Source: an uncultured bacterium | GTDB taxonomy: Bacteria; Bacteroidota; Ignavibacteria; Kapaibacteriales; UBA4661 | Assembly: GCA_937899715.1 (NCBI GenBank) | Contig: CALCNX010000089.1 | Coordinates: 9,213-73,212, forward strand | DNA: 64,000 nt | Reading direction: 5' to 3' | Part shown: positions 1-64,000 of the stretch, one piece after another | How the letters are laid out: every line of letters begins with the position of its first letter | Numbering within the stretch: the stretch's first letter is position 1 | Translations under genes and position numbers: made by a program | The notes under the pieces: model-generated | What the model was told of the DNA's origin: nothing | The model's database searches: none | What the model saw: the letters and a program-made list of their open reading frames with translations, nothing else

Positions 1-5
1 TCGAA

Positions 6-1259
6 ATGCGGGTGCAAGGGGGAAGCCGTATTGCTGGCGTGGCAAAAAATATTTTGGATAATCTGAGCGCGTATTTGTCAGCTACGCAGCTTGGCATCAC
101 ACTTGCGAGTCTGGCATTGGGTTGGATTGGTGAAGACGTGGCGACGCAGATTGTGCTAGGCTTTTTTCATCTTATCAACGTCAACATTGAGATTGAATTG
201 GCACATAGAATCGCTGGTCCGATTGCGTTTGTGACTATTACCGCGCTGCATATTATCTTGGGTGAGCAAGCGCCAAAGTGGTTTGCGATTCAGCGTCCTG
301 AGACGGTTACCATAGCAGTTGCACTGCCGATGCGTCTTTTTTACGCTGTTTTTAAGCCGTTTATCAGCGCATTAAACTACCTTTCCAATGCACTCCTCAA
401 AGTATTAGGTATTGAGATAACGCACGAAGAAGTTCACAGCGCCGAAGAGCTGCAGTATCTGCTCAAGCGTGGCGAAGAGACGGGCGCGATTGAGTCGGCA
501 GACCATGAGCTTATCAAAAATGTTTTCACGCTCAATGAGCGTACCGCCAAGCAAATCATGGTTTCGCGTACCCGTATGTCAGCTATTGACGTGGCAACGC
601 CCGTTGGTGAGCTTTTGGGGCGCGTGATTGAGGAAGGTTTTTCACGTTTACCGGTCTATAAGGAATCGCTGGATAATATCATCGGTGTTATTTATACCAA
701 AGATATTCTCACACTGGCGCAGCACCCGGAACTGATTGTTTTGCTTGATATTGTGCGCCCTGCATACTTTGTCCATGAAAATAAGAGCGTCCGTGAGCTT
801 TTGCGCGAGTTCCAGAAGCGGCGTATTCACGTGGCTATTGTGATTGACGATTTCGGCGGTACTGCCGGAATGATTACGCTCGAAGATATTTTGGAGGAAA
901 TCGTCGGCGATATTCAGGACGAGTTTGATGACGACCAATCCACCATGCGCCGTGTAGATGAATATGAATTTGAAATTGCTGCCTCCACGCCGATAACGGA
1001 ATTGAACGAGATGCTTCCCAAGTCCCTGCCAGAAGACGAGCGCTACGAGACGCTTGGCGGTTATATCAACGTTCTTTTTGGGAAGATTCCCGATGTGAGC
1101 GAAATCATAGTGGAAGGCGGCTATATGTTTACGATTGTCAAAAAGAACAAGCGTGCTGTGGAACTGGTGCGCATCACCTATCTGGAACGCAGTGCCGAAG
1201 AAACGGCTGCGGAAAAAGAACAATCTGCGAATCTCACCACTTTTCCAACCAATATATGA
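6..1259 (+). CDS. CorC/HlyC-family protein (DUF21 membrane domain + CBS pair + CorC_HlyC C-terminal domain). Probably 5'-truncated by the window edge, since the first transmembrane helix of DUF21 is missing.
   Basis: N-terminal hydrophobic DUF21-like segments (LSATQLGITLASLALGWIG...), a central tandem CBS-like region, and a C-terminal transporter-associated domain. The length and domain order are typical of the TlyC/CorC family. The stop overlaps the next gene by 4 nt. Confidence 0.75.
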   Translation: MRVQGGSRIAGVAKNILDNLSAYLSATQLGITLASLALGWIGEDVATQIVLGFFHLINVNIEIELAHRIAGPIAFVTITALHIILGEQAPKWFAIQRPETVTIAVALPMRLFYAVFKPFISALNYLSNALLKVLGIEITHEEVHSAEELQYLLKRGEETGAIESADHELIKNVFTLNERTAKQIMVSRTRMSAIDVATPVGELLGRVIEEGFSRLPVYKESLDNIIGVIYTKDILTLAQHPELIVLLDIVRPAYFVHENKSVRELLREFQKRRIHVAIVIDDFGGTAGMITLEDILEEIVGDIQDEFDDDQSTMRRVDEYEFEIAASTPITELNEMLPKSLPEDERYETLGGYINVLFGKIPDVSEIIVEGGYMFTIVKKNKRAVELVRITYLERSAEETAAEKEQSANLTTFPTNI

Positions 1260-2527
1260 CCAGACGAAACTTGCTTCAGCAAACACTTGCTCTTAGTGCA
1301 AGCACCGCAGTAACAGGTTTGGCAAGCGCTTTGCCACAGGAGGCAAATGCGCATACACTGAGCACTGTCATGGTGCCGAAAACGCCTCCCGTGCGGAATG
1401 TGGTGGTTGTGGGTGCGGGTGTATTCGGCTTGTGGACTGCGCTCACGCTCTTGCGGACGGGTCTGCGCGTAACGCTTGTGGATGCTTTTGGTGTGGGCAA
1501 TATTCGCTCCAGTTCAAGCGATGAGACGCGGGCGCTCAGAGCCGGATACGGCGCAACGGAAGTCTATGTGGGCATGGTGGCGCGGTCAATCGAACTCTGG
1601 AAAGCGCATGAGGAAAAAACAAAGCGAGAATTATTTATTCAGTCCGGTTGCCTGTGGCTTATGGGCGAAGATGAAAAATTTTTCCGCCAATCCATTCCTG
1701 CCTTGAAAAAATATAACTTGCCATTCGACGAGTTTACACCAGATGAGATCACGAAAAAATATCCGCTTGGAACGGCGGACGGTGTGCGGCATGGCTTTTT
1801 CGAGACAAAAGCGGGATATTTACTGGCACGCAGAAGTTGCGAATCGCTGCTGGAAGCATTTATAGCTGAGGGCGGAGAGTACCGCGTGTCGGGAATGAAA
1901 GGAAAAGTTATTCGTGGTGGAGAAGTAGAGTCCATTCAATTGGCAGACGGCGCGGTCTTGAATGCCGAACAATTTGTTTTTGCTTGCGGCGCATGGTTGC
2001 CGGAGATTTTTCCCGAGCTGCTCGAAGATATGATTCGTCCCACGCGCCAAGAGGTGTTCTACTTCGGCGTGAACTTTGAGGACAAGCGCATTAGCAAATT
2101 TCCTGTGTGGGTGGACATGACCGGAAAAGACCTTTTCTATGGCATACAAGGCTCCGGCAAAGAAACGCTTGCAAGTGGCTTCAAGATTGCTTCCGATACG
2201 CGTGGCGGACCATTCAACCCTTCAACGGGTGACCGTATGCCGAGCGAAGAAGGCTTGAGCGCTGTGCGGCGCTTCCTCCGAATGAGATTCCCAGCTTTGA
2301 GCAATGCACCACTCATTCAATCTCGTGTCTGTCAATACGAAAATTCAACCGACGGCGATTTTATTATTGACCGTTTGCCGGATGCCAAAAATGGGCTTAT
2401 CATTGGTGGTGGCTCCGGTCATGGCTTCAAGCACGCTCCGGCTATCGGGGAGATTGCCGCAGATATTCTTTTGAAAGGTAAGCAAACACCAAAAGAATTC
2501 AGGATTAGTCGGCTTATGAAGAAATAG
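1256..2527 (+). CDS. FAD-dependent oxidoreductase of the sarcosine-oxidase / N-methyltryptophan-oxidase (DAO) family with a twin-arginine (Tat) signal peptide.
   Basis: The N-terminus MTRRNLLQQTLALSASTAV...ANA has the RR motif and a hydrophobic core. A Rossmann dinucleotide motif VVVVGAGVFGLWTA follows the signal. A C-terminal GGGSGHGFKHAPAIGE motif is typical of the monomeric sarcosine oxidase family. The ATGA overlap with the upstream gene suggests an operon. Confidence 0.75.
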   Translation: MTRRNLLQQTLALSASTAVTGLASALPQEANAHTLSTVMVPKTPPVRNVVVVGAGVFGLWTALTLLRTGLRVTLVDAFGVGNIRSSSSDETRALRAGYGATEVYVGMVARSIELWKAHEEKTKRELFIQSGCLWLMGEDEKFFRQSIPALKKYNLPFDEFTPDEITKKYPLGTADGVRHGFFETKAGYLLARRSCESLLEAFIAEGGEYRVSGMKGKVIRGGEVESIQLADGAVLNAEQFVFACGAWLPEIFPELLEDMIRPTRQEVFYFGVNFEDKRISKFPVWVDMTGKDLFYGIQGSGKETLASGFKIASDTRGGPFNPSTGDRMPSEEGLSAVRRFLRMRFPALSNAPLIQSRVCQYENSTDGDFIIDRLPDAKNGLIIGGGSGHGFKHAPAIGEIAADILLKGKQTPKEFRISRLMKK

Positions 2528-2548
2528 TGCGGACAGATTAAGTACGAC

Positions 2549-3520
2549 TCATACTTCACCCCTGCGTGGCAGCAGAACTACAAAGGTCGAACCTTGCCCC
2601 AACTCGCTTTCCACCCATATTTGCCCGTGATGCAATTCTACAACCCGTTTTGTAATTGCCAAGCCCACGCCGTGCGAGGATTCGTCGCCCGTCGGACGTG
2701 CTGAAAGGCGCTGAAAAAAGCCAAATAATTTTTGCTTGTCTTCTTCGGTAAAGCCAGGACCTTCGTCCTCGACCTCAAAGCGAATCGTATCGGGAAGTGC
2801 CATGACACGTGTTTGCACCAATGCTCTATGCGGTGAGTACTTGAGCGCATTGCTCACAAAATTTTCCAGCACTTGCTGAACAAGAATCGCATCGGCATAG
2901 AGCGTAAAATCGTCACCCGCGCTGGTGAGTTTGATTGTCTGCCCTTTTTCTTGAGCGCGTAAGCGATTTTGCTCGGCTGTGGCTTCAAGGAGTTTTTTCG
3001 CATTGCACGTGGACTTATTAACCTGAATCCTACCCATTTCCATTGCCGAACTTGCCAGCAGGCTTTCAATCAAGGCAAGCATTCGTTCACAAATCTCACG
3101 GATTCTCGCGCCCGACTCAGGAAATTCTTCGGCAGTAATTTCACCCATCTCAATAAGTTGCACTGCCGCAAGCACTGATGCTAACGGGCTTTTGAGGTCG
3201 TGCGAGACCACGCTGAGAAGCTCCGTTTTGCGCTTATTGGCATCTTCCGCTTTTTTCAGGTTCGCCTCCGATTCTGCAAGAGCCTTTTCCAATTGAGTTT
3301 GCAGGCGAATGAGTTTCGTTTGGTTAAAATCGCTAATACGAGTGAGCTGGGTACTTTCGCGGAGCATAACGGCGTAGCGCTCCGCTAAGATGCGATATTC
3401 ATCGTGGAGGGCAGGCAAAGTCAGGCTTTCTGTCGCCGCACTACTCAGCACTTTAGCATGGTCAAGAAGTTCTTCCTCAGCACGGAAAACAGACTGGTGC
3501 TCGCTGTTTGCCATCGGCAT
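2549..3520 (-). CDS. Cytoplasmic sensor histidine kinase (coiled-coil / HisKA / HATPase_c).
   Basis: H-box SVVSHDLKSPLASV, and N, G1 and G2 boxes in the C-terminal half (VSNALKYSP, EDEGPGF, GVGLAITKRVVELHHG). No transmembrane segment. The ORF-track start at 3568 is TTG, so I chose the in-frame ATG at 3520 (MPMANSEHQ...). Confidence 0.75.
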   Translation of the reverse strand: MPMANSEHQSVFRAEEELLDHAKVLSSAATESLTLPALHDEYRILAERYAVMLRESTQLTRISDFNQTKLIRLQTQLEKALAESEANLKKAEDANKRKTELLSVVSHDLKSPLASVLAAVQLIEMGEITAEEFPESGARIREICERMLALIESLLASSAMEMGRIQVNKSTCNAKKLLEATAEQNRLRAQEKGQTIKLTSAGDDFTLYADAILVQQVLENFVSNALKYSPHRALVQTRVMALPDTIRFEVEDEGPGFTEEDKQKLFGFFQRLSARPTGDESSHGVGLAITKRVVELHHGQIWVESELGQGSTFVVLLPRRGEV

Positions 3521-4058
3521 TGGTAATTTGCGGTTGTGGTGTGTGGAATTACGACGGAATTTACACAAGCCTCAGGCTTTGGCAAAAAGAATTCTATGTT
3601 GGGAATTATTTATTACATCAATCTACTTTTAACACTACTCGAATCAAATCTCTGCACGGAAGGCGCAGAGTAGCCCAATCATAATTATTAGGATTTTCGC
3701 AAACAAATCGGAGCGCGAGCGAAAACCCGCATATATACTGACTTTATCTTACTAACCGAACTTTTGTTCGGACCCCAAAAGAGCATTTTTGCAAAAGTCA
3801 TAATTATATCTTGCATAGTCGAATTTGAACTATACTTTCCTTGCAATACTGTACTCAGATGCTGCAACCACTTCCTCTTTGCGTACTTTTACGTGCTTTT
3901 TTTTATTGATATGCGTAGATGTTCTTGCCTCCTACGTGCGTAATAATCAGGTGTTTGACCGTATAGCATTGACCTCTCCAATATCGTAATTTTGTATCAG
4001 AAATTAACACTTGCCCATCCATCAAGTATCTTTTCATTTCTTGAGACATCATTGAACT

Positions 4059-4637
4059 ATGACTATTGAGTCCAAATCCGATATTGCAATTCTACACAAG
4101 ACCAGATTGTGTGTGAGCAATTCGACAATAATTTCTCCTATTCAATTTGGGATTCATGCTGCGCAGCAGTGTACGGTGAGGGAGAAAGCAGAGCCTTCTT
4201 CGGTAATAGCAGTGGCAGCGAATAGTCAGCCCGTATTGCAAGGATTGACACGATATTTGAAAGCATCACACTTTCACGCTGTGGCGGTTATGGCTTCTCC
4301 GGCGGAATTGGCTTCTTCGATTTCTGAAATTCGCCCTAAGGTGGTTATCATTGAAATTTCATCGCAGTCTATGGAAGGTTTTGAAGCAATTACAGCTATT
4401 CATCGCAGCAATCCCGCCATAAAGATTCTTGTGCTGGCAGATTATACAATGCCATCGCTTGTGAAAATGGTATTTCGTTCGGGAGCGCACGGTTATTTAC
4501 TCGCCATGCCTACACAGACAGCTATGCTACAAGCGCTGGATGCCCTTGGCAATGCAAAAAGTGTCCTTGATAAACAACTCGTTTATCTTCAACCAATACT
4601 AAGCAGCGTACTGACCACAGGATGCGTTACCGTTTGA
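4059..4637 (+). CDS. Degenerate (pseudo-)receiver domain protein; response-regulator fold lacking the phospho-acceptor Asp.
   Basis: Alternating beta/alpha receiver-like pattern. The DD acid pocket is replaced by AN (VIAVAANS) and the phospho-Asp by Glu (VVIIEISS). The conserved Lys position reads LAMP. It sits among the signalling genes. Confidence 0.45.
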   Translation: MTIESKSDIAILHKTRLCVSNSTIISPIQFGIHAAQQCTVREKAEPSSVIAVAANSQPVLQGLTRYLKASHFHAVAVMASPAELASSISEIRPKVVIIEISSQSMEGFEAITAIHRSNPAIKILVLADYTMPSLVKMVFRSGAHGYLLAMPTQTAMLQALDALGNAKSVLDKQLVYLQPILSSVLTTGCVTV

Positions 4638-4675
4638 TAATAAACCAATTATTTTATTTTTAGCTTCATAAATCC

Positions 4676-5176
4676 ATGAAAACCTTACAACAGCTTGTTC
4701 GCCAGGCACAATCCCATACAGTAGGCAGCACTGAATTTCATCGTGCGGTGGTACAAAACATTATTGAGCAAATAGGCTCTACGCGAGCAAGTATCTGGTA
4801 TTTTAATGAATATCAAGACAGTTTGACCTGCGAGGTCTTATTCGACAGGCGCACCGAAGAATATTCCTCCAGTTTTTCCTTATATCTGGAAGACTATCCT
4901 CAGTATTTTGGTGCAATGGTACATGGCGACACTATTTGTGCGCCTGATGCGCTGCGTCACCTACTTACGTCCTGCTTTGCAGAGATGTACTTCGACCCAC
5001 TTGAAATCAAATCCTTGCTTGATGTCTCAATAATCATCAAAGGGAAGGTCGTCGGCGTAATTTGTTGCGAGCATTGCGAACACCGCAAAGACTGGACAGG
5101 CAGTGAGATTGAATACTTAAATACCGTTGCTTCTATGCTCTCGCTGACCGTACCGTTGCTCATGGTGGAAGCGTAA
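4676..5176 (+). CDS. Stand-alone GAF-domain protein.
   Basis: A 166-aa protein whose secondary-structure pattern and motifs fit a GAF fold (…IWYFNEYQDSLTCEVLFD…VSIIIKGKVVGVICCEH). It lies 39 nt downstream of the pseudo-receiver on the same strand. Confidence 0.6.
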   Translation: MKTLQQLVRQAQSHTVGSTEFHRAVVQNIIEQIGSTRASIWYFNEYQDSLTCEVLFDRRTEEYSSSFSLYLEDYPQYFGAMVHGDTICAPDALRHLLTSCFAEMYFDPLEIKSLLDVSIIIKGKVVGVICCEHCEHRKDWTGSEIEYLNTVASMLSLTVPLLMVEA

Positions 5177-5298
5177 GCGCACAAAGCAAACATTAGGCTT
5201 GAAAAATGTCGTGGAAGAGTTTGTGAATCGTGTTTAGAATCATTAGATTACACACAGCGCGGCAATTACCAACATACTCTTGCATACATACCCGTACA

Positions 5299-6492
5299 AT
5301 GAAGCAGATTCTTTGCATAGAAAGCACAGACGGCAGCGATAAACAAGATACACTTCTTGCTATGATTTCTACTATTCTGCCCTCATTTACAACGGAAAGC
5401 GTTTTACGTGGAAGTGATGCTGTCGCCATGCTACAAGAACAGAAGCAAGGGCTTGTCATTGTGGATATGCGCCATTGTACCGTTGAGGACTTGGTCTCGC
5501 TTGATAGTCTTCTTCGATTTCGCCCACAAATGGCATTGATAGCTGTGCTTCCCAAAGCGGATTACGCACTTGCTAAAGCCACTCTCGAAATGGGAGCAGA
5601 TGATATAATTACGCATCCTCTGAGCGAATCGGATATTAGAACAACAATTCTCCGCCAGTACGAGCGCATACAGGCTATTCAGCAAGAGGTACAACGGACG
5701 GTGCATGAGGTGGCTTTACGAATTTCGTATGTTCTACCGCACGAATTTCGTACTCCCCTCAATGGATTGATAGGTTTTATCAATCTTCTGCGGCAGGACG
5801 CGCTGCAAGAAGACGAAAAGCCAATGGCATATCGCTACTTGGAATCCTCCATCAATCGCTTGCACCAAACGGCTGAAAAATTCTTGCTCTACGCCGAATT
5901 GGAGCAGCTTAATCTTGATGAACAGGCGCTTGAAGTGCCATTGTCGTCGTCAGGGCAATTTGCCACATATGGAATGACGAGCCTCACCACAGAAATAGCC
6001 CACGATACCCTTGCAGCATTTGACCGCCTGAGTGATATTACGTTTCACCTAGACGACAGCGAGTATGCGGTACAGATGCGGGCGCAGCACGTCCGATTTG
6101 TGATTGCAGAACTTATCACCAATGCTTGCAAGTTTTCTGAGCCACGTACACCGATTGCACTAACAATGAAGCATGATGCCGAATTTTGCACCATCACCAT
6201 CCGTGACAATGGCTATGGATTCGAGTCCGGCGACCTTCAACGTATTGGCGCATTCAATCAATTTGGTCGTGAACGATTTGAACAGCAGGGCGTGGGATTT
6301 GGCTTGCCAATTGTACAGCAGATTTTGTCGCTTTATGGTGGCAAATTAGACATTCAAAGCAAACGCAATGAAGGTACATCCGTTACGATTGTTGTACCGC
6401 TTGCAGCACTTTCCCAGACTGAAGAGGGGTATGCTTCGGTGCAGTATATCACAATGCACCCATTGCAAGGGCATGATTGGAGCAGTAATTAG
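5299..6492 (+). CDS. Hybrid two-component protein: N-terminal receiver domain fused to a HisKA/HATPase_c histidine kinase.
   Basis: Receiver with LVIVDMRH phospho-Asp context; H-box LPHEFRTPLNGLIGF; N box ELITNACKFS; G boxes DNGYGF and GVGFGLPIVQQIL. ATG at 5299 (MKQILCIEST); the ORF-track start at 5230 is upstream. Confidence 0.75.
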   Translation: MKQILCIESTDGSDKQDTLLAMISTILPSFTTESVLRGSDAVAMLQEQKQGLVIVDMRHCTVEDLVSLDSLLRFRPQMALIAVLPKADYALAKATLEMGADDIITHPLSESDIRTTILRQYERIQAIQQEVQRTVHEVALRISYVLPHEFRTPLNGLIGFINLLRQDALQEDEKPMAYRYLESSINRLHQTAEKFLLYAELEQLNLDEQALEVPLSSSGQFATYGMTSLTTEIAHDTLAAFDRLSDITFHLDDSEYAVQMRAQHVRFVIAELITNACKFSEPRTPIALTMKHDAEFCTITIRDNGYGFESGDLQRIGAFNQFGRERFEQQGVGFGLPIVQQILSLYGGKLDIQSKRNEGTSVTIVVPLAALSQTEEGYASVQYITMHPLQGHDWSSN

Positions 6493-6519
6493 CAGGCATA
6501 GAGTCTCAGCAAGTAAGCA

Positions 6520-6558
6520 AAAAAGCCTCATACAAGTCATTTTGTACGAGGCTTTTTG
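6520..6558. terminator. Bidirectional intrinsic terminator between the convergent hybrid-kinase and lipoprotein genes.
   Basis: AAAAAGCCTCATACAA-gtcatt-TTGTACGAGGCTTTTT: an 11-bp stem with one mismatch, flanked by an A-tract and a T-tract. Confidence 0.6.
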
Positions 6559-6582
6559 ATTGTTTGAACTTAGCTGCATATC

Positions 6583-7449
6583 TTATTCGGTCATCACGAC
6601 AAGATACTTCGCATTTTTCCAGAAGGCTTTCTCATCTTTAATTTTCAGGACGCACTGGTTTTCACCGGATGCGATAATCTCAAAGGTATCGGCATCGTGG
6701 TTGGAGACGAGTGAGGTTCTGTCTTTTGCTGCGGGAATTTGTAATTCTCGCAGCGACGTAATATCAATTTTCGTGAAGTCTTTGAGGTCGAAGTTTTGCT
6801 TCACTGAAATACGTCCACCAAAAAATAGTACCTGCCCTTGTTTGTCAATCACACCTTTTGTCATCAGATCGTCGCGCTTGCCAACCACATAATACGCGGT
6901 GTTCAGCTCTTTGACTTTGCTGTTGATAATCTGGTCTTTTTCGGCAAGTTTTGATTTGAGAGAATCTATCGCGCGGCGTGAGGTAGCAAGTTGTTGGCGA
7001 AGTGCCACGATTTCTTGCTGCTGCTCACTCACGATACGACCAAGCGAATCCGCCTTTTGCGTTACCAAAGCAAGTTTTTTTTCTGTTGAAGCGAGTTTGT
7101 TCTTGAGGTTTTGAATTTCGTCCGCTTGTTTGCGAATCATCGCAGTTTTTTCGTTCATCCGGCGGGCAATGTCTTCCATGCGCTTACGGAAATCATTTGC
7201 CGATTCGCCGCGTTCCGGTCCCATTGTTTTGACAATGCCTTCTTCTGCTTCCAGCGCCGAAAGAACACTCATCATCTCGTCCACTTGGCGCAACGTTTGC
7301 TGGTAGAGGCTGTCGGTGAGGGATTTTTCCGCTACGAGATTTGATTTTTCTGCGTCAACCTGCCGAATAACTTCTTCTTGACCGCCGCACTTGGAGCAGC
7401 CGACAACGGCTACTGCCATCAAAGCGAGAAGAGCTGCTGAATATCGCAT
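6583..7449 (-). CDS. Coiled-coil lipoprotein of unknown function.
   Basis: Lipobox signal MRYSAALLALMAVAVVGCSKC. A long heptad-rich region (EIQNLKNKLASTEKKLALVTQKADSL…) is followed by a beta-rich C-terminus. ATG at 7449; the track start at 7476 is TTG. Confidence 0.55.
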   Translation of the reverse strand: MRYSAALLALMAVAVVGCSKCGGQEEVIRQVDAEKSNLVAEKSLTDSLYQQTLRQVDEMMSVLSALEAEEGIVKTMGPERGESANDFRKRMEDIARRMNEKTAMIRKQADEIQNLKNKLASTEKKLALVTQKADSLGRIVSEQQQEIVALRQQLATSRRAIDSLKSKLAEKDQIINSKVKELNTAYYVVGKRDDLMTKGVIDKQGQVLFFGGRISVKQNFDLKDFTKIDITSLRELQIPAAKDRTSLVSNHDADTFEIIASGENQCVLKIKDEKAFWKNAKYLVVMTE

Positions 7450-7598
7450 AAATATGTAGAAATTGAGGTGAAACAAGATTTATTTTTCGTTCCCAGAATG
7501 ACACGCAATAATGCGCATCACCTTTGACCTCTCAAATATCGCGCCAAGTTTATTTTCATCGCAACTTTATCCCTCTAATCAGCCCAATTATCTTGTGT

Positions 7599-8135
7599 TT
7601 ATTTGTCTGATGATGCGGGTTCTGTTGCGGCTTCAATCATGCACAAAAGAAAATTTTTCTCAACCGCCGTGCCGGGTGCTGCATTAAGAGTCCCTACAAC
7701 ACCGTCCATCGGCGATTTGATGTCATTTTCCATCTTCATAGCTTCCAAGATAAAGAGGCGCTCGCCTTTTTTCACGTGCTGCCCCGCTTTCACGTTCACC
7801 GTTTTGAGCAGACCGGGCATTGGCGCAACAACCTTCATATTGCCCGACTTGGTGGTAGCAGTTTCTTTGAGCAAGTTATGAAAATGCTTGTCGCGGTCGG
7901 ATAGTGCTTCCGCACTATACGTGTAGCCATTGACCGATAATTGTACGCCTGTGTCTTCATCTCCAATCACAACGATTGGTCGGCGCTTGCCGTCGCGGAC
8001 AAGATACACAACGGCTTCGTTATTCTCGTCGCGTTCAAAAACCATTGAGATATTATTCGATAATTGAACAGTTGTGCCGTGGACAACAGCACCAACCTCA
8101 CGTTCAATAAAAGCGGATGTGAGAGAATAATTCAT
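7599..8135 (-). CDS. Biotin/lipoyl-attachment-domain protein (biotin carboxyl carrier protein-like).
   Basis: C-terminal biotinyl-lysine motif EAMKMEN with flanking MDGVV. No adjacent carboxylase or decarboxylase partner. Confidence 0.65.
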   Translation of the reverse strand: MNYSLTSAFIEREVGAVVHGTTVQLSNNISMVFERDENNEAVVYLVRDGKRRPIVVIGDEDTGVQLSVNGYTYSAEALSDRDKHFHNLLKETATTKSGNMKVVAPMPGLLKTVNVKAGQHVKKGERLFILEAMKMENDIKSPMDGVVGTLNAAPGTAVEKNFLLCMIEAATEPASSDK

Positions 8136-8258
8136 ACTCTAGTAGAGCAAAAAATGTGTAAAGTGGTAGTAAGTGCCTCCAATCATCAAGGATTGGCTTA
8201 CGAGAAAAGCGTGATAAACCTACATAGTGCGAGGTAACATCATCATTGAGTAGCATTA

Positions 8259-8894
8259 TCAAAGTGAAATAGCTTTTTTCATTGGAACAAATGTAATCGT
8301 GCCATATTCCCCCATCGTATGCTGAATAGGTTCACTTGCCACAAAGCCGTAGGTGCGATAGAGTTTCTCACCCGGCAGCGTTGCCATAAGTTCTAATTGC
8401 GTGAATCCATGCGCTTTTGCTGCACGTTCACACTCTTCCAAAATAAGAGTACCGATTCCCCGTCTCGCCCATGCCGGATGCACAAAAAATGCCCGCACTT
8501 TCGCCGCATCCGTCGCGGGGTCGAGTTCTTCGGATTCGCGTCCTTCAAATTGATCGCCGCCAAACAAGGTTTTGCGACGGCTCCAGCCGCCACAAGCAAC
8601 CACTATTGGTACAGCACCGTCTATACGAGCTTCCACCGCAAAATATGTACCATCTTTGACAAGTTCTGAATCAATACCAAACACCGTCCGAAGAGCGCCT
8701 TCGATTTCTCGCTCGCTGTACTCCTCACGGCTCAGTTCACGGACAGAGAGCGCCACGATATGTTCCAACACTTCTTTTTCGTCCTGTCTGGCGGGACGAA
8801 TAAAAAACGGTATGGCTTGTCCGCCATCGTTTGGTTTCATCGTCGTTGTCGCCGTTGAATTATTTTTGTCCGTATTTTGCTTTGTATTGCTCAT
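8259..8894 (-). CDS. GNAT-family N-acetyltransferase.
   Basis: Acetyl-CoA-binding motif …VHPAWARRGIGTLILEECERAAKAHGF… The start at 8894 overlaps the upstream amidohydrolase by 35 nt; an alternative start MKPNDGG would be at 8840. Confidence 0.65.
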   Translation of the reverse strand: MSNTKQNTDKNNSTATTTMKPNDGGQAIPFFIRPARQDEKEVLEHIVALSVRELSREEYSEREIEGALRTVFGIDSELVKDGTYFAVEARIDGAVPIVVACGGWSRRKTLFGGDQFEGRESEELDPATDAAKVRAFFVHPAWARRGIGTLILEECERAAKAHGFTQLELMATLPGEKLYRTYGFVASEPIQHTMGEYGTITFVPMKKAISL

Positions 8895-10182
8895 AGAGAA
8901 ATTTTTGCTTGTTGACGAGCTGCAGTTTTTTTCCGCGAATAAACGCCGACTCTACGCTGTTGGTACGCATATCAAGTGCATCGCCATCCGAAACAAAGAG
9001 CGTTGCGTCTTTGCCTACTTCGAGTGTTCCCAAGCGGTCATCTACGCCAAGAATTTTTGCCACATTCGCTGAAATAGCCATCAATGCCTCTTCTTTGCTC
9101 AGTCCGTACGCAGCAGCCGTGCCTGCCTCAAAGCCAATATTTCGCTGCTGCCAGCCTTGCGGGATAGCGCCTGTCGAATAGAGTATACCCGCTTTTTGTA
9201 ATGCGGCGGGAGTTTTGTAAGGCTGCTCAATATCATCTGACCAGCGTTCCGGCAAATTGTGTGTACCTTCCAACATTACGGGAACATTATTTGCTTTGAG
9301 CACATCGGTTAAAAGCCAACTATCGGCACCACCGACAATAACAGGTGTAATGCCAAATTCTTTCGCAAAATTGACAGCCGCCAAAATTGATTTAGCATGG
9401 TCAGCACGGATAAAGAGCTTTTTTGAGCCATCAAACAAACCGCGCATTGCCTCGAAGCGAAGGTTTTTTTCTTTCGGTGTGCTTTTCACATAGCTTTGTG
9501 CTTCGCGGAAAAACTGATACAATGCAGCAATTTGTTTAGCAATCGTTTCATCTTGTGTCTTGCGGTCAGGTTCTAACGCTCCGGGCTGACGTGTGATAGT
9601 CGGAAAATTAACATGAATGCCCACATCAGTTTTGAGTGCTGCATCTTCCCAGTTCCACGCATCCATTTCCATCACCGATGAGCGTCCTGATACCAAACCG
9701 CCTCTGGGAGCAACCATTGCCGCAAGCACTCCATTGAAGCGGACGGTCGGAATAATCTGTGATTCAGCATTGTAGGCGATGAGCGCCCGCACGTGCGGAT
9801 TCAGCGAACCGACTTCGTCTGCGTCGTTTGTGGAGCGCACTGCTTCTACTTCCACCAGACCCAGCGTTGTATTAGCAGCAATAAAGCCCGGATAAACGTG
9901 CTTTCCTTTCACATCCACTACGTCAGCCCCGGTGCGGTCAAACGCTGCGTCTGCTTTGCCAACAAGTGTGATTTTTCCACTCGCAAAGCCCACCACACTG
10001 TTCTCAAGGACAGTGCCATTACCAACGTGGACAGTCGCGCCCACAAGGAACAGAGGCTTTGTCTGTGCTGTGGCAGGTGTGGGTATAGATTGTGCGAAAA
10101 GATGTGGCATCGCCGCCGCAATAATGAGAATCAAAATTGCAAGAGAAATTGCTATAAAGCGAGGAAGGAAGCGGTTTTTCAT
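8860..10182 (-). CDS. Secreted metal-dependent amidohydrolase-family protein.
   Basis: N-terminal signal peptide MKNRFLPRFIAISLAILILIIAAAMPHLFAQ. Amidohydrolase fold motifs (HVHLG-like region; …GTDSWP…-like segments). 26 nt downstream of argD on the same strand. Confidence 0.65.
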   Translation of the reverse strand: MKNRFLPRFIAISLAILILIIAAAMPHLFAQSIPTPATAQTKPLFLVGATVHVGNGTVLENSVVGFASGKITLVGKADAAFDRTGADVVDVKGKHVYPGFIAANTTLGLVEVEAVRSTNDADEVGSLNPHVRALIAYNAESQIIPTVRFNGVLAAMVAPRGGLVSGRSSVMEMDAWNWEDAALKTDVGIHVNFPTITRQPGALEPDRKTQDETIAKQIAALYQFFREAQSYVKSTPKEKNLRFEAMRGLFDGSKKLFIRADHAKSILAAVNFAKEFGITPVIVGGADSWLLTDVLKANNVPVMLEGTHNLPERWSDDIEQPYKTPAALQKAGILYSTGAIPQGWQQRNIGFEAGTAAAYGLSKEEALMAISANVAKILGVDDRLGTLEVGKDATLFVSDGDALDMRTNSVESAFIRGKKLQLVNKQKFLYEQYKAKYGQK

Positions 10183-10208
10183 AATGGCAATGATTTATAG
10201 GATAGGAA

Positions 10209-11423
10209 TTAGTTGATATTTGCTTGTTCGGAGTGTGCTTTGAAACAATCTTGCATAGCGACGACAAACTCATCCACTTCTTTGCGAGTGGCGATAAGCG
10301 GCGGTAGCAACCGAATAACGGTGTCGGCTGTGGCATTAGCCACCACACGGCGCTTGAGCAGTGCCTCAATAAATGGTGCGGCGGGAACACTGAGTTTCAA
10401 GCCCGCCATAAAGCCGCACCCACGCACTTCTTCGACGATATTTGGAAAATTTTGCTGAATCACATTCAGGTTTTCACGCAAGTAACAGCCTACTTCGTGG
10501 ACGTTTCGCATCACGCCGCCGTAGAGTTCTTTCATCACGACAACCCCTGCCGCACACGCCACAGGGTTCCCGCCGAAGGTCGTTCCGTGCATCCCTTTGT
10601 CCCAGACGGTTTCCAAATGCTGCGCCATCAAAATAGCACCCAATGGCAGTCCGCCACCGATGCCTTTTGCCATCGTAACAATATCGGGCTTGACAAGGTA
10701 GTGGTCGAAGCCGAAAAATTTGCCTGTTCGTCCTGCGCCTGCCTGCACTTCATCGGCAATAATCAGAAAACCATATTGCTCCTGCAATTCCAATAACGTG
10801 GTAACAAACTCCGGCGCGGCAAAGACAATACCGCCCTCGCCTTGAAGAAACTCCAGCACCACGGCACACGTTTTCTCGTTGACGGCATCACGCAGTGTCT
10901 CGCTGTTATTGAAAGGAAGTACGTGCGCATTCGGGAGAAACGGCTCCATACCGTCTTTGTAAAGCGGTTTTGCCATGATAGAAAGCGCTCCGTAGGTGCG
11001 TCCATGGAAGCCACCCGTGAAAGCGAGCACTTCTGTTTTTCCTCGTGTGTTCCCCCACTTACGAGCCAGTTTTAATGCGCCCTCCATAGCTTCTGTGCCG
11101 GAGTTCGAGAAAAATACTCGTGCATAGCCCGTGTGCTGCACCAATAATTCTGCCAATTCTATTTGTGGTTCTTGGTAGAATACGTTGGAGAGATGCATAA
11201 AGGCTTGTGCCTGTCGGGTAACGGCATCCAGTAAGCGCGGATGACCGTAGCCAAGCGCATTGACGGCTATACCGCTCAGAAAATCAAGATATGAATCCCC
11301 ATCTACGCTTGTGATGCGGCAGCCGGATGCGTAGTGAACCGCAATCGGCAATCGCCGATAGACCTGATACATGGACTGCTGCTCACGTTCAATGACTGCT
11401 TGACTGGAAGTCGGAATATTCAT
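10209..11423 (-). CDS. argD: Class-III pyridoxal-phosphate aminotransferase, most like acetylornithine aminotransferase.
   Basis: Class-III signatures FSNSGTEAMEGALKLARK and IADEVQAGAGRTGKFFGFDH with a PLP-lysine region DIVTMAKGIGGGLPLGA. Size and start are typical of ArgD. Confidence 0.8.
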   Translation of the reverse strand: MNIPTSSQAVIEREQQSMYQVYRRLPIAVHYASGCRITSVDGDSYLDFLSGIAVNALGYGHPRLLDAVTRQAQAFMHLSNVFYQEPQIELAELLVQHTGYARVFFSNSGTEAMEGALKLARKWGNTRGKTEVLAFTGGFHGRTYGALSIMAKPLYKDGMEPFLPNAHVLPFNNSETLRDAVNEKTCAVVLEFLQGEGGIVFAAPEFVTTLLELQEQYGFLIIADEVQAGAGRTGKFFGFDHYLVKPDIVTMAKGIGGGLPLGAILMAQHLETVWDKGMHGTTFGGNPVACAAGVVVMKELYGGVMRNVHEVGCYLRENLNVIQQNFPNIVEEVRGCGFMAGLKLSVPAAPFIEALLKRRVVANATADTVIRLLPPLIATRKEVDEFVVAMQDCFKAHSEQANIN

Positions 11424-11898
11424 CGGCAGGGGTGAAAAGTATCACAAAATGATAATGGATATGAAACAGTAAAAATACAAAACACTCCGCACAAAGACTA
11501 GAAATTCATTACCAAACTAACAAAAAATTGTTTGACTGCTTTTTGATATTTTGGGGAGAGTTTAACTTGTTCTGTGTAAACTCCCCCACACCCAGCCCTC
11601 TCCCAGAGGGCAAGGGCTTTAGAGGCTTTAGAGCGGATTGGATGGTGTTCAAAAGAAGTTGATAGTGTGCTTGAGAAGCAAAGCGGCATACTGCCTTATT
11701 GTAGTTTGTCAACTCACAAAAGGAACACTACCAGATTGGTTTTTCTTATTTTAGCTCCTTCTCCTTTTGGGAGACGGTGGGGGATGAGGTCTGATTACAC
11801 AAAGATTCCGTACACTCTCATAGCAGTTCACAATTAATTACAGATGAAGAAATAGTTTATCGTCGTAACATTTTTTTGTAAGTTACGTTTGACTAACT

Positions 11899-12306
11899 AT
11901 GAAAATCCTTTCCCAAATATTGGCTACTGTGCTCGTAGTTCAGCTGCTTGTTGCCACAAGTAGCATACCGCTCGTGTACCATTTTTGCGGGGACGAAGTG
12001 GAAAGCGTTTCGGTCGGTGTGGCGAAACAGTGCGATTGTCAGCACGATGATCAAGATGAAGACGATAGCTGTGCTAAAGATTGCTGTCGTAACGAACTTC
12101 ATATTAGCGAATTTCACCCCGATGCACTTTTAAGTGCGCCAATTGTTCCTCCCACGTCCTTATTTGCGGCTCTCCACATTGTTCTGCCGTTTTCTTCTCC
12201 TGCTTCCGCTTACGAGAAGCACCCCGTTTGCACTATTGCTTTTGATACTCACCCTCCAGCCCGAAGTTCGGATATTCCTATCCTTTTTCGCTCTCTCCTG
12301 ATTTAA
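11899..12306 (+). CDS. Hypothetical exported Cys/Asp-rich protein at the 5' edge of the copper island.
   Basis: Hydrophobic N-terminus, then the acidic cysteine cluster CDCQHDDQDEDDSCAKDCC. No recognisable family; plausible metal-binding. Confidence 0.4.
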   Translation: MKILSQILATVLVVQLLVATSSIPLVYHFCGDEVESVSVGVAKQCDCQHDDQDEDDSCAKDCCRNELHISEFHPDALLSAPIVPPTSLFAALHIVLPFSSPASAYEKHPVCTIAFDTHPPARSSDIPILFRSLLI

Positions 12307-12521
12307 GCCTCCAATCGCCACATTGAACCGACGGAATATCTTCGCTGATACATTCTGTGCGGTTTGTCGTGCATTCTTCTGCTTTTTTATTCTATTTTTT
12401 AGCAAGCAATCCCAAGCCCGGAGCGCAAGCATAGTTCTGCATACTGCGAAGTACGCTGAACACTTGTTTGTACTTCAAATTTCTTCCTAATTTTTCTAAA
12501 CTTTTATATTCGAGGTTATAT

Positions 12522-12911
12522 ATGAAACCCTGCTGTGAAACAAGCGCACCAAAGCGCAGATTCAGCACAAATGCTCTTTTGAGCATTGTTGCTATAATGA
12601 TTGTCGGTATTGTTCTCGTAAACGCGACCGCGTTCGGAGCGCCCAAAAAAGAGACCGTGAAGGTCTGGGGCAACTGCGGTATGTGCAAAAAGACAATTGA
12701 AAAATCGCTCAAAGGCGTAAACGGTCTTGAATCGGCATCGTGGGACAAAACCACCAAGATTCTTACTGTTAGCTACGACGATAGCAAAATTGCCATGAAG
12801 CAAATTGAGGAAAAAGTCGCTGCCGCCGGTTACGACACACAAAATGTAAAAGCAAACGACGGTGCATACAGCAACCTAGCAAAATGCTGCAAGTACGACC
12901 GCAAGAAATAA
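12522..12911 (+). CDS. Membrane-anchored heavy-metal-associated (HMA) domain protein.
   Basis: N-terminal transmembrane segment, then a ferredoxin-like HMA fold carrying a variant metal-binding motif GNCGMCKKTIEKSL in place of the canonical GMTCxxC. ATG at 12522. Confidence 0.65.
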   Translation: MKPCCETSAPKRRFSTNALLSIVAIMIVGIVLVNATAFGAPKKETVKVWGNCGMCKKTIEKSLKGVNGLESASWDKTTKILTVSYDDSKIAMKQIEEKVAAAGYDTQNVKANDGAYSNLAKCCKYDRKK

Positions 12912-12925
12912 TCTTAGGCACTTGG

Positions 12926-12988
12926 GGAGTGCGGAATGGATTGCACAAAGCTCGTAAATCTACCATACGCAAATAATTTCCGCACTCC
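12926..12988. repeat. Copper-island palindromic intergenic element, copy A (GGAGTGCGGAA …41 nt… TTCCGCACTCC).
   Basis: Perfect 11-bp terminal inverted repeat. It starts 15 nt after the stop of the HMA gene (12911) and ends 32 nt before the PepSY ATG (13021). Confidence 0.7.
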
Positions 12989-13020
12989 ATGATTTGACTA
13001 TTTATTCAAGAGAAAAAGCT

Positions 13021-13773
13021 ATGAAATTTCGCACTATATGGATTCGCACAACGCACCGCTACATGGGTGTTATTGTTGGTATTCAGTTTATCTTCTGGAC
13101 GGCAAGCGGTTTGTTTTTCGCATGGAACGATATTGATGCTGTCCATGGAGATACCCTAATGGCGCATCAACACCCTTCATTTATATTCGACACGGTGAGT
13201 GTTGTTCCCGTCGCAACTGCGGTGGAGGCGCTTAAAAGTAATGTTACGAATGTCTAAAGCGTTCAATCTCTCCAGCTCCGTGAATTCTTGCACGAACCAA
13301 TGTATGAGCTTCGGTATCTACGTGACGAAAAAGAGCATTTCGCCTTGGTGAATGCTCATACAGGCGTATTCCACAAGCCGCTTACTGCTGAAGAAGCTAG
13401 CGCTGTTGCCGTAGCTGACTTTACGCCCCATGCGGCGGTGCAAAGCGTGGAATATATTACGGAAGTGGAATCCTCATCGGAATACCGCGACAAACCACTT
13501 CCTGCCTATCGCGTTACCTTCGACCATGAAAGCGCTACGCATATCTATGTTTCTGCCGAGCGCGGCACTGTTACTTCCCGGCGAAATGGTCGGTGGCGTA
13601 CTTGGGATTTTCTTTGGGCATTTCACATCCTCGACTTTCAAACCCGAGACAATATTCACAATTGGCTTTTGCGGGGTATGTCAGCACTGGCGGTAATGAC
13701 CGTATTGAGTGGTTTTCTCTTGTGGGGTTTTACTTCGTCCACACTCCGCAAACGGTTTGCCGCAAAATCGTAA
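13021..13773 (+). pseudogene. PepSY-associated transmembrane-helix protein interrupted by an in-frame TAA at 13255-13257.
   Basis: ORFs 12994..13257 and 13288..13773 lie in the same frame and are separated only by a TAA. The translation across the stop stays protein-like (…VTNV*SVQSLQLREFLHEPMYELRYLRDEK…). There is an N-terminal TM (GVIVGIQFIFWTASGLFFAW) and a C-terminal TM (LRGMSALAVMTVLSGFLLWGF), matching the small PepSY_TM architecture. Confidence 0.45.
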
Positions 13774-13875
13774 TAGACAACACACAATCTCCCGAGAGAA
13801 GTTCGGGTACACTAAATAGACAGCCGCCGTGGAGAACCTCCATTTGTACTCCAAATCTACTCACTTCATAACACT

Positions 13876-14454
13876 ATGCTGAAAACATTGATTCTTCTCG
13901 TATTGGCAGCATTGTCCTTGAGCACAAAGACACTGCAAGCCGACAGCACCGCCGCTAATGTTGAGCACGCACTACCCGATAGCACACAGATTACAAAAGC
14001 GACAAAAAGTCCGCGTATGACAATAAAGGGTACCATTGGTAAAGCCACCATCACCATAGACTACGGCTCGCCCAGGGTTCGTGGGCGCGTGATTTGGGGT
14101 GGTCTAATTGCCTATGGTACGGTCTGGGCAACGGGAGCGCATCACGCAACCTCCATTGCCTTCAGTCGTGCTGCAGTTATCGGAGGGAAAATCGTTAAAG
14201 CAGGCAAGTATGCGCTTTTTACCATTCCCGATAAAAACGAATGGACAGTGATTATCAACAAAAACTACGACCAACACTTAGCAGATGATTACGACGAAAA
14301 ACTGGACATTATTCGTCTGAAAGTAATGCCCAAATCAGTTGAAACAATTCAGGAAGAACTAACATTCGGTATTGTCGCTTCCGATGCAAGCGAAGGACAT
14401 ATCAGTTTTGCATGGGATAAACTCATCTGGACGCTTCCTCTGAAATCTCTTTAA
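13876..14454 (+). CDS. Secreted DUF2911-like protein.
   Basis: Signal peptide MLKTLILLVLAALSLSTKTLQA. Motifs VIWGGLIAYGTVWATGAHHATSIAF and AGKYALFTIPDKNEWTVIINKN match what I recall of DUF2911. Confidence 0.5.
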   Translation: MLKTLILLVLAALSLSTKTLQADSTAANVEHALPDSTQITKATKSPRMTIKGTIGKATITIDYGSPRVRGRVIWGGLIAYGTVWATGAHHATSIAFSRAAVIGGKIVKAGKYALFTIPDKNEWTVIINKNYDQHLADDYDEKLDIIRLKVMPKSVETIQEELTFGIVASDASEGHISFAWDKLIWTLPLKSL

Positions 14455-14473
14455 GCGAAGTGAGAAACAGATT

Positions 14474-15040
14474 ATGCAAACAACACTCCACATCAAAAAC
14501 ATGGTCTGCGCTCGCTGTATCCGCACGGTGCATGACGAGTTGACAGCACTTGGCTTGCAGGTCAAAAGCGTTACGCTGGGCGAAGCCACTGTTGAAGGTG
14601 AGGCGCACCTAGACGAGATTCGCCCACGACTGGAGGCACAAGGATTTGAATTGTTAGAAAGCAATACCGCCAAACTTGTGGAGCATATCAAAACGGCAGT
14701 GATTCATTTAGTGCGTTCTGATACTTTGGAAGCAATGACAGAGCGGGTGTCAGAATATCTTGCGCGAGTGATTGGTAAAGATTACGAATATCTGAGCAGT
14801 CTATTTTCATCGGTGGAAGCCATGACGATTGAACGGTATATTATTCTCCAAAAAATTGAACGCGTCAAAGAACTTCTGGTGTATGATGAATTGACCTTGA
14901 GCGAAATAGCGTATCGCTTGGGATACAGCAGCACAGCACACGTATCGCGGCAATTCAAAGAGGTTGTTGGTATGCCGCCCAGTGCTTTCAAATCGCTGAA
15001 GGACAAGCCCCGCACCGCTCTTGACCGCATCGGGCAATGA
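14474..15040 (+). CDS. Metal-responsive AraC-family transcriptional regulator with an N-terminal HMA-like metal-binding domain.
   Basis: N-terminal HIKNMVCARCIRTV (MxCxxC-type) ferredoxin-like domain, plus a C-terminal AraC helix-turn-helix (LSEIAYRLGYSSTAHVSRQFKEVVGMPPSAFK). It sits immediately upstream of copZ/copA. Confidence 0.75.
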   Translation: MQTTLHIKNMVCARCIRTVHDELTALGLQVKSVTLGEATVEGEAHLDEIRPRLEAQGFELLESNTAKLVEHIKTAVIHLVRSDTLEAMTERVSEYLARVIGKDYEYLSSLFSSVEAMTIERYIILQKIERVKELLVYDELTLSEIAYRLGYSSTAHVSRQFKEVVGMPPSAFKSLKDKPRTALDRIGQ

Positions 15041-15046
15041 AAAAAC

Positions 15047-15121
15047 CGAGCGTGTGGAAAAATTCGCTCCGAAAGAAAGTATTCAAGACCAAAGGAAGAA
15101 TCAACTTTTCGTTCACACTCC
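15047..15121. repeat. Possible degenerate sixth copy of the same element (right arm GTTCACACTCC, left arm GAGCGTGTGGAA).
   Basis: The right arm matches copy B's GTTCGCACTCC at 10 of 11 positions. It sits between the HMA-AraC regulator stop (15040) and copZ (15232). The left arm is only weakly similar. Confidence 0.35.
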
Positions 15122-15231
15122 GGCAAAGAATTCTGCAACTCTTTTCGGTTTATCTGTAACGTTGGAAGCAGCATCACATGGTATTTTTGTAGTGTAAGTT
15201 TTTTCATACACTATCATCTGGAGAAATAATC

Positions 15232-15471
15232 ATGACACACACATTTGCTATTCCCGGTATGACCTGCTCAGGCTGTGAGCGCACTGTTACTCGTATTTTG
15301 AGCAGTATTGACGGCATTACCGATGTTAAAACAGCACTACAACCATATTCCCACGTGGAAATTACCATGACGCGGCATCTTGAGACCGATGCTCTCAACG
15401 CCGAACTTGGCAAGGTTGCCAAAGGGAAATATGTGCTTTTGTCTGACACCGCAAACGGGGGAGCATTATGA
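15232..15471 (+). CDS. copZ: Copper chaperone CopZ (single HMA domain).
   Basis: [14 protein letters not shown] motif; 79 aa; its stop overlaps the copA start. Confidence 0.8.
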
Positions 15472-17759
15472 ACGCCGATCAGTCAGACCCGGTGATTTCT
15501 ACGGTAACACTGGACATTAGCGGTATGAGCTGCGCTTCTTGTGCTGCGATGGTAGAAGATGCGCTCGCTACCACGCCGGGTGTGCAAAAAGCAAGCGTCA
15601 ATCTTGCATCTGAGAAAGCAACCGTATCCTTTGCACCGAAGCAGGTAAACGTGGAAATGCTCAAAACATCTGTTGAAAGCGCAGGCTACGGGGCAAGCGA
15701 AATAAAACACGATGGTAATCGTGCAGCACAAGCCGAAGCCACCGAGACGCGCAAACTCGCCGAGTACAACGCACTCAAACGCCGCTTCGCCATTGCTGCT
15801 CTGCTTGCAGCAGTAATTATGCCCCTTTCAATGACGATGCTGTTTCCAAGCGTGGAGCATTTTTTTCACCAGACTATAGGAATGCAGGCATTAAACTACA
15901 TTTTGCTTGTGCTCACGCTGCCTGTGTTGCTTTATAGCGGGCGCGAATACTATGTTTCGGCATACAACACGTTTTTGCATCGTGCGGCAAATATGGACAC
16001 CTTGATTGCCGTCGGTACGGGAGCAGCATTTGTGTACAGCGTCGTGGCGACGGTTGTGCCTGCACTTTTTGAGCAACACGGTATGAAAGCGGAGGTGTAT
16101 TTCGACACCACAGCAACAATTATAGCACTTGTTCTGCTCGGCAAAGTTTTGGAAACGCGGGCAAAAGGTCAAACGTCTGCTGCTATCAAAAAACTCATCG
16201 GTTTGCAAGCAAAGACCGCACGAATCCTCGTGCATGGTCAGGAACAAGAAATACCCATTGAGAGCGTCGTCGTGGGCAATATCGTCGTGGTACGTCCGGG
16301 CGAAAAAATCGCCACTGACGGCGAAATTACAGAAGGTTCGTCATCGGTTGATGAATCCATGCTCACGGGCGAAAGTTTGCCAATCGAAAAGACACAAGGT
16401 TCATCAGTGTTTGGCGGCACGGTCAATAAGACAGGACGCTTTACCTTTCGCGCAACGAAGGTCGGCAGCGATACCGCACTTGCACAAATCGTGCGGCTTG
16501 TGGAAGAAGCACAAGGCTCGAAAGCCCCTATTCAACGCCTCGCAGACAAGATTAGCGGCATATTTGTTCCGGCAGTTGTGGTAATTTCCATTCTCACGTT
16601 TGTTGCATGGTTCAATCTCATGCCCGCCGATGTGCGGTTGCCTTTTGCGCTCGTGAATTTTGTTGCAGTGCTTATCATTGCTTGTCCCTGTGCCTTGGGT
16701 CTTGCTACGCCAACGGCGATTATGGTTGGCACAGGCAAAGGCGCGGAACACGGTATTCTGATTCGCAATGCCGAAAGTTTGGAGAAGGCGCACCAAATCT
16801 CAGCAATTCTGCTTGATAAAACGGGTACCATCACGAAGGGCGAACCGACGGTAACAGACTTTGTGATTCTCGGTGAACTGGCACTGCGAGGGAAAACGAT
16901 ACAGCTTGCCGCTTCGCTCGAAAGCAATTCCGAGCATCCTCTTGCGGCGGCGATTGTGAACTGCGGCACACGCGAAGGCGTACAGTTATTGCCCGTAAGC
17001 CATTTTATGGCAGTAGAAGGCAAAGGTGCAACGGGTGTGGTGGACGGGAAACGCATCGCTATCGGTAATACAAAACTTATTGCTGACGAAAACATCATAC
17101 TTACCCAAGAGGCTCTGCAAACCGCAGAGCGCCTTATTGCCAATGCACGAACAGCTATGTTTGTGGCGATTGAGGGACAAATTCAAGCGGTAATAGCTGT
17201 GGCAGATGTAGTGCGCGGAACATCGCGCGAGGCAGTAGCGGCATTGCAAGCGCGTGGAATCGAGGTAGTGATGCTCACGGGCGACAACCAAAAAACGGCA
17301 GAGCATATTGCCTCTGAGGTAGGAATCAAGCGGGTCTTTGCGGATGTTCTTCCGCAGGACAAAGCAAATGCAGTAAAGCAACTGCAAGCAGAAGGCAAGA
17401 TTGTTGCAATGGTCGGCGATGGCATCAACGACGCTCCGGCACTGGCTCAAGCAGACGTGGGCATAGCCATTGGCGCAGGAACGGACGTGGCAATGGAAGC
17501 AGCGAGTATAACGCTGATGCGGAGCGATTTGCGCGATGTGGTAAAAGCCATTGACCTTTCGCGCCGCACGATGGCGAACATCAAGCAAAATCTCTTTTTC
17601 GCATTTGTCTATAACGTGCTTGGGATTCCACTTGCGGCAGGGCTGTTCTATCCCTTCACAGATTGGCTTTTAAGTCCGATGATAGCGGCGGCGGCGATGG
17701 CAATGAGTTCGGTATCGGTGCTGACCAACGCGCTCCGCCTCAAAACGATAAAACTATAG
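15468..17759 (+). CDS. copA: Copper-translocating P1B-type ATPase.
   Basis: N-terminal HMA ([14 protein letters not shown]), transmembrane CPC motif ([13 protein letters not shown]), phosphorylation site DKTGTIT, hinge [10 protein letters not shown] nucleotide motif ([10 protein letters not shown]). Confidence 0.9.
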
Positions 17760-17830
17760 GAGTGCGAACGGAAGTTCGCCCAATCAACCAAAAGACAAAT
17801 TTTATTCTGCGAACTTCTTGTTCGCACTCC
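17759..17830. repeat. Copper-island palindromic element, copy B (GGAGTGCGAACGGAAGTTCGC … GCGAACTTCTTGTTCGCACTCC).
   Basis: It begins at the last base of the copA stop codon and ends 14 nt before the cupredoxin ATG. The outer GGAGT/ACTCC arms enclose two GCGAAC-N4/5-GTTCGC sub-hairpins. Confidence 0.7.
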
Positions 17831-17844
17831 AATTCTCTATAATT

Positions 17845-18222
17845 ATGGACACAGCACAAATTCTCGTAACGCTTGCTGGCACTGGACTCGTGGTGTTTGT
17901 GGTGTGGTATTTCTTTTTCGGCAAACGCGAAACAAAGGCTGCAATGCTCACAGCAAGCGGCGTTCAAGAAATCTCTGTTCTAGTCAAAGGCAGCTACACG
18001 CCTGAGATTATCGAAGTCGTCAAAAACAAACCCGTGCGTCTCAAATTCTACCGCGACGAAACCTCAAGTTGCTCGGAAGAGCTGGTTTTCGGCGAGTTCA
18101 ATCTCCGACGCGAGCTACCTGCTTTTGAAACGACGGTGATAGACATTACACCCACGAAAATAGGCACATTCGAGTTTACGTGTGGGATGAATATGCTCCG
18201 TGGCAAACTTGTAGTCAGATAA
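17845..18222 (+). CDS. Membrane-anchored cupredoxin-like (EfeO-N/Cup-type) small copper-binding protein.
   Basis: N-terminal transmembrane helix, then a beta-sandwich with C-terminal EFTCGMNMLRGKLVV. ATG at 17845; the track start at 17818 is a TTG inside the upstream repeat element. Confidence 0.5.
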   Translation: MDTAQILVTLAGTGLVVFVVWYFFFGKRETKAAMLTASGVQEISVLVKGSYTPEIIEVVKNKPVRLKFYRDETSSCSEELVFGEFNLRRELPAFETTVIDITPTKIGTFEFTCGMNMLRGKLVVR

Positions 18223-18229
18223 CAAACAC

Positions 18230-18293
18230 GGAGTGCGGACGGAAGTTCCGCAAAAAAAATAGAACTTAGTATGCGAACTTCCGTTCGCTCTCC
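18230..18293. repeat. Copper-island palindromic element, copy C (GGAGTGCGGACGGAAGTTCCGC … GCGAACTTCCGTTCGCTCTCC).
   Basis: It starts 8 nt after the cupredoxin stop and ends 13 nt before the multicopper-oxidase ATG. Same architecture as copy B. Confidence 0.7.
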
Positions 18294-18306
18294 ATTAGGA
18301 ATAACC

Positions 18307-19836
18307 ATGAAAACCAATCGGCGAACATTTTTGCAGCTTGCGGGCGGCACTGCGTTTGCACTCGCAGGTGGAAATGCCTTTCAAAGCTGCATGAACCCAA
18401 TGAATTCCGGTAATATGACCGAAGTAACAATTGGTGGCGAAACAGGTCTGCCGTTCCGCCAACCTTCGGTCTGGAATGGTTCTGGTATCAGCGCAAGCAC
18501 TACGACGCTCGACGTGCAAGGCGCTCCCGTTCAAGCATGGGCAATGGGCAGCTCGGTACTCGCGCCAACTATTCGCGTGCCGAAAGGTGCAGCGTTTTCA
18601 GTGCAACTTCAAAATCAGCTTGCAATGGAGACCAATATCCACTGGCACGGCTTGACTGTTCCCTCAACCATGGACGGGCATCCGAAAGACGTTGTCAAAA
18701 CGGGCGGTACATTTACTTATGCTTTCCCCGTTTTTGACCGTGCTGGAACGTACTGGTATCATCCGCACCCGCATAAAAATACGGCACGACAGACCTATAT
18801 GGGCATGGCGGGATTGTTCATCGTTGACGACCCCGCAGAAGCCTCTCTCAATCTGCCTTCGGGCGAATTTGACGTACCGCTCGTGCTGCAAGACAAACGC
18901 TTTCAGCAAGTGAAACGCTTCGTTTATGCACCTTCGATGGCAGACGTAATGACGGGTTATTTGGGCGATACAATGTTCGTAAACGGTGCTCCGGTGCCAT
19001 ATCTGGACGTAGAGAATGGTCTCTACCGCTTTCGTGTGCTGAACGCAGCAACGGCACGGGTAATGAAATTGGGCTTTGAAAACGGCATGGTGTTTCACGT
19101 TATTGGTACAGACGGGGGATTGATTGACGCGCCACAACAGGTAACAAGCGTAATGCTCTCGCCGGGCGAGCGTGTTGAGATTCTCGTGAACTTTGCGAGC
19201 ATAGCGCTTGGTGGCTCGGCGTTGTTTCAAACGCAGGAATTTACCTTGCCCGCTGCACCAGCATCACAGAGCGGGATGAATGGAATGACGATGAGCGCGT
19301 ACAAGCAAGGAATGGCAATGCCTATCATGCGCTTCAATGTGAAACGACAAACTACGCGGCAAACGACCATTCCACAGGCTCTCACACCGATTGAGCGCAT
19401 AAGCGCAGCACAAGCGACGAAAACACGGACGTTCACACTGAATATGGAAATGGTGTCGCTTGAAGGTGGTGCAACGCCTCATGGTGGCACAAATGGTGGC
19501 GAAATGATGCGCCACACGATAAATGGTAAACTCTTCGCAATGGAACGCATTGATGAGAAAATCACTTTTGGCACAACCGAAATCTGGGAATTCCAGAACA
19601 AAGGCGATGAGCCACACCCAATGCACGTTCACGGAACCCAGTTTCAAGTTTTGTCGCGCTCCGGTGGTGCGCTCGCGCCAGTGGATATGGGGTGGAAAGA
19701 CACTGTGCTGGTGAATCCCAATGAGAGTGCGCGCGTCATTCTGCGCTTCGACAAGTATCGAGGTATATACTTGGTGCATTGCCACAACCTTGAACACGAA
19801 GACGATGGTATGATGCAAAATTTTGAAGTCGTATAG
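18307..19836 (+). CDS. Tat-exported multicopper oxidase (CueO/CopA-like).
   Basis: Tat signal MKTNRRTFLQLAGGTAFALAGG. Copper ligand motifs HWHG, WYHPHPH, HPMHVHG, HCHNLEHEDDGMM. Confidence 0.85.
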   Translation: MKTNRRTFLQLAGGTAFALAGGNAFQSCMNPMNSGNMTEVTIGGETGLPFRQPSVWNGSGISASTTTLDVQGAPVQAWAMGSSVLAPTIRVPKGAAFSVQLQNQLAMETNIHWHGLTVPSTMDGHPKDVVKTGGTFTYAFPVFDRAGTYWYHPHPHKNTARQTYMGMAGLFIVDDPAEASLNLPSGEFDVPLVLQDKRFQQVKRFVYAPSMADVMTGYLGDTMFVNGAPVPYLDVENGLYRFRVLNAATARVMKLGFENGMVFHVIGTDGGLIDAPQQVTSVMLSPGERVEILVNFASIALGGSALFQTQEFTLPAAPASQSGMNGMTMSAYKQGMAMPIMRFNVKRQTTRQTTIPQALTPIERISAAQATKTRTFTLNMEMVSLEGGATPHGGTNGGEMMRHTINGKLFAMERIDEKITFGTTEIWEFQNKGDEPHPMHVHGTQFQVLSRSGGALAPVDMGWKDTVLVNPNESARVILRFDKYRGIYLVHCHNLEHEDDGMMQNFEVV

Positions 19837-19903
19837 GAGTGCGGAATGTACACCGCTTCTTCAAGTCAAACTAAAATTTTATGCAGAATAAATTCTGCAC
19901 TCC
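19836..19903. repeat. Copper-island palindromic element, copy D (GGAGTGCGGAAT …44 nt… ATTCTGCACTCC).
   Basis: It starts at the last base of the multicopper-oxidase stop and ends 18 nt before the cusA ATG. The terminal inverted repeat matches 11 of 12. Confidence 0.7.
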
Positions 19904-19921
19904 AATAAGATTCCTACCGCC

Positions 19922-22900
19922 ATGATTGAAAATATCATCGAATGGAGCGCGAAGAACCGTTTTATCGTTCTTTTAGCGTACTGCATCATTATCGGCATTG
20001 GCGTTTTCGCCGTCGCACGGCTGCCTGTGGATGCTATTCCCGACCTTTCGGAAAACCAAGTAATTGTCTTTACGGAATGGATGGGACGCTCACCCGAAGT
20101 GGTCGAAAATCAAGTAACCTACCCGATTGTGTCGAATCTGCAAGGACTTCCGCAGGTCAAAGCAGTACGCGCTTCCTCCATGTTCGGAATGTCGTTTGTG
20201 TTCGTCATTTTTGAGGACAACACGGATTTGTATTTTTCGCGGAACCGTGTGCTGGAGCGCTTGAACGTCATTCAAGCAAAACTGCCCGCAGGCGTTACGC
20301 CCACGCTTGGACCTGACGGCACGGGAGTTGGTCACGTGTTCTGGTACACGCTCGAAAGCAAAAAACCTCAAAGTAAAAGCTCTCAAAGCAATAGCTCAAC
20401 AAGCAAGGATGGAAAGCACTTCTACGATGCCGGAACACTCCGCGCTGTGCAGGATTGGTACGTGCGCTATAAACTCTCAGCGGTGGAAGGAGTGGCGGAA
20501 GTGGCAAGCATCGGCGGTTTTGTCAGGCAATATCAAGTGGATATTGACCCGATGAAACTTCGCGCTTACAACGTGAGCGTAGCGGAAGTCGTGAACGCGC
20601 TCCAACGCAGTAACAATGAGGTTGGCGGGAAACTACTTGAAATCAGCAGCGCAGAGTATTTTGTGCGCGGTCAGGGCTACATTCATTCCAAAGAAGACAT
20701 CGAAAATACTGTCGTCCGCACGGCATCGAATGGCGTTCCCTTGATGATACAAAACATTGCCACCGTGCAGCTTGGCGGCGACATCAGGCGCGGCACGATG
20801 GACAGAGACGGCAAAGGTGAGGCAGTTGGCGGAATTATCGTTATGCGGAGCGGCGAAAACGCTCGTGCGGTGATTGAGCGCGTGAAGCAAAAAATTACGG
20901 AGATTTCGCCCGGACTGCCCGAAGGCGTGGAAATATACGCCTCCTACGACCGCTCGACGTTGATTGAAGCGGCGGTAGGGACGCTTGAACGCGCTTTAGT
21001 TGAAGCCGCCATCGTGGTTTCGATTATCGTCGGAATTTTTCTTCTGCATTGGCGGAGTATTATCCGCATTATCATTGAATTGCCGATTGCTGTGCTGATG
21101 TCGTTTATTCTGATGTATGCTTTGGGTATCACGTCCAACATTATGAGTCTGGGCGGGATTATCCTTGCTGTGGGCGTGATTGTGGATTCGTCCATTGTTC
21201 TGGTGGAAAATTCGTATCGCAATATTGCCCACGCCATTGAACAAAAAGGACACCTCACGCCGGATGAGTACAAGCGGATTGCGATTGATTCCGCGAAACA
21301 AGTCGGTCGAGCTATTTTCTTTAGCGACCTCATTATTCTTGTGTCGTTTCTGCCCGTGTTTTTGCTTACCGGGCAAGAAGGCAAGCTCTTCAAGCCGCTT
21401 GCATTCACGAAAAGTTTCGCGCTTTTGTCGTCCGCAATCGTCGTTGTAACGCTTATTCCTGTTTTGATGACAATGCTTATGCGTGGCAATTTCAAGCCTG
21501 AAGATGCCAATGTACTCACGCGCTTTTTCAAATGCCTCTACGAGCCGATTATTCATTGGGTGCTGAAGTGGCGCAAAACCACAATGGCAATCAACATTCT
21601 CGCACTTCTCGCCACGATTCCGATGATAATGAACACGGGTTCGGAATTCATGCCACCGCTTGATGAAGGTTCGATTTTGTATATGCCCGTAACGCTGCCG
21701 AATGCTTCCACACCGGAAGTAAACCGCATTTTACAGGAACAAGACCGCATTATTAAAACCGTGCCGGAAGTCGCTCATGTTCTGGGCAAGGCAGGACGCG
21801 CCGAAACTGCAACCGACAACGCGCCGGTGAGCATGATTGAGACAATTATTCTGCTCAAGCCCAAAGAAGAGTGGCGGGCTGGGCTTCGCAAAAAAGACAT
21901 TATAGCCGAACTGGATAAAAAACTGCAAATCCCGGGCGTTCGCAACGGCTGGACGCAACCGATTATCAACCGCATCAATATGCTTTCCACAGGCGTTCGT
22001 ACTGACATTGGCTTCAAAATTTACGGTGATAATTTGGACACGCTGGAACACTACGCCATCAAAGCCGAAGAAATCTTAAAAACGGTTCCGGGAGCAGCGG
22101 ATGTGGTGGCAGACCGTGCACAAAACGGATATTATCTGGACATCAGTATCAAGCGAGAAGCCGCAGCACGATACGGCGTAAAGGTCGCCGATGTGCAGGA
22201 CATTATCGAAACCGCTATTGGCGGACAAAATTTGAGCGTTATTCTGGATGGTCGTATGCGCTTCCCGCTCCGAATGCGCTTCGCACGGGATTCCCGCGAA
22301 AGTATTGATGAATTGGAGCGTTTAATTGTACCTATTCCGGCACGAGGTTCTGTGGAAGCAAGTTTCGGTGTAGGCAGTAGTGCAACTGGTGGTATGAGCA
22401 GCGGCAGTGTGGCGGCGAGTGGAGGTATGGGTGGAATGAATAACTCTGCCACTCCCGTTAAAGAAGCAAGCAACAATGCGGGTGCTGATGCAGGAAGTTC
22501 CTCGTCGCTCTTCTCAAGCGGTCAGTCAGGCGGGCAAACTTTTGTTCCCCTTTTCTATCTCGCTGATATTCGTGTCGTGAATGGTCCTTCGATGATAAAC
22601 AGCGAACACGGTTCACTCAGGGCTGTTGTGTTCATGAATGCTCGTGGGCGTGATATGGGCGGCGTAGTGGAGGATGCACAGCGTACCATCGCGGAAAAAC
22701 TGAAACTGCCGACGGGGTATTCGGTGGAATGGAGCGGGCAGTACGAGCATAAAATTCGCGCCGACCGCACTATCAAAATCATCATGCCCGTTGTGTTTCT
22801 CATCATTTTCGTTTTGCTGTATTTCACGCTGAAAGATTACGTCGAGGCAGGAGTAGTGATGCTTTCCGTGCCATTTGCGCTCATTGGCGGAATGTACATG

Positions 22901-23347
22901 ATTTACGCATTAGGCTATAATTTTTCGATTGCTGTGTGGGTAGGATTTATCGCGCTCTACGGCGTGGCGGTGGAAACAGGTGTGGTGATGGTGGTTTATC
23001 TGCACGAGGCATTGGACAAACGCTTGCTGGCTGTACAGCGCGGTGAGCGTGGTGCGCTCACGAACACCGATATTTACAAGGCAGCAGTAGAAGGCTCCGT
23101 ATTGCGCTTGCGCCCCAAACTGATGACGGTGCTGACGGCAATGATTGGGCTTGTACCCGTGATGTGGGCGACAGGAACAGGTGCGGACGTAATGAAGCCG
23201 CTCACTGCCCCGATGATTGGTGGTCTGCTTACGTCTGCTGTTCACGTGCTGGTCGTAACGCCGGTACTGTTTGTGATGATGAAAGAGCGGGCTTTGAAAC
23301 GTGGAACACTCGAAGTCTCGAAAATGGCAGGATGGATGGGGCATTGA
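19922..23347 (+). CDS. cusA: Heavy-metal efflux RND transporter, CusA/CzcA (HME) family, with a ~90-aa Gly/Ser/Met-rich low-complexity insertion.
   Basis: 12-TM RND architecture and typical HME-RND segments (…AIPDLSENQVIV…, …GGIILAVGVIVDSSIVLVEN…). Insertion …GSSATGGMSSGSVAASGGMGGMNNSATPVKEASNNAGADAGSSSSLFSSGQSGGQTF… near residue 820. Confidence 0.9.
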   Translation: MIENIIEWSAKNRFIVLLAYCIIIGIGVFAVARLPVDAIPDLSENQVIVFTEWMGRSPEVVENQVTYPIVSNLQGLPQVKAVRASSMFGMSFVFVIFEDNTDLYFSRNRVLERLNVIQAKLPAGVTPTLGPDGTGVGHVFWYTLESKKPQSKSSQSNSSTSKDGKHFYDAGTLRAVQDWYVRYKLSAVEGVAEVASIGGFVRQYQVDIDPMKLRAYNVSVAEVVNALQRSNNEVGGKLLEISSAEYFVRGQGYIHSKEDIENTVVRTASNGVPLMIQNIATVQLGGDIRRGTMDRDGKGEAVGGIIVMRSGENARAVIERVKQKITEISPGLPEGVEIYASYDRSTLIEAAVGTLERALVEAAIVVSIIVGIFLLHWRSIIRIIIELPIAVLMSFILMYALGITSNIMSLGGIILAVGVIVDSSIVLVENSYRNIAHAIEQKGHLTPDEYKRIAIDSAKQVGRAIFFSDLIILVSFLPVFLLTGQEGKLFKPLAFTKSFALLSSAIVVVTLIPVLMTMLMRGNFKPEDANVLTRFFKCLYEPIIHWVLKWRKTTMAINILALLATIPMIMNTGSEFMPPLDEGSILYMPVTLPNASTPEVNRILQEQDRIIKTVPEVAHVLGKAGRAETATDNAPVSMIETIILLKPKEEWRAGLRKKDIIAELDKKLQIPGVRNGWTQPIINRINMLSTGVRTDIGFKIYGDNLDTLEHYAIKAEEILKTVPGAADVVADRAQNGYYLDISIKREAAARYGVKVADVQDIIETAIGGQNLSVILDGRMRFPLRMRFARDSRESIDELERLIVPIPARGSVEASFGVGSSATGGMSSGSVAASGGMGGMNNSATPVKEASNNAGADAGSSSSLFSSGQSGGQTFVPLFYLADIRVVNGPSMINSEHGSLRAVVFMNARGRDMGGVVEDAQRTIAEKLKLPTGYSVEWSGQYEHKIRADRTIKIIMPVVFLIIFVLLYFTLKDYVEAGVVMLSVPFALIGGMYMIYALGYNFSIAVWVGFIALYGVAVETGVVMVVYLHEALDKRLLAVQRGERGALTNTDIYKAAVEGSVLRLRPKLMTVLTAMIGLVPVMWATGTGADVMKPLTAPMIGGLLTSAVHVLVVTPVLFVMMKERALKRGTLEVSKMAGWMGH

Positions 23348-23395
23348 TTTTTTTGAATTGACTCTATTTCACCAAAATCTACTGTACAAAAATGT

Positions 23396-24721
23396 ATGCG
23401 ACTAATAATCATTGCTCTTTTACCAACGCTTCTTTGTGGAGTTTCACTCCCTGCGCAGCCGCTTGATTCCTTGCTTGCCGAAGCTACACGAAACAACGCA
23501 CAGCTTCGCGCTTACGGTTTCGCTGTGCAAGCCGCCGAACATCGCATAGATGCTGCTGGCGCACTGCCACCTCCGCAAGCAGGTGTATCGGTGGAGCAAG
23601 TGCCGGTCGGCAATTTTAACATTGTGAACAGCGCACTATCCAACAACTTCTACGCTTCGCAAATGTTCATGCTGGGCGGAAAACTTGACGCAATGCAAGA
23701 CATGGAGCGGGCGCGAGTAAAAAACGAACACGAGCGCACTCAAGAATTTGCAGCTAAACTTCGCGCCGAAATTACGACCGCCTACACGATGCTTTGGCGC
23801 ATTGACCGCCAGCGCGAGGTGTACGCCAGCACTGCCACCCTTCTTTCGCGCTCCATCGAAGTCGCATCGGCACAAGTGCAAGCCGCACGACTTCCCTACA
23901 CAGAAGTAATGCGCTTGGAAGCAGAGAAATCCCTTGCGCTTCTGAAACACACAACGCTTGGTAACGAACGTAAATCTGCGATTGCTATGCTGAATGCGCT
24001 ACTGGGGCGTACAAATACGGCTTCGGTGAATATTACGCCTATTCTCGCAGAACGACGATTTATCGAAGAACAAGTTCGTATCAATCTTAAACGACTTGTC
24101 GTCTCCAATCCCACGCTACGACGTATGACAAGCATGATTGCCATGACTGAAGCGGAACGGATTTCGAGCGAAAAAGAGTCAATTCCTGACGTGATGCTAC
24201 AAGGGATGATTATGCGAATGCCTCAAGGAATGGCGCTTACGGCGAATTCACCTATTTTCACTGGTGCGCTTGAATCACCATTTGCCTACGTTGTTCGTGC
24301 GCCGAATGCCCCACCTGACTTTATGTATAGCCTCATGGCACAAATTACGTTGCCCTTTGCACCATGGTCGTCGGCAAAATATACCGCCAAAACACAAGAA
24401 CTCGCAGCCATAGCCACCTCGCAAACACTGGAGCGCGAGAATATGGAGCGGATGCTCTCGGCACAAGTAGAAGAACAAGTACAAAAAATGCAGACTGCCG
24501 CAGAAACCGCAGACATCCTCGAAAAAACGGTCATTCCGCTTTACGAACGCACGTTGGATGCCCAATTAACAATGCTCTCCACCGCACAAGCAAGCATAAA
24601 CACACTGCTCGACACTGAGCGAATGCTATTGATGAAGCGCGATGACCTGCTCATGGCACGTGAGCAATACCACCTTGCGCTCGCTCAGCTAGAATACTTG
24701 CTTGGCGAGCCGTTGCGATGA
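23396..24721 (+). CDS. cusC: Outer-membrane efflux factor (TolC/CusC-like).
   Basis: Signal peptide and two-repeat OEP architecture with coiled-coil periplasmic segments. Located between cusA and cusB. Confidence 0.75.
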   Translation: MRLIIIALLPTLLCGVSLPAQPLDSLLAEATRNNAQLRAYGFAVQAAEHRIDAAGALPPPQAGVSVEQVPVGNFNIVNSALSNNFYASQMFMLGGKLDAMQDMERARVKNEHERTQEFAAKLRAEITTAYTMLWRIDRQREVYASTATLLSRSIEVASAQVQAARLPYTEVMRLEAEKSLALLKHTTLGNERKSAIAMLNALLGRTNTASVNITPILAERRFIEEQVRINLKRLVVSNPTLRRMTSMIAMTEAERISSEKESIPDVMLQGMIMRMPQGMALTANSPIFTGALESPFAYVVRAPNAPPDFMYSLMAQITLPFAPWSSAKYTAKTQELAAIATSQTLERENMERMLSAQVEEQVQKMQTAAETADILEKTVIPLYERTLDAQLTMLSTAQASINTLLDTERMLLMKRDDLLMAREQYHLALAQLEYLLGEPLR

Positions 24722-24730
24722 TTTTTTATC

Positions 24731-24794
24731 GGATTGCGGAATTTTAATTCCGCCTTTTTCAACAATTTCAATCGCGGAATAAATTCCGCACTTC
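24731..24794. repeat. Copper-island palindromic element, copy E (GGATTGCGGAATTTTAATTCCGC … GCGGAATAAATTCCGCACTTC).
   Basis: Two perfect GCGGAAT-N2/4-ATTCCGC palindromes flanked by degenerate GGAtTG / CACTtC arms. It lies between the cusC stop (24721) and the cusB ATG (24805). Confidence 0.6.
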
Positions 24795-24804
24795 ATGCAC
24801 GATT

Positions 24805-26100
24805 ATGAACTACCTCATTCTTGCCATTCTTTTTATCCTGACGGCGTGTTCGCAAAAACAGAACGCGCAAAATGGACACGCAGGACACAATGATTCTACC
24901 GCTCTGCAAGCCGCAAAGCCCGTCAAATATATCTGTCCGATGCACCCCAAAGTAACGTCCGACAAAGAAGGTATTTGTCCAATTTGTCAGATGGACTTAG
25001 TGCCGGAAAACAGCCCTGAAGCGAAGGAATACGCGGAGGACGAGCATTCTCACGAGCATAGTTCTCACGAGAACAGTTCTCATACGGAACATACGTTGGG
25101 CGAGCTTGCCATAACAGGGCAAAGCCGTGTACTGGCGGATGTGCAAACAGCAACCGTTCAGAGCGAGTCTATTCATCGCACCGTCAATGTTGTTGGCACA
25201 TTGGACTTTGCCGAACAGAATCGCCGCAGTATCACTGCCCGCGTGAGTGGACGGATTGAAAAATTATACGTGAACCAGTCTGGGATGACCATTCGTAAGG
25301 GGCAGGCACTTTTTGATGTGTACAGCCCCGAACTCCTACAAGCACAAAACGAGTATATCATTGCCTTCAAAAACCAGCAATTAGCAAGCCTGAGCGGTGG
25401 CACAAGCACGGCAATTCTCAGAAAATTGAAAGAGCGTTTGATGATTTGGGGGCTGACCGAAGAGCAAGTTCAGGCACTAGAGCGCTCGCAGGATGCACCA
25501 CTCACAACCACTCTTCATGCGCCTTTCGGCGGGACGGTGATTGAGAAAAAAGTTGTGGAAGGAACGTTTGTGAGCATCGGCGCACCACTCTTTGAAGTTG
25601 CCGACCTTTCTACGCTGTGGAATATAGCAGGGATTTATGAAACAGACGTGGCGGCGGTGAAGATTGGTCAACAGGTTGCTCTGAGGACGCAAACCTATCC
25701 GGGCGAGACCTTCAAAGGGCGCATTGCCTTTATCTATCCCGTCGTGAACGCGGAATCGCGCACGGTGAAAGTCCGTATTGAAACGCCCAACCCTCACAAA
25801 AGGCTACGTCCGGCGATGTACACCGAAACAACGTTTATGCTCAATCAAGGCAAAGGCTTGACTGTTCCCAATGATGCGGTGTTGGTAACAGGCAAACAAT
25901 CTATTGTTTGGGTGCAGGCACAGGTCGAAGCAAACAAATTCGAGGCGCGGCGCGTAACGCTGGGAGCAAAATTTGACGGTAAAATACAAATTCTTTCCGG
26001 TGTATCGGCAGGAGAAAAAGTGGTGGCACGTGGTGGATTTTTGCTGGATTCGGAGCGGCAGTTGCGCGGTGGAACTGGCAGCGAAGGACATCAGCATTAA
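24805..26100 (+). CDS. cusB: RND efflux membrane-fusion (periplasmic adaptor) protein CusB-like, with an N-terminal YxCPMHP heavy-metal-binding domain and a His-rich stretch.
   Basis: Lipobox LILAILFILTACSQ; HMBD-type motif YICPMHPKVTSDKEGICPICQMDL; His-rich EDEHSHEHSSHENSSHTEH; HlyD/biotin-lipoyl-like barrel segments. Confidence 0.85.
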   Translation: MNYLILAILFILTACSQKQNAQNGHAGHNDSTALQAAKPVKYICPMHPKVTSDKEGICPICQMDLVPENSPEAKEYAEDEHSHEHSSHENSSHTEHTLGELAITGQSRVLADVQTATVQSESIHRTVNVVGTLDFAEQNRRSITARVSGRIEKLYVNQSGMTIRKGQALFDVYSPELLQAQNEYIIAFKNQQLASLSGGTSTAILRKLKERLMIWGLTEEQVQALERSQDAPLTTTLHAPFGGTVIEKKVVEGTFVSIGAPLFEVADLSTLWNIAGIYETDVAAVKIGQQVALRTQTYPGETFKGRIAFIYPVVNAESRTVKVRIETPNPHKRLRPAMYTETTFMLNQGKGLTVPNDAVLVTGKQSIVWVQAQVEANKFEARRVTLGAKFDGKIQILSGVSAGEKVVARGGFLLDSERQLRGGTGSEGHQH

Positions 26101-26160
26101 GGCGCAACACCACAAAAAACGAGCGGTGGAGCATTTTTTTCGCTTGCAGAGTTACTCTCC

Positions 26161-26874
26161 TCACCGATAATCAGGCTTCACCGCATACTCAATTGGGTCA
26201 TCCAATCCGGCAAGCTGAAAGCCGCGCAGACGCAAGGCACACGAGTCGCACTCCCCGCAAGCCACGTCATTCCGCTTGTAGCAGCTCCACGTCAGATGGA
26301 GCGGAGCGCCTAATTCAGCGCCTTTCAAGACAATATCTTTTTTGGAAAATGTAATGACTGGTGTGTAAATCGTGATGCGCGTTTCCGGTTTTGTGCCTGC
26401 ATCAATCACACTTTGGAACGCCTCGTAAAATTCACGTCTGCAATCGGGATAGCCGCTTCCATCTTCCTCCACAGCGCCGATATAAAGTGCTTTTGCGCCC
26501 AGCACTTCTGCCCAACTCACCGCAATTGCCAGAATATTTGCGTTGCGAAAGGGAACATAACTGGTTGGGATAGTCGTGGTTACCAAATCCGCACTCGAAA
26601 CTTCGATGGTTGTATCGGTGAGACTGCTACCGCCTATCGCCGCAAAGTGGGTTACGTCCACCGCGAGGCGTTTTTCTACTCCGTAGAAGTCTGCAATCGC
26701 GTGAAATGACCGAAGTTCACGCTCTTGTGTACGTTGCCCGTAGTTCAAATGTAGTGCCGCAATTTCATAGCCTGCCGCGTGAGCAATGGCAGCGCACACG
26801 GCAGAATCCATGCCGCCGCTCAAGAGAACAACAGCGAGAGGCTTTATTTCAGGTTTGGTATTGGATTTATTCAT
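26161..26874 (-). CDS. queC: 7-cyano-7-deazaguanine synthase.
   Basis: PP-loop SGGMDS at the N-terminus and the C-terminal zinc cysteines CGECDSC; 237 aa. Confidence 0.9.
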
Positions 26875-27010
26875 TCGTCAAGACGGGAAGTTTTTGTATC
26901 TTTGATGTTTGATAATTTTAGCGAGGAACGTAGGTTTTTCAGCCTAAAAAGACAAAGAAAGTTGTCACAACACCATTAAATACTTACTTTCTCTGAACGT
27001 ACTAAAAAGA

Positions 27011-28084
27011 ATGGAACCGCGTTCTGCCCTGACAATTTACCGAAAAATGATGAAAATAGGAACTGTTGAAGTCGAGCAAGGCGTACTGCTTGCGCCAATG
27101 GAAGATGTGAGCGATTTACCGTTTCGCGTGCTCTGTCGTGCGTTGGGGGCGGATATTATGTACACCGAATTTATCTCCTCCGAAGGTTTGGTCAGGGATG
27201 CAGGTCGTTCTGTTAAAAAACTCACCCTTCACCAGGACGAACACCCCGTTGCTATTCAGATTTTTGGTGGAAATTTGGACGTGATGAAAGAAGCGGCGCT
27301 CATTGCAGAGGCATCGGGACCCGATTTTATTGACATCAACTGCGGTTGCTGGGTGAAAAATGTGGTTGTGCGTAGCGCAGGGGCAGCATTGCTCAAAGAA
27401 CCCGATACAATGGTCACCATGGCAAAAACCCTTGTGGAGACTGTTGAACTGCCAGTAACGGTCAAAACACGGCTTGGATGGGACAAAAACTCTATTATCA
27501 TTGTTGATTTGGCAAAGCGATTGGAGCAAGAAGCAGGAATTGCAGCGCTCGCAATTCACTGCCGCACACGTGATATGGGGCATGAAGGCGCAGCCGATTG
27601 GACATGGGTAGAGAAAGTGAAAAATGCCGTGAACATCCCCATTATCCTGAATGGTGACGTGAACACGCCTGAAGATTGCCAACGTGCCTTTAGTACGACG
27701 GGCTGTGATGCGGTAATGATTGGCAGGGCAGCCATTACCAATCCATTTATTTTTCGTCAAGCAAAAACCTATCTTCGTACTGGCGAACTTGAGGCTCCGC
27801 CTAGTCTGCAAGAGCGTATTGAACTCTGCTTGCAGCACTTACGTCATTCGGTGGCGTTCAAAGGCGAGGGACTGGCAGTACGGGAATTTAGAAAGTTTTA
27901 TAGCGGCTATTTGAAGGGTCTGTACGATGCTTCATCTGTCCGCCGCGATATCATGCGTTACGATAGTTTTGCACAGGTAGAAGAGCGACTTTGGCTCTAT
28001 CATGCGCAGCTTTCGGAACGCCAAAACGCTGAAGAATCTTCAGCAGAATTCACAGAATACGCAGAACACGCAATGGCGATGTAA
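27011..28084 (+). CDS. dus: tRNA-dihydrouridine synthase (DusB-like).
   Basis: TIM-barrel Dus motifs LAPMEDVSDLPFR, IDINCGCW, and catalytic region …HCRTR…; ~350 aa. An alternative start MMKIG is at 27047. Confidence 0.85.
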   Translation: MEPRSALTIYRKMMKIGTVEVEQGVLLAPMEDVSDLPFRVLCRALGADIMYTEFISSEGLVRDAGRSVKKLTLHQDEHPVAIQIFGGNLDVMKEAALIAEASGPDFIDINCGCWVKNVVVRSAGAALLKEPDTMVTMAKTLVETVELPVTVKTRLGWDKNSIIIVDLAKRLEQEAGIAALAIHCRTRDMGHEGAADWTWVEKVKNAVNIPIILNGDVNTPEDCQRAFSTTGCDAVMIGRAAITNPFIFRQAKTYLRTGELEAPPSLQERIELCLQHLRHSVAFKGEGLAVREFRKFYSGYLKGLYDASSVRRDIMRYDSFAQVEERLWLYHAQLSERQNAEESSAEFTEYAEHAMAM

Positions 28085-28221
28085 GGTAGGCACAGAGCCA
28101 GCAATGGTGCGCTCAGCCGCGCCGCGGAACATACTCCTCCGCGCTAAGGATTGCTTTTACCCAAACAGTGTGCTTCATCTGATGCTTCCATACACTTCTC
28201 GCCGCACAACATCTATAACGA

Positions 28222-30741
28222 ATGGCACGACGACCCCCACGCCCCCAGCAATCAAGCTCTTCGGGGCGCTCCCGTTTTGACGACGCACCGTACCCCGGCA
28301 GTCATGGCACCCCAAACGAGCGTACTCCACCACGCGGTAATCCGCCACGCAGCACTGCACCACGCCCTAATGCAAGGCGCAGTAACCAAGTGCGTAACGA
28401 TGCACCCTCTGGCAATACTTCGCGCAGTAATGCTTCGCACAGCTCTCCATCACGGGATGAATTTCCACGCGACAATTTTTCACGAGATAACTTTCGACAA
28501 GGCTTCCGTCCCGACTCGCCACGTGGCGGGCGCACCTCTCGTGTCAGTTCGTCGTCTCGTACTCCACGAACCACACCGCCTAGAGAGCGCACGGTATCTC
28601 AGTTAGAGAATCGCCCTGAGCCACAGGTAGAAAGCCGTATTATCCCCGTCAACCCCTTTACTCCTCAGCTTCCCGCATCATTTGCGACGCTGGAGAATGA
28701 ACATCTTTATCTTGATTCCACCTCCGAGGCATTGCTAAACGATACGTTGTATAGCGTTCGGGTGGAACAAGCTCTCATGCGATATGTGGCAGAACGCCAG
28801 ACACAGACTGTTCCGCAGCCAATTCGTATCCCTGAAGACGGAGAAGAGAAAACGGCAAATAGTGCGGAACTTGCTCCCAAGCAAGCACTCACGCCAGCCC
28901 GTACCCGCCACGCTCGTAGTATCGGCGGTGAGACAGGTGACGAAGGCACTTCTGTACCAAAACCTGCTCGCAGAGTGCAATTACCCGATGAACCCGACCA
29001 TGTCAAAAGTCCTTTCGGCGACGTTATTGAGACTATTCAAGAAGTTCTCATCGCCCGCAATAGTGGGCGCTATGTGCCGACACCCAAGTCATCGGAGAAG
29101 CCGCGCCCGCCCGGTGTTGATTTACATCCGGCTATCGGTTTCAAAATGTATGCGCCCAATCCGCACAAACCCGCCGGTACACAGGCACGTCGCGGTATGC
29201 AACGCTATCCGAATCGCCAAGAACGAGTCTATCCGGCAGCCGTGCCCATTGATGCTGTCTTTGAAACAATGCCTACGGCTCTGAACGCCTTCCATGACCG
29301 CCTGCAGAGTGTCTTGCGCTACGAAGCCGAAATGCCCGCAAGTTCAGAAGTGGTCGTCGCCGTAAGCGGTGGCGTGGATTCGGTCGTTCTTTTGGATATG
29401 CTGATGTGCCTTGCTCGAAATAATGCCCTCACGAGTGGGAAGCGACAACTGCAAGTAGCCGTTGTACATTTCAACCATCGTTTGCGCGGCATAGAATCAG
29501 ACAATGACGCCAATTTTGTCCGTGAGACGTGTAAGCGGTACGACATTCCTTGCTACATCGCTTGGGCAGATGTAGAGCGCTTTGCAGAGATTCAAAGCAT
29601 GACTATTGAGCAAGCAGGGCGCGAATTGCGCTATAAATTTTTGGAATTTGTCGCCTACAAACGCCGTGCTGATGCCGTCCTGACGGCGCACACACTGAAT
29701 GATTCAGTCGAGACCGTGCTGATGAATATGTTACGCGGTTCAGGACTAACGGGGCTTTCCGGCATTCCTGCGCAACGAGTTTTTGGCGAACATACCAAAC
29801 TGCTACGTCCGCTCTTGAGTATGAAAAAAGCCGAGATTCAGGAGTATGCAGCCCTTCGCGGTTTGTCATGGCGCGAGGATTCGTCCAATTCGCAATCGGT
29901 CTTTCGTCGTAATAAAATCCGAAATGAATTGCTGCCATTGCTGGAACGTGAGTATTCATCGGGTATTGTTGATGTGCTGCACCGTACATCGCAGATTATT
30001 TCGGGCGCGGAGGATATTGTGCGTGATGCGGTGGAACGCGCTTTACCAACCGCTTTAGTGGAAGATGAATTTCAGCCGTACATTGGTCTGACGGTAACGG
30101 CGTTACGTGTGCAGAAGCGCTTTTTACAGACAGAAATGGTTCGCCGCGTGGTACAACGCCGTTTTGGTCTCGCTCTTGGCTTTGATGCCGTTGATAGAGT
30201 TCTGTCTCTCATGGATGCCGAAGTGGGTGCAAAGGTAGATGTCATGCGGGGTTTCATTGCTCTCCGCGACCGAGCGGCAATTTTACTTTCGCCCGCCCCC
30301 GGAGTGCATAATATCAACGTCCGCGTGGAGAAGAACAATCGCTATGATTTTGGCGGCTGGCAGATTATTCTTGAGGAAGTTGACCGAAAAAATGTCAAAT
30401 TCACCGCCGACCCTGCGGTCGAATTTCTTGATACCCGCGCACTGCCCTATCGCATGACGCTCCGCACGTGGCAGCCCGGAGATGTATTTACGCCGCTTGG
30501 AATGAAGGGGACAATGAAAGTAAGTGACTACCTTACCAATTCTAAAATTTCCTTTTTCAACCGCCAAAATATTTTGGTGCTCACCGCCGCTATGCCCGAA
30601 GGCGAGCAGGTAATATGGCTCTGCGGCTTGCGTTTGAGCGACCAATTTCGCCTTCCTCCCGATGCCCATAAAGCGCTCCGTCTGGAGTTTCGCCGCCCTA
30701 AAGGAATTGTTCTACCTGCTCCACCACAAGAAAAAATATGA
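28222..30741 (+). CDS. tilS: tRNA(Ile)-lysidine synthetase TilS with a ~370-aa Arg/Ser/Pro-rich N-terminal extension.
   Basis: PP-loop VVVAVSGGVDSVVLLDML lies at about residue 380 of the ORF. A C-terminal TilS substrate-binding region follows. The upstream 370 codons are continuous, low-complexity, and rich in R/S/P/N. Confidence 0.75.
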   Translation: MARRPPRPQQSSSSGRSRFDDAPYPGSHGTPNERTPPRGNPPRSTAPRPNARRSNQVRNDAPSGNTSRSNASHSSPSRDEFPRDNFSRDNFRQGFRPDSPRGGRTSRVSSSSRTPRTTPPRERTVSQLENRPEPQVESRIIPVNPFTPQLPASFATLENEHLYLDSTSEALLNDTLYSVRVEQALMRYVAERQTQTVPQPIRIPEDGEEKTANSAELAPKQALTPARTRHARSIGGETGDEGTSVPKPARRVQLPDEPDHVKSPFGDVIETIQEVLIARNSGRYVPTPKSSEKPRPPGVDLHPAIGFKMYAPNPHKPAGTQARRGMQRYPNRQERVYPAAVPIDAVFETMPTALNAFHDRLQSVLRYEAEMPASSEVVVAVSGGVDSVVLLDMLMCLARNNALTSGKRQLQVAVVHFNHRLRGIESDNDANFVRETCKRYDIPCYIAWADVERFAEIQSMTIEQAGRELRYKFLEFVAYKRRADAVLTAHTLNDSVETVLMNMLRGSGLTGLSGIPAQRVFGEHTKLLRPLLSMKKAEIQEYAALRGLSWREDSSNSQSVFRRNKIRNELLPLLEREYSSGIVDVLHRTSQIISGAEDIVRDAVERALPTALVEDEFQPYIGLTVTALRVQKRFLQTEMVRRVVQRRFGLALGFDAVDRVLSLMDAEVGAKVDVMRGFIALRDRAAILLSPAPGVHNINVRVEKNNRYDFGGWQIILEEVDRKNVKFTADPAVEFLDTRALPYRMTLRTWQPGDVFTPLGMKGTMKVSDYLTNSKISFFNRQNILVLTAAMPEGEQVIWLCGLRLSDQFRLPPDAHKALRLEFRRPKGIVLPAPPQEKI

Positions 30742-30823
30742 CGTGGCGAGCACATAGCAGCAAGACAACACACTAATTTTGCTAAACAAGCGTTTACACG
30801 AACAGTACACAATCACATTCTTT

Positions 30824-31387
30824 ATGACGATGATGAGCAACAACGATATTCTGGAACTCCACGATAAGCATTTCAAAAAACTTATTAGCCGCGAGCAAAT
30901 CCACGATGCAGTCAAGCGTCTCGGCGCTCAGATTACGGCGGATTACAATGCAAGCGAGGTAGTATTCGTCGTAGTACTAAAAGGCAGTATTCTTTTTGCA
31001 ACCGACCTCATTCGTGAAGTCCATCTACCGTGCAAACTTGAATTCATACGCGCCGAAAGCTACGGTACGGGTATGCACTCGTCAGGCAAAGTGAACGTAA
31101 CGCATTATACAGGCATGGATTTGGCAGGCAAGCACGTCATTGTTCTCGAAGACATTGTTGACACAGGCTTGACGGTCAAGCAAATTCTTGCGCATCTCGA
31201 AGAAATGAACCCCGCATCGCTCAAAATTGCAACGCTTTTCTTGAAGCCTGAAGTATGCAAAGGTACGGTCGCAACACATTATGTAGGGTTTGAAATTTCG
31301 CCGCTCTTCATTGTCGGCTATGGGCTAGATTACAACGAACTCGGGCGCAACCTCGCTGATGTCTATATCCTACACGAAACTCCGTAA
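30824..31387 (+). CDS. hpt: Hypoxanthine-guanine phosphoribosyltransferase.
   Basis: PRPP-binding motif VIVLEDIVDTGLT; conserved tilS-hpt-ftsH synteny. ATG at 30824; the track start is TTG. Confidence 0.85.
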   Translation: MTMMSNNDILELHDKHFKKLISREQIHDAVKRLGAQITADYNASEVVFVVVLKGSILFATDLIREVHLPCKLEFIRAESYGTGMHSSGKVNVTHYTGMDLAGKHVIVLEDIVDTGLTVKQILAHLEEMNPASLKIATLFLKPEVCKGTVATHYVGFEISPLFIVGYGLDYNELGRNLADVYILHETP

Positions 31388-31491
31388 GGTTATCTCTCAT
31401 AAGGCATCATCAAACGTTTTTCGCTCTACTGTCGTCGTAGTGTACAAGGAACAGTAAGAGCCGTGCGATTTCGTACAAAAACAAAAATTCA

Positions 31492-31522
31492 GGAATGTGT
31501 GAATCTCTCATTTGCACATTCC
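31492..31522 (+). promoter_or_regulatory. Stem-loop in the ftsH 5' leader / hpt-ftsH intergenic region.
   Basis: GGAATGTG-N15-CACATTCC 8-bp stem, about 120 nt upstream of the ftsH ATG. A second CTTGTAAGC…GCTTACAG hairpin lies at about 31593-31622. Confidence 0.3.
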
Positions 31523-31640
31523 GCCGCCAAGTGGCAACCGCAAGGCAACATAAACAAAGTAAAATAACAACTTTTCGTCTTTCACTCATCGCTTGTAAGC
31601 ACTATTTTCTAACGCTTACAGCGCTCCAAAGGAGAACAGA

Positions 31641-33767
31641 ATGGCAGCTGATGAACGCAAAAACACGAACAACAGCGAGCCGAAAAAGCCGAATCGCCCG
31701 CAGAACCGTGATAACAAAAATAATCTCAAGGGTTTGCGCAATAATAACAATGACGAATCCCCAGCAGGCAAAGTCATGAAAACGGCGATGATATGGCTCT
31801 TCATTTTCGGCTTTGTTGTCGTAATGTATATGCTCGTCAGTAGCGGACAGCAATCGGAAGTGTCCGTTACCTATACCGAGTACAAACAATTCCTCGAAGC
31901 AGGGAAAATTGAATCGGCAACAATTTCTAAATCGCAGCTCAACGACTTCGTTTTTCACGGCGTTCTGCGTGAAAAAGTAAGCATCCTGAAACCTAATGGC
32001 ACGGGACAAGTCGAGGTACAGCGCTTTTTCACACGCTTGGGCGTACTGGATTCTGAAACCGAAAAGGCTTGGGCAGATAAAGGCATCGTTTGGCGCTACG
32101 AAGAAGGCGACAGTCCTTGGCTTAGTATGGTCATTTCCTTCTTGCCGTGGCTTATCTTGATTGGTGTTTATTTCTTCGTTATGCGCCGTATGCAGGGCGG
32201 AAGCGGCGGACCGGGCGGTACACGCGGCATTTTCTCCTTCGGCAAAGCACGTGCGCGACTGATGAATGAGAATGCCAAGACCGTGACCTTTGAAGATGTC
32301 GCTGGTGCGGACGAAGCAAAATATGAACTTGAAGAGATTATCGAATTCCTCCGCGACCCCAATAAATTCCAACGCTTGGGCGGTAAAATTCCACATGGCG
32401 TTCTGATGCTTGGACCTCCAGGGACGGGTAAAACCTTGCTTGCTCGTGCTATTGCGGGTGAAGCAGATGTGCCGTTCTTCTCTATTTCCGGCGCAGACTT
32501 CGTGGAAATGTTCGTGGGCGTAGGTGCAAGCCGCGTACGTGACCTTTTTGAGCAAGCAAAACGCAGCGCTCCGTGTATTATTTTCATTGATGAGATTGAT
32601 GCCGTTGGTCGCCATAGAGGCGCAGGATTAGGCGGCGGACACGATGAGCGCGAACAAACGCTGAACCAACTTCTTGTCGAAATGGACGGCTTTGAGCAAA
32701 ATATGGGCATCATCGTTGTTGCAGCCACAAACCGTCCCGACGTTCTTGACCCAGCACTTTTGCGCCCCGGACGCTTCGACCGCCAAGTGGTTGTTGACCG
32801 CCCTGATGTACGCGGACGCGAAGGTATTTTGAAAGTTCATGCTCGCCACATTCCACTTTCGCCGGATGTCAATTTGGAAATTGTCGCACGTGGTACGCCG
32901 GGACTTTCCGGCGCAGACCTTGCGAATTTGATGAACGAAGCTGCTCTTTTCGCTGCTCGCAAGAATAAAGATTTTGTAACGATGGACGACATCGAAAGTG
33001 CAAAAGATAAAATTCTGATGGGTGTTGAGCGGAAAAGCATGGTTATTTCCGAAAAAGAAAAAGAAGTCACCGCATATCATGAGATGGGACACGCACTGGC
33101 AGGAAAACTTCTTCCGTACAGCGACCCTGTCCACAAGGTAACAATTATTCCGCGTGGTCGTGCACTCGGCGTTACCTCGTATGTTCCCAATGAAGACGCA
33201 CACACATACTCGAAAGATTACCTCGAGACACGGCTTATTACCTTGCTCGCCGGACGCGCTGCCGAGACCATCGTTTTCAATCAGCTGACAACCGGTGCAG
33301 GCAACGACATTGAACGGGCAACAATGCTTGCTCGCAAGATGGTCTGCGAATGGGGAATGAGCGAGAAACTGGGACCGCTTAATTTTGCCAGCAAAGACGA
33401 AGAAGTGTTCCTCGCCCGTGAAATGGCGCATCCACGCCAGCACAGCGATGAAACAGCACGTATCATTGACGACGAAATCCGCCGTATTGTCACCACATCC
33501 ATGCACCAAGCAGAGGTACTCTTGCGCGAGAATATCGAAATGCTCCACAAGACTTCCAAAGTCCTACTTGAGCGTGAGATTCTTGATGCCGAAGAATTGG
33601 ACATGATTATGCGTGGCGAGGAATTACCACCTTCCACACGAGAAAAGCGGGTACCATATGGCACAGCAAAAAATGGTGCTAACGGTGTTGCTCCCAGCGA
33701 TGATGCCGCAACCGATACGGCACAGGATGTTTCTGTGAAACCTGAAATCACACCGCCAACAGTGTAG
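31641..33767 (+). CDS. ftsH: ATP-dependent zinc metalloprotease FtsH.
   Basis: Walker A GPPGTGKT, Walker [13 protein letters not shown] region, zinc site HEMGHAL. Good Shine-Dalgarno site (AAGGAGAAcagaATG). Confidence 0.95.
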
Positions 33768-33791
33768 GCTAGGCTTCAACAAGAATGTTTT

Positions 33792-33836
33792 GCAAGGCAA
33801 TTGCTCGAAAAGAGTAGTTGCCTTGCTTGTTTTTAG
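33792..33836 (+). terminator. Intrinsic terminator downstream of ftsH.
   Basis: GCAAGGCAA…TTGCCTTGC 9-bp perfect stem followed by TTGTTTTT. A second AGTTGATAT-N13-ATATCAACT hairpin with a T-tract follows at 33851-33890. Confidence 0.6.
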
Positions 33837-33986
33837 GGTGCGCCAAAAGTAGTTGATATGTTTTTTGTTGATATATCAACTTTTTCTTTTGCAAAGGATA
33901 TATTCTTTGCTAACTTCGTAGCACCCTGATTCTATCACGAGTCTGTTATTATTACTCATTCTGTTTCACCTCATTTTCCCCGCGTT

Positions 33987-34763
33987 ATGCAATACGATAA
34001 CATCATTCTTTCCAATCCCGCCGACGGTGTTGGTGCTGTACAACTCAATCGCCCGAAAGTTCTGAACGCGCTGAATACCAAAACAATGTCGGAAATTCTT
34101 CACGCAATGAAAGAATACGATGCCGACCCAAACATTCGCTGTATGGTTCTACACGGCGATGAGCGTGCCTTTGCCGCAGGCGCGGACATACGCGAGATGA
34201 GCGACGCGACGGCAGTTCAGATGATGGTACGCAATCCATTTTCTGCATGGGAAGATATGCGCGGCATCAAGAAGCCGATTATTGCGGCAGTAAGCGGTTT
34301 TGCGCTTGGCGGTGGCTGTGAATTGGCAATGCTTTGCGATATGATTGTTGCTTCGGAAACGGCACAATTTGGTCAACCTGAAATTAAACTTGGACTCATT
34401 CCCGGAGCCGGCGGTACGCAGCGTATGACCAAAGCGATTGGCAAGGCGCGTACAATGGACATTGTGTTGACCGGACGTAATTTCACAGCACAAGAGGCAT
34501 TCGCAATGGGCTTGGTTTCTCGTATCGTTCCGGCTGCCGAGTGGCTAGAGGCGGCTATCAACATGGCAAAAGAAATCGCTTCCATGCCCGCGATTGCTGT
34601 CCGCGAGGGCAAAGAAGCGGTCTTGAAATCGTTTGACCTCAGTATCGAAATGGGCTTGGAATTCGAGCGCAAAAACTTCTACCTTCTTCTCACCACCGAC
34701 GACGCTCGCGAAGGAATGAAAGCATTTATGGAAAAGCGTATGCCCGTTTGGAAAGGGCAGTAA
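33987..34763 (+). CDS. Enoyl-CoA hydratase/isomerase (crotonase family).
   Basis: Crotonase motifs AAVSGFALGGGCELAMLCD and the oxyanion region. 258 aa. Confidence 0.8.
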   Translation: MQYDNIILSNPADGVGAVQLNRPKVLNALNTKTMSEILHAMKEYDADPNIRCMVLHGDERAFAAGADIREMSDATAVQMMVRNPFSAWEDMRGIKKPIIAAVSGFALGGGCELAMLCDMIVASETAQFGQPEIKLGLIPGAGGTQRMTKAIGKARTMDIVLTGRNFTAQEAFAMGLVSRIVPAAEWLEAAINMAKEIASMPAIAVREGKEAVLKSFDLSIEMGLEFERKNFYLLLTTDDAREGMKAFMEKRMPVWKGQ

Positions 34764-34786
34764 TTTCCGATAACGCCCATAAAAAA

Positions 34787-34834
34787 ATGCCCGCAAAAAA
34801 CGTACAAGAAGTGATGCTTTTTGCGGGCATTTTT
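34787..34834. terminator. Bidirectional terminator between the convergent enoyl-CoA hydratase and rsmE genes.
   Basis: ATGCCCGCAAAAA-N18-TTTTTGCGGGCAT: a 13-bp perfect stem with an A-tract upstream and a T-tract downstream. Confidence 0.65.
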
Positions 34835-34849
34835 ATGATAGAATACTTG

Positions 34850-35545
34850 CTACTCGTGAAATAGTGTTAGCGCTGTCAGCCCCGACAATGCAGCTGTTTC
34901 AGCACGAAGGCGCGTAGGCGCGAGTGTCCACAAAACGGAACGTGTATCATTCCGCAATAGTATTTGTTCTTCTTCCGAAAAGCCGCCTTCCGGTCCGACG
35001 CATAAACACACACTTGTGGCATGATACCGCGATGGCTTCTGCCCTTCAGTGTCAGCCAGGATAATGCGCGTTTCTGCGGGAAGCATGGTGAGAAGCGACT
35101 GAGGAGTCATAGGTTCATGAAGTTGTATTAATCGTGCCCGATGCGCTTGCTTCATAGCAGCAAGGGACTTTGCAAAGAGACGCTCAGGTTTGGTGCGGTC
35201 TCGTTCACTGTGTTTGGTGAGAAGCGGCACAAAATCGCTTGCACCGAGCTCAATCGCTTTTTCAAGCGCAAATTCCATCCGCTCCCGGTTATCTAAAATT
35301 CCCAGCGCCATAACTATGCGGTATGGCAACTCCCCGTACTCAGGTATTATCCGCACAAGACGGCACAGTACATCGTGTTTACTTATTTCCGCCACAATAG
35401 CCTCAGCGCAATAGCCGCGACCATTAGAGAGCATAATCCGTTCACCTGCTCGGAGGCGCAGCGCACGGGTGTGCTGTGCCTCGTCACCTGTTAGTACTAT
35501 GTTTGTACTGCTTGGCTCTATATCAGGTGCGTAAAGACATTCCAT
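34850..35545 (-). CDS. rsmE: 16S rRNA (uracil1498-N3)-methyltransferase RsmE.
   Basis: N-terminal PUA-like motif …HTRALRLRAGE…, and a C-terminal SPOUT knot motif LCVGPEGGFSEEE. Confidence 0.8.
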   Translation of the reverse strand: MECLYAPDIEPSSTNIVLTGDEAQHTRALRLRAGERIMLSNGRGYCAEAIVAEISKHDVLCRLVRIIPEYGELPYRIVMALGILDNRERMEFALEKAIELGASDFVPLLTKHSERDRTKPERLFAKSLAAMKQAHRARLIQLHEPMTPQSLLTMLPAETRIILADTEGQKPSRYHATSVCLCVGPEGGFSEEEQILLRNDTRSVLWTLAPTRLRAETAALSGLTALTLFHE

Positions 35546-35658
35546 TGTGTGCCGCGTGAGAATTTGTAGATTGCAAGATGGGGATTGCGGTCTAATATAA
35601 GCTCGTACAAGCCGTAATTTTTTGCCGAACCCTTCAATCAGATTTTTTTCTTGTCCTT

Positions 35659-36183
35659 ATGAAAACGTACATCGCGCATCATCAGTCGCCTTTGGGCTTA
35701 GTAGAGATACGAATTCAAGGCGCTGACATGGAAACATCACCCACAATTGGTCTTACCCATCTGACCATTCTGGACGATACTCCCACTCTTACACCTTCCA
35801 TCTCCTCCAAAGACGTGCAAATTAGCGCTCTTATCGAACAAACTCGTTGCGAATTGGACGAGTATTTTGCAGGCAAACGGCATGAATTTACGTTACCACT
35901 CACGCCGCAAGGAACAGCATTTGAACAGCGCGTCTGGTCGGCATTGCAAACGATTCCATTTGGAACAACACGGTCGTATTCTCAGCAGACGGAACTACTT
36001 GGCGACATGAAAGCCCTACGTGCTGTAGCGGCGGCAAACGGGCGTAATCCTTTGTGGCTTGTAGTTCCCTGCCACCGCGTTATTGGCAAAAACGGTGATT
36101 TGACAGGCTACGCTGGAGGTCTCTGGCGCAAAGAATGGTTACTGAGACACGAAGGTGCATTGCCTCAAGCACGCCTTTTCTAA
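35659..36183 (+). CDS. ogt: Methylated-DNA-protein-cysteine methyltransferase.
   Basis: Active-site PCHRVIG motif and DNA-binding helix region. Confidence 0.85.
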
Positions 36184-36192
36184 GGAGTGTAC

Positions 36193-37401
36193 TCACATTT
36201 CCACCGTATAGCCATACTGCTTCAAGATTGTTCGTGCAAGAACGGTTTTATGCACTTCATCGGGTCCGTCGTAAATACGAGCTGCGCGTTCGTGTCTGTA
36301 CCAGTAGGAAAGTATCGTGTCGTCCGTGATACCAAGCGCTCCGTGCGCCTGAATAGCACGGTCAAGCACGTGTTGGAGTACATTCGCCACAAAAAATTTA
36401 ATCGTGGAAATAGATTCTTTCATTGCCTGAGCGCCGTGTTTGTCTATTCCATCTGCGGTATGCAGCACCATATACCGCGCCGCATCTATCTCCGCGCGGC
36501 TTTCCGCTATCCATGCTTGTATGATTTGCTTGCTGGCAAGCGGCTTACCGGAAGAAAGTTCGCGCGAGACCGCATAACGGCACATCATGTCCAATGCCCG
36601 TTCACAAATCCCCACAAAGCGCATACAATGGTGTATTCGCCCCGGTCCCAAACGGTGCTGTGCGAGAGAAAAACCTCCGCCTTCTTTACCCAGCAAATTT
36701 GCAGCCGGAACACGGCAATTTTCAAAGCGGACTTCCGCATGACTAGCGTAACTATCGCCTTCTTCACCCATGATTTTGATATTCCGCACGAGCGTAAAGC
36801 CCGGTGTTGAGGTAGGAACAAGAATCATGCTCGCGCGTTTGTGCGGTGCTTCGTCGGGATTTGTCACCGCCATAGTCACAGCAAACGTAGCGCCGTCTGC
36901 CGATGAGGTAAACCATTTGTGTCCGTTTATCACGTACTCATTGCCCTCACGCACTGCTGTGGTTGCCATATTCACGGGATTTGACCCCGCAAATTCTGGT
37001 TCGGTCATTGCGAAGCAGGAGCGAATATCACCGCGCATGAGAGGCTCAAGAAACGTGTGTTTCTGCTCCGGTGTGGCGAACTGATGCAAAAGTTCCATAT
37101 TGCCAATATCCGGTGCTTGGCAGTTAAAAGTATAGTGCCCAAGTGGGCTGCGCCCTAGCTCTTCGCTGACAAGACCAAATTCTGTGAGCGTTAGCCCCAA
37201 GCCACCATCTTCGGGCGGCAAATGCGGTGCCCATAAACCCATTTCCTTTACACGCGAGCGCAAACCTTGTAAAGTCGGCTCAAGTGCACGAAAGGAGCCG
37301 TGGAGATAGGCGGATTCAAGCGGGAACAATTCTTGTGCAACAAATTCTCGCACACGCGGCAGAATAGCTGCAAGGCGCTCGGTAATAAAGATAGTGGTCA
37401 T
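36193..37401 (-). CDS. Acyl-CoA dehydrogenase.
   Basis: ACAD N-terminal, middle and C-terminal domain signatures (…GSNPVNMATTAVREGNEYVINGHKWFTS… …ARYMVL…). ATG at 37401 (MTTIFITERL); the track start at 37512 is upstream. Confidence 0.85.
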   Translation of the reverse strand: MTTIFITERLAAILPRVREFVAQELFPLESAYLHGSFRALEPTLQGLRSRVKEMGLWAPHLPPEDGGLGLTLTEFGLVSEELGRSPLGHYTFNCQAPDIGNMELLHQFATPEQKHTFLEPLMRGDIRSCFAMTEPEFAGSNPVNMATTAVREGNEYVINGHKWFTSSADGATFAVTMAVTNPDEAPHKRASMILVPTSTPGFTLVRNIKIMGEEGDSYASHAEVRFENCRVPAANLLGKEGGGFSLAQHRLGPGRIHHCMRFVGICERALDMMCRYAVSRELSSGKPLASKQIIQAWIAESRAEIDAARYMVLHTADGIDKHGAQAMKESISTIKFFVANVLQHVLDRAIQAHGALGITDDTILSYWYRHERAARIYDGPDEVHKTVLARTILKQYGYTVEM

Positions 37402-37510
37402 GGCTACAAGTCGGAAAGACAGAGAGAAACAAGGGCTTATGATGTGAAATATACGGTATTTTTCCCGTTGTGCAGCACAAAACTTATCGCTAATTTTGCC
37501 CCCAGAAATC

Positions 37511-39277
37511 ATGTCTTTGCCCCGTTATAGTACCACAACTTACATTACAAGCAGTATGCAACGCTTTCTTCGTTCATTTATCCCACCCTCGTTTTTACCA
37601 CGTACCGATGCCCGCCGTCGCGCTCGTATTCTCGTTGATACTGCCTTCATAATCGTCTTTATTGACCTTGTTCATGCTGCCCTCTATACCTTTGCTTACG
37701 GAGCTTCGTGGCATTTAGTTATTATCAGTCTGCTTATTATTGCCAGCCTTGCTGCCCCGTTTATTCTTAAACTGACGGCTTCGTTGAGCGTTGCGGGTCA
37801 TGCCTTTGCTTTCTCCATGAGCGCTGCGTTTATTGGTTTTGCAGTATTGGAAGGTGGTATTACGACTTCTATCACACCACTGTTTACACTGCCGCCAATT
37901 ATTGCGCTGCTCACTGCGGGGCGAAAAGCCGCAGCCTTCCATTTTGGGTTAGTAGCCTTGAGCATTATTCTGTTCGTCGTTGCATCACATTTGGGTTGGC
38001 TGAAGGCAACGGAATTTTCGGCGAAGTGGGATTCTCTCATTTCCGGGGTAGTAATTTTTGCTGTTGTTTTCGGCTGTTTGGCACTGATGATTATGTTCGA
38101 TAATGGCACACAATATAGCCAAAGACTTCTTCAAGAAGAAAAAGCAGCTTCGGAGCAAAAAGTAATAGATGCAATCGTGCGCATACGGGAGCAACAAGAA
38201 GAGGCACAAGAAAGGGAAGCAGAAACCCTGCGACTGGCTGAAGAGCAAAAATTGTATTTGGAGCAAAGCGCACGGCTTATCTTGGAATCTATGCAGCGTT
38301 TCGCATTTGGTGATTTGACGGCACGGGTTGAAGAAGGGCGCACGGATGATATTGGGCAGATTTTTAAGGGTTTCAATCGTAGCATAGCGTCGGTAGAAAA
38401 GTTGGTGCAGCAGGTCATTCACAATGTAGAGCACACAAATACGATTGCAACCCATATCAGTTCTGCCTCAAGCCAGATGGCTGCCACCAGCGAAGAACAA
38501 TCAGCACAAATTGTACAAATTGCCTCCACCGTAGAAGAAACCGCACGTTCGGTAAGTGAAAACGCCAAACACGCTGTGCGTGTGGATATGCTGACGCGGC
38601 AAACAGGCGAAAATGCTGTTCGCGGTGCGGAAGTCGTTCGTGCAGCAGTGAGCAAAATTGAAGAAATTGCTTCGGTTGTCAGCGATGCGGCAAAAGTGGT
38701 AGAAACGCTTGGTAATTCCAGCGCGGAAATCGGTGAAATCGTACAAGTTATCGAAGAAATTGCCGACCAGACCAATCTTTTGGCACTCAATGCCGCCATC
38801 GAAGCTGCTCGTGCTGGTGAGCAAGGACGCGGCTTTGCGGTCGTTGCCGATGAAGTTCGTAAACTTGCCGAGCGCACCGCCCAAGCCACCAAACAAATCA
38901 GCCAAACGATTAAACTCATTCAACATGATACTGAGCGCGCTGTGAACGGGATGCAACGCGGCGATGCTGAAGTACGGCAGGGGCTAACATTGGCGCAGCA
39001 AGCAGGAGAAGCGCTTGAAAAAATTGTGGACAGCGCTCAAGAGGTGGCTGTTATGGTCAAAAACTCGGCATCGGTCATGGAAGAACAGTCTTCTTCGGTG
39101 GATTCTGTTGCCAAAAGCATTGAGCAAATTTCTGCGTCTGCAGAAGAAACAACCGTCAGTCTGGGCGAAATTGCCCGTTCAACAGAGCATTTGCTGGGCT
39201 TGACCGATGATTTACAAAATTTGGTAAGTCAGTTTGAAGTCGGGAGCACCAACGTTACCAAAAGTCTTTCGCGTTAG
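37511..39277 (+). CDS. Methyl-accepting chemotaxis protein with a multi-pass membrane N-terminal domain.
   Basis: About five predicted TM helices. The highly conserved MCP signalling domain is present (…[38 protein letters not shown]…). ATG at 37511. Confidence 0.8.
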
Positions 39278-39350
39278 AGTAATCCGCATTAGAGCAAACA
39301 ATAATTGCAAATCATTTGCAAAAGCGAAATTTTCGTTGTAGTTTTGTCTC

Positions 39351-39740
39351 ATGCTCACCGCGCTTCGTCATACCGATTCTCTTGCTACGCGCTCTTTCGC
39401 GCTGGCGCTTGCTGTGCTCTTTTGCACAGTGCGCATGGCTGCTGCATGGCACACCCACGAAGCATTTCACCACCACAACACGCCCGGCAGCAAGGCTGCC
39501 TCAGAAGCCTACTCCATTGCAGGTTTCGACCATAATACCTCGCCGACTAACCAGACAGCGGAGAATGACGATTGCCCGTTATGCCATGTATTGTCGCAGG
39601 GCATAGCGGAAATTGCGCTTGTAGCATTTGCTTTTGCACTTGCCCTCATGCTTGTTTTGCTTCTTGCGTCGGTATCATTTTCACCTGCTCGCCTCTCCAT
39701 TTCTTGCCTTTCCGACCGCGCTCCTCCTCGTTTCGCATAA
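39351..39740 (+). CDS. Hypothetical small His/Cys-containing membrane protein upstream of a TonB-dependent receptor.
   Basis: N-terminal hydrophobic segment, a His cluster HTHEAFHHHN, a DDCPLCH motif, and a C-terminal TM. No family recognised. Confidence 0.4.
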   Translation: MLTALRHTDSLATRSFALALAVLFCTVRMAAAWHTHEAFHHHNTPGSKAASEAYSIAGFDHNTSPTNQTAENDDCPLCHVLSQGIAEIALVAFAFALALMLVLLLASVSFSPARLSISCLSDRAPPRFA

Positions 39741-39804
39741 GCTCCTCTGCATAGCTTGCACCGCCTTTCTTTGTACTGCCTTTTCTTGAATACACCTTGA
39801 TTCT

Positions 39805-42276
39805 ATGACCATTTCACGACATAGCTTTGTGCTGTGGGCGTGTATGATGCTTACGCAATGCTGCTTCATACCAGCGTTGTACGGGCAAATACTCGTCGGC
39901 ACGGTGCTGGATAATCGCACCAGTAAGCCACTTTCCAGCGTACGCCTCTACATCCTCGAAAGTAAACGTGGTATGCTTTCACGTGCGGATGGGTCATTTA
40001 CGCTTCCTATCGGCGAACGCGGCACGTACACGCTTCGCGCAACACTTCTTGGCTATACGGCACTGGAAGAGCGTATTGTGGCTACTTCTCCAGATACCAT
40101 TCGCATTCGTATCCGTTTGCAGCAAGCCGTAGTGCGCCTTGCTGCTGCACGAGTCGTTACCGACCGTATCAATTCGGACAATTTGCCAACACAAAACATG
40201 ACCACTATTACCACACAAGATTTGGAGCGCTCTCGCGGGCAAACCTTTGGCGAGGCACTGCAAAATGTAGCGGGGGTAACACTTATGCAGACAGGAGCTT
40301 CGATTTCAAAGCCTGTTATTCGAGGGTTGCACAGCCAGCGTATCGTGGTGGTCAACGCAGGAGTAGCACAAGAAGGACAGCAGTGGGGCGCAGAGCACGC
40401 GCCGGAGATTGACCCCTTCGCTCCCTCCAAGATAGAAGTGGTGCGTGGTGCGGCGGGTGTGGAATATGGTGCGGGCGCTATCGGTGGCGTGATTCGGGTT
40501 CTCCCGCGAACGCTACCTCGCGGCACGTGGTTTGGTGGGGAAGCACAAACAGCTCTTTTTACTAATAACTCACAAGGCGTATTATCACTGGCATTAGAAG
40601 GCGGAAAGGCGGTAATTGGTGATAGTAACACGCTGCTGAATGAACTTGGTAAGGGGTTTGGCTGGCGCACGCAAGGCAGCGCAAGGCGGGCAGGCGATTC
40701 GCGTGCACCGTCGTATGTGATTGGTAATACAGGTTTTCAGGAAATAAATGGTTCCGTAGCATTTGGTTACACCGGGGAGCGCTTTGGAATTGAAGCCTAT
40801 TACTCACTTTTTACCACCGAACTCGGTATTTTTAGCGGTGCGCATATCGGAAGTTTACCTGATTTGTTGCGGGCGATGGAGAATGGTCGCCCCTTAGTGG
40901 ATTATGAATGGACGTACGCGATTGATGCGCCAAAGCAGCAAATTACGCATGATTTGTGGTCGGTAAATGCCCATTATGCTGCGGACTGTGGGCGCTTCGA
41001 GCTGCAATACGGCTGGCAGCAAAATAATCGTGCCGAATTCGATAGCCACAATGCTCGTATTCGCGGGGATTCGGGCGTGCTCATGCAATCGCTCATGCGC
41101 CCCGCCATGAACTTGCAATTAACAACGTATTCGCTTGATGCAAAATTTCGCCACAAGCCACTGAACATTGCACCCGAAGCCGTACTGACGGGCATTGTGG
41201 GCGGGAGCGGTGTAGCGCAATGGAACGTGCAGAGCGGTAGGGCGTTTCTGATTCCTAGTTTTCAAGCGCAGTCCGGGGGAGCATATTTGATTGAAACGTT
41301 GGCAATGCCTGATTTTATCGCCAATGCAGGATTCCGCTATGATGCGCGGCACGTGAACGTCATCGGCTCGGAATTTCGGGATATTCCCGACACAACGCAG
41401 ACGTTTTCCGGTTTTTCTGCGGCACTTGGCGTGGTGATGAATTTTGGGTTGGAAATAAACACAAACGACAGCACACAATTTATATCACTGCAAACTAGCC
41501 AAAGACCATCCTTCAAGCCGTTTTCCCTTGCACTCAATCTTGCTTCGGCATGGCGAGCGCCGCTGGTGAACGAGCAATTTTCCGAAGGCGTTCATCACGG
41601 CACGGCACAATATGAAATCGGTAATCCGAACCTGAAGCCGGAACGCAGTTACAGCGCAGATGCGACGCTGGCATTGCGAACCGAAAAAGCTCACTTTGAA
41701 CTCAGCGGCTACGTGAACACGATTGATAATTTTATCTATCTTCGTCCTGACGCTGCAAATCCGACGGTTACGATTCGCGGAACATTTCCGACCTTTCACT
41801 ACGCCCAGACATTTGCACTCTTGCGGGGTGTGGATGCAAGTGCCGATGCTCTTTTGAGCGATAATGTGCGCTTGGGCGGAACGCTCTCACTTGTGCGTGG
41901 TGATAATGTTGCTGACTCCGAGCCGCTTATTTTCATGCCTGCCGACCGACTTCGTTCGTTTATTCGCTACGAAGCTGCGTCATTGCTTGGCATGGCGGAT
42001 ATCTTTGCAGAAATCTCGTCAACACTTGTGCGGACACAAGACCGCTTCCCTGCGAATGTGGATTATGCTGCGCCACCGCCCGGCTATGTACTGTTTGATT
42101 GCGCAGTGGGAGGGCACGTGGAAACGTTCGGCACAAGACTTTCGTGGAATGTATCAGTGCGGAATATTGCAAACACGGCGTATCGAGACTATCTCAGCCG
42201 CTACCGTTATTTCACCGATGATCCGGGGCGGAACGTGGTTGTGCGAGTATCGGTGCCGTTTGGAGATGGGCGGTGA
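39805..42276 (+). CDS. TonB-dependent outer-membrane receptor with an N-terminal carboxypeptidase-regulatory-like domain.
   Basis: Signal peptide; CarbopepD_reg-like segment ILVGTVLDNRTSKPLSSVRLYI; plug domain; C-terminal beta-barrel with an aromatic terminus. Confidence 0.85.
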   Translation: MTISRHSFVLWACMMLTQCCFIPALYGQILVGTVLDNRTSKPLSSVRLYILESKRGMLSRADGSFTLPIGERGTYTLRATLLGYTALEERIVATSPDTIRIRIRLQQAVVRLAAARVVTDRINSDNLPTQNMTTITTQDLERSRGQTFGEALQNVAGVTLMQTGASISKPVIRGLHSQRIVVVNAGVAQEGQQWGAEHAPEIDPFAPSKIEVVRGAAGVEYGAGAIGGVIRVLPRTLPRGTWFGGEAQTALFTNNSQGVLSLALEGGKAVIGDSNTLLNELGKGFGWRTQGSARRAGDSRAPSYVIGNTGFQEINGSVAFGYTGERFGIEAYYSLFTTELGIFSGAHIGSLPDLLRAMENGRPLVDYEWTYAIDAPKQQITHDLWSVNAHYAADCGRFELQYGWQQNNRAEFDSHNARIRGDSGVLMQSLMRPAMNLQLTTYSLDAKFRHKPLNIAPEAVLTGIVGGSGVAQWNVQSGRAFLIPSFQAQSGGAYLIETLAMPDFIANAGFRYDARHVNVIGSEFRDIPDTTQTFSGFSAALGVVMNFGLEINTNDSTQFISLQTSQRPSFKPFSLALNLASAWRAPLVNEQFSEGVHHGTAQYEIGNPNLKPERSYSADATLALRTEKAHFELSGYVNTIDNFIYLRPDAANPTVTIRGTFPTFHYAQTFALLRGVDASADALLSDNVRLGGTLSLVRGDNVADSEPLIFMPADRLRSFIRYEAASLLGMADIFAEISSTLVRTQDRFPANVDYAAPPPGYVLFDCAVGGHVETFGTRLSWNVSVRNIANTAYRDYLSRYRYFTDDPGRNVVVRVSVPFGDGR

Positions 42277-42286
42277 GAGACATCAT

Positions 42287-42529
42287 TTACCGAGCAAGTT
42301 CCAAAGGCTCGTGCACAAGCAGCATTAAATCTTGCGTTGAGATAGATTCGATGGCAAATGCTTTGCCGTTCAGGTCAGCAAATTCAACCAAGGCAAACTC
42401 TCCAATGTGATCATCAACGACTGTTCCGCCACAGCCACGCGGCAGTACAATCTGTTTACCGCTTGCAAAGTGAGTTGTAGTGAGCTCTTTGAGCAAAACA
42501 ACAGCAGAATGTTCTTGAAGTATTGGCAT
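42287..42529 (-). CDS. DUF4926-like small protein.
   Basis: 80 aa. The pattern VVLLKEL…GKQIVLPRGCGGTVVDDHIGEFALVEFADLNGKAFAIESISTQDL matches what I recall of DUF4926 (SH3-like, E[VF]EF.D..G). AT-rich local composition. Confidence 0.5.
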   Translation of the reverse strand: MPILQEHSAVVLLKELTTTHFASGKQIVLPRGCGGTVVDDHIGEFALVEFADLNGKAFAIESISTQDLMLLVHEPLELAR

Positions 42530-42543
42530 AAATTACATCCTTG

Positions 42544-42882
42544 TTAATCAATGTAAGCAGTTGATAGATGAGGTACTTGAGTTTTATGATTTACACACCA
42601 CCCCGTGCGAATACGACAAGTGCTGACATCAGTGGTCAGGTTGAAAACAATATTGTAAATATCGCAATAGGGTGTGGTCTTAACAAAAAACGCTTGATTG
42701 GTTTGTGAAGCAGAAAAGATTGCATCCAGTAGAATTTCGCTATTCGTCTGAGAAATACCAAGCAACCGTTGAAATAAAAGAGCTTTATGCTTGCCATATT
42801 CATGCTCTGTATTCAAACAGTATTGCTCAACTTTTTCAAGAATTTGCTTGCGGTCAATCATGGAAGCATTTGGCAGATACAT
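42544..42882 (-). CDS. Conserved hypothetical small protein, upstream partner of the DUF4926-like gene.
   Basis: 112 aa, 14 nt upstream of the DUF4926-like gene on the same strand. No recognisable domain; I am unsure whether it is DUF6883-like. Confidence 0.4.
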   Translation of the reverse strand: MYLPNASMIDRKQILEKVEQYCLNTEHEYGKHKALLFQRLLGISQTNSEILLDAIFSASQTNQAFFVKTTPYCDIYNIVFNLTTDVSTCRIRTGWCVNHKTQVPHLSTAYID

Positions 42883-42981
42883 AGCAATAATAGGATTTTA
42901 ACAGACAACCTTTACCAAAACTACAATTTTTCTGTCATTAGTTCATAGTTTTTGCTTTTTCACCCTTTTCCCCAAAACATT

Positions 42982-43560
42982 ATGAAGACCTTTTTTTCTC
43001 GCACTAATGCCATTAAAACGGCATGGTTACTTCTGTTCGTAACACTAGCATTGACAAATGCTTGCCGCCCTATCTCCAATCCTGCACAAACAGACCTTGA
43101 GGAAGTCTTGCCGAACGTGATAACGCTGACCTTGAGCAGTCCGCAGGGCAATACCACTGCCGTTTGGCATGGCTCTACCAATGCAACGGGTTCAGCAGTG
43201 CATATCGACACACTCGTTCTTGCGGCAGGGCGCACGTATGCCGGTGCGATTAGCGCCGTGAATGCAACCAAGTCGCCCAGCGTTGATTTGACTGCCGAGT
43301 ACAAAAAACTGGCGGATGAGCATCAGTTTTTTTATATCGTTGCGGGAGATGCGAAAAACCGCGTGAGTATTACTGTTACCGATAAAGACGGAAATAATTT
43401 GCCCGTCGGCTTGGAGTTTACCCTTGCCGCAAGTGCAGGCGCATCAGTGCGCGGGACGCTCAACGTCGTGCTTTCGCATTATGACGGGGTGAAGAAAAAT
43501 GGTACTAGTATGAGTTCGGAAAGCGATATTGATATTACTTTTCCGGTAGTTATTCGGTAG
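42982..43560 (+). CDS. Hypothetical lipoprotein with a beta-rich secreted domain.
   Basis: Signal/lipobox MKTFFSRTNAIKTAWLLLFVTLALTNAC. ATG at 42982; the track start is TTG. Confidence 0.5.
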   Translation: MKTFFSRTNAIKTAWLLLFVTLALTNACRPISNPAQTDLEEVLPNVITLTLSSPQGNTTAVWHGSTNATGSAVHIDTLVLAAGRTYAGAISAVNATKSPSVDLTAEYKKLADEHQFFYIVAGDAKNRVSITVTDKDGNNLPVGLEFTLAASAGASVRGTLNVVLSHYDGVKKNGTSMSSESDIDITFPVVIR

Positions 43561-43684
43561 TGCTTGAAGTGAACGTGTGAAAAAAATGCGTCATTGTCTT
43601 TTTCTCTGCAACTTTTCCGCGACCTTGTGCATCTTCCTTTTGTAGTTCCAATTTTGCCCCACGACCGACAACGTCTGCAAGCGC

Positions 43685-44254
43685 ATGACCGAAACGCTTC
43701 CACGCATATCCGAAGAGACAAGGCACCGACCAATGCTTGAGCAGCCCAATCATACCGACCACGCTGAACGCCAAGCACGATTCTGTGCGCTTGTGGAGCC
43801 GCATATTGAGGCGGTTGGGCGCTTTGTTCATGCGCTCACGCGCAACCGCGAGGAAGCACGTGATATTACGGGCGATGTTCTCCTTATTGCCTTTGAACGT
43901 CTGGACGACCTCAAAAGCGAGCAAGCGTCCGCATCGTGGCTCTTTTCGATTGCCCGCAATACGTTCTATCAGCGTAAACGGCGCAGCAAATTCTGGGGCT
44001 TTTTTGATGAAAAAGCCGCGCACGAAAACCCTACGGAAGCTCCGCAGCCGGACGTTTCTGCCGATGTTGCCCTTTTGCACAAAGCTCTTTCCCGACTGCC
44101 CGAAGCACAGCGCGAAGCCGTCACTCTCTTTGAAATAGCAGGTCTTTCGCTGGAGGAAATTCTCGCCGTGCAAGGCGGTACGCTCTCCGGCGTGAAATCG
44201 CGCGTTACACGCGGGCGCGAAGCACTGAAGAAAATGATGACGGATAAAGTATGA
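43685..44254 (+). CDS. ECF (sigma-70 group IV) RNA polymerase sigma factor.
   Basis: Region 2 (…FVHALTRNREEARDITGDVLL…FSIARN…) and a region 4 helix-turn-helix (…LPEAQREAVTLFEIAGLSLEEILAVQGGTLSGVKSRVTRGREAL…). Confidence 0.8.
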   Translation: MTETLPRISEETRHRPMLEQPNHTDHAERQARFCALVEPHIEAVGRFVHALTRNREEARDITGDVLLIAFERLDDLKSEQASASWLFSIARNTFYQRKRRSKFWGFFDEKAAHENPTEAPQPDVSADVALLHKALSRLPEAQREAVTLFEIAGLSLEEILAVQGGTLSGVKSRVTRGREALKKMMTDKV

Positions 44255-44292
44255 AGCCTCACCAAGACCAATGACCAAGCAACTAACGACCA

Positions 44293-46311
44293 ATGACCAA
44301 ATTAGACGAATACTTTGACCGCGCCCGCCGCGAAACACCGCCTCTCCACAAGGATGAAGTGAGCAACATCCTTCGAGAGAAATTATCCGAACGCCGCGAC
44401 CGTGAGACCGCTCACACTCGTGGGAATGGCGTTTGGTGGCGGAGCATCGGGCGTGTTTTTCTCACACTTCCCCCAAAAGGTTGGATTATGATTTCCGCAT
44501 TGCTCACAAGCGCAATTCTTGCCACAGCATTTTTCTGGCAAATAACGCCGCAAAGCGCATACAATGGTGCTTCTGCATCACAAACATCAACATTTCACGC
44601 AGCAGCACCGCAAACTGTCGCGCAAATAAACGTTTCACAAAAAAAACTCGCCCTAAAAGCCCAAACAAAAACGAATTACGCGGCAAAAATGCAAGCGCCA
44701 ACGAAGCCCGAAGGACTCACGACCACAAATGCTCAAACACTCAAAGACAGCCTTCCTGCGCCGTATGATTTTGTACCCGTGGACGAAGAGCCTTTCATAG
44801 ATATTCAGACATTAATGCAAAAAGTTGTTTATCCCGAAGTCGCCAAAAAGCTGGGTTTAGAGGGTAAAGTGAATGTGCGTATTCTTGTGCTGCCCGATGG
44901 CAGCGTCTCACGTCGTTCATTTGTAGAGTATTCCGATGTACATCTATTTGACTCATCGGCACTAAATAGTGTTTACGCTACACATTGGGAACCCGCCAAA
45001 CGAGCAGGAAAGACTGTTTCATGTTGGGTAAGTGTACCGATCTCTTACCGCTTGAAGGAACGCATGGGCAAAAATGTAATTATGAAAGCGCAAATACTGA
45101 CATTGACAGCGGAAGAATTAAAGAAGATAGGTGTGGAGCAGGATGCGAAGGGTATCGTTACCACGCTAGGCTGGAACAAATCACGCGAAAAATTGTATCG
45201 TATGCAGACAAGTATCCATTCCGATATTACGCCCAAACTAATGAGTGATAGCGTTTTTGCTGAATATTTACATACCCTTCGCAAAGAAGGCAAATATGCT
45301 ACGGCAGCACAATGGGAAACTGCTCAACGTGAAGCTGGGAAGCGGTCGCTACGGGACTTAATACGTGATAGCGTCATGAATTCTAACGAATCCGGCATTG
45401 TCAACATTGTTTCCACGAAGCAGTCCGAGAAAGTGGTTGATTACATGGAATTACGCGCAACTGCCCGCCAATTCTCGCTTCCACGCCTTGTAACTGATGG
45501 TCATAACTATCGCTATTTTGTGGATATGTCAGACCTTCCACGATTACAAAAGAGTCGTGAAATACAAAAGGAAATGACTGAATTTTACCGCCAATTGAAA
45601 CTTGCCAAGATAGACACGGCACAAGCACTTGATTCCGCAAGAAAATTTCATAGCAGATATAACTCTGCAACGTATAAGGCAATGATAGCAGCAGCAGATA
45701 GCAACGAGAAAGCTAGGTTAATAAAACAATTCAATGAAGAGTATCGTCAAAATCTTGTGCAGGAAAAGCAAGAAGAACTGCAATTCGAGCAAGAAAAATC
45801 CGACGTTAGCAAGCTCATCGGCATTCGCATCCCCAGCAACCAAGCCCGCGCCGAAGGTGATGAATACTTGCTTTGGTACGACCCCACGCCGGAATTTATT
45901 GCCCTTCTGCCGGAGCGCTACCGCACAGGATTGGAACGCGAAGTAGCCGCCGCAAAGAAATACGCAACCAAATGCGAAATCCCCACCGAAGAAGAGCGGA
46001 AGGCTATTCCGGGCTATTTCGATTCGTGGCGCTCCTGTGACGGTGTGCTGAAAATTGCAAGTATTTTCCCCAATCCTGCCGACGTGAAAGCAACCGTGCG
46101 CTTTACGCTCGCCGAAGCCCGCAGCATTACGATTACCGTGCATGGTCTGAATGGTGACCGCCTTGCTATCTTAGAGCCAACGCCCGTGCTACCTGCTGGC
46201 GAACACGAACTGCCCTTGGACTTCACGGGGCGCAACGTGGGCGTGTATTTACTGGCGCTCTCGACCGATAAGAACGAGACTGCAATTAAGCGCGTGATGA
46301 TTTCGCGGTAA
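44293..46311 (+). CDS. Chimeric membrane protein: cytoplasmic anti-sigma-like N-terminus, single TM, TonB C-terminal-like domain, long charged linker, and a C-terminal T9SS (Por) sorting-like domain.
   Basis: About 55 cytoplasmic residues, then a TM (GWIMISALLTSAILATAFFW). TonB_C-like region …IDIQTLMQKVVYPEVAKKLGLEGKVNVRILVLPDGSVSRRSF…SALNSVYATHWEPAKRAGKTVSCWVSVPISYRL. C-terminus SIFPNPADVKATVRFTLAEARSITITVHGLNGDRLAIL…GVYLLALSTDKNETAIKRVMI resembles TIGR04183. Located 38 nt after the ECF sigma gene. Confidence 0.65.
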   Translation: MTKLDEYFDRARRETPPLHKDEVSNILREKLSERRDRETAHTRGNGVWWRSIGRVFLTLPPKGWIMISALLTSAILATAFFWQITPQSAYNGASASQTSTFHAAAPQTVAQINVSQKKLALKAQTKTNYAAKMQAPTKPEGLTTTNAQTLKDSLPAPYDFVPVDEEPFIDIQTLMQKVVYPEVAKKLGLEGKVNVRILVLPDGSVSRRSFVEYSDVHLFDSSALNSVYATHWEPAKRAGKTVSCWVSVPISYRLKERMGKNVIMKAQILTLTAEELKKIGVEQDAKGIVTTLGWNKSREKLYRMQTSIHSDITPKLMSDSVFAEYLHTLRKEGKYATAAQWETAQREAGKRSLRDLIRDSVMNSNESGIVNIVSTKQSEKVVDYMELRATARQFSLPRLVTDGHNYRYFVDMSDLPRLQKSREIQKEMTEFYRQLKLAKIDTAQALDSARKFHSRYNSATYKAMIAAADSNEKARLIKQFNEEYRQNLVQEKQEELQFEQEKSDVSKLIGIRIPSNQARAEGDEYLLWYDPTPEFIALLPERYRTGLEREVAAAKKYATKCEIPTEEERKAIPGYFDSWRSCDGVLKIASIFPNPADVKATVRFTLAEARSITITVHGLNGDRLAILEPTPVLPAGEHELPLDFTGRNVGVYLLALSTDKNETAIKRVMISR

Positions 46312-46333
46312 GCGCCCACAGCAGAAGCAAGCA

Positions 46334-47707
46334 TCAACCAATCACCGGACTATTTCGCTTGGAATAGTCCGGTATTGTTTCGGTCTGTATCTCATCGGGT
46401 CCGTGCTGTATTTTTTTAGTGAGCAAGTACATAAAAAGCACAAAGAGCAGCGCATAGACGAGCGTAAAAAGAATAAGCGAGAACAAGATTTGTTCAGCCT
46501 TGACGGACTTGGAAAGAGCATCACTTGTGCGGAGCAAGCCATAGACCACCCACGGCTGCCGCCCCATTTCTGCCGCAAACCACCCGCATTGATTCGCAAG
46601 TTGCGGCACAACCACCGCAAAGGCGTACGTCAGCATGAGCCATGAATACTGAAAGAGTTTCCCCCGCCACCACAGAAAAACGGAAAAAAGCGTCAGCCCA
46701 ATCATAAACATTCCACTCGCTACCATGAGATGATAAAACTGGAAAACAGCGTTGATTTGCAACGGGCGGTCGTTTTTAGGGAAGGAGTTGAGACCTCTGA
46801 CAGGCGTGGTGAAGTCTTGATGCAGAAGAAATGTCAGCCCCTTCGGAATATACAAGCCCATTATTTGTTCGGTGCTTTGGTTCACATAGCCCATAAGGTA
46901 CATATCGGCAACCGCCAAACTGTCGTAGTGTCCTTCAAAAGCCGCCAGCTTTGCGGGCTGGTTCACCGCCACACCGTCTGCGGAGCGATGTCCCGTGAAA
47001 AGCTGCGTCAAACCTGCTACCGTCGCTATCGCGAGCGCAATTTTGAATGCTTTTTGGGATAATTCCACGTGCCGCCGCTTCAGAATGTAGTACGCATGAA
47101 CACTCAGCACCAAAAATGAACCCGCTAAAAAAGCTCCCACAATCACGTGCGAAAGCCTGTCCACCGACGACGGATTAAAGACCATTGCCCAAAAGTCCGT
47201 TATTTCCGCCCGTGCTTTCATGCCCTCGCCCACGATATGAAATCCCGCCGGCGTTTGCTGCCATGAGTTCGCAACCACAATCCAAATTGCCGAGAACATC
47301 GAACCAAGTGCTACCATCACCGTCGAAAAAAAATGTACTTTCGGGCTAACGCGATTCCAACCAAAGAGCAAAACTCCCAGAAAACCTGATTCCAACGCAA
47401 ACGCAAAAATACCTTCCGCCGCCAACGCTGAACCGAAAATATCTCCCACATAGCGCGAATACGTCGCCCAGTTCGTACCGAATTCAAATTCCATCACAAT
47501 CCCCGTTGCTACGCCGATGCCGAAGATGAGCGCAAAAATTTTTATCCAAAAGCGCGTCATCTGTTCGTATATTTTGTTGCCCGTTCGCAAATACAAGCCC
47601 TCCATTGCCACCAAGACCACGCCCAGCCCAATGCTGAGAGGCGGGTAAATGTAATGAAAACTGATGGTAAAAGCGAATTGCACGCGGGCGAGAAGCTCTG
47701 CATCCAT
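46334..47707 (-). CDS. cydA: Cytochrome bd ubiquinol oxidase subunit I.
   Basis: Starts [29 protein letters not shown]; the Q-loop region and nine-TM pattern are present. ATG at 47707; the ORF-track start at 47983 extends 92 codons upstream. Confidence 0.85.
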
Positions 47708-47873
47708 AGCGGTTTGGGGCGATAGTGGAAAATGTAATGCGGGTAGATTGGTACTAGATTGGTACAATTTCTCGGTTAATCTACGCAATTTGTCCCTTGA
47801 TTTCAAGCAACGATTTCGCAAGTTGCAGTTCGCCACTTTCATCTCTTTTTGCTTCGATGTTGCCACATCAAGC

Positions 47874-49793
47874 ATGGAAACAAGCACCATCAAATGTATG
47901 AGTAAACCAACGTCGCTGTTCGACCGCATCCTGAGCGCCCTTTTTACGCGCCCTGCAAACGATTCTTCCCCAGCCAATGCCAAAGGCTACCGTGAGCGCT
48001 TTGTGGCTCTGCGCAATTTACCACGCTTTTTCGGCTTGATTTGGCAGGTTAGCCCGCCGATGATGCTCACGACCTCGCTTTTGCGCATACTGCGGGCATC
48101 GGTTCCTGTGCTGGCGCTCTATGTAGCGAAGTTAATTGTGGATGAAGTGGTGATGCTTACTCGCTTGCCAAATCAAAATACCGCCCATCTTTGGGAATTA
48201 GTTGCGTTTGAATTTGGGATTGCCGTTGCGTCGGATGCGCTGAATCGTGGAATCGCGCTTCTGGACAGCCTTCTGGGCGATTTATTCACCAATGCAACGT
48301 CCGTCCAACTCATGCACCATGCAGCTACACTGGACTTGGAGATGTTCGAGGATTCCAATTTTTACGACAAATTGGAAAAAGCCCGCAGGCAGACTACTTC
48401 GCGCATTTCGCTGATGACCCAAAGTCTCGCGCAAGCGCAGGATGCTGTTTCTATGCTGGTGTTGGCAGGGGGCTTGGTAGTGTTTTCCCCATGGCTTTTG
48501 GGACTGCTTTTGCTCACCGTGATTCCGGCGTTTATTGCCGAAACACGCTTCAACCAAAAGAGTTACTCGCTGATGAACTCGTGGACTCCCAAGCGGCGCG
48601 AACTCGATTATCTGCGCTACATCGGAGCCAGCGACGAGACGGCAAAAGAAATCAAAATTTTCGGACTGGCTGGCTACCTTGCCGACCGTTACAAAACGAT
48701 TGCCGACAGCTATTACGCGGAAAATCGTACTCTTGTAGTCAGACGTGCCTTCTGGGGCGGTGTTCTGGCAATGCTCGGTACAGCGGGTTATTACGCAGCA
48801 TACATTTTCATTATTGCCCAAACGCTGCTTGGCAAGCTCTCTCTGGGCGATATGACCTTTCTTGCGGGTTCGTTTCGGAGTATGCGCGGCACGCTGGAAG
48901 GCGTATTGGGGCGCTTTGCGAGTATTGCCGAAGGTGCATTGTATCTGCAAGATTTATTCGATTTTTTTGCTCTCAAGCCACGCATTGCACCTCAACTGCA
49001 AGCAGGTGATGCGCCTCTCATCGTGCTTCCGCGCCCCATCCAGCAAGGTTTTTTCTTTGAGAACGTTGGCTTTAAGTATGTGAATGCCGAGCGGTGGGCG
49101 TTACGCAACGTTTCCTTCACGCTCCGTGCGGGCGAAAAGTTGGCACTCGTGGGCGAAAATGGTGCAGGAAAAACAACGCTTGTCAAACTTCTGGCACGGC
49201 TCTACGACCCCACCGAAGGGCGAATTTTGCTGGATGGGCGTGACCTGCGCGAATATGACGTAAACGAATTACGTTCTGAAATCGGGGTAATTTTTCAAGA
49301 TTTCATTCGCTACCAAATGCAAGCAGTGGTCAATATCGCCGTGGGGCGCATAGACGAACGCGAGAACCAGCCACGCATAGACAACGCCGCCGCACAAAGC
49401 CTCGCCGACAGCGTGATTAAGCGCTTGCCCGAAGGCTATGACCAGATGGTGGGGCGCTATTTTCAGAAGGGCGTTGATTTGTCAGGCGGGGAGTGGCAGA
49501 AATTGGGCTTGGCACGAGCGTATATGCGGGATGCACAGGTGCTTATTCTGGACGAGCCGACAGCCGCGCTTGATGCCCGCGCCGAACATGAAGTATTTGA
49601 GCGATTCACCGAACTGACCGCCGGGAAAACTGCCGTTCTCATTTCGCACCGTTTCTCCACCGTCCGCATGGCTGATAGAATCTTAGTGCTGGAAGGCGGC
49701 ACGCCCGTAGAGATTGGCTCGCACGAAGCACTTCTACACGCCGAAGGGCGTTATGCAGAGCTTTTCCGATTACAGCAAAAGGGCTATATGTAG
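47874..49793 (+). CDS. ABC exporter with fused six-TM permease and ATPase (MsbA/CydDC-like).
   Basis: Walker A GENGAGKTT, signature LSGGEWQKL, Walker B ILDEPTAAL, H-loop. Likely start METSTIKCMSKPT; the track start at 47664 would overlap the cydA promoter region. Confidence 0.85.
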   Translation: METSTIKCMSKPTSLFDRILSALFTRPANDSSPANAKGYRERFVALRNLPRFFGLIWQVSPPMMLTTSLLRILRASVPVLALYVAKLIVDEVVMLTRLPNQNTAHLWELVAFEFGIAVASDALNRGIALLDSLLGDLFTNATSVQLMHHAATLDLEMFEDSNFYDKLEKARRQTTSRISLMTQSLAQAQDAVSMLVLAGGLVVFSPWLLGLLLLTVIPAFIAETRFNQKSYSLMNSWTPKRRELDYLRYIGASDETAKEIKIFGLAGYLADRYKTIADSYYAENRTLVVRRAFWGGVLAMLGTAGYYAAYIFIIAQTLLGKLSLGDMTFLAGSFRSMRGTLEGVLGRFASIAEGALYLQDLFDFFALKPRIAPQLQAGDAPLIVLPRPIQQGFFFENVGFKYVNAERWALRNVSFTLRAGEKLALVGENGAGKTTLVKLLARLYDPTEGRILLDGRDLREYDVNELRSEIGVIFQDFIRYQMQAVVNIAVGRIDERENQPRIDNAAAQSLADSVIKRLPEGYDQMVGRYFQKGVDLSGGEWQKLGLARAYMRDAQVLILDEPTAALDARAEHEVFERFTELTAGKTAVLISHRFSTVRMADRILVLEGGTPVEIGSHEALLHAEGRYAELFRLQQKGYM

Positions 49794-49926
49794 GAAAGAA
49801 CGGTCACGCGCCGTCAACAAACGATATTTCCGCACACAAATTCGCAATTCTTGATTAAATTTGCCGTTGGCGCTGAACTCCGTTTGTTCTGCCGCCAACA
49901 CCGCACGTTGATTGAAGGATGCTTGC

Positions 49927-50709
49927 ATGAGAAAAATACGCGTTACACGCTCCATTATTCCGAACCTCTTTACGCTCATGAACCTCTTCGGAGGCTTCAT
50001 GGCGATTACGCGCATTGCATCGGGCGACCTCATGGCGGCGGCGGGATTTATTGTGCTGGCGGGGATATTTGACGTGTTAGACGGCGCAGTTGCTCGTCTT
50101 ACCAAGTCCACCAGTGAGTTTGGCGGTGAACTGGATTCGCTTTGCGATGCCGTTTCATTCGGTGTTGCTCCGGCGTTTATGGTCTATAAAGCGTATTTCC
50201 AGATGCAGGGCGATTTGGGTGCAGTCATTGCTTCGCTTCCGGCGCTTGCCGGTGTGCTACGTTTGGCTCGGTATAACATACAATCCGCAGGAAGCTCCGA
50301 TAAACGCTATTTTCGCGGTATGCCTATTCCGGCAGGTGCATTGACGCTTCTTTCCTATACGCTATTTTATCATTTCGGCTCTCAAAGCCAGATGATTCCT
50401 GATGAATGGAAGCCGCTTGGCATGATGCTCGTTACAATCGCTGTGGCAGCGATTATGGTTAGCACCGTCAAGTATGATGCCGTTCCTACGCCGTCAGCAA
50501 GAGTTATTCGTGAGCGCCCCTGGGTGATGAGCTACTTTTTTCTTGGCGTTGTGCTGACGATTATTTCCAAAGGCGCATGGCTCTTCCCTTTTATGCTTTC
50601 GTATATTGTTATAGGGTTGGTGCGCAGCACGATTAATTTTTTCAGAACCTATAACGACATCGAAGAAGATACTATCGAAGAAGAAGACGCAGACCCGTTT
50701 GACGTGTGA
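49927..50709 (+). CDS. pssA: CDP-alcohol phosphatidyltransferase (phosphatidylserine synthase-like).
   Basis: CDP-OH_P_transf motif DVLDGAVARLTKSTSEFGGELDSLCDAVSFGVAPA. Six TM helices. 260 aa. Confidence 0.8.
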   Translation: MRKIRVTRSIIPNLFTLMNLFGGFMAITRIASGDLMAAAGFIVLAGIFDVLDGAVARLTKSTSEFGGELDSLCDAVSFGVAPAFMVYKAYFQMQGDLGAVIASLPALAGVLRLARYNIQSAGSSDKRYFRGMPIPAGALTLLSYTLFYHFGSQSQMIPDEWKPLGMMLVTIAVAAIMVSTVKYDAVPTPSARVIRERPWVMSYFFLGVVLTIISKGAWLFPFMLSYIVIGLVRSTINFFRTYNDIEEDTIEEEDADPFDV

Positions 50710-50824
50710 AAGCCTTTTTGCCTCGTGATAAAGTAGCTAGAGATTTTTGCGTTTGCCTGAGGAAAGTCGCATATTTGCGTTTGAGATATACACCATTAGA
50801 CCTCATCTTTATAGGTTTTTCGAT

Positions 50825-51031
50825 ATGTTACAAACAGTTCAAGGCGTTCTGAACCCTGATGGCAATATTCTTCTGCTTGAGGAAGTTATTACTTCGCATC
50901 CGGTGAGAGTATTGGTAACAGTGCTGGACGACGAACCCAGCCTTGCCGTGATGAGTGAGCAGTCGCTGGCTCAGGACTGGCTCAACGACGCAGAGGAGGA
51001 AGCATGGCTCCATCTTCAAGTGGCGCAATAG
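50825..51031 (+). CDS. Small antitoxin-like protein (AF2212/DUF104-like) paired with a MazF toxin.
   Basis: 68 aa. The pattern MLQTVQGVLNPDGNILLLEEV…PVRVLVTV resembles DUF104 antitoxins. Its 3' end overlaps the toxin gene by 28 nt. Confidence 0.5.
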   Translation: MLQTVQGVLNPDGNILLLEEVITSHPVRVLVTVLDDEPSLAVMSEQSLAQDWLNDAEEEAWLHLQVAQ

Positions 51032-51354
51032 TGCTTGTGCAGTTTCCATTTTCCAATCTTGCACAATCGAAATTACGTCCTGCATTGGTGATGGCAGCAT
51101 CGCACGTAAATGATTGGATTTTGTGCCAAATTACAAGCAATCCTTACGCTGACCCGCTAGCAATCGAAATTTTGAAGTCTGATTTTGCGATTGGTTCTTT
51201 ACACCGCACAAGTTATGCTCGCCCCGATAAACTGTTTACTGCAAGCGAGCAAATTTTTACCGCAGAAGTCGGCAAACTATCAAAAACTAAATTTCTATCC
51301 ATTGCTAATGCCGTTAAGCGCATTATTGATGAAGGAATCGTTATGTACCGATAG
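51004..51354 (+). CDS. Type II toxin, PemK/MazF family endoribonuclease.
   Basis: GAIVLVQFPFSNLAQSKLRPALVM… resembles the conserved MazF/PemK N-terminal strand and loop. 116 aa. Confidence 0.7.
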   Translation: MAPSSSGAIVLVQFPFSNLAQSKLRPALVMAASHVNDWILCQITSNPYADPLAIEILKSDFAIGSLHRTSYARPDKLFTASEQIFTAEVGKLSKTKFLSIANAVKRIIDEGIVMYR

Positions 51355-51412
51355 AATGCAAGTACATTTCAAGTAATCAACTCCTAATAACTAAAAAACG
51401 CACACAATCCAA

Positions 51413-51667
51413 ATGACCAACTACCGCGCCGCTATCCGTATTCAGCTCCGCAAACAAATCCTTGATGTGCAGGGTAAAACTGTCGAACACGCACTTCATT
51501 CACTGGCTTTCCAGAATATAAGCGATGTTCACATCGGCAAATATGTCGAATTGACCGTAGCCGCAGCAAGTAAAGATGCGGCTTTGGAACAAGTCAAAGA
51601 TGCTTGCTCCAAACTTATCGCCAACCCGATAATGGAAGATTTTCATATAGACCTCGTGGAAGCATGA
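51413..51667 (+). CDS. purS: Phosphoribosylformylglycinamidine synthase subunit PurS.
   Basis: 84 aa with a typical PurS sequence (…IQLRKQILDVQGKTVEHALHSL…). It overlaps the next gene by 4 nt (ATGA). Confidence 0.85.
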   Translation: MTNYRAAIRIQLRKQILDVQGKTVEHALHSLAFQNISDVHIGKYVELTVAAASKDAALEQVKDACSKLIANPIMEDFHIDLVEA

Positions 51668-52122
51668 GTACGGCTCGTACCACCGAAGAACTTACTGAAA
51701 AACGGCGCTTCTTGAAACAGGTGCTCGTTGGTGCAAGCGCCGCATATATTTTTGCACCGCTCTATGCAGTCTGGCGCTATCTTGTGTCGCCTTCCGAAAA
51801 GCATGTACCGATTGCGCCGCTGACACTAAAATCCGATGAATTAGCGCAAAAGCGTTTCACCTTTCTGCGCTTTGGCGACAAAAACGTCATCGTTCGCCGC
51901 GACAATGACGCTTTGCGGGCATTCAATTTGCGCTGTACCCATGCGGGTTGCACGGTCGAATGGCAGAACGGGGCGCAAAAATTTGTCTGTAACTGTCATG
52001 GTGCAGAATTTCACGCCGACGGCACGGTGGCAAAACTCCCCGCCACAGAGCCTCTCGAAGAACTCACGATTCGCACCGACCAAGGTGTTGCAACGCTTTT
52101 CGACGAAGCAAAGCAGCGCTGA
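51664..52122 (+). CDS. Membrane-anchored Rieske [2Fe-2S] protein (PetC-like) with a Tat-like N-terminus.
   Basis: RRFLKQVLVGASAAYIF signal-anchor. Cluster-binding boxes CTHAGCTV and CNCHGAEF at about 17-residue spacing. Confidence 0.8.
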   Translation: MSTARTTEELTEKRRFLKQVLVGASAAYIFAPLYAVWRYLVSPSEKHVPIAPLTLKSDELAQKRFTFLRFGDKNVIVRRDNDALRAFNLRCTHAGCTVEWQNGAQKFVCNCHGAEFHADGTVAKLPATEPLEELTIRTDQGVATLFDEAKQR

Positions 52123-52158
52123 AAAGCAGTGCGATGTTCCCCACAATAATCCCGAAAT

Positions 52159-52485
52159 ATGGCAAAACTTACGTCACTATCGGACTTACAGGCGCTTCTG
52201 CCGGACGATTTTGTTCCACAGACTGAAGAGAAGCCCACGCTCAAACAAGGCTACGACGGCAAGGCGCAGCGCTTGCGTGTTACGACGGAAAAACGTGCAA
52301 ACAAGACTGTTACACTCGTGCGTGGCTTTCAATCGAACCCCGAAGAGCTTAATGCACTCGTGGGAGCGCTCAAGAAGCAGTGTGGAGCAGGCGGACGTGT
52401 ACTGGACAATGAAATCGAATTGCAAGGCGACCACCGCACAAAAGCCGCATCATTCCTTGCGAAACAGGGCTTTGCTGTGCAATAA
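52159..52485 (+). CDS. yciH: Translation initiation factor SUI1/YciH.
   Basis: 108 aa; the SUI1 fold region KRANKTVTLVRGF…LKKQCGAGG is typical. Confidence 0.85.
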   Translation: MAKLTSLSDLQALLPDDFVPQTEEKPTLKQGYDGKAQRLRVTTEKRANKTVTLVRGFQSNPEELNALVGALKKQCGAGGRVLDNEIELQGDHRTKAASFLAKQGFAVQ

Positions 52486-52512
52486 TCTCTCCCATTTCCC
52501 CTTTTTGCTCCC

Positions 52513-52866
52513 ATGATTATTCTCCCCGAATCCGATGATACCTTGCTTCACGAGTGTGAGATTCAAACGTTCCGTTCCGGCGGCAAAGGTGGGCAAAATG
52601 TCAATAAAGTCGAGACCGGAGTACGCCTCATACACCACCCAAGCGGTCTTATTGCACAATCCACCACCGAGCGTAGCCAATATCTAAACAAAAAGCGATG
52701 CCTCAAAAAACTCCGTCTGCGTGCCGCAGCGCTGAATTATCGTGCACCGGAGCGCATTGCCACAAAGGTTCCCGGCTCTGCCAAACGCGAGAATCACAAA
52801 CGCAAACGCCTTCAATCATCAAAAAAATCCCTCCGCAAGCGCCCCTCGTGGTCGGATGACGAATAA
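52513..52866 (+). CDS. arfB: Alternative ribosome-rescue factor ArfB (peptidyl-tRNA hydrolase with GGQ motif).
   Basis: GGQ motif [18 protein letters not shown] and a basic C-terminal tail ([20 protein letters not shown]). Confidence 0.8.
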
Positions 52867-52952
52867 GCGCAAAAGATACGAAAAGCCCTGGGGCTGCTCT
52901 TACTCAAGAATTATTGAAATCATCATGTTTTATCCGCAAACCTTCCGTTCCC

Positions 52953-54371
52953 ATGAGTCCCTTCCTTCCTCCCCAAATAGCTGTACTGTTTGCCTTGCTG
53001 CTTTTAGCAGGGTGCAATAAAACAAGCAAAGAAAGCGGTGCTGCCATGCAAGCTACAAATGACGACAAGCGGTATCTGCCGCAAAAATATGTTGAGCTTA
53101 AACACCCCGAATGGAGCAAGAATGCGACCATTTACGAGGTTAATTTGCGTCAGTACACGCCCGAAGGTACAATCAAAGCGTTTGAGACACATCTGCCGCG
53201 CTTAAAAGAATTAGGTGTAGATATTATTTGGCTCATGCCGATTCACCCGATTGGCATAAAGAACAGAAAAGGAACGATGGGAAGTTATTATTCCGTCAAG
53301 GATTACTACGGCTTAAATCCTGAATTTGGGACAATGGATGAATTTAAGGCACTGGTCAAAAAGATTCACTCTATGGGAATGTACGTGATTATTGACTGGG
53401 TTGCGAATCACTCCGCATGGGATAACTCCTTAGTCCAGGAGCATCCCGAATGGTATTCAAAATCTATCGAAGGTCATTTTCAGCCGACACCGTGGTATGA
53501 TTGGGAAGATATTATTGACTTCGACTACGAGCAGCCGGGCTTGCGGAAATACATGACTGGTGCTTTGAAGTATTGGGTAAAAGAAACCGACATTGACGGC
53601 TACCGATGCGACGTGGCGGGTTTTATTCCTGTGGACTTTTGGGATAATGCTCGCACGGAATTAGACCAAATCAAGCCTGTTTTTATGCTTGCAGAATGGG
53701 AATCACGCGACCTCCACAAAAAAGCCTTCGATATGACCTACGCTTGGAGCCTTTGGGACAAAATGCGTGATGCAACCACAGGCGGCAAGAACATTGACGG
53801 GCTGGTGGAATATATGGCGCACCATGTCAGCACATTCCCCGATGACGGCTACCGCATGACCTTTACGGATAATCACGACAAAAACTCATGGGAAGGGAAT
53901 CAGTACTCCAATTTCGGCGATGGACTGGAAGCCGCAATGGTATTTGCCTCGGTCGTGAGCGGAATGCCACTTGTTTATAGCGGACAAGAAGCAGGCTTAG
54001 GCAGGTCATTAGCATTTTTTGAAAAAGATACGATTCAGTGGAAATCGCACCGAAACACGGAGTTGTACAAAACGCTATTCGCCCTGAAGCACAATAACCA
54101 AGCGCTCTGGAATGGCTCGCACGGCGGTGTGATGACGAGAATATATAACGATAAAATGAAACAGGTGATTTCGTTTGCCCGCGAAAAAAATGGCGACAAA
54201 GTGCTGCCAATTATCAATTTCAGCGACAAGCCAGTAAACGTAATTCTGCAAACAAAGTACCACATCGGCACATATACCGACCTTTTCACCAATAAAAAAT
54301 ATGATCTGAAAGGGAACGATGAGATTGCGCTTGCTCCGTGGGGCTATCTTGTATTAACCCAAGACAAGTAG
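52953..54371 (+). CDS. GH13 alpha-amylase-family glycoside hydrolase lipoprotein.
   Basis: Lipobox AVLFALLLLAGCNK. GH13 catalytic regions DWVANHS, GYRCDVAGF, EWESRD, FTDNHD. ATG at 52953; the track start is TTG. Confidence 0.85.
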   Translation: MSPFLPPQIAVLFALLLLAGCNKTSKESGAAMQATNDDKRYLPQKYVELKHPEWSKNATIYEVNLRQYTPEGTIKAFETHLPRLKELGVDIIWLMPIHPIGIKNRKGTMGSYYSVKDYYGLNPEFGTMDEFKALVKKIHSMGMYVIIDWVANHSAWDNSLVQEHPEWYSKSIEGHFQPTPWYDWEDIIDFDYEQPGLRKYMTGALKYWVKETDIDGYRCDVAGFIPVDFWDNARTELDQIKPVFMLAEWESRDLHKKAFDMTYAWSLWDKMRDATTGGKNIDGLVEYMAHHVSTFPDDGYRMTFTDNHDKNSWEGNQYSNFGDGLEAAMVFASVVSGMPLVYSGQEAGLGRSLAFFEKDTIQWKSHRNTELYKTLFALKHNNQALWNGSHGGVMTRIYNDKMKQVISFAREKNGDKVLPIINFSDKPVNVILQTKYHIGTYTDLFTNKKYDLKGNDEIALAPWGYLVLTQDK

Positions 54372-54399
54372 GATTGGAGTGCCGCGACAAAGGTAGCGC

Positions 54400-54436
54400 A
54401 AAAAAGGGCTTGCAGACAGCATCTGCAAGCCCTTTG
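54400..54436. terminator. Bidirectional terminator between the GH13 gene and the convergent large T9SS-sorted protein gene.
   Basis: AAAAGGGCTTGCAGA-cagca-TCTGCAAGCCCTTTG: an 11-bp stem flanked by A and T tracts. Confidence 0.65.
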
Positions 54437-54463
54437 CTTTGCCAATCATTTTTTGTCAATACG

Positions 54464-57400
54464 TTACCGTGCAATCATCATTCGCACACTGGCGCGAATG
54501 TTCTCACCCACAATCCGCACCAGATATACACCGACGGGAAGGTTATGTGCATCCAGTTGAAGCGTTGTGTTGGCAGCTGTTACATCGGTCTCAAAGACTT
54601 CTTCGCCACGCATATTCACAACAGATAAACGCGCTGCACCGCTAAAGGACGGAATTTGGATAAATGCCGCATCCGAAGCCGGATTTGGCGCTACGCCAAG
54701 CGTCTGCACGAGCGATACGCCACCAGAAACGCTTGTCAGTACAGCGCTCACAGGCTTTTGCAAGATAATAGATTTCTCAATGGCGGCAGGCTGCTCGGCG
54801 AGAACCTTCGCCGTGGCGCTTTCATAGCCCGGCTTATCCACTATGAGTGTGTACAAGCCATGCTCTACCATGCCCGCATCAAAACGCCCTTGCTTATCGG
54901 TAACAGTTTGGGAGACAACACTGCCTTCTTTATCCGTCAGATAGACTGATGCACCCAAAACGCTTGCCCCGTTGAAACCTGCTTCGCTGCTCACGGAGCC
55001 GGAAACTGTTGCCACAACTGCCGTTGCCGTTGGGCGGCGCGGTGCGAGAGCAATAGTAATGCGCTCCGTGCTTGTTGCGCCGACGTTCAATCTCGCTGCA
55101 TCGCGCCAGCGTGTGGTGGCGGTTGTTCCTGCAACATAATAACCGGAAGCAAAGTCTCGTTCGTTGTTTGGGAATGCCTGTAAGACATATTCACCGGGCG
55201 TAAGATTACGCACAGTAAACGTGCCTGTGCTGTCCACATTTTCCGTGCGGACTTCCAGCGAAGCATATTGAGGCGTATTGGCGGTGGTAGCGGTCATAAA
55301 CACCGTGATGCGCCCCGGTATTGCAACACCGCTTGTACTCTGTACTTTCCCTGTAATGGCATTATTGAACGTTGGGCGCTCTTGCAGTGCAAAATTGATT
55401 CCCGTCAAATCGCTCGTAAGCCTGAAACGACGGGCTTCGGCGAGATTAAGCGTATTATCGTAATACATCGGGAGCAATTGCGGCGGTCGCACGGTTGCGG
55501 TTGTGGGTCGCGGCTCATCGGGCAGCGCACGAATCGTGAAAATATAGCGATTGTCGAGCTGCGTGAGGCGGTAATTACCTTGCGCGTCAGTGCGAACCGT
55601 GCGGCGAATAATACCGCCATTGACCAAAGTCGGGTCGGCATCACCGACTGCCTCAACCATTCCCGCCACCGGAGCACCATCGGCGCGGCGTGTTACCCGT
55701 CCGCTGATGGCAAAAAACTGCGCAGCTGGACGATGTTGGACAACGACTGAGCGCGTAAGCGTATCGCCGCAGCGTACAGTAATTTGCACTGCACGCTCAG
55801 GCGTGGAAACGGTCGCAATCGTACTTGCGGCTGTACCTGCGAACCATACATCATTGAAATCAGAACCAGAGAAGCTCAAAATATATGCTCCTGCGCCGAC
55901 GGGCATAGAGTACACGCCATTGCGAATGGTGGCTGTATAGTACAATGCCGAGCCGCCAATCGATGCAGCAGTAACATTGGCTACAAGTGCTCGCGCAGTA
56001 CCACTTACGACCACTGCTCCATCAGTATAACGCGCTGTCCCTTGCAGAACGCCACAAAGTGCTGCACGGGCATTTCCTGAAAAGCGCTGTCGGGCTTCTG
56101 CGGGGCGAGGTGTGCCGTTTGGCAAACGCGCAATAATTTCAAACGTGAACTGACCCGCAATCGTCGGAGTCCAGCGAACATCACCCGTGAGCGAATCAAT
56201 CTGAGTACCCGTAGGTGCTGTGCCAAGCGAATACGTAATCGTTGCCGTTGTAGGGCGGGAAGCCTCTGCGCGGGCGCGGTAAACAAACTCGCGTCCAACA
56301 TCCACAAAGACTGAACCCGGTTCTGTGGTAAAGCGCAGGGTAATTGGAGCAAGGGCAACATTCACCTGATAGGTCTGCGTGGTGCTGAGTGTCGGATTGT
56401 CCTTGAGTGCTGCACGGATGCTTATCGTGAGTAATCCATTGGTCGCTACCGTCCAGCGCACTGTTCCACGCGTGGCATCAATTGTCATACCTTGCGGAGG
56501 ATTGATAAGACTAAAGGTGAAGGCAGATGCCGCAACTGTGGTAATAGGATTCGGAACACTATCTGGGCGGGTAACAATAGCCACAAGCGAATTCAAATTG
56601 CCGTAAGCAACGACCGGCTGATAAACATAATTCTGTCCTACAGTGACGCTACGAGGCGGTTGCGAAGTAAAGAGCATTTGCGGCATTGAGACTCGTATGC
56701 GGAAATCTTGTGTAACCGTTTGCGTGGTGGAACCGCCGACCACACTTGCCCGTAGCAGAATGCGAACGGTTGCCGTTGTGGGAAGGCTCGTAGGCTGCCA
56801 GCGTACAATGCCGGAATTAGCATCAACCGTCATACCGCTTGGCGCATCCACGAGCGTATAGCTCATCGGGACACGTTGCGTGATGGGCACAATAGTCACC
56901 TCGCCCGGGCGGGAACCAGTTTGGATATTTGCCCCTTGCAAGGCAGCAATAGCGTTATAGATGTACCCCTGCCCCACAAATGCTTCGGTTGGAGGATTTG
57001 TAACAAAAATAGGACGGGGTTCTGTAACGCGGATTTCGACATTTTGCGTAGCGCTTGCTGTGGGAACAGTTGTGGAAGCCGCGCGAATACTGAATTGAAC
57101 TATTCCCGAAGCACTTGGAGTCCAACGCACCGTTCCACGTGTCGCATCAATCGTCATTCCTTGCGGAGCACCGATGAGGCTGTATTGAATTGCCCCTGTT
57201 TGTGTACGCGGCGGTGTTGCCAAAACGGGGTCAACACCGTAATATGCGAATGCCTGATAGGTGTACGGAGCGCCGACCGATGCCGTGCGAGAGGCTTCTC
57301 CCACAAAACGAACTGTGGGCTGCGCAGCACTTTCGGGAATAACGGTAATGTTAAATGTTTGTGTTACATTCTGATTTGCGTTGGTAGCCATAGCAGCACG

Positions 57401-57712
57401 AAGCGAAACTCGCACGGTCGCGGGGCTTGGAGCCGTCGAAGCCGTTGTTGTCCAGAGTACAAGTCCACTGACAGAATCAAGCGTCATGCCGCGTGGTGCG
57501 CTCGTGAGCCTATATCGAATAGCTGCCATGCTGTCGCGCCCGAATGCGCGAGCTTGATAGCGATATTCACGGTTGGCGATTGCAATCACGGGAGGATTAG
57601 AAACAAACCGAATAATAGGTAGTACGGGATTTGTGGGCGTATTCTGCGCTTGGGTGCTCCCGTAAGCACACACGCCGAGAAAAAACAGAAGGAGAGTACG
57701 AAAGGTTCGCAT
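54464..57712 (-). CDS. Large secreted/surface protein with repeated putative-Ig (He_PIG-like) domains, carboxypeptidase-regulatory-like domains and a C-terminal T9SS sorting domain.
   Basis: Signal peptide MRTFRTLLLFFLGVCAYGSTQAQ. At least four repeats of the form PxGMT[IL]D..[ST]G.V[RL]WTP. Central beta-sandwich CarbopepD_reg-like segments. C-terminus …AARLSVVNMRGEEVFETDV…PVGVYLVRIVGENIRASVRMMIAR matches Por_Secre_tail. Confidence 0.75.
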   Translation of the reverse strand: MRTFRTLLLFFLGVCAYGSTQAQNTPTNPVLPIIRFVSNPPVIAIANREYRYQARAFGRDSMAAIRYRLTSAPRGMTLDSVSGLVLWTTTASTAPSPATVRVSLRAAMATNANQNVTQTFNITVIPESAAQPTVRFVGEASRTASVGAPYTYQAFAYYGVDPVLATPPRTQTGAIQYSLIGAPQGMTIDATRGTVRWTPSASGIVQFSIRAASTTVPTASATQNVEIRVTEPRPIFVTNPPTEAFVGQGYIYNAIAALQGANIQTGSRPGEVTIVPITQRVPMSYTLVDAPSGMTVDANSGIVRWQPTSLPTTATVRILLRASVVGGSTTQTVTQDFRIRVSMPQMLFTSQPPRSVTVGQNYVYQPVVAYGNLNSLVAIVTRPDSVPNPITTVAASAFTFSLINPPQGMTIDATRGTVRWTVATNGLLTISIRAALKDNPTLSTTQTYQVNVALAPITLRFTTEPGSVFVDVGREFVYRARAEASRPTTATITYSLGTAPTGTQIDSLTGDVRWTPTIAGQFTFEIIARLPNGTPRPAEARQRFSGNARAALCGVLQGTARYTDGAVVVSGTARALVANVTAASIGGSALYYTATIRNGVYSMPVGAGAYILSFSGSDFNDVWFAGTAASTIATVSTPERAVQITVRCGDTLTRSVVVQHRPAAQFFAISGRVTRRADGAPVAGMVEAVGDADPTLVNGGIIRRTVRTDAQGNYRLTQLDNRYIFTIRALPDEPRPTTATVRPPQLLPMYYDNTLNLAEARRFRLTSDLTGINFALQERPTFNNAITGKVQSTSGVAIPGRITVFMTATTANTPQYASLEVRTENVDSTGTFTVRNLTPGEYVLQAFPNNERDFASGYYVAGTTATTRWRDAARLNVGATSTERITIALAPRRPTATAVVATVSGSVSSEAGFNGASVLGASVYLTDKEGSVVSQTVTDKQGRFDAGMVEHGLYTLIVDKPGYESATAKVLAEQPAAIEKSIILQKPVSAVLTSVSGGVSLVQTLGVAPNPASDAAFIQIPSFSGAARLSVVNMRGEEVFETDVTAANTTLQLDAHNLPVGVYLVRIVGENIRASVRMMIAR

Positions 57713-57902
57713 AGCGAAATTCCTTGTAATTGAAATGATAAAAGCCCTGCTATTTGCTGAGAGATGAATATAAAGGCGTTTCTTGCGAGACGCTTTAGGC
57801 AAGAACAAGAAAACGACACAAGAGTTACAATATATTCAATTTGTGAGCCAAAATTTCTCCGAGAGCAAGGCTTTTTCAATCACTATCATACCATATTTCG
57901 CA

Positions 57903-58745
57903 TCATACCTCAATTGTCCCCTGCAAATACGAGACACCATGACCGCCCAAGAAAACACGGTCGCCCTTCACTTCACAAAAAAGCTGTCCGCCGCGTTTAG
58001 AAACTTGCTGCGCAATCAATACAGTTTTGTTCAATTTCTCTGCCCAATACGGCACAAGTGTACAGTGCGCCGAGCCTGTGACCGGGTCTTCAAAAATGCC
58101 AGCATAAACAGCAAAATACCGCGAGACAAAATCTACCACGTCGCATTGCACGTTTGCCTGTTCCTCTAGCGATAAGCTGTTTGGCACGGCAGCTGTCGCA
58201 ATAATACCGTGCTTGGCAAAAAACGCCTTATCGCCGCCAAAATCGGGTGCGAGGCTGAGAACATCACGCGGCGATTCCAGAACGACCATATAGTTCATAG
58301 CGCTTCGGTACGTTGCTTGTGGCGTAACGCCAAGCGCCGTGATGATTGCCTGCGGCGTTTCGACTCGCTCGGTAGTGCGCTTCGGGAAATCCAACGTGAA
58401 AAGGTCTTTGCCATCGCGCATACCCTTACTCACACGAAGTTCACCGCTTTTGCTGTGAAACCGCACAACATCTTGGGTGTACCCCAAATGCTTGTACAGC
58501 ACAAATGCACTGGCAAGCGTCGCGTGTCCGCAGAGCGGAACTTCAATTTCCGGCGTGAACCAACGCAAATCATAACTACCATCGTCTTTACGCACAAAAA
58601 ATGCTGTTTCGGCGAGATTATTCTCGGCAGCGATATTGAGAAGCATGTCGTCCGAAAGCCATGTTTCGAGCGGTACGACTGCCGCAGGATTGCCGCGAAA
58701 AACCGCGCTTGCAAATGCGTCAATTTGATAAATGGGGAGTTTCAT
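57903..58745 (-). CDS. PhzF-family isomerase (phenazine biosynthesis-like protein).
   Basis: The N-terminus MKLPIYQIDAFASAVFRGNPAAVV is the classic PhzF start; 280 aa DapF-like fold. Confidence 0.85.
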   Translation of the reverse strand: MKLPIYQIDAFASAVFRGNPAAVVPLETWLSDDMLLNIAAENNLAETAFFVRKDDGSYDLRWFTPEIEVPLCGHATLASAFVLYKHLGYTQDVVRFHSKSGELRVSKGMRDGKDLFTLDFPKRTTERVETPQAIITALGVTPQATYRSAMNYMVVLESPRDVLSLAPDFGGDKAFFAKHGIIATAAVPNSLSLEEQANVQCDVVDFVSRYFAVYAGIFEDPVTGSAHCTLVPYWAEKLNKTVLIAQQVSKRGGQLFCEVKGDRVFLGGHGVSYLQGTIEV

Positions 58746-59001
58746 CGGAGTTCAGAAAAAGTAAAAAATTTAGGGAAATGGACAAAAGAGATTGGGATGA
58801 GCGCTGTATCTCCAAGAACAAAACTACATGATTCCGTAGAATCATCACAGATACAGCAAAAATATTTTTCGCAAGTACAGTTTTTCGTTTTAACACAGAA
58901 CGACTGTTTGCCTTGTTTTAATGTTCTGAAATTCCTATCTTGTAACGTGTTATTTCAAGCCATTTGCCTCTTGTTTTACTCACTTTTGCCTCCGAATTAC
59001 G

Positions 59002-61926
59002 ATGGAATATACCGATACTTCAGCCATCCAACTTCAATCAAATACCACCGAACAACTGGCGCTCGTAGAGATTGCCTCATCGCTCGAAACATTTTTGCGC
59101 CCCGACCAAGTCCTTACGCGCCCCATAGAACGTATTGCTTATGCGCATGATGCAAGTTGCTATCGTCTTGTGCCGCAAGCAATCGTGCGCCCGGATTCTC
59201 TCGACGACGTGCGCCGCCTCATGGCATGGAGCAACGATACTCGCATTCCGCTCACATTCCGTGCTGCGGGCACAAGTCTTTCGGGGCAAGCGGTCACTAG
59301 TGGCGTGATTGTGGACATCACGCGCGGCGCATGGGATGCTATCGCAATTTCGCACGAAGGCTCTGTGGTGAGGGTTGGTCCGGGCATGGTTGGCTCCAAA
59401 GTGAATGATTATTTGCGGAAATATGGCAAGAAAATTGGTCCCGACCCCGCTTCACTAGCTGCCTGCATGGTTGGCGGTATTGTGGCAAATAATGCAAGCG
59501 GTATGTGCTGCGGCGTAACGCAAAACACTTATCACACGCTCGAATCATTGACCTTTATGCTCCCAAACGGCGTGGTTATTGATTCTTCACTGCCCAATGC
59601 AAATGATATTCTAGTGCGTACTTCGCCTGAAATAGCTGAAGGACTTATGGCGCTCAAAGCAGAAATAGAAGCAAATACGCCACTTGTGGAGAAGATTCGC
59701 CGCAAATACAAAATTAAAAACACCGTTGGCTACGGCATCAATGCTTTCCTTGATTATGCCGCACCTGTTGAGATTTTGCGCCATTTAATGGTCGGCTCAG
59801 AAGGTACGCTCGGCTTTATTGCTGAGGCGGGCTTTCACACCGTGCCGGATTTGCCGATGAAATCAACGGCATTGCTCTTTTTTAGTACGGTTGCGGAGGC
59901 GTGCGCCTCCATTGTCGCTTTGCGGGATTCTGGCGCGGCGGCACTTGAACTCATGGACTACGCCTCGCTTGCGGCTATGCGCGACCAATACGGCGCTCCA
60001 AAAGACATTATTGATGCACTTCCCACGACAGCAGCTTGTCTGCTGGTGGAGTATCAAGCCGCTGACAAAGAAGTCCTCCAAACCTTGCGTAGTGCGGGTG
60101 AGGCGCTCTTGACCTCGTTACCGCTTGTCGCAACACAGCCGTTTACCGAAGATGCAAAGCAGCAGGCAATTTTTTGGAAGCTGCGCAAAGGCGTGATTCC
60201 TGTTGTCAGTGCCAAGCGCCGCCCCGGAACGACGGTTATCAACGAAGATATTGCTTTCCCGATTGAATTTCTCGCCGATGGCGTAACGGCACTGCAAGAG
60301 CTTTTTGTGAAGCATGGTTATCCAGACGGTGTGGTTTTTGGTCATGCGAAGGACGGCAATCTCCATTTTACGCTTGCACAGGCTTTCGACACCGATGCCG
60401 ATGTTGCTCAATTTGAGGGGCTTTTAGATGATATTGCGCATTTGGTCGTTGGTTGCTTTGACGGCTCGCTCAAGGCAGAACACGGCACGGGACGCAATAT
60501 GGCTCCTTACGTCGAAATGGAGTGGGGCGCGGAAGCCTACTCCATTATGCGCCGCCTGAAGGCGCTTATTGACCCGAACAATATCTTGAACCCGGGCGTT
60601 ATTATGAACGACAACCCAAAAGCCCACGTTGAGAACTTGAAGCCAATTCCAGTGGTGGAAAAAGAAGTGGATAGCTGTATTGAATGTGGTTGGTGCGAGA
60701 ATAAATGTCCCTCACAAGGGTTGACGCTCACTCCACGCCAGAGAATAGTAGTGCGGCGTGAAATTACCCGCGTCAAGAATGCCTCGAAAGACGGAAAAAC
60801 CTTGAGCGACGCGCCATTTAGCGCATGGCAGTTGGAAAGAGATTACGATTATTACGGCTTGGAAACGTGCGCTACGGACGGGATGTGCGCGACAATCTGC
60901 CCTGTCCATATCAACACCGGTGATTTGGTGAAATTATTGCGCAGCGAGCAACATTCCGGCTTTGCGCAAGACAACGCCCGAACGATTTCGCGGCATTTTC
61001 ACGCCGTGGAAAGTATTGCGAAATTGGGAGTACAAGCCGGGAGGGCGCTTGAAAGCATCGGTGCTGAGGGCGTGGTAAATTTTATGAGCGATGTTGTAGG
61101 TAAGATATTGGAGACACGGCTGCCGGGCTGGAATGACAACATTGGTACGCCCATACGTCTGCCCCAAGCATTGAATGAAAATGCTGATGCTATCTACTTT
61201 CCCGCCTGCGTGACCCGTTTGATGGGCGGCGGTGAAAATCCACATGATATGAATCAAGTAGAAATGCTGCTGCGTGTTGCAGAAAGGGCTGGTGTTGCAC
61301 TCTGGATACCCGAAAAAAGTACGAATTATTGCTGCGGTACGCCGTTTTCCTCAAAGGGCTTCATGGAGGCATACCGCGACATGATGGAGCGCACTGTAGA
61401 TGAGTTCTGGAAGTGGTCGGACGGTGGACGATTGCCGATTCTGACCGATGCAAGTTCATGTACTTATACATTCCGCAACGCGGGCAAAGACCTTTCGGGG
61501 CAAGCATTGGAGCGCTTTACGCAACTGACGATTGTGGATTCCATCGAATACGTCCACGACGTACTTTTGCCAAAGCTGATTGAACGCGGCTTACTAACAC
61601 GCTTGCCCGAATCCGCGCTCCTCCATCCGGTTTGCTCAGTGATGAAATTAGGCTTTGCCGATAAACTCCAAGCTATTGCCGAAGCCTGTGCTGATGATGC
61701 GGTAACGCCGATAAACGTGGGCTGCTGCGCTTTTGCAGGCGACCGAGGTATGATTGCGCCGGAGCTTACCGCCAACGCAACCTTGCTTGAAGCCCGCGAA
61801 GCCCGTGAGCGCCACTACGATGGCTATTATTCCAGCAATCCTACCTGCCAAATTGGGATGACAACAGCAGTTGGTGAGGAATATCAATCGTATATCGCTC
61901 TTGTGGAGCGGGCTACACGGGCATAA
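59002..61926 (+). CDS. Multidomain FAD-linked oxidase fused to a 4Fe-4S / CCG-domain module (YdiJ-like large 2-hydroxyacid dehydrogenase).
   Basis: FAD_binding_4 (PCMH) region (…RAAGTSLSGQAV…), FAD-oxidase C-terminal domain, two CxxCxxCxxxCP ferredoxin motifs (CIECGWCENKCP, CATDGMCATICP), and two CCG motifs (CCGTPF, CCAFAGD). 974 aa, like E. coli YdiJ. Confidence 0.85.
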   Translation: MEYTDTSAIQLQSNTTEQLALVEIASSLETFLRPDQVLTRPIERIAYAHDASCYRLVPQAIVRPDSLDDVRRLMAWSNDTRIPLTFRAAGTSLSGQAVTSGVIVDITRGAWDAIAISHEGSVVRVGPGMVGSKVNDYLRKYGKKIGPDPASLAACMVGGIVANNASGMCCGVTQNTYHTLESLTFMLPNGVVIDSSLPNANDILVRTSPEIAEGLMALKAEIEANTPLVEKIRRKYKIKNTVGYGINAFLDYAAPVEILRHLMVGSEGTLGFIAEAGFHTVPDLPMKSTALLFFSTVAEACASIVALRDSGAAALELMDYASLAAMRDQYGAPKDIIDALPTTAACLLVEYQAADKEVLQTLRSAGEALLTSLPLVATQPFTEDAKQQAIFWKLRKGVIPVVSAKRRPGTTVINEDIAFPIEFLADGVTALQELFVKHGYPDGVVFGHAKDGNLHFTLAQAFDTDADVAQFEGLLDDIAHLVVGCFDGSLKAEHGTGRNMAPYVEMEWGAEAYSIMRRLKALIDPNNILNPGVIMNDNPKAHVENLKPIPVVEKEVDSCIECGWCENKCPSQGLTLTPRQRIVVRREITRVKNASKDGKTLSDAPFSAWQLERDYDYYGLETCATDGMCATICPVHINTGDLVKLLRSEQHSGFAQDNARTISRHFHAVESIAKLGVQAGRALESIGAEGVVNFMSDVVGKILETRLPGWNDNIGTPIRLPQALNENADAIYFPACVTRLMGGGENPHDMNQVEMLLRVAERAGVALWIPEKSTNYCCGTPFSSKGFMEAYRDMMERTVDEFWKWSDGGRLPILTDASSCTYTFRNAGKDLSGQALERFTQLTIVDSIEYVHDVLLPKLIERGLLTRLPESALLHPVCSVMKLGFADKLQAIAEACADDAVTPINVGCCAFAGDRGMIAPELTANATLLEAREARERHYDGYYSSNPTCQIGMTTAVGEEYQSYIALVERATRA

Positions 61927-61951
61927 AACAGGTCAGTGGAAGGTTCTCAGG

Positions 61952-63454
61952 TTATGCTTCCAAGCGTTTCATCTGCGGGAAGAACAGAACATCACGTATG
62001 GAATCTTGGTTTGTGAGCAGCATCACAAGACGGTCTATGCCAATACCCAAGCCCGATGTGGGCGGCATACCGATTTCAAGCGCGTGCAAGAAATCCTCGT
62101 CGAGCGTCATTGCTTCGTCGTCGCCACCAGCGCGGAAGCGTGATTGCTCCTCAAGACGGTTACGCTGGTCAATGGGGTCATTCAACTCGGAATAGGCGTT
62201 GGCAAATTCTTGTCCATTGATAAACAACTCAAAACGCTCGGTCAAACCTTCTTTGGAGCGATGCTTCTTTGCCAGAGGTGACATCTCAAGCGGGTAATCC
62301 GTGATATAGGTCGGCTGAATAAGGTGATGCTCAACTTTTTCGCTGAAAATCTCGTCTATGATTTTGCCCGCCGTTGCTTTCGGCTCCACCTCAATGCCTA
62401 ATTCTTTCGCCACAATATGCAACGCAGCAGCATCCATGCCGCTTATATCCTTGCCGGTATATTCTTGGATACTCTCCAGCAACGGCAGACGGCGAAACGG
62501 CGGCTTGAGCGAAACGGTGTGTTTGCCAATGGTAACATCCGTGGTTGCAAGCGCTGTTTGCGCGATGTGTTCAAGTAAGTTTTCTACCATTTCCATCATC
62601 CAATACACGTCTTTGTAGGCGACGTAAATTTCCATCATCGTAAATTCGGGGTTATGGGTTTTGTCCATACCTTCATTACGAAAATTCTTACTGATTTCAT
62701 ACACCCCTTCAAAGCCGCCTACAATCAAGCGCTTCAAGTACAATTCGTCAGCAATGCGGAGATAAAGCGTCGTATCGAGCGAGTTATGATGAGTGGTGAA
62801 GGGACGCGCCAGAGCACCGCCATAAAGCGGTTGCAAAATTGGCGTTTCCACCTCTAGCCAACCGCGATCATCAAAATAGCGGCGCATGGCGGTAATGATT
62901 TTGCTGCGCTTGACAAAGGTATCGCGTATCTGGGGGTTTACCACGAGGTCTTTGTAACGCTGGCGATAGCGCAATTCCTTGTCCGCAAAGGCATCGTACA
63001 TAACTTTATTGCCTGCGTCGTCCTCGACTTCTTTTGCAATCGGAATAGGAGCAAGTGATTTGCAAAGAAGCGTTAGCTCGGTCGCATGAACGCTGATTTC
63101 ACCCATCTTTGTACGGAACACATACCCCTTCACGCCAACAATATCGCCAATGTCGTAGAGTTTGAAATCGTCATAATTCGGTATATCGCCCGTGCGTAGG
63201 TATGCTTGAATACGACCGGAAGCATCTTGAATGTGACAAAAGCTCGCCTTACCCATCCGGCGCAGCGCCATAATCCGCCCAGCAATAGCAACTGTTTTGA
63301 ATTCTTCCGGCGCTTCATCCTTGAAGTTGGTGAGAATCGCTGTAGCGTCATGGGTCTTATCAAAGGTGTAAGGATAAGGATTAACGCCGTGTTGGATAAG
63401 GTGGTCGAGTTCTTCGCGGCGGCGGAGTTCTTGGTCGTTGAGTTCGCGTGTCAT
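61952..63454 (-). CDS. lysS: Lysyl-tRNA synthetase, class II.
   Basis: N-terminal OB anticodon-binding domain. Class II motifs 1-3 (…[18 protein letters not shown]…, …[13 protein letters not shown]…, [14 protein letters not shown]). Confidence 0.95.
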
Positions 63455-63725
63455 GCGTTGTGTGATTGATTGGGGTGAATGATATGAGCGTTATCAAAGC
63501 ACAAAGTTACGCATTTCAAAACAAATTGTGATAGATTCACCTTTTAGGAAGAGAATTTTTTTGAAAATCCATAAAAAAGCACGATATTTGAGTTTTGCCA
63601 AAAAAACGACTTGACACAAGAAAATCCCTGAAAAACAACGCTTCACCAGTGGAAACCTTTCAGCGAACATTTTTGTAAGCCAACTGTTGTAAACCAATTT
63701 TGTATCATTATCGAACAAACGTTAC

Positions 63726-64000
63726 TTGGGTAAGTTTAGAAGCACTCGGCGTCCGCCGATTAATAAAAAGCACGACCTTAATGTTCGTGTCAACGAAGAA
63801 GTAGATGCACTGCGTGTCCGTGTTGTTGATGAAGACGGGCAAATTATCGGTATTATGTCCGGTCGAGAGGCGCTCGATATAGCAATCGCTCGTGGGCTTG
63901 ACCTCATTGAAATTGCACCGAAAGCAGAACCGCCGGTGTGTAAAATCATTGATTTGGGCAAATACCGCTACGAACAACAGAAACGTGAAAAGCAGCAAAA
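63726..64000 (+). CDS. infC: Translation initiation factor IF-3, 5' part only (3'-truncated by the window). Start uncertain; IF-3 commonly uses a non-ATG start.
   Basis: In-frame translation …RRPPINKKHDLNVRVNEEVDALRVRVVDEDGQIIGIMSGREALDIAIARGLDLIEIAPKAEPPVCKIIDLGKYRYEQQKREKQQ matches the IF-3 N-terminal domain. Candidate starts are TTG 63726 and ATT 63759. Confidence 0.7.
   Translation, partial: MGKFRSTRRPPINKKHDLNVRVNEEVDALRVRVVDEDGQIIGIMSGREALDIAIARGLDLIEIAPKAEPPVCKIIDLGKYRYEQQKREKQQ

Follow-up and report, generated by a model that had tools for sequence, protein, structure and literature searches.

A predicted toxin-first toxin-antidote module of DUF6883 and DUF4926 proteins in an Ignavibacteria-like genome

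Introduction

What is the function of two small minus-strand genes wedged between a TonB-dependent receptor gene and a lipoprotein gene in a 64-kb stretch of bacterial DNA (hereafter the window, meaning the whole stretch analysed)? The first-pass annotation of the window assigned the downstream gene product to DUF4926, left its upstream partner as 'unknown', and suggested that the pair is toxin-antitoxin-like or phage-defence-associated accessory cargo. A recent preprint equates DUF6883, the family to which we assign the upstream partner, with its "BECR-Tox3" family, and states that DUF4926 commonly follows DUF6883, "suggesting a toxin-immunity organization", and that fusion of the domain to Phage_Mu_F is frequent (Pham et al., August 2026, bioRxiv 10.64898/2026.08.28.747851). 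The same preprint reports experimental validation for BECR-Tox2, not BECR-Tox3 (bioRxiv 10.64898/2026.08.28.747851). The DUF6883-DUF4926 pairing is thus already described computationally, and the window copy adds a lineage and a sub-clade to it; its BECR-Tox3 label follows the preprint, according to which DUF6883 proteins are recovered by BECR-Tox3.

Results

The cassette comprises two co-directional genes in an AT-rich pocket

The cassette comprises, according to the ORF list, a 112-aa ORF (42544..42882, minus strand), followed in the direction of transcription by an 80-aa ORF (42287..42529, minus strand). The arrangement is as first annotated, with the two co-directional genes separated by a 14-nt spacer (42530..42543, minus strand) that runs from the upstream stop codon to the downstream start codon. 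The spacer contains a Shine-Dalgarno-like motif, AAGGA, 9 nt before the downstream ATG; the upstream start lacks such a motif. Conservation of this element is partial: AAGGA(G) is also present in two other copies of the pair (L007 and L008) and is absent from three (L003, L010, and L011).

Two plus-strand genes flank the module, and both were read at the locus where the first-pass annotation had placed them. On one side is the gene for an 823-aa TonB-dependent receptor (39805..42276) with Plug, TonB_dep_Rec_b-barrel, and CarboxypepD_reg domains. The receptor gene and the DUF4926 gene are convergent, and a 10-nt gap (42277..42286) separates their stop codons; the same gap arrangement is present in a metagenomic copy of the locus (L001). 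On the other side, divergent from the 112-aa ORF, is the lipoprotein gene (42982..43560), the ORF of which starts at 42952 or at the ATG at 42982. Its N-terminus, MKTFFSRTNAIKTAWLLLFVTLALTNAC, reads as a signal peptide followed by a lipobox cysteine (...LALTNAC), and its product matches no Pfam family.

The promoter of the pair presumably lies in the 99-nt AT-rich region between the divergent genes (42883..42981, GC ~0.32), which the cassette shares with the lipoprotein gene. In particular, TAGTTTTG, at 42916-42923 on the minus strand, resembles the Bacteroidetes-type -7 element TAnnTTTG and may serve as such. Consensus scans found no minus-strand sigma-70 promoter upstream of the 112-aa ORF and detected no intrinsic terminator between the convergent receptor and DUF4926 genes. 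Repeat searches found no operator-like repeat upstream of the pair, and an Rfam search of 41800-43300 returned nothing.

The AT-rich pocket that had been pointed out at this position is quantifiable. The cassette has a GC content of 0.408, as compared to a mean of 0.491 (sd 0.033) for 596-nt segments over the 64 kb, and only 1.2% of such segments match its low value. By part, GC content is 0.378 in the 112-aa ORF, 0.457 in the 80-aa ORF, and 0.315 in the upstream intergenic region, and the 596-nt segment with the lowest GC content of the whole 64 kb (0.367) starts at ~42451.

Both genes belong to Pfam families and are under purifying selection

The 112-aa protein matches Pfam DUF6883 (PF21814) with 68 bits against a cut-off of 27 (E 1e-18; profile positions 13-108 of 110), which gives the partner left as 'unknown' a family, one predicted below to be a BECR-fold RNase-type toxin domain. 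The 80-aa protein matches DUF4926 (PF16277) with 36.3 bits against a gathering threshold of 29.1, over profile positions 1-56 of 57 and protein residues 6-69 of 80. The original assignment of this protein thus held under profile search, and the E-F/V-EF-D..G pattern on which it had been based is present as GEFALVEFADLNGKAF, with F50, D52, and G55 invariant in the DUF4926 partners aligned (n=6).

The metagenomic copy L001 encodes proteins with 96% (DUF6883) and ~99% (DUF4926) identity to those of the window. Comparison with this copy yields a dN/dS of 0.115 for the DUF6883 gene (11 synonymous and 5 non-synonymous changes) and 0.068 for the DUF4926 gene (12 synonymous and 3 non-synonymous changes). 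Purifying selection acts on both window genes (dN/dS ~0.1) and, since both products also pass their Pfam gathering scores, the ORFs are genes and not artefacts. Small size and low GC content are what one would expect if the two ORFs were chance products of an AT-rich spacer, but with Pfam scores that exceed the cut-offs, homologues in the hundreds, conservation of synteny, and constrained substitution, that explanation has a negligible probability.

The DUF6883 protein is predicted to adopt a colicin-like BECR fold

A profile search with the DUF6883 protein returned 129 homologues, and 539 were obtained at E <= 1e-3 when 1.84 billion cluster representatives were searched exhaustively. Among the best 150 of these 539 representatives, the free-standing form predominates, and ~110 of the 150 are shorter than 130 aa. 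The N-terminus of the free-standing form, M-K-L-P-N, is near-invariant (98-99% of 114 sequences; the window copy has Y2). The window protein lacks a signal peptide as well as T9SS sorting and trafficking domains.

An AlphaFold2 model of the window protein, calculated from a 114-sequence alignment, has a pLDDT of 97.4 and a pTM of 0.89. The model comprises three N-terminal helices (residues 11-22, 31-41, and 49-61) packed on a four-stranded antiparallel sheet (residues 63-69, 73-83, 88-98, and 104-111), and resembles solved members of the BECR (Barnase/EndoU/Colicin/RelE) fold; on this basis, membership in the colicin-like branch of that fold is predicted with high confidence. The model likewise predicts, with high confidence, that DUF6883 is structurally close to two acceptor-stem tRNases, the CdiA-CT toxins of Klebsiella pneumoniae 342 (Kp342; 6CP9, solved with CdiI) and E. 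coli 3006 (EC3006; 6CP8/6VEK). After the top matches come a Salmonella TA toxin, BrnT, RelE, MqsR, ParE, HigB2, and colicin D, and Foldseek independently identified the same two top families with a probability of 1.00. Identity to the CdiA-CT toxins is 11-15%, and sequence and profile searches miss them; searches of PDB chains with both cassette proteins and with profiles A2 and A3 yielded nothing significant.

The conserved polar residues of DUF6883 are placed along the sequence in a pattern that may correspond to a colicin-like active site. Specifically, K17 and H27 are invariant in the alignment, Y21, N24, H32, K33, and W95 are conserved in at least 90% of sequences, and R105 and T107 are present in 84% and 79%, respectively. 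These residues place Lys and Tyr in the first helix, His just past it, and Arg and Thr on the last strand, a layout that appears to be of the same kind as the active site of Kp342 (K157, Y160, H170, R252, and T255; PMC9086364) and that would fit the colicin-like BECR active sites described by others (bioRxiv 10.64898/2026.08.28.747851; PMC5512222). Identity to 6cp9 is 11-14%, and searches revealed no sequence similarity to solved toxins, so the active-site mapping is made solely by pattern and position. With this mapping, the catalytic residues are likely to be drawn from K17, Y21, H27, H32, and K33 in the N-terminal helical part and from S107 and T108 on the last beta-strand.

The window protein retains K17, Y21, N24, H27, H32, K33, and W95, and T108 is present, but it departs from the conserved polar set at two positions, R105 to H and T107 to S, as does its whole sub-clade. 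Because of these two substitutions, full toxin activity is not guaranteed. The sub-clade further has a specific substitution at another conserved position (E101T) and carries C73 and C96 in place of the family's G and I.

DUF6883 is the C-terminal warhead of delivery proteins

In other contexts, DUF6883 forms the extreme C-terminus of large carrier proteins: a protein with RHS repeats and an RHS core (P0227), Phage_Mu_F proteins (P0248, L014, and L015), Phage_min_cap2 proteins (P0155, P0246, and L016), and an eCIS_core protein (P0192). A DnaB_2 fusion was also found. RHS, MuF, minor-capsid, and eCIS proteins are classical carriers of polymorphic toxin warheads. The position of DUF6883 at the tip of such delivery proteins identifies it as the predicted toxin, and identifies the gene that follows it as the expected antidote. 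The MuF and minor-capsid relatives came from IMG/VR contigs and metagenomes only, and neither cassette protein had a tblastn match among 50,697 phage records.

The partner is retained in the fusions. DUF4926 lies 8 nt downstream of the eCIS_core-DUF6883 fusion and is also present downstream of a minor-capsid-DUF6883 fusion, and the MuF fusions are followed by proteins of 56-79 aa, one with a sub-threshold DUF4926 score and another without a match. Such constancy of the small acidic partner, whatever the mode of delivery, is characteristic of a cognate immunity protein.

The DUF4926 protein is acidic and lacks a recognisable DNA-binding domain

The window DUF4926 protein has a pI of 4.91 and a net charge of -6, and each of the ten partners examined is acidic (pI 4.2-5.2; net charge -3 to -9); the toxins, with charge computed alongside, are neutral to basic. 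An acidic partner of a neutral-to-basic toxin is as expected if the partner shields an RNA-binding surface. DUF4926 is the sole domain of the 80-aa protein, and searches of Pfam and NCBIfam gave no HTH, RHH, AbrB, or Phd match; autoregulation of the classical type II kind is therefore not indicated, and the protein looks closer to a globular immunity protein than to a labile antitoxin.

A single-sequence AlphaFold2 model of the protein is all-beta, with five strands and a short helix, but is of low confidence (pLDDT 49.6). In a profile search of the PDB, the top five matches are all spectrin SH3 domains, with non-significant E values of 0.07-0.5, weakly hinting at an SH3-like fold. Genes for DUF4926 are also annotated solo, in phage genomes (PMC12590732, PMC10343443).

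The two genes are strictly paired and occupy unrelated neighbourhoods

DUF4926 is encoded 7-24 nt after DUF6883 in every free-standing copy that has readable downstream DNA, a count that represents about a dozen independent contexts, not hundreds. The small two-gene module first described at the window locus thus proves, on inspection of its neighbourhoods, to be a conserved pair whose genes move together across chromosomes and plasmids of several phyla. In addition to the window locus itself (also represented by L001 and L002), pairs are present in an Ignavibacteria MAG (L003/L004); next to trpA (L007; L006 is cut); in an RND efflux operon, separating the membrane-fusion gene from the pump gene (L008); beside HicAB and Phd/YefM genes on a chromosome of cyanobacterial type (L010); and in Planktothrix, alongside PIN and TumE genes, in three settings that differ in the left or right flank (L011-L013). 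Pairs are also carried by a Gloeothece plasmid, adjoining an IS701 transposase gene, by a Rubrobacter plasmid, near a replication initiator gene, and by a Rahnella plasmid. The plasmid and chromosomal pairs occupy unrelated neighbourhoods, and overall the DUF6883-DUF4926 family is clearly a mobile one. The two proteins diverge in step, with identities to the window pair of 61, 58, 53, 41, and 38% for the toxin and 60, 54, 37, 34, and 35% for the partner.

The pair is an old resident of a housekeeping and signalling neighbourhood

The genes within ±14 kb of the cassette encode a PP-loop (TilS-like) protein, FtsH, an enoyl-CoA hydratase, an RsmE-type methyltransferase, an acyl-CoA dehydrogenase, an MCP-type sensor, the receptor, the lipoprotein, an ECF sigma factor, a TonB_C protein, cytochrome bd, a CDP-alcohol phosphatidyltransferase, an amylase, and a T9SS substrate. 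These surroundings are housekeeping and signalling genes, not a defence island. Within the same ±14 kb we found no integrase, transposase, prophage, secretion-system (RHS, CDI/CdiA, MuF, T6SS, eCIS), or known defence genes, and searches of NCBIfam, PADLOC, and PHROGs gave no matches. With no PADLOC or PHROG hit and such neighbours, the suggested phage-defence association of the locus finds no support. Searches for flanking direct or inverted repeats, such as a transposon or an integration scar would leave, gave only chance-sized matches of 11-16 nt.

The Ignavibacteria MAG (L003) carries the pair at the same locus, between orthologous lipoprotein/ECF-sigma/TonB_C genes and an orthologous receptor gene. 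Its cassette proteins are 61-62% identical to those of the window, and its flanking proteins are 61% (lipoprotein), 66% (receptor), and 73% (another flank protein) identical. Since the cassette is as diverged as its flanks, the pair has been at this locus since before the two lineages split and is an old resident; a reading of the pair as recently acquired accessory cargo is accordingly not supported. Recent horizontal acquisition, for which low GC content might be taken as a sign, was rejected because the orthologous toxin gene in L003 is equally low in GC content (0.383) and the flanks are equally diverged.

The locus is otherwise variable: L003 has an extra gene upstream, for a 233-aa weakly PD-(D/E)XK-like protein, and a DUF5916 gene downstream.

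Discussion

We consider it likely that the pair is a toxin-first toxin-antidote module, in which a DUF6883 colicin-like BECR endoribonuclease, probably a tRNase, would be kept inactive by direct binding of DUF4926. The toxin-antitoxin-like character proposed at the outset is thereby retained and given a polarity, with the upstream 112-aa gene encoding the toxin and DUF4926 as the predicted neutraliser. The pair would be a free-standing chromosomal module, acting in the manner of a type II toxin-antitoxin system whose toxin gene precedes the antitoxin gene. Specifically, the DUF6883 protein would be a metal-independent endoribonuclease, most probably one that cuts a tRNA; the DUF4926 protein, translated from the same transcript 14 nt downstream, would bind the toxin and block its RNA-binding or active face, leaving the cell unharmed; and, if the antidote were lost or outpaced, the RNase would arrest translation. 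Two further observations are in line with a toxin and its antidote: the cyanobacterial copies lie amid HicAB, Phd/YefM, and PIN genes, and an independent computational study came to the same toxin-immunity conclusion (bioRxiv 10.64898/2026.08.28.747851).

The module combines features of two kinds of system. As in type II toxin-antitoxin systems, the genes are small, adjacent, co-directional, and inherited as a unit in varied contexts that include plasmids; the antidote, however, lacks the DNA-binding domain that is a hallmark of those systems. As in polymorphic toxin systems, a putative cognate immunity gene follows directly (14 nt); the window toxin, however, is a bare 112-aa domain with no N-terminal delivery domain, and no secretion or injection apparatus is linked to it within ±14 kb. 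Without a DNA-binding antidote, the pair resembles the toxin-immunity pairs of polymorphic toxin systems.

This resemblance raises the question of whether the window pair could be an orphan cassette of such a system, a toxin tip and its immunity gene that are stored for recombination onto an RHS, MuF, or eCIS protein, or a toxin that is exported against neighbours. DUF6883 is indeed a bona fide warhead of RHS, MuF/minor-capsid, and eCIS proteins, and DUF4926, with no DNA-binding domain, is like a compact immunity protein. A truncated tip, however, would not be expected to have its own start codon and a near-invariant MKLPN N-terminus; an exported toxin is at odds with a protein that has no signal peptide, T9SS sorting, or trafficking domain; and no RHS, CdiA, MuF, eCIS, or T6SS gene was found in the surrounding ±14 kb. 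Free-standing copies, moreover, make up most of the best 150 of the 539 representatives and occur on plasmids beside replication genes and in toxin-antitoxin clusters, and we regard storage or export as improbable. Slightly more improbable, in our estimation, is that the immunity gene is what matters, with DUF4926 guarding the cell against DUF6883 warheads injected by phages or competitors, and with the toxin an attenuated (H105), co-inherited relic. The clade substitutions R105H, T107S, and E101T at conserved positions and the solo DUF4926 annotations in phage genomes (PMC12590732, PMC10343443) would fit such a history, but purifying selection on the toxin is as strong as that on its partner (dN/dS 0.115), K17, Y21, N24, H27, H32, K33, and W95 are all retained, and the H105 clade has kept both genes across ~40% protein divergence.

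A non-toxic role, for example as an RNA-processing enzyme and regulatory subunit that serve the TonB-dependent uptake locus, would account for the pair having kept its place between the receptor gene and the lipoprotein/ECF-sigma/TonB_C genes in two diverged genomes. Elsewhere, however, the pair lies next to trpA, within an RND efflux operon, on plasmids, or amid clustered toxin-antitoxin genes, and these unrelated contexts indicate that it is not functionally tied to TonB uptake; the base composition of the cassette is also unlike that of the locus, and DUF6883 serves as an effector warhead. We judge a non-toxic role to be very improbable. Within the toxin-antidote reading, which we prefer, a more specific role can be envisaged, although we regard it as doubtful: the pair could act in defence by abortive infection, with an SH3-like antidote that is unusual in not binding DNA and with an isoacceptor-specific tRNase that is freed when infection or stress lowers the antidote. 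The solo DUF4926 proteins of phages would then be counter-defence mimics, and read-through from the receptor gene, across a 10-nt gap with no terminator, could couple expression of the antidote to nutrient limitation.

Among the nearest precedents, Kp342 and EC3006 cleave uncharged tRNA-Ile(GAU), according to a review table (PMC9086364). These two CdiA-CT toxins are the tips of very large CdiA proteins and are delivered from cell to cell, whereas the window toxin is free-standing; the CdiI immunity proteins of such contact-dependent-inhibition tRNases are larger than, and are not, DUF4926. Compared with BrnT-BrnA, HigB-HigA, and MqsR-MqsA, toxin-first type II pairs with RelE-superfamily RNases, the window toxin has less in common with ribosome-dependent mRNases than with the colicin-like tRNase branch, and DUF4926 lacks the RHH or HTH domains with which the antitoxins of those pairs autoregulate.

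The MuF and minor-capsid polymorphic toxins and PBECR domains (Iyer et al. 2017, PMC5512222) share with the DUF6883 family a C-terminal toxin domain, here DUF6883 on Phage_Mu_F or Phage_min_cap2 in viral contigs, followed by a small gene, here DUF4926 or DUF4926-like, and, as predicted from pattern and position, the same active-site logic, with His in the N-terminal helical part and Ser/Thr at the C-terminus; the window copy differs in having no MuF domain and in not lying in a prophage. The BECR-Tox3 pairing of the preprint joins the same two Pfam families in the same order, with DUF4926 directly downstream, and its MuF-fusion relatives were recovered independently here. The claim of the preprint is computational and general, whereas the window copy is a free-standing, chromosomal, Ignavibacteria-like member of an H105/S107/C73/C96 sub-clade. 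Beyond the preprint, we find the RHS, eCIS_core, and DnaB_2 fusions, the plasmid-borne pairs, the acidic character of the partners, the structural proximity to Kp342 and EC3006, and long residence at one locus.

For the predicted toxin-antidote family, which is widespread, the analysis ties the toxin domain structurally, with high confidence, to acceptor-stem tRNases, narrows the candidate catalytic residues to a few, and documents the constancy of the partner across delivery modes. The 539 DUF6883 cluster representatives extend over chromosomes, plasmids, phage capsid proteins, and RHS and eCIS effectors, and the window pair is a compact example (112 aa and 80 aa) that is, as a genome feature, otherwise ordinary.

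Genomic settings of the DUF6883-DUF4926 pair

The orthologous locus of an Ignavibacteria MAG (contig L003) carries two additional genes, L003:7265-7966 (+) and L003:8654-10900 (-), and the spot between the lipoprotein and receptor genes is therefore variable. In particular, the first, which precedes the toxin gene by 34 nt on its upstream side, encodes a 233-aa protein with a weak, below-cut-off match to PD-(D/E)XK nucleases (17.8 bits), while the second, located between the DUF4926 and receptor genes, encodes a DUF5916/CBM9 protein.

In Planktothrix, an 83-aa ORF without a Pfam family (positions 3753-4004, +, in each of contigs L011, L012, and L013) overlaps the start of the DUF6883 gene by 4 nt. 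Because this ORF is retained across three differing flanking contexts, it may be a third component in the Planktothrix lineage; the window has no counterpart of it. In contig L008 (5001-5602, +), a copy with 53% identity is located inside an RND efflux operon, with a membrane-fusion-protein gene on one side and an ACR_tran pump gene on the other, all on the same strand, and with gaps of 2 nt and 21 nt separating the pair from its operon neighbours.

DUF6883 in other protein architectures

Proteins of ~500 aa from an Acidobacteriaceae MAG (L005:7176-8693, +) and a metagenome contig (L018:3215-4708, +) contain the DUF6883 domain mid-protein, at residues ~270-370, followed by a ~130-aa C-terminal extension in place of a separate DUF4926 gene. 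In L018, the gene that follows matches TIR_2 only weakly, at 19.6 bits, under the cut-off. The search of cluster representatives also yielded P0258, a 443-aa protein in which DUF6883 is fused with a DnaB_2 (replication initiation/membrane attachment) domain, an architecture that is not mentioned in the consulted passages of the 2026 preprint (bioRxiv 10.64898/2026.08.28.747851).

Features of the window's predicted toxin and its surroundings

The sub-clade of the window toxin (42544-42882, -) has a cysteine pair, C73/C96, in place of family residues G73/I96, and has His in place of family residue R105 and Ser in place of family residue T107. C73 and C96 of the window toxin are predicted to be positioned on neighbouring strands.

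The remaining low-GC pockets of the window are at 3400-4060 and 11300-11500 (GC 0.37-0.42). The pocket at 3400-4060 consists mostly of the intergenic DNA that separates a histidine-kinase-like ORF (2549-3568, -) from a 192-aa ORF (4059-4637, +), and contains no convincing small genes.

The receptor and DUF4926 genes are convergent and separated by 10 nt (42277-42286), an interval in which no terminator-like hairpin was detected, and transcription past either gene would be antisense to its neighbour. The arrangement is the same in L001, a closely related metagenomic contig carrying the same locus. The TonB-dependent receptor gene is closely preceded by a small ORF of 129 aa (39351-39740, +) that is rich in His and Cys, contains hydrophobic segments (…HTHEAFHHHNTP…CPLCH…) and may encode a metal-related accessory protein; the sole gene called in the matching interval of L001 is 36 aa in length.

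Follow-up and report, generated by a model that had tools for sequence, protein, structure and literature searches.

Why should a protein that is encoded directly behind an ECF sigma factor, and is predicted to be anchored in the inner membrane, end in the sorting domain of type IX secretion (T9SS)? Much of bacterial signalling relies on pairs of ECF sigma and anti-sigma factors, and a key question in this field is how the individual anti-sigma factor senses the envelope. We analysed a 64,000-nt stretch of DNA from an uncultured bacterium (GCA_937899715.1, CALCNX010000089.1:9213-73212), called the window below, in which an initial annotation had described such a protein of 672 aa, beginning 38 nt after an ECF sigma gene and combining an anti-sigma-like N-terminus and a transmembrane (TM) helix with a TonB_C-like domain, a long charged linker and a Por_Secre_tail-like end. 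Both open reading frames were found at the coordinates and with the spacing given there.

The sigma factor operon and its promoter-like element

The following features of the window are used in the analysis.

39805-42276: TonB-dependent receptor with CarboxypepD_reg, Plug and barrel domains only (Pfam)
43607..43637, plus strand: conserved element resembling an ECF-type promoter, TGCAACTTTT-N9-TGTGCATCTTCC, 5′ of the sigma gene
43685..44254, plus strand: ECF sigma factor gene, longest open reading frame 189 aa, probable start at M17 (43733) giving 173 aa
44293-46311, plus strand: open reading frame of the 672-aa protein, beginning 38 nt past the sigma stop codon
46344..46373, plus strand: terminator-like hairpin with a 13-bp stem, closing the two-gene operon
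54464-57808: ordinary T9SS cargo protein of 1114 aa with a C-terminal sorting domain (CTD), in the same window

In a Pfam scan, the sigma gene product matched Sigma70_r2 (PF04542, 35.4 bits) and Sigma70_r4_2 (PF08281, 40.4 bits), and it scored 60.8 bits on the ECF superfamily model TIGR02937, above the cutoff of 42.9 bits. Its small size (173-189 aa), with regions 2 and 4 only, places it in the ECF group (group 4), and all named equivalogs and subfamilies in NCBIfam scored far under their cutoffs (the best, SigZ, reached 88 versus 169 bits). Translation likely starts at M17 (position 43733), a position backed by the alignment of orthologues and by an independent gene call. No terminator-like site was found in the gap that separates the two genes of the operon, the hairpin being located only 3′ of the second gene. 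The TonB-dependent receptor of the window sits in a copper/metal gene context with DUF2946.

Both ends of the promoter-like element were invariant in all eight orthologous loci (8/8), with flanking DNA that failed to align, and the element occurs once in the window even when up to 3 mismatches are allowed. Exact matches in the metagenome numbered four: three preceded orthologous sigma operons, and the remaining one was at a contig end with nothing readable downstream. Groups of paralogues carry related promoter-like elements that differ in the downstream half. The element at 43607-43637 is a putative promoter. Searches for it in the window and the metagenome found no regulon member besides its own operon and did not tie the sigma factor to T9SS genes.

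The protein family and its linkage to sigma factors

By sequence comparison, the 672-aa protein is a member of an undescribed and unannotated family and no one-off chimera. The family unit comprises an N-terminal motif, one TM helix, core motifs, a pre-CTD module and the CTD, and its members were seen in metagenome-assembled genomes of Kapabacteria, Ignavibacteria and Bacteroidota, only in T9SS-bearing FCB lineages. Databases give them no other names than "hypothetical", "TonB family protein" and "T9SS sorting domain-containing protein". Protein-database searches with the module alignment and with a member from a Chitinophaga metagenome-assembled genome returned very few matches, and the latter search pointed to no cultured host.

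All 21 distinct loci have an ECF sigma gene upstream in the same orientation. In 20 it is the immediate neighbour, and in L017 one 252-aa open reading frame intervenes; the gaps between sigma gene and partner range from -20 to +67 nt, with many 4-nt overlaps. This linkage extends to members that are about 30% identical, at loci whose other flanking genes differ and are unrelated, and three genomes carry two sigma-partner pairs each, indicating co-duplication. The paired sigma factors form one coherent family with the common motif QGG[ST]LSGVKSR; compared with the sigma factor of the window, orthologous ones scored 260-380 bits, those of paralogous pairs 110-117 bits, and those of other divergent members 79-144 bits. 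The sigma/anti-sigma-like pairing proposed in the initial annotation is thus strongly supported, both by the recurrence of the pair in relatives, with no locus lacking the sigma gene, and by the conservation of the N-terminal segment (hhalign 97%). A SprA gene stands beside the orthologue in L001, an adjacency seen in that lineage only, and no T9SS machinery genes were found within the window. This SprA gene and the ordinary CTD cargo at 54464-57808 show that the lineage has a T9SS.

Along the 672-aa protein, we distinguished these parts.

44293..44478, plus strand: predicted cytoplasmic N-terminal segment, aa 1-62, with the family motif L-D-E-Y-F-x-x-A-R-R...P-L-x-K-D-E-V-S-x-I-L
44479..44541, plus strand: single TM helix, aa 63-83, from a hydropathy scan and alignment, with an invariant KGWIM just before it
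44542..44742, plus strand: variable P/Q/T/S/A-rich linker, aa 84-150, from composition, identity and pLDDT
44743..45063, plus strand: TonB C-terminal-type domain, aa 151-257, a clade-specific insertion
45064..45798, plus strand: family core, aa 258-502, with the LTLTxEELKKIGV motif, the PRLVTDGHNYRYF motif and variable charged helices
45799..46062, plus strand: pre-CTD module, aa 503-590, a beta-hairpin plus helices with LWYxPTPEFxxLPERYR...C...WRSCxG
46063..46311, plus strand: T9SS type-A CTD, aa 591-672, plus the stop codon

The N-terminal segment contains many residues that are invariant among 19 aligned orthologues, and it is homologous to the N-termini of members without TonB_C (hhalign probability 97%, E 5e-11), making aa 1-62 a candidate sigma-binding domain. 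Its predicted structure is of low confidence, and none of the anti-sigma models (zf-HC2, RskA, FecR) gave a Pfam or NCBIfam match on the 672-aa protein at E <= 1. Lysine and arginine number 14 in the 62 residues before the helix, 0 in the roughly 25 residues after it, and 6 across aa 84-150; under the positive-inside rule, this distribution predicts a cytoplasmic N-terminus. Charge and hydropathy therefore agree with the annotated topology of a cytoplasmic segment followed by one TM helix, with the segment about 62 residues long instead of "about 55".

The linker that follows (aa 84-150) has a mean identity of 0.45, a P+Q+T+S+A fraction of 0.61 and pLDDT below 30; this post-helix region is the least conserved part of the protein and holds no conserved A-x-A site. 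A conserved, charged segment of about 62 residues before the sole hydrophobic helix, and a variable region after it, do not have the appearance of a cleavable Sec signal peptide. The full-length AlphaFold model is poor (pLDDT 57), with TonB_C alone reliable. Further on, the annotated K/E/R-rich linker of about 300 residues held up only in part: aa 331-390 and 416-502 are indeed variable and charged, whereas aa 391-415, which carry the PRLVTDGHNYRYF motif of the core (identity 0.85), and aa 503-590 are among the best-conserved parts. The LTLTxEELKKIGV motif of the core aligns with GVxxIELxxxELxxLGI of members without TonB_C (hhalign probability 78%, E 2e-5). Both the family as a real unit and its defining conserved elements inside this "300-residue linker" had gone unnoticed at first reading.

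Single-pass anti-sigma factors of ECF sigma factors are exemplified by RseA (sigmaE) and RsiW (sigmaW), and short two-helix anti-sigma domains by the CnrY type. Like RseA and RsiW, the 672-aa protein is encoded immediately downstream of an ECF sigma gene in an arrangement suggesting translational coupling, and would have its N-terminus inside (N-in), a short domain of helices lying in the cytoplasm and a sensory part outside it. Here too, the operon is likely to regulate itself through an ECF-type promoter. Unlike them, it matches no zf-HC2, RskA or other anti-sigma model, and its predicted periplasmic part belongs to a new family that ends in a sorting domain.

The TonB-type domain and the conserved C-terminus

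The TonB_C-like domain proves to be canonical: PF03544 matched aa 178-254 with 63.4 bits (E 2.7e-17), TIGR01352 gave 44.3 bits, and a profile search with the region, which is modelled at pLDDT 80-90, matched solved TonB C-terminal domains. It is present in 23 of 110 family members, as an insertion in one clade, and it is internal, with 415 residues coming after it. Proteins of the TonB family combine a C-terminal TonB_C with an SxxxH motif in the TM helix for coupling to ExbBD. Since the TM helix of the 672-aa protein (WIMISALLTSAILATAFFW) contains no histidine, this motif is absent, and no ExbB or ExbD was seen among the annotated neighbours in the window.

The pre-CTD module (about 85 residues) is directly followed by the CTD in 110 of 110 proteins, and the CTD is always terminal. 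Among orthologues the module has a mean identity of 0.90; its predicted model is confident, resembles no solved structure and corresponds to no Pfam or NCBIfam model. At least two cysteines are kept in all 52 of 52 sequences, with one of them relocated in 11. The module therefore probably carries a disulfide, and the retention of a cysteine pair that has moved in some lineages argues for an extracytoplasmic location.

For the CTD itself, the scores of the window's protein are marginal, with 23.6 bits on TIGR04183 (cutoff 23) and 24.6 bits on PF18962, under the gathering score of 27, and the CTDs of relatives reach 34-42 bits on TIGR04183 in 8 of 10 family members. The structural model is confident (pLDDT 89) and forms an Ig-like beta-sandwich whose closest matches include solved T9SS CTDs; among the low-rmsd matches are such CTDs, one of them bound in a translocon complex. 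A Foldseek search of the C-terminal model against the PDB returned generic Ig-like matches only. The family CTD also has a signature of its own (LHDLxG and GEQAVQRxxV). Profile scores and modelled fold together indicate that the protein ends in a genuine type-A T9SS CTD, as the Por_Secre_tail-like appearance of this end had suggested. The awkwardness that the initial annotation saw in joining an inner-membrane anchor to a T9SS sorting signal is real, the protein having a single, predicted N-in TM helix as well as this CTD.

Orthologues that share 54-60% identity over the whole protein reach 80-91% in module and CTD. In this part of the gene, fourfold-degenerate sites are saturated and have diverged like those in the rest (0.33-0.47, with one pair at 0.68), and module and CTD are under strong purifying selection at the protein level. 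Conservation of the C-terminus with diverged fourfold sites is the kind of constraint one would expect if this region had a specific and conserved binding partner. We also asked whether its near-invariance came from recent DNA exchange or from a DNA or RNA element embedded there, and rejected this because the fourfold-degenerate sites of the region are as diverged as elsewhere.

Competing readings and proposed function

With a canonical TonB_C (including its YP...EGxV motif), a TonB-like topology of an N-in anchor followed by a long linker, and a TonB-dependent receptor nearby, the protein might be taken for a TonB paralogue, serving as an energy transducer or as a signalling anti-sigma factor that reads TonB boxes, dedicated to the receptor that, as annotated, lies 1.4 kb upstream (its end is at 42276). 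A Plug-domain gene about 6 kb upstream in L005 would also fit. We consider this very improbable: the other 87 of the 110 family members lack TonB_C and are still sigma-linked, and the receptor in the window has no STN signalling domain (Pfam), is not a conserved neighbour (none is present near the orthologues in L001 and L003) and belongs to the copper/metal context with DUF2946. Energy transducers of the TonB type do share the N-terminal membrane anchor, extended linker and canonical TonB_C; unlike in them, the domain is followed here by those 415 residues, comes without SxxxH and is dispensable in most of the family. The neighbourhood likewise resembles FecI-FecR-FecA in uniting an ECF sigma factor, a single-pass regulator and a TonB-dependent receptor, but no FecR, DUF4880 or DUF4974 was matched. 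The initially suggested surface signalling that would merge FecR-like and TonB-like functions with the upstream receptor thus found no support; we rejected receptor-centred cell-surface signalling on two grounds, the lack of conserved linkage to the receptor and the lack of an STN domain in it. An ordinary T9SS cargo or surface protein, in which the long N-terminus and helix act as an extended cleavable signal and the sigma factor controls expression of a protein that is not its inhibitor, would make the topological paradox vanish. The canonical type-A CTD, small-residue stretches after the helix such as G-A-S-A-S, and the name that the NCBI pipeline gives to relatives ("T9SS type A sorting domain-containing protein") would suit it, and type-A cargo such as the 1114-aa protein shares the C-terminal TIGR04183/PF18962 match and Ig-like sandwich. 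Unlike such cargo, however, the 672-aa protein shows a conserved cytoplasmic segment and anchor in place of an evident cleavable signal peptide, and the family CTD always stands behind a dedicated conserved module under unusually strong constraint. This reading is improbable in our judgement, as a conserved, basic, helical segment of 45-60 residues before the helix, found family-wide, would be needless for export alone, the post-helix linker offers no conserved cleavage-type A-x-A site, and a sigma gene upstream at every one of the 21 loci, often overlapping the partner's start and co-duplicated with it, is the classic sigma/anti-sigma arrangement.

The evidence from sigma linkage and topology fits equally well with an anti-sigma factor whose module and CTD form a T9SS-independent periplasmic sensor or Ig-like domain, with another ligand or partner or a structural role, the likeness to sorting domains reflecting ancestry. 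Ig-like sandwiches are generic binding modules, as the Foldseek matches illustrate, the CTD with its own signature is conserved far beyond the needs of a sorting tag, and the CTD of PorA signals independently of T9SS components (PMC12152298). Set against this, the domain keeps all type-A CTD hallmarks and is the very last part of all 110 of 110 proteins, relatives score well on the curated T9SS model, the closest low-rmsd matches are solved T9SS CTDs, and the family was found in T9SS-bearing FCB lineages only, leaving this explanation possible but doubtful.

The reading we favour, to which we assign a probability of about 0.5, is a self-regulated ECF sigma/anti-sigma operon in which the partner's module and CTD dock onto or signal to the T9SS, such that the sigma factor reports the state of type IX secretion. 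From the direct results (domain make-up, predicted topology, family membership, sigma linkage, promoter-like element, purifying selection and CTD fold), we infer a new anti-sigma family whose CTD, at the periplasmic end, would be a T9SS docking or signalling handle, the inferred parts being sigma binding, T9SS contact, the direction of the signal and the regulon. The 672-aa protein would span the inner membrane once with its N-terminus in the cytoplasm, where a two-helix segment of about 60 residues would sequester the sigma factor. An anchor in the inner membrane means that the CTD cannot just serve to release the protein; as a handle, it may contact the T9SS at some conserved face in the periplasm or at the outer membrane, for example on PorV/SprA or on the side of PorM/N. 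The stability of the anti-sigma factor would then change when this end is occupied, pulled or cleaved, and the released sigma factor would transcribe from the conserved TGCAAC...GTGCATCT promoter, its activity becoming a readout of type IX secretion. In the window's clade, the inserted TonB_C could provide a second contact, with the TonB boxes of outer-membrane receptors.

More tentatively, and in our view unlikely in this full form, the inner-membrane anti-sigma factor could be a T9SS pseudo-substrate: capture by the translocon or shuttle, followed by a pull from the proton-motive-force-driven motor or a clip by the sortase PorU, would lead to its destruction, and the sigma factor would read secretion capacity or cargo load, with TonB_C delivering a second input from ligand-loaded receptors in the window's clade. 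The scope of this idea would be a widespread signalling family of Kapabacteria, Ignavibacteria and Bacteroidota.

For T9SS docking or signalling by the CTD, the closest precedent is the PorA-PorY-PorX-SigP system of P. gingivalis (PMC7712824, PMC12152298), of which the 672-aa protein would be a one-protein version. There, too, a periplasmic type-A CTD is the signal and an ECF sigma factor the output: the CTD of PorA binds PorY in the periplasm and drives SigP, and it works even when tethered to the inner membrane (PMC12152298). The likeness is known at the level of the CTD class. PorA itself is a small soluble cargo protein with a normal signal peptide, and its signal passes through a histidine kinase and a response regulator that are separate proteins, whereas the CTD of the 672-aa protein is fused via a conserved module to a membrane protein encoded beside the sigma factor, with no two-component proteins.

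In practical terms, the family is a warning for annotation, its proteins being counted at present as T9SS cargo or TonB paralogues, and the operon-specific promoter element can be put to use in reporter assays at once. A tag for export across the outer membrane on a protein with an inner-membrane anchor also poses a clear and testable paradox. The finding suggests that the dual role recently reported for the T9SS CTD of PorA is a broader principle and no oddity of P. gingivalis, hard-wired here in a single protein, and, with a whole anti-sigma-like family ending in a sorting signal, that the tag may sense or signal rather than only direct export.

Sigma gene, partner protein and their linkage

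Both open reading frames proposed in the initial annotation were recovered exactly as placed, with 38 nt between the sigma stop codon and the start of the 672-aa frame (44293-46311). The upstream gene (43685-44254) encodes an ECF sigma factor, as had been claimed, with Sigma70_r2 and Sigma70_r4_2 domains and a score of 60.8 bits against the ECF superfamily model TIGR02937 (cutoff 42.9); it belongs to no named equivalog among the Pfam and NCBIfam models scanned. Its start is likely M17 (43733), supported by the orthologue alignment and by an independent gene call on the identical ENA contig. The anti-sigma-type topology suggested for the 672-aa protein also held: there is a single hydrophobic helix (aa 63-83), and since 14 K/R occur in the 62 residues before it and none in the ~25 after it, an N-in orientation is predicted. 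The proposed TonB_C domain is unambiguous (PF03544, 63.4 bits, with profile matches to solved TonB C-terminal domains), and the N-terminal segment matched no known anti-sigma domain.

The same pairing recurs in related genomes. In the distant orthologous loci L001, L003 and L005, whose flanking genes are entirely unlike those of the window, an ECF sigma gene lies directly upstream with a 4-nt overlap or a 7-nt gap. A scan of species-representative genomes yielded 15 further loci (Kapaibacterium, Ignavibacteria, 'Bacteroidota bacterium' and Chitinophaga MAGs), including two paralogues per genome in three genomes; ORF calling and phmmer placed a same-strand sigma gene upstream in every distinct locus (gaps of -20 to +67 nt, many of -4), with a single intervening ORF in one. 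Five divergent members without TonB_C likewise follow a sigma gene (gaps of -11, +2 and three of -4), and linkage overall is 21/21 distinct loci, while two ordinary proteins with a T9SS C-terminal sorting domain (CTD) within the scanned loci had no sigma neighbour. The partner sigmas belong to one family and were duplicated together with their partners: bit scores against the window sigma are 260-380 for orthologous sigmas and 79-144 for those of paralogous or more distant pairs.

Signals bounding the operon
43607-43637, upstream of the sigma gene: promoter-like element of 31 nt, TGCAACTTTT-N9-TGTGCATCTTCC
3' of the 672-aa gene: terminator-like hairpin with a 13-bp stem

The ends of the promoter-like element are invariant upstream of 8/8 orthologous sigma genes in otherwise unalignable DNA, and paralogue groups carry an element of like kind with a different downstream half, as mutually insulated, autoregulated ECF sigmas would be expected to show. 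The window holds no second copy; of four exact metagenome matches, three precede orthologous sigma operons and the last is at the end of a contig. Sigma-70 consensus promoter-like sites number 0 on both strands of 43300-46600, against 3.2 expected from shuffles, which fits other promoter types in the organism or operon.

A TonB-dependent receptor does lie 1.4 kb upstream, but it carries no STN signalling domain by Pfam and is not a conserved neighbour of the orthologues, so the suggested cell-surface-signalling merger was not upheld. It lies within 39351-43560, after a DUF2946 protein with weak matches to the copper-homeostasis proteins LpqS and CzcI; the receptor itself has partial heme/ZnuD-type matches and is followed by a 202-aa protein with a lipoprotein-like N-terminus, whose C-terminal coding sequence also precedes the sigma gene in the close relatives L009 and L011. 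This stretch has the look of a unit for metal uptake, not of a component of the sigma system. Two small adjoining ORFs (42287-42882, minus strand) separate the receptor from the 202-aa gene; annotated DUF4926 and DUF6883 on the identical ENA contig, they may be a toxin-antitoxin-like pair. Elsewhere in the window is a copper/heavy-metal resistance cluster.

Copper/heavy-metal resistance cluster, 13876-26100
15468-17759: HMA-domain P-type ATPase
18271-19836: multicopper oxidase
19922-26100: CusA-like RND pump, outer-membrane factor, and CusB-like fusion protein with a heavy-metal-binding domain

The C-terminal unit and the wider family

When 1.84 billion cluster representatives were searched exhaustively with HMMER, roughly half of the top 150 matches were confined to aa ~505-672 of the window protein; in every such case the matching region sat at the C-terminus of a protein of 250-800 aa. 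Proteins of this wider family share an N-terminal motif (L-[DE]-x-[YL]-F-x-x-A-R-x...P-x-x-S-x-D-E), a single TM helix (aa ~50-80), the core motifs 'G[VI]xx[IL]ELxxxELxxLG[IV]' and 'sPRx[VI]TDxxG', and a pre-CTD module, 'NKLIPv...LWYxPTPExxxxLPxRYR...C...WRSCsGa', followed directly by a type-A CTD ending 'GEQAVQRxxV'. Of these features Pfam and NCBIfam recognised the CTD alone, with TIGR04183 scores of 34-42 bits. The window's own copy is marginal (TIGR04183, 23.6 bits against 23; PF18962, 24.6 against 27); taken with its relatives it is a real type-A CTD, in agreement with the initial annotation.

Our census covered 190 fetched proteins and 33 loci. A module-only HMM found the pre-CTD module in 110/190 proteins, its end a median of 84 residues from the C-terminus, and the CTD was present in 110/110, whereas the TonB_C motif occurred in only 23. 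Profile-profile comparison of the TonB_C clade with members lacking that domain gave a probability of 100% (E 1e-44) for module and CTD, 97% (E 5e-11) for the N-terminal segment, and a weaker 78% (E 2e-5) for the first core motif. TonB_C is thus an insertion between membrane anchor and core in one clade. Seven of the 110 proteins (P0076, P0080, P0086, P0162 and P0187-P0189) repeat the first half of the module, 'vWYxPTPxLxxxLPxRY', internally once or twice in addition to the terminal copy, marking the half-module as a repeatable unit. All members derive from MAGs, database searches found no cultured host, and source names are limited to 'hypothetical', 'TonB family protein' or 'T9SS type A sorting domain-containing protein'.

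Although the full-length structure model of the window protein was poor (pLDDT 57), the last 170 residues were modelled confidently from a diverse 52-sequence alignment (pLDDT 89, pTM 0.76), with a beta-hairpin and helices preceding a seven-strand sandwich; the module found no similar fold among the structures searched. At least two Cys persist within a ~35-residue stretch of the module in 52/52 sequences, and where the 'WRSC' Cys has been lost, 11 sequences have one three positions upstream instead, a pattern indicating a probable conserved disulfide, which in turn implies that this part of the protein is extracytoplasmic.

Constraint along the protein

The 26 homologues found all come from Kapabacteria or Ignavibacteria MAGs, and the complete architecture is retained down to 54% identity. 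The C-terminus is the best-conserved part: mean identity to the window protein across 19 orthologues is 0.90 for aa 503-590 (the module) and 0.92 for the CTD, while TonB_C averages 0.69 and the linkers 0.45-0.55. Fourfold-degenerate sites in module and CTD have diverged like the rest of the gene (identity 0.33-0.47, one pair 0.68), so the conservation reflects purifying selection on the protein; recent recombination and an embedded nucleic-acid element were both rejected on this ground. The constraint exceeds what a mere sorting tag needs. Separately, the first ~60 codons (44293-44472) show fourfold-degenerate identity of 0.67-0.91 between distant orthologues in a small sample (14-22 sites), compared with mostly 0.3-0.5 in the gene's other structured regions, for which translational coupling with the sigma gene or RNA-level constraint could be responsible.

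A probable sigma/anti-sigma pair and its possible link to type IX secretion

The genomic, topological and evolutionary evidence argues for a cognate sigma/anti-sigma pair, to which we give a probability of roughly 0.8, with sigma binding inferred. The pair would work like other ECF sigma/anti-sigma modules, although the 672-aa protein is a member of none of the FecR, RskA and zf-HC2 families. Nor is it a bona fide TonB, its TonB_C domain notwithstanding; a TonB-type role is the most improbable of the alternatives. Exported cargo with an extended signal anchor would account for the CTD, and is improbable too, the protein apparently lacking the cleavable signal peptide typical of T9SS cargo.

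The lineage does have a T9SS. An ordinary large cargo protein of 1114 aa (54464-57808, minus strand), which combines Ig-like domains of the He_PIG and CarboxypepD_reg types with a Por_Secre_tail domain scoring 43 bits, shows that this genome uses canonical CTD-directed secretion. The translocon gene sprA (>2700 aa, SprA_N) lies ~0.6 kb downstream of an orthologue on the opposite strand, beyond a DivIC-like gene; this adjacency (L001 10715-18079, L002 3111-10475), seen in only one orthologous lineage, may be coincidence. A sensor domain independent of the T9SS, to which an extracytoplasmic, strongly constrained module would also be suited, is the least unlikely alternative, yet still doubtful beside a genuine CTD in a T9SS-bearing lineage.

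No CTD-bearing anti-sigma factor turned up in full-text literature searches. The closest precedent is PorA of P. gingivalis: besides directing secretion, its CTD serves as a ligand of PorY in the periplasm. It drives the ECF sigma SigP, and tethering it to the inner membrane does not abolish this activity (PMC7712824; PMC12152298). Being obligate and under very strong constraint, the module-CTD unit points to a probable specific conserved partner. Together with this precedent, the genuine CTD and the T9SS of the lineage, it leads us to favour, by analogy, a one-protein version of the PorA logic, in which the CTD end of the anti-sigma factor would dock to, or be acted on by, the T9SS.
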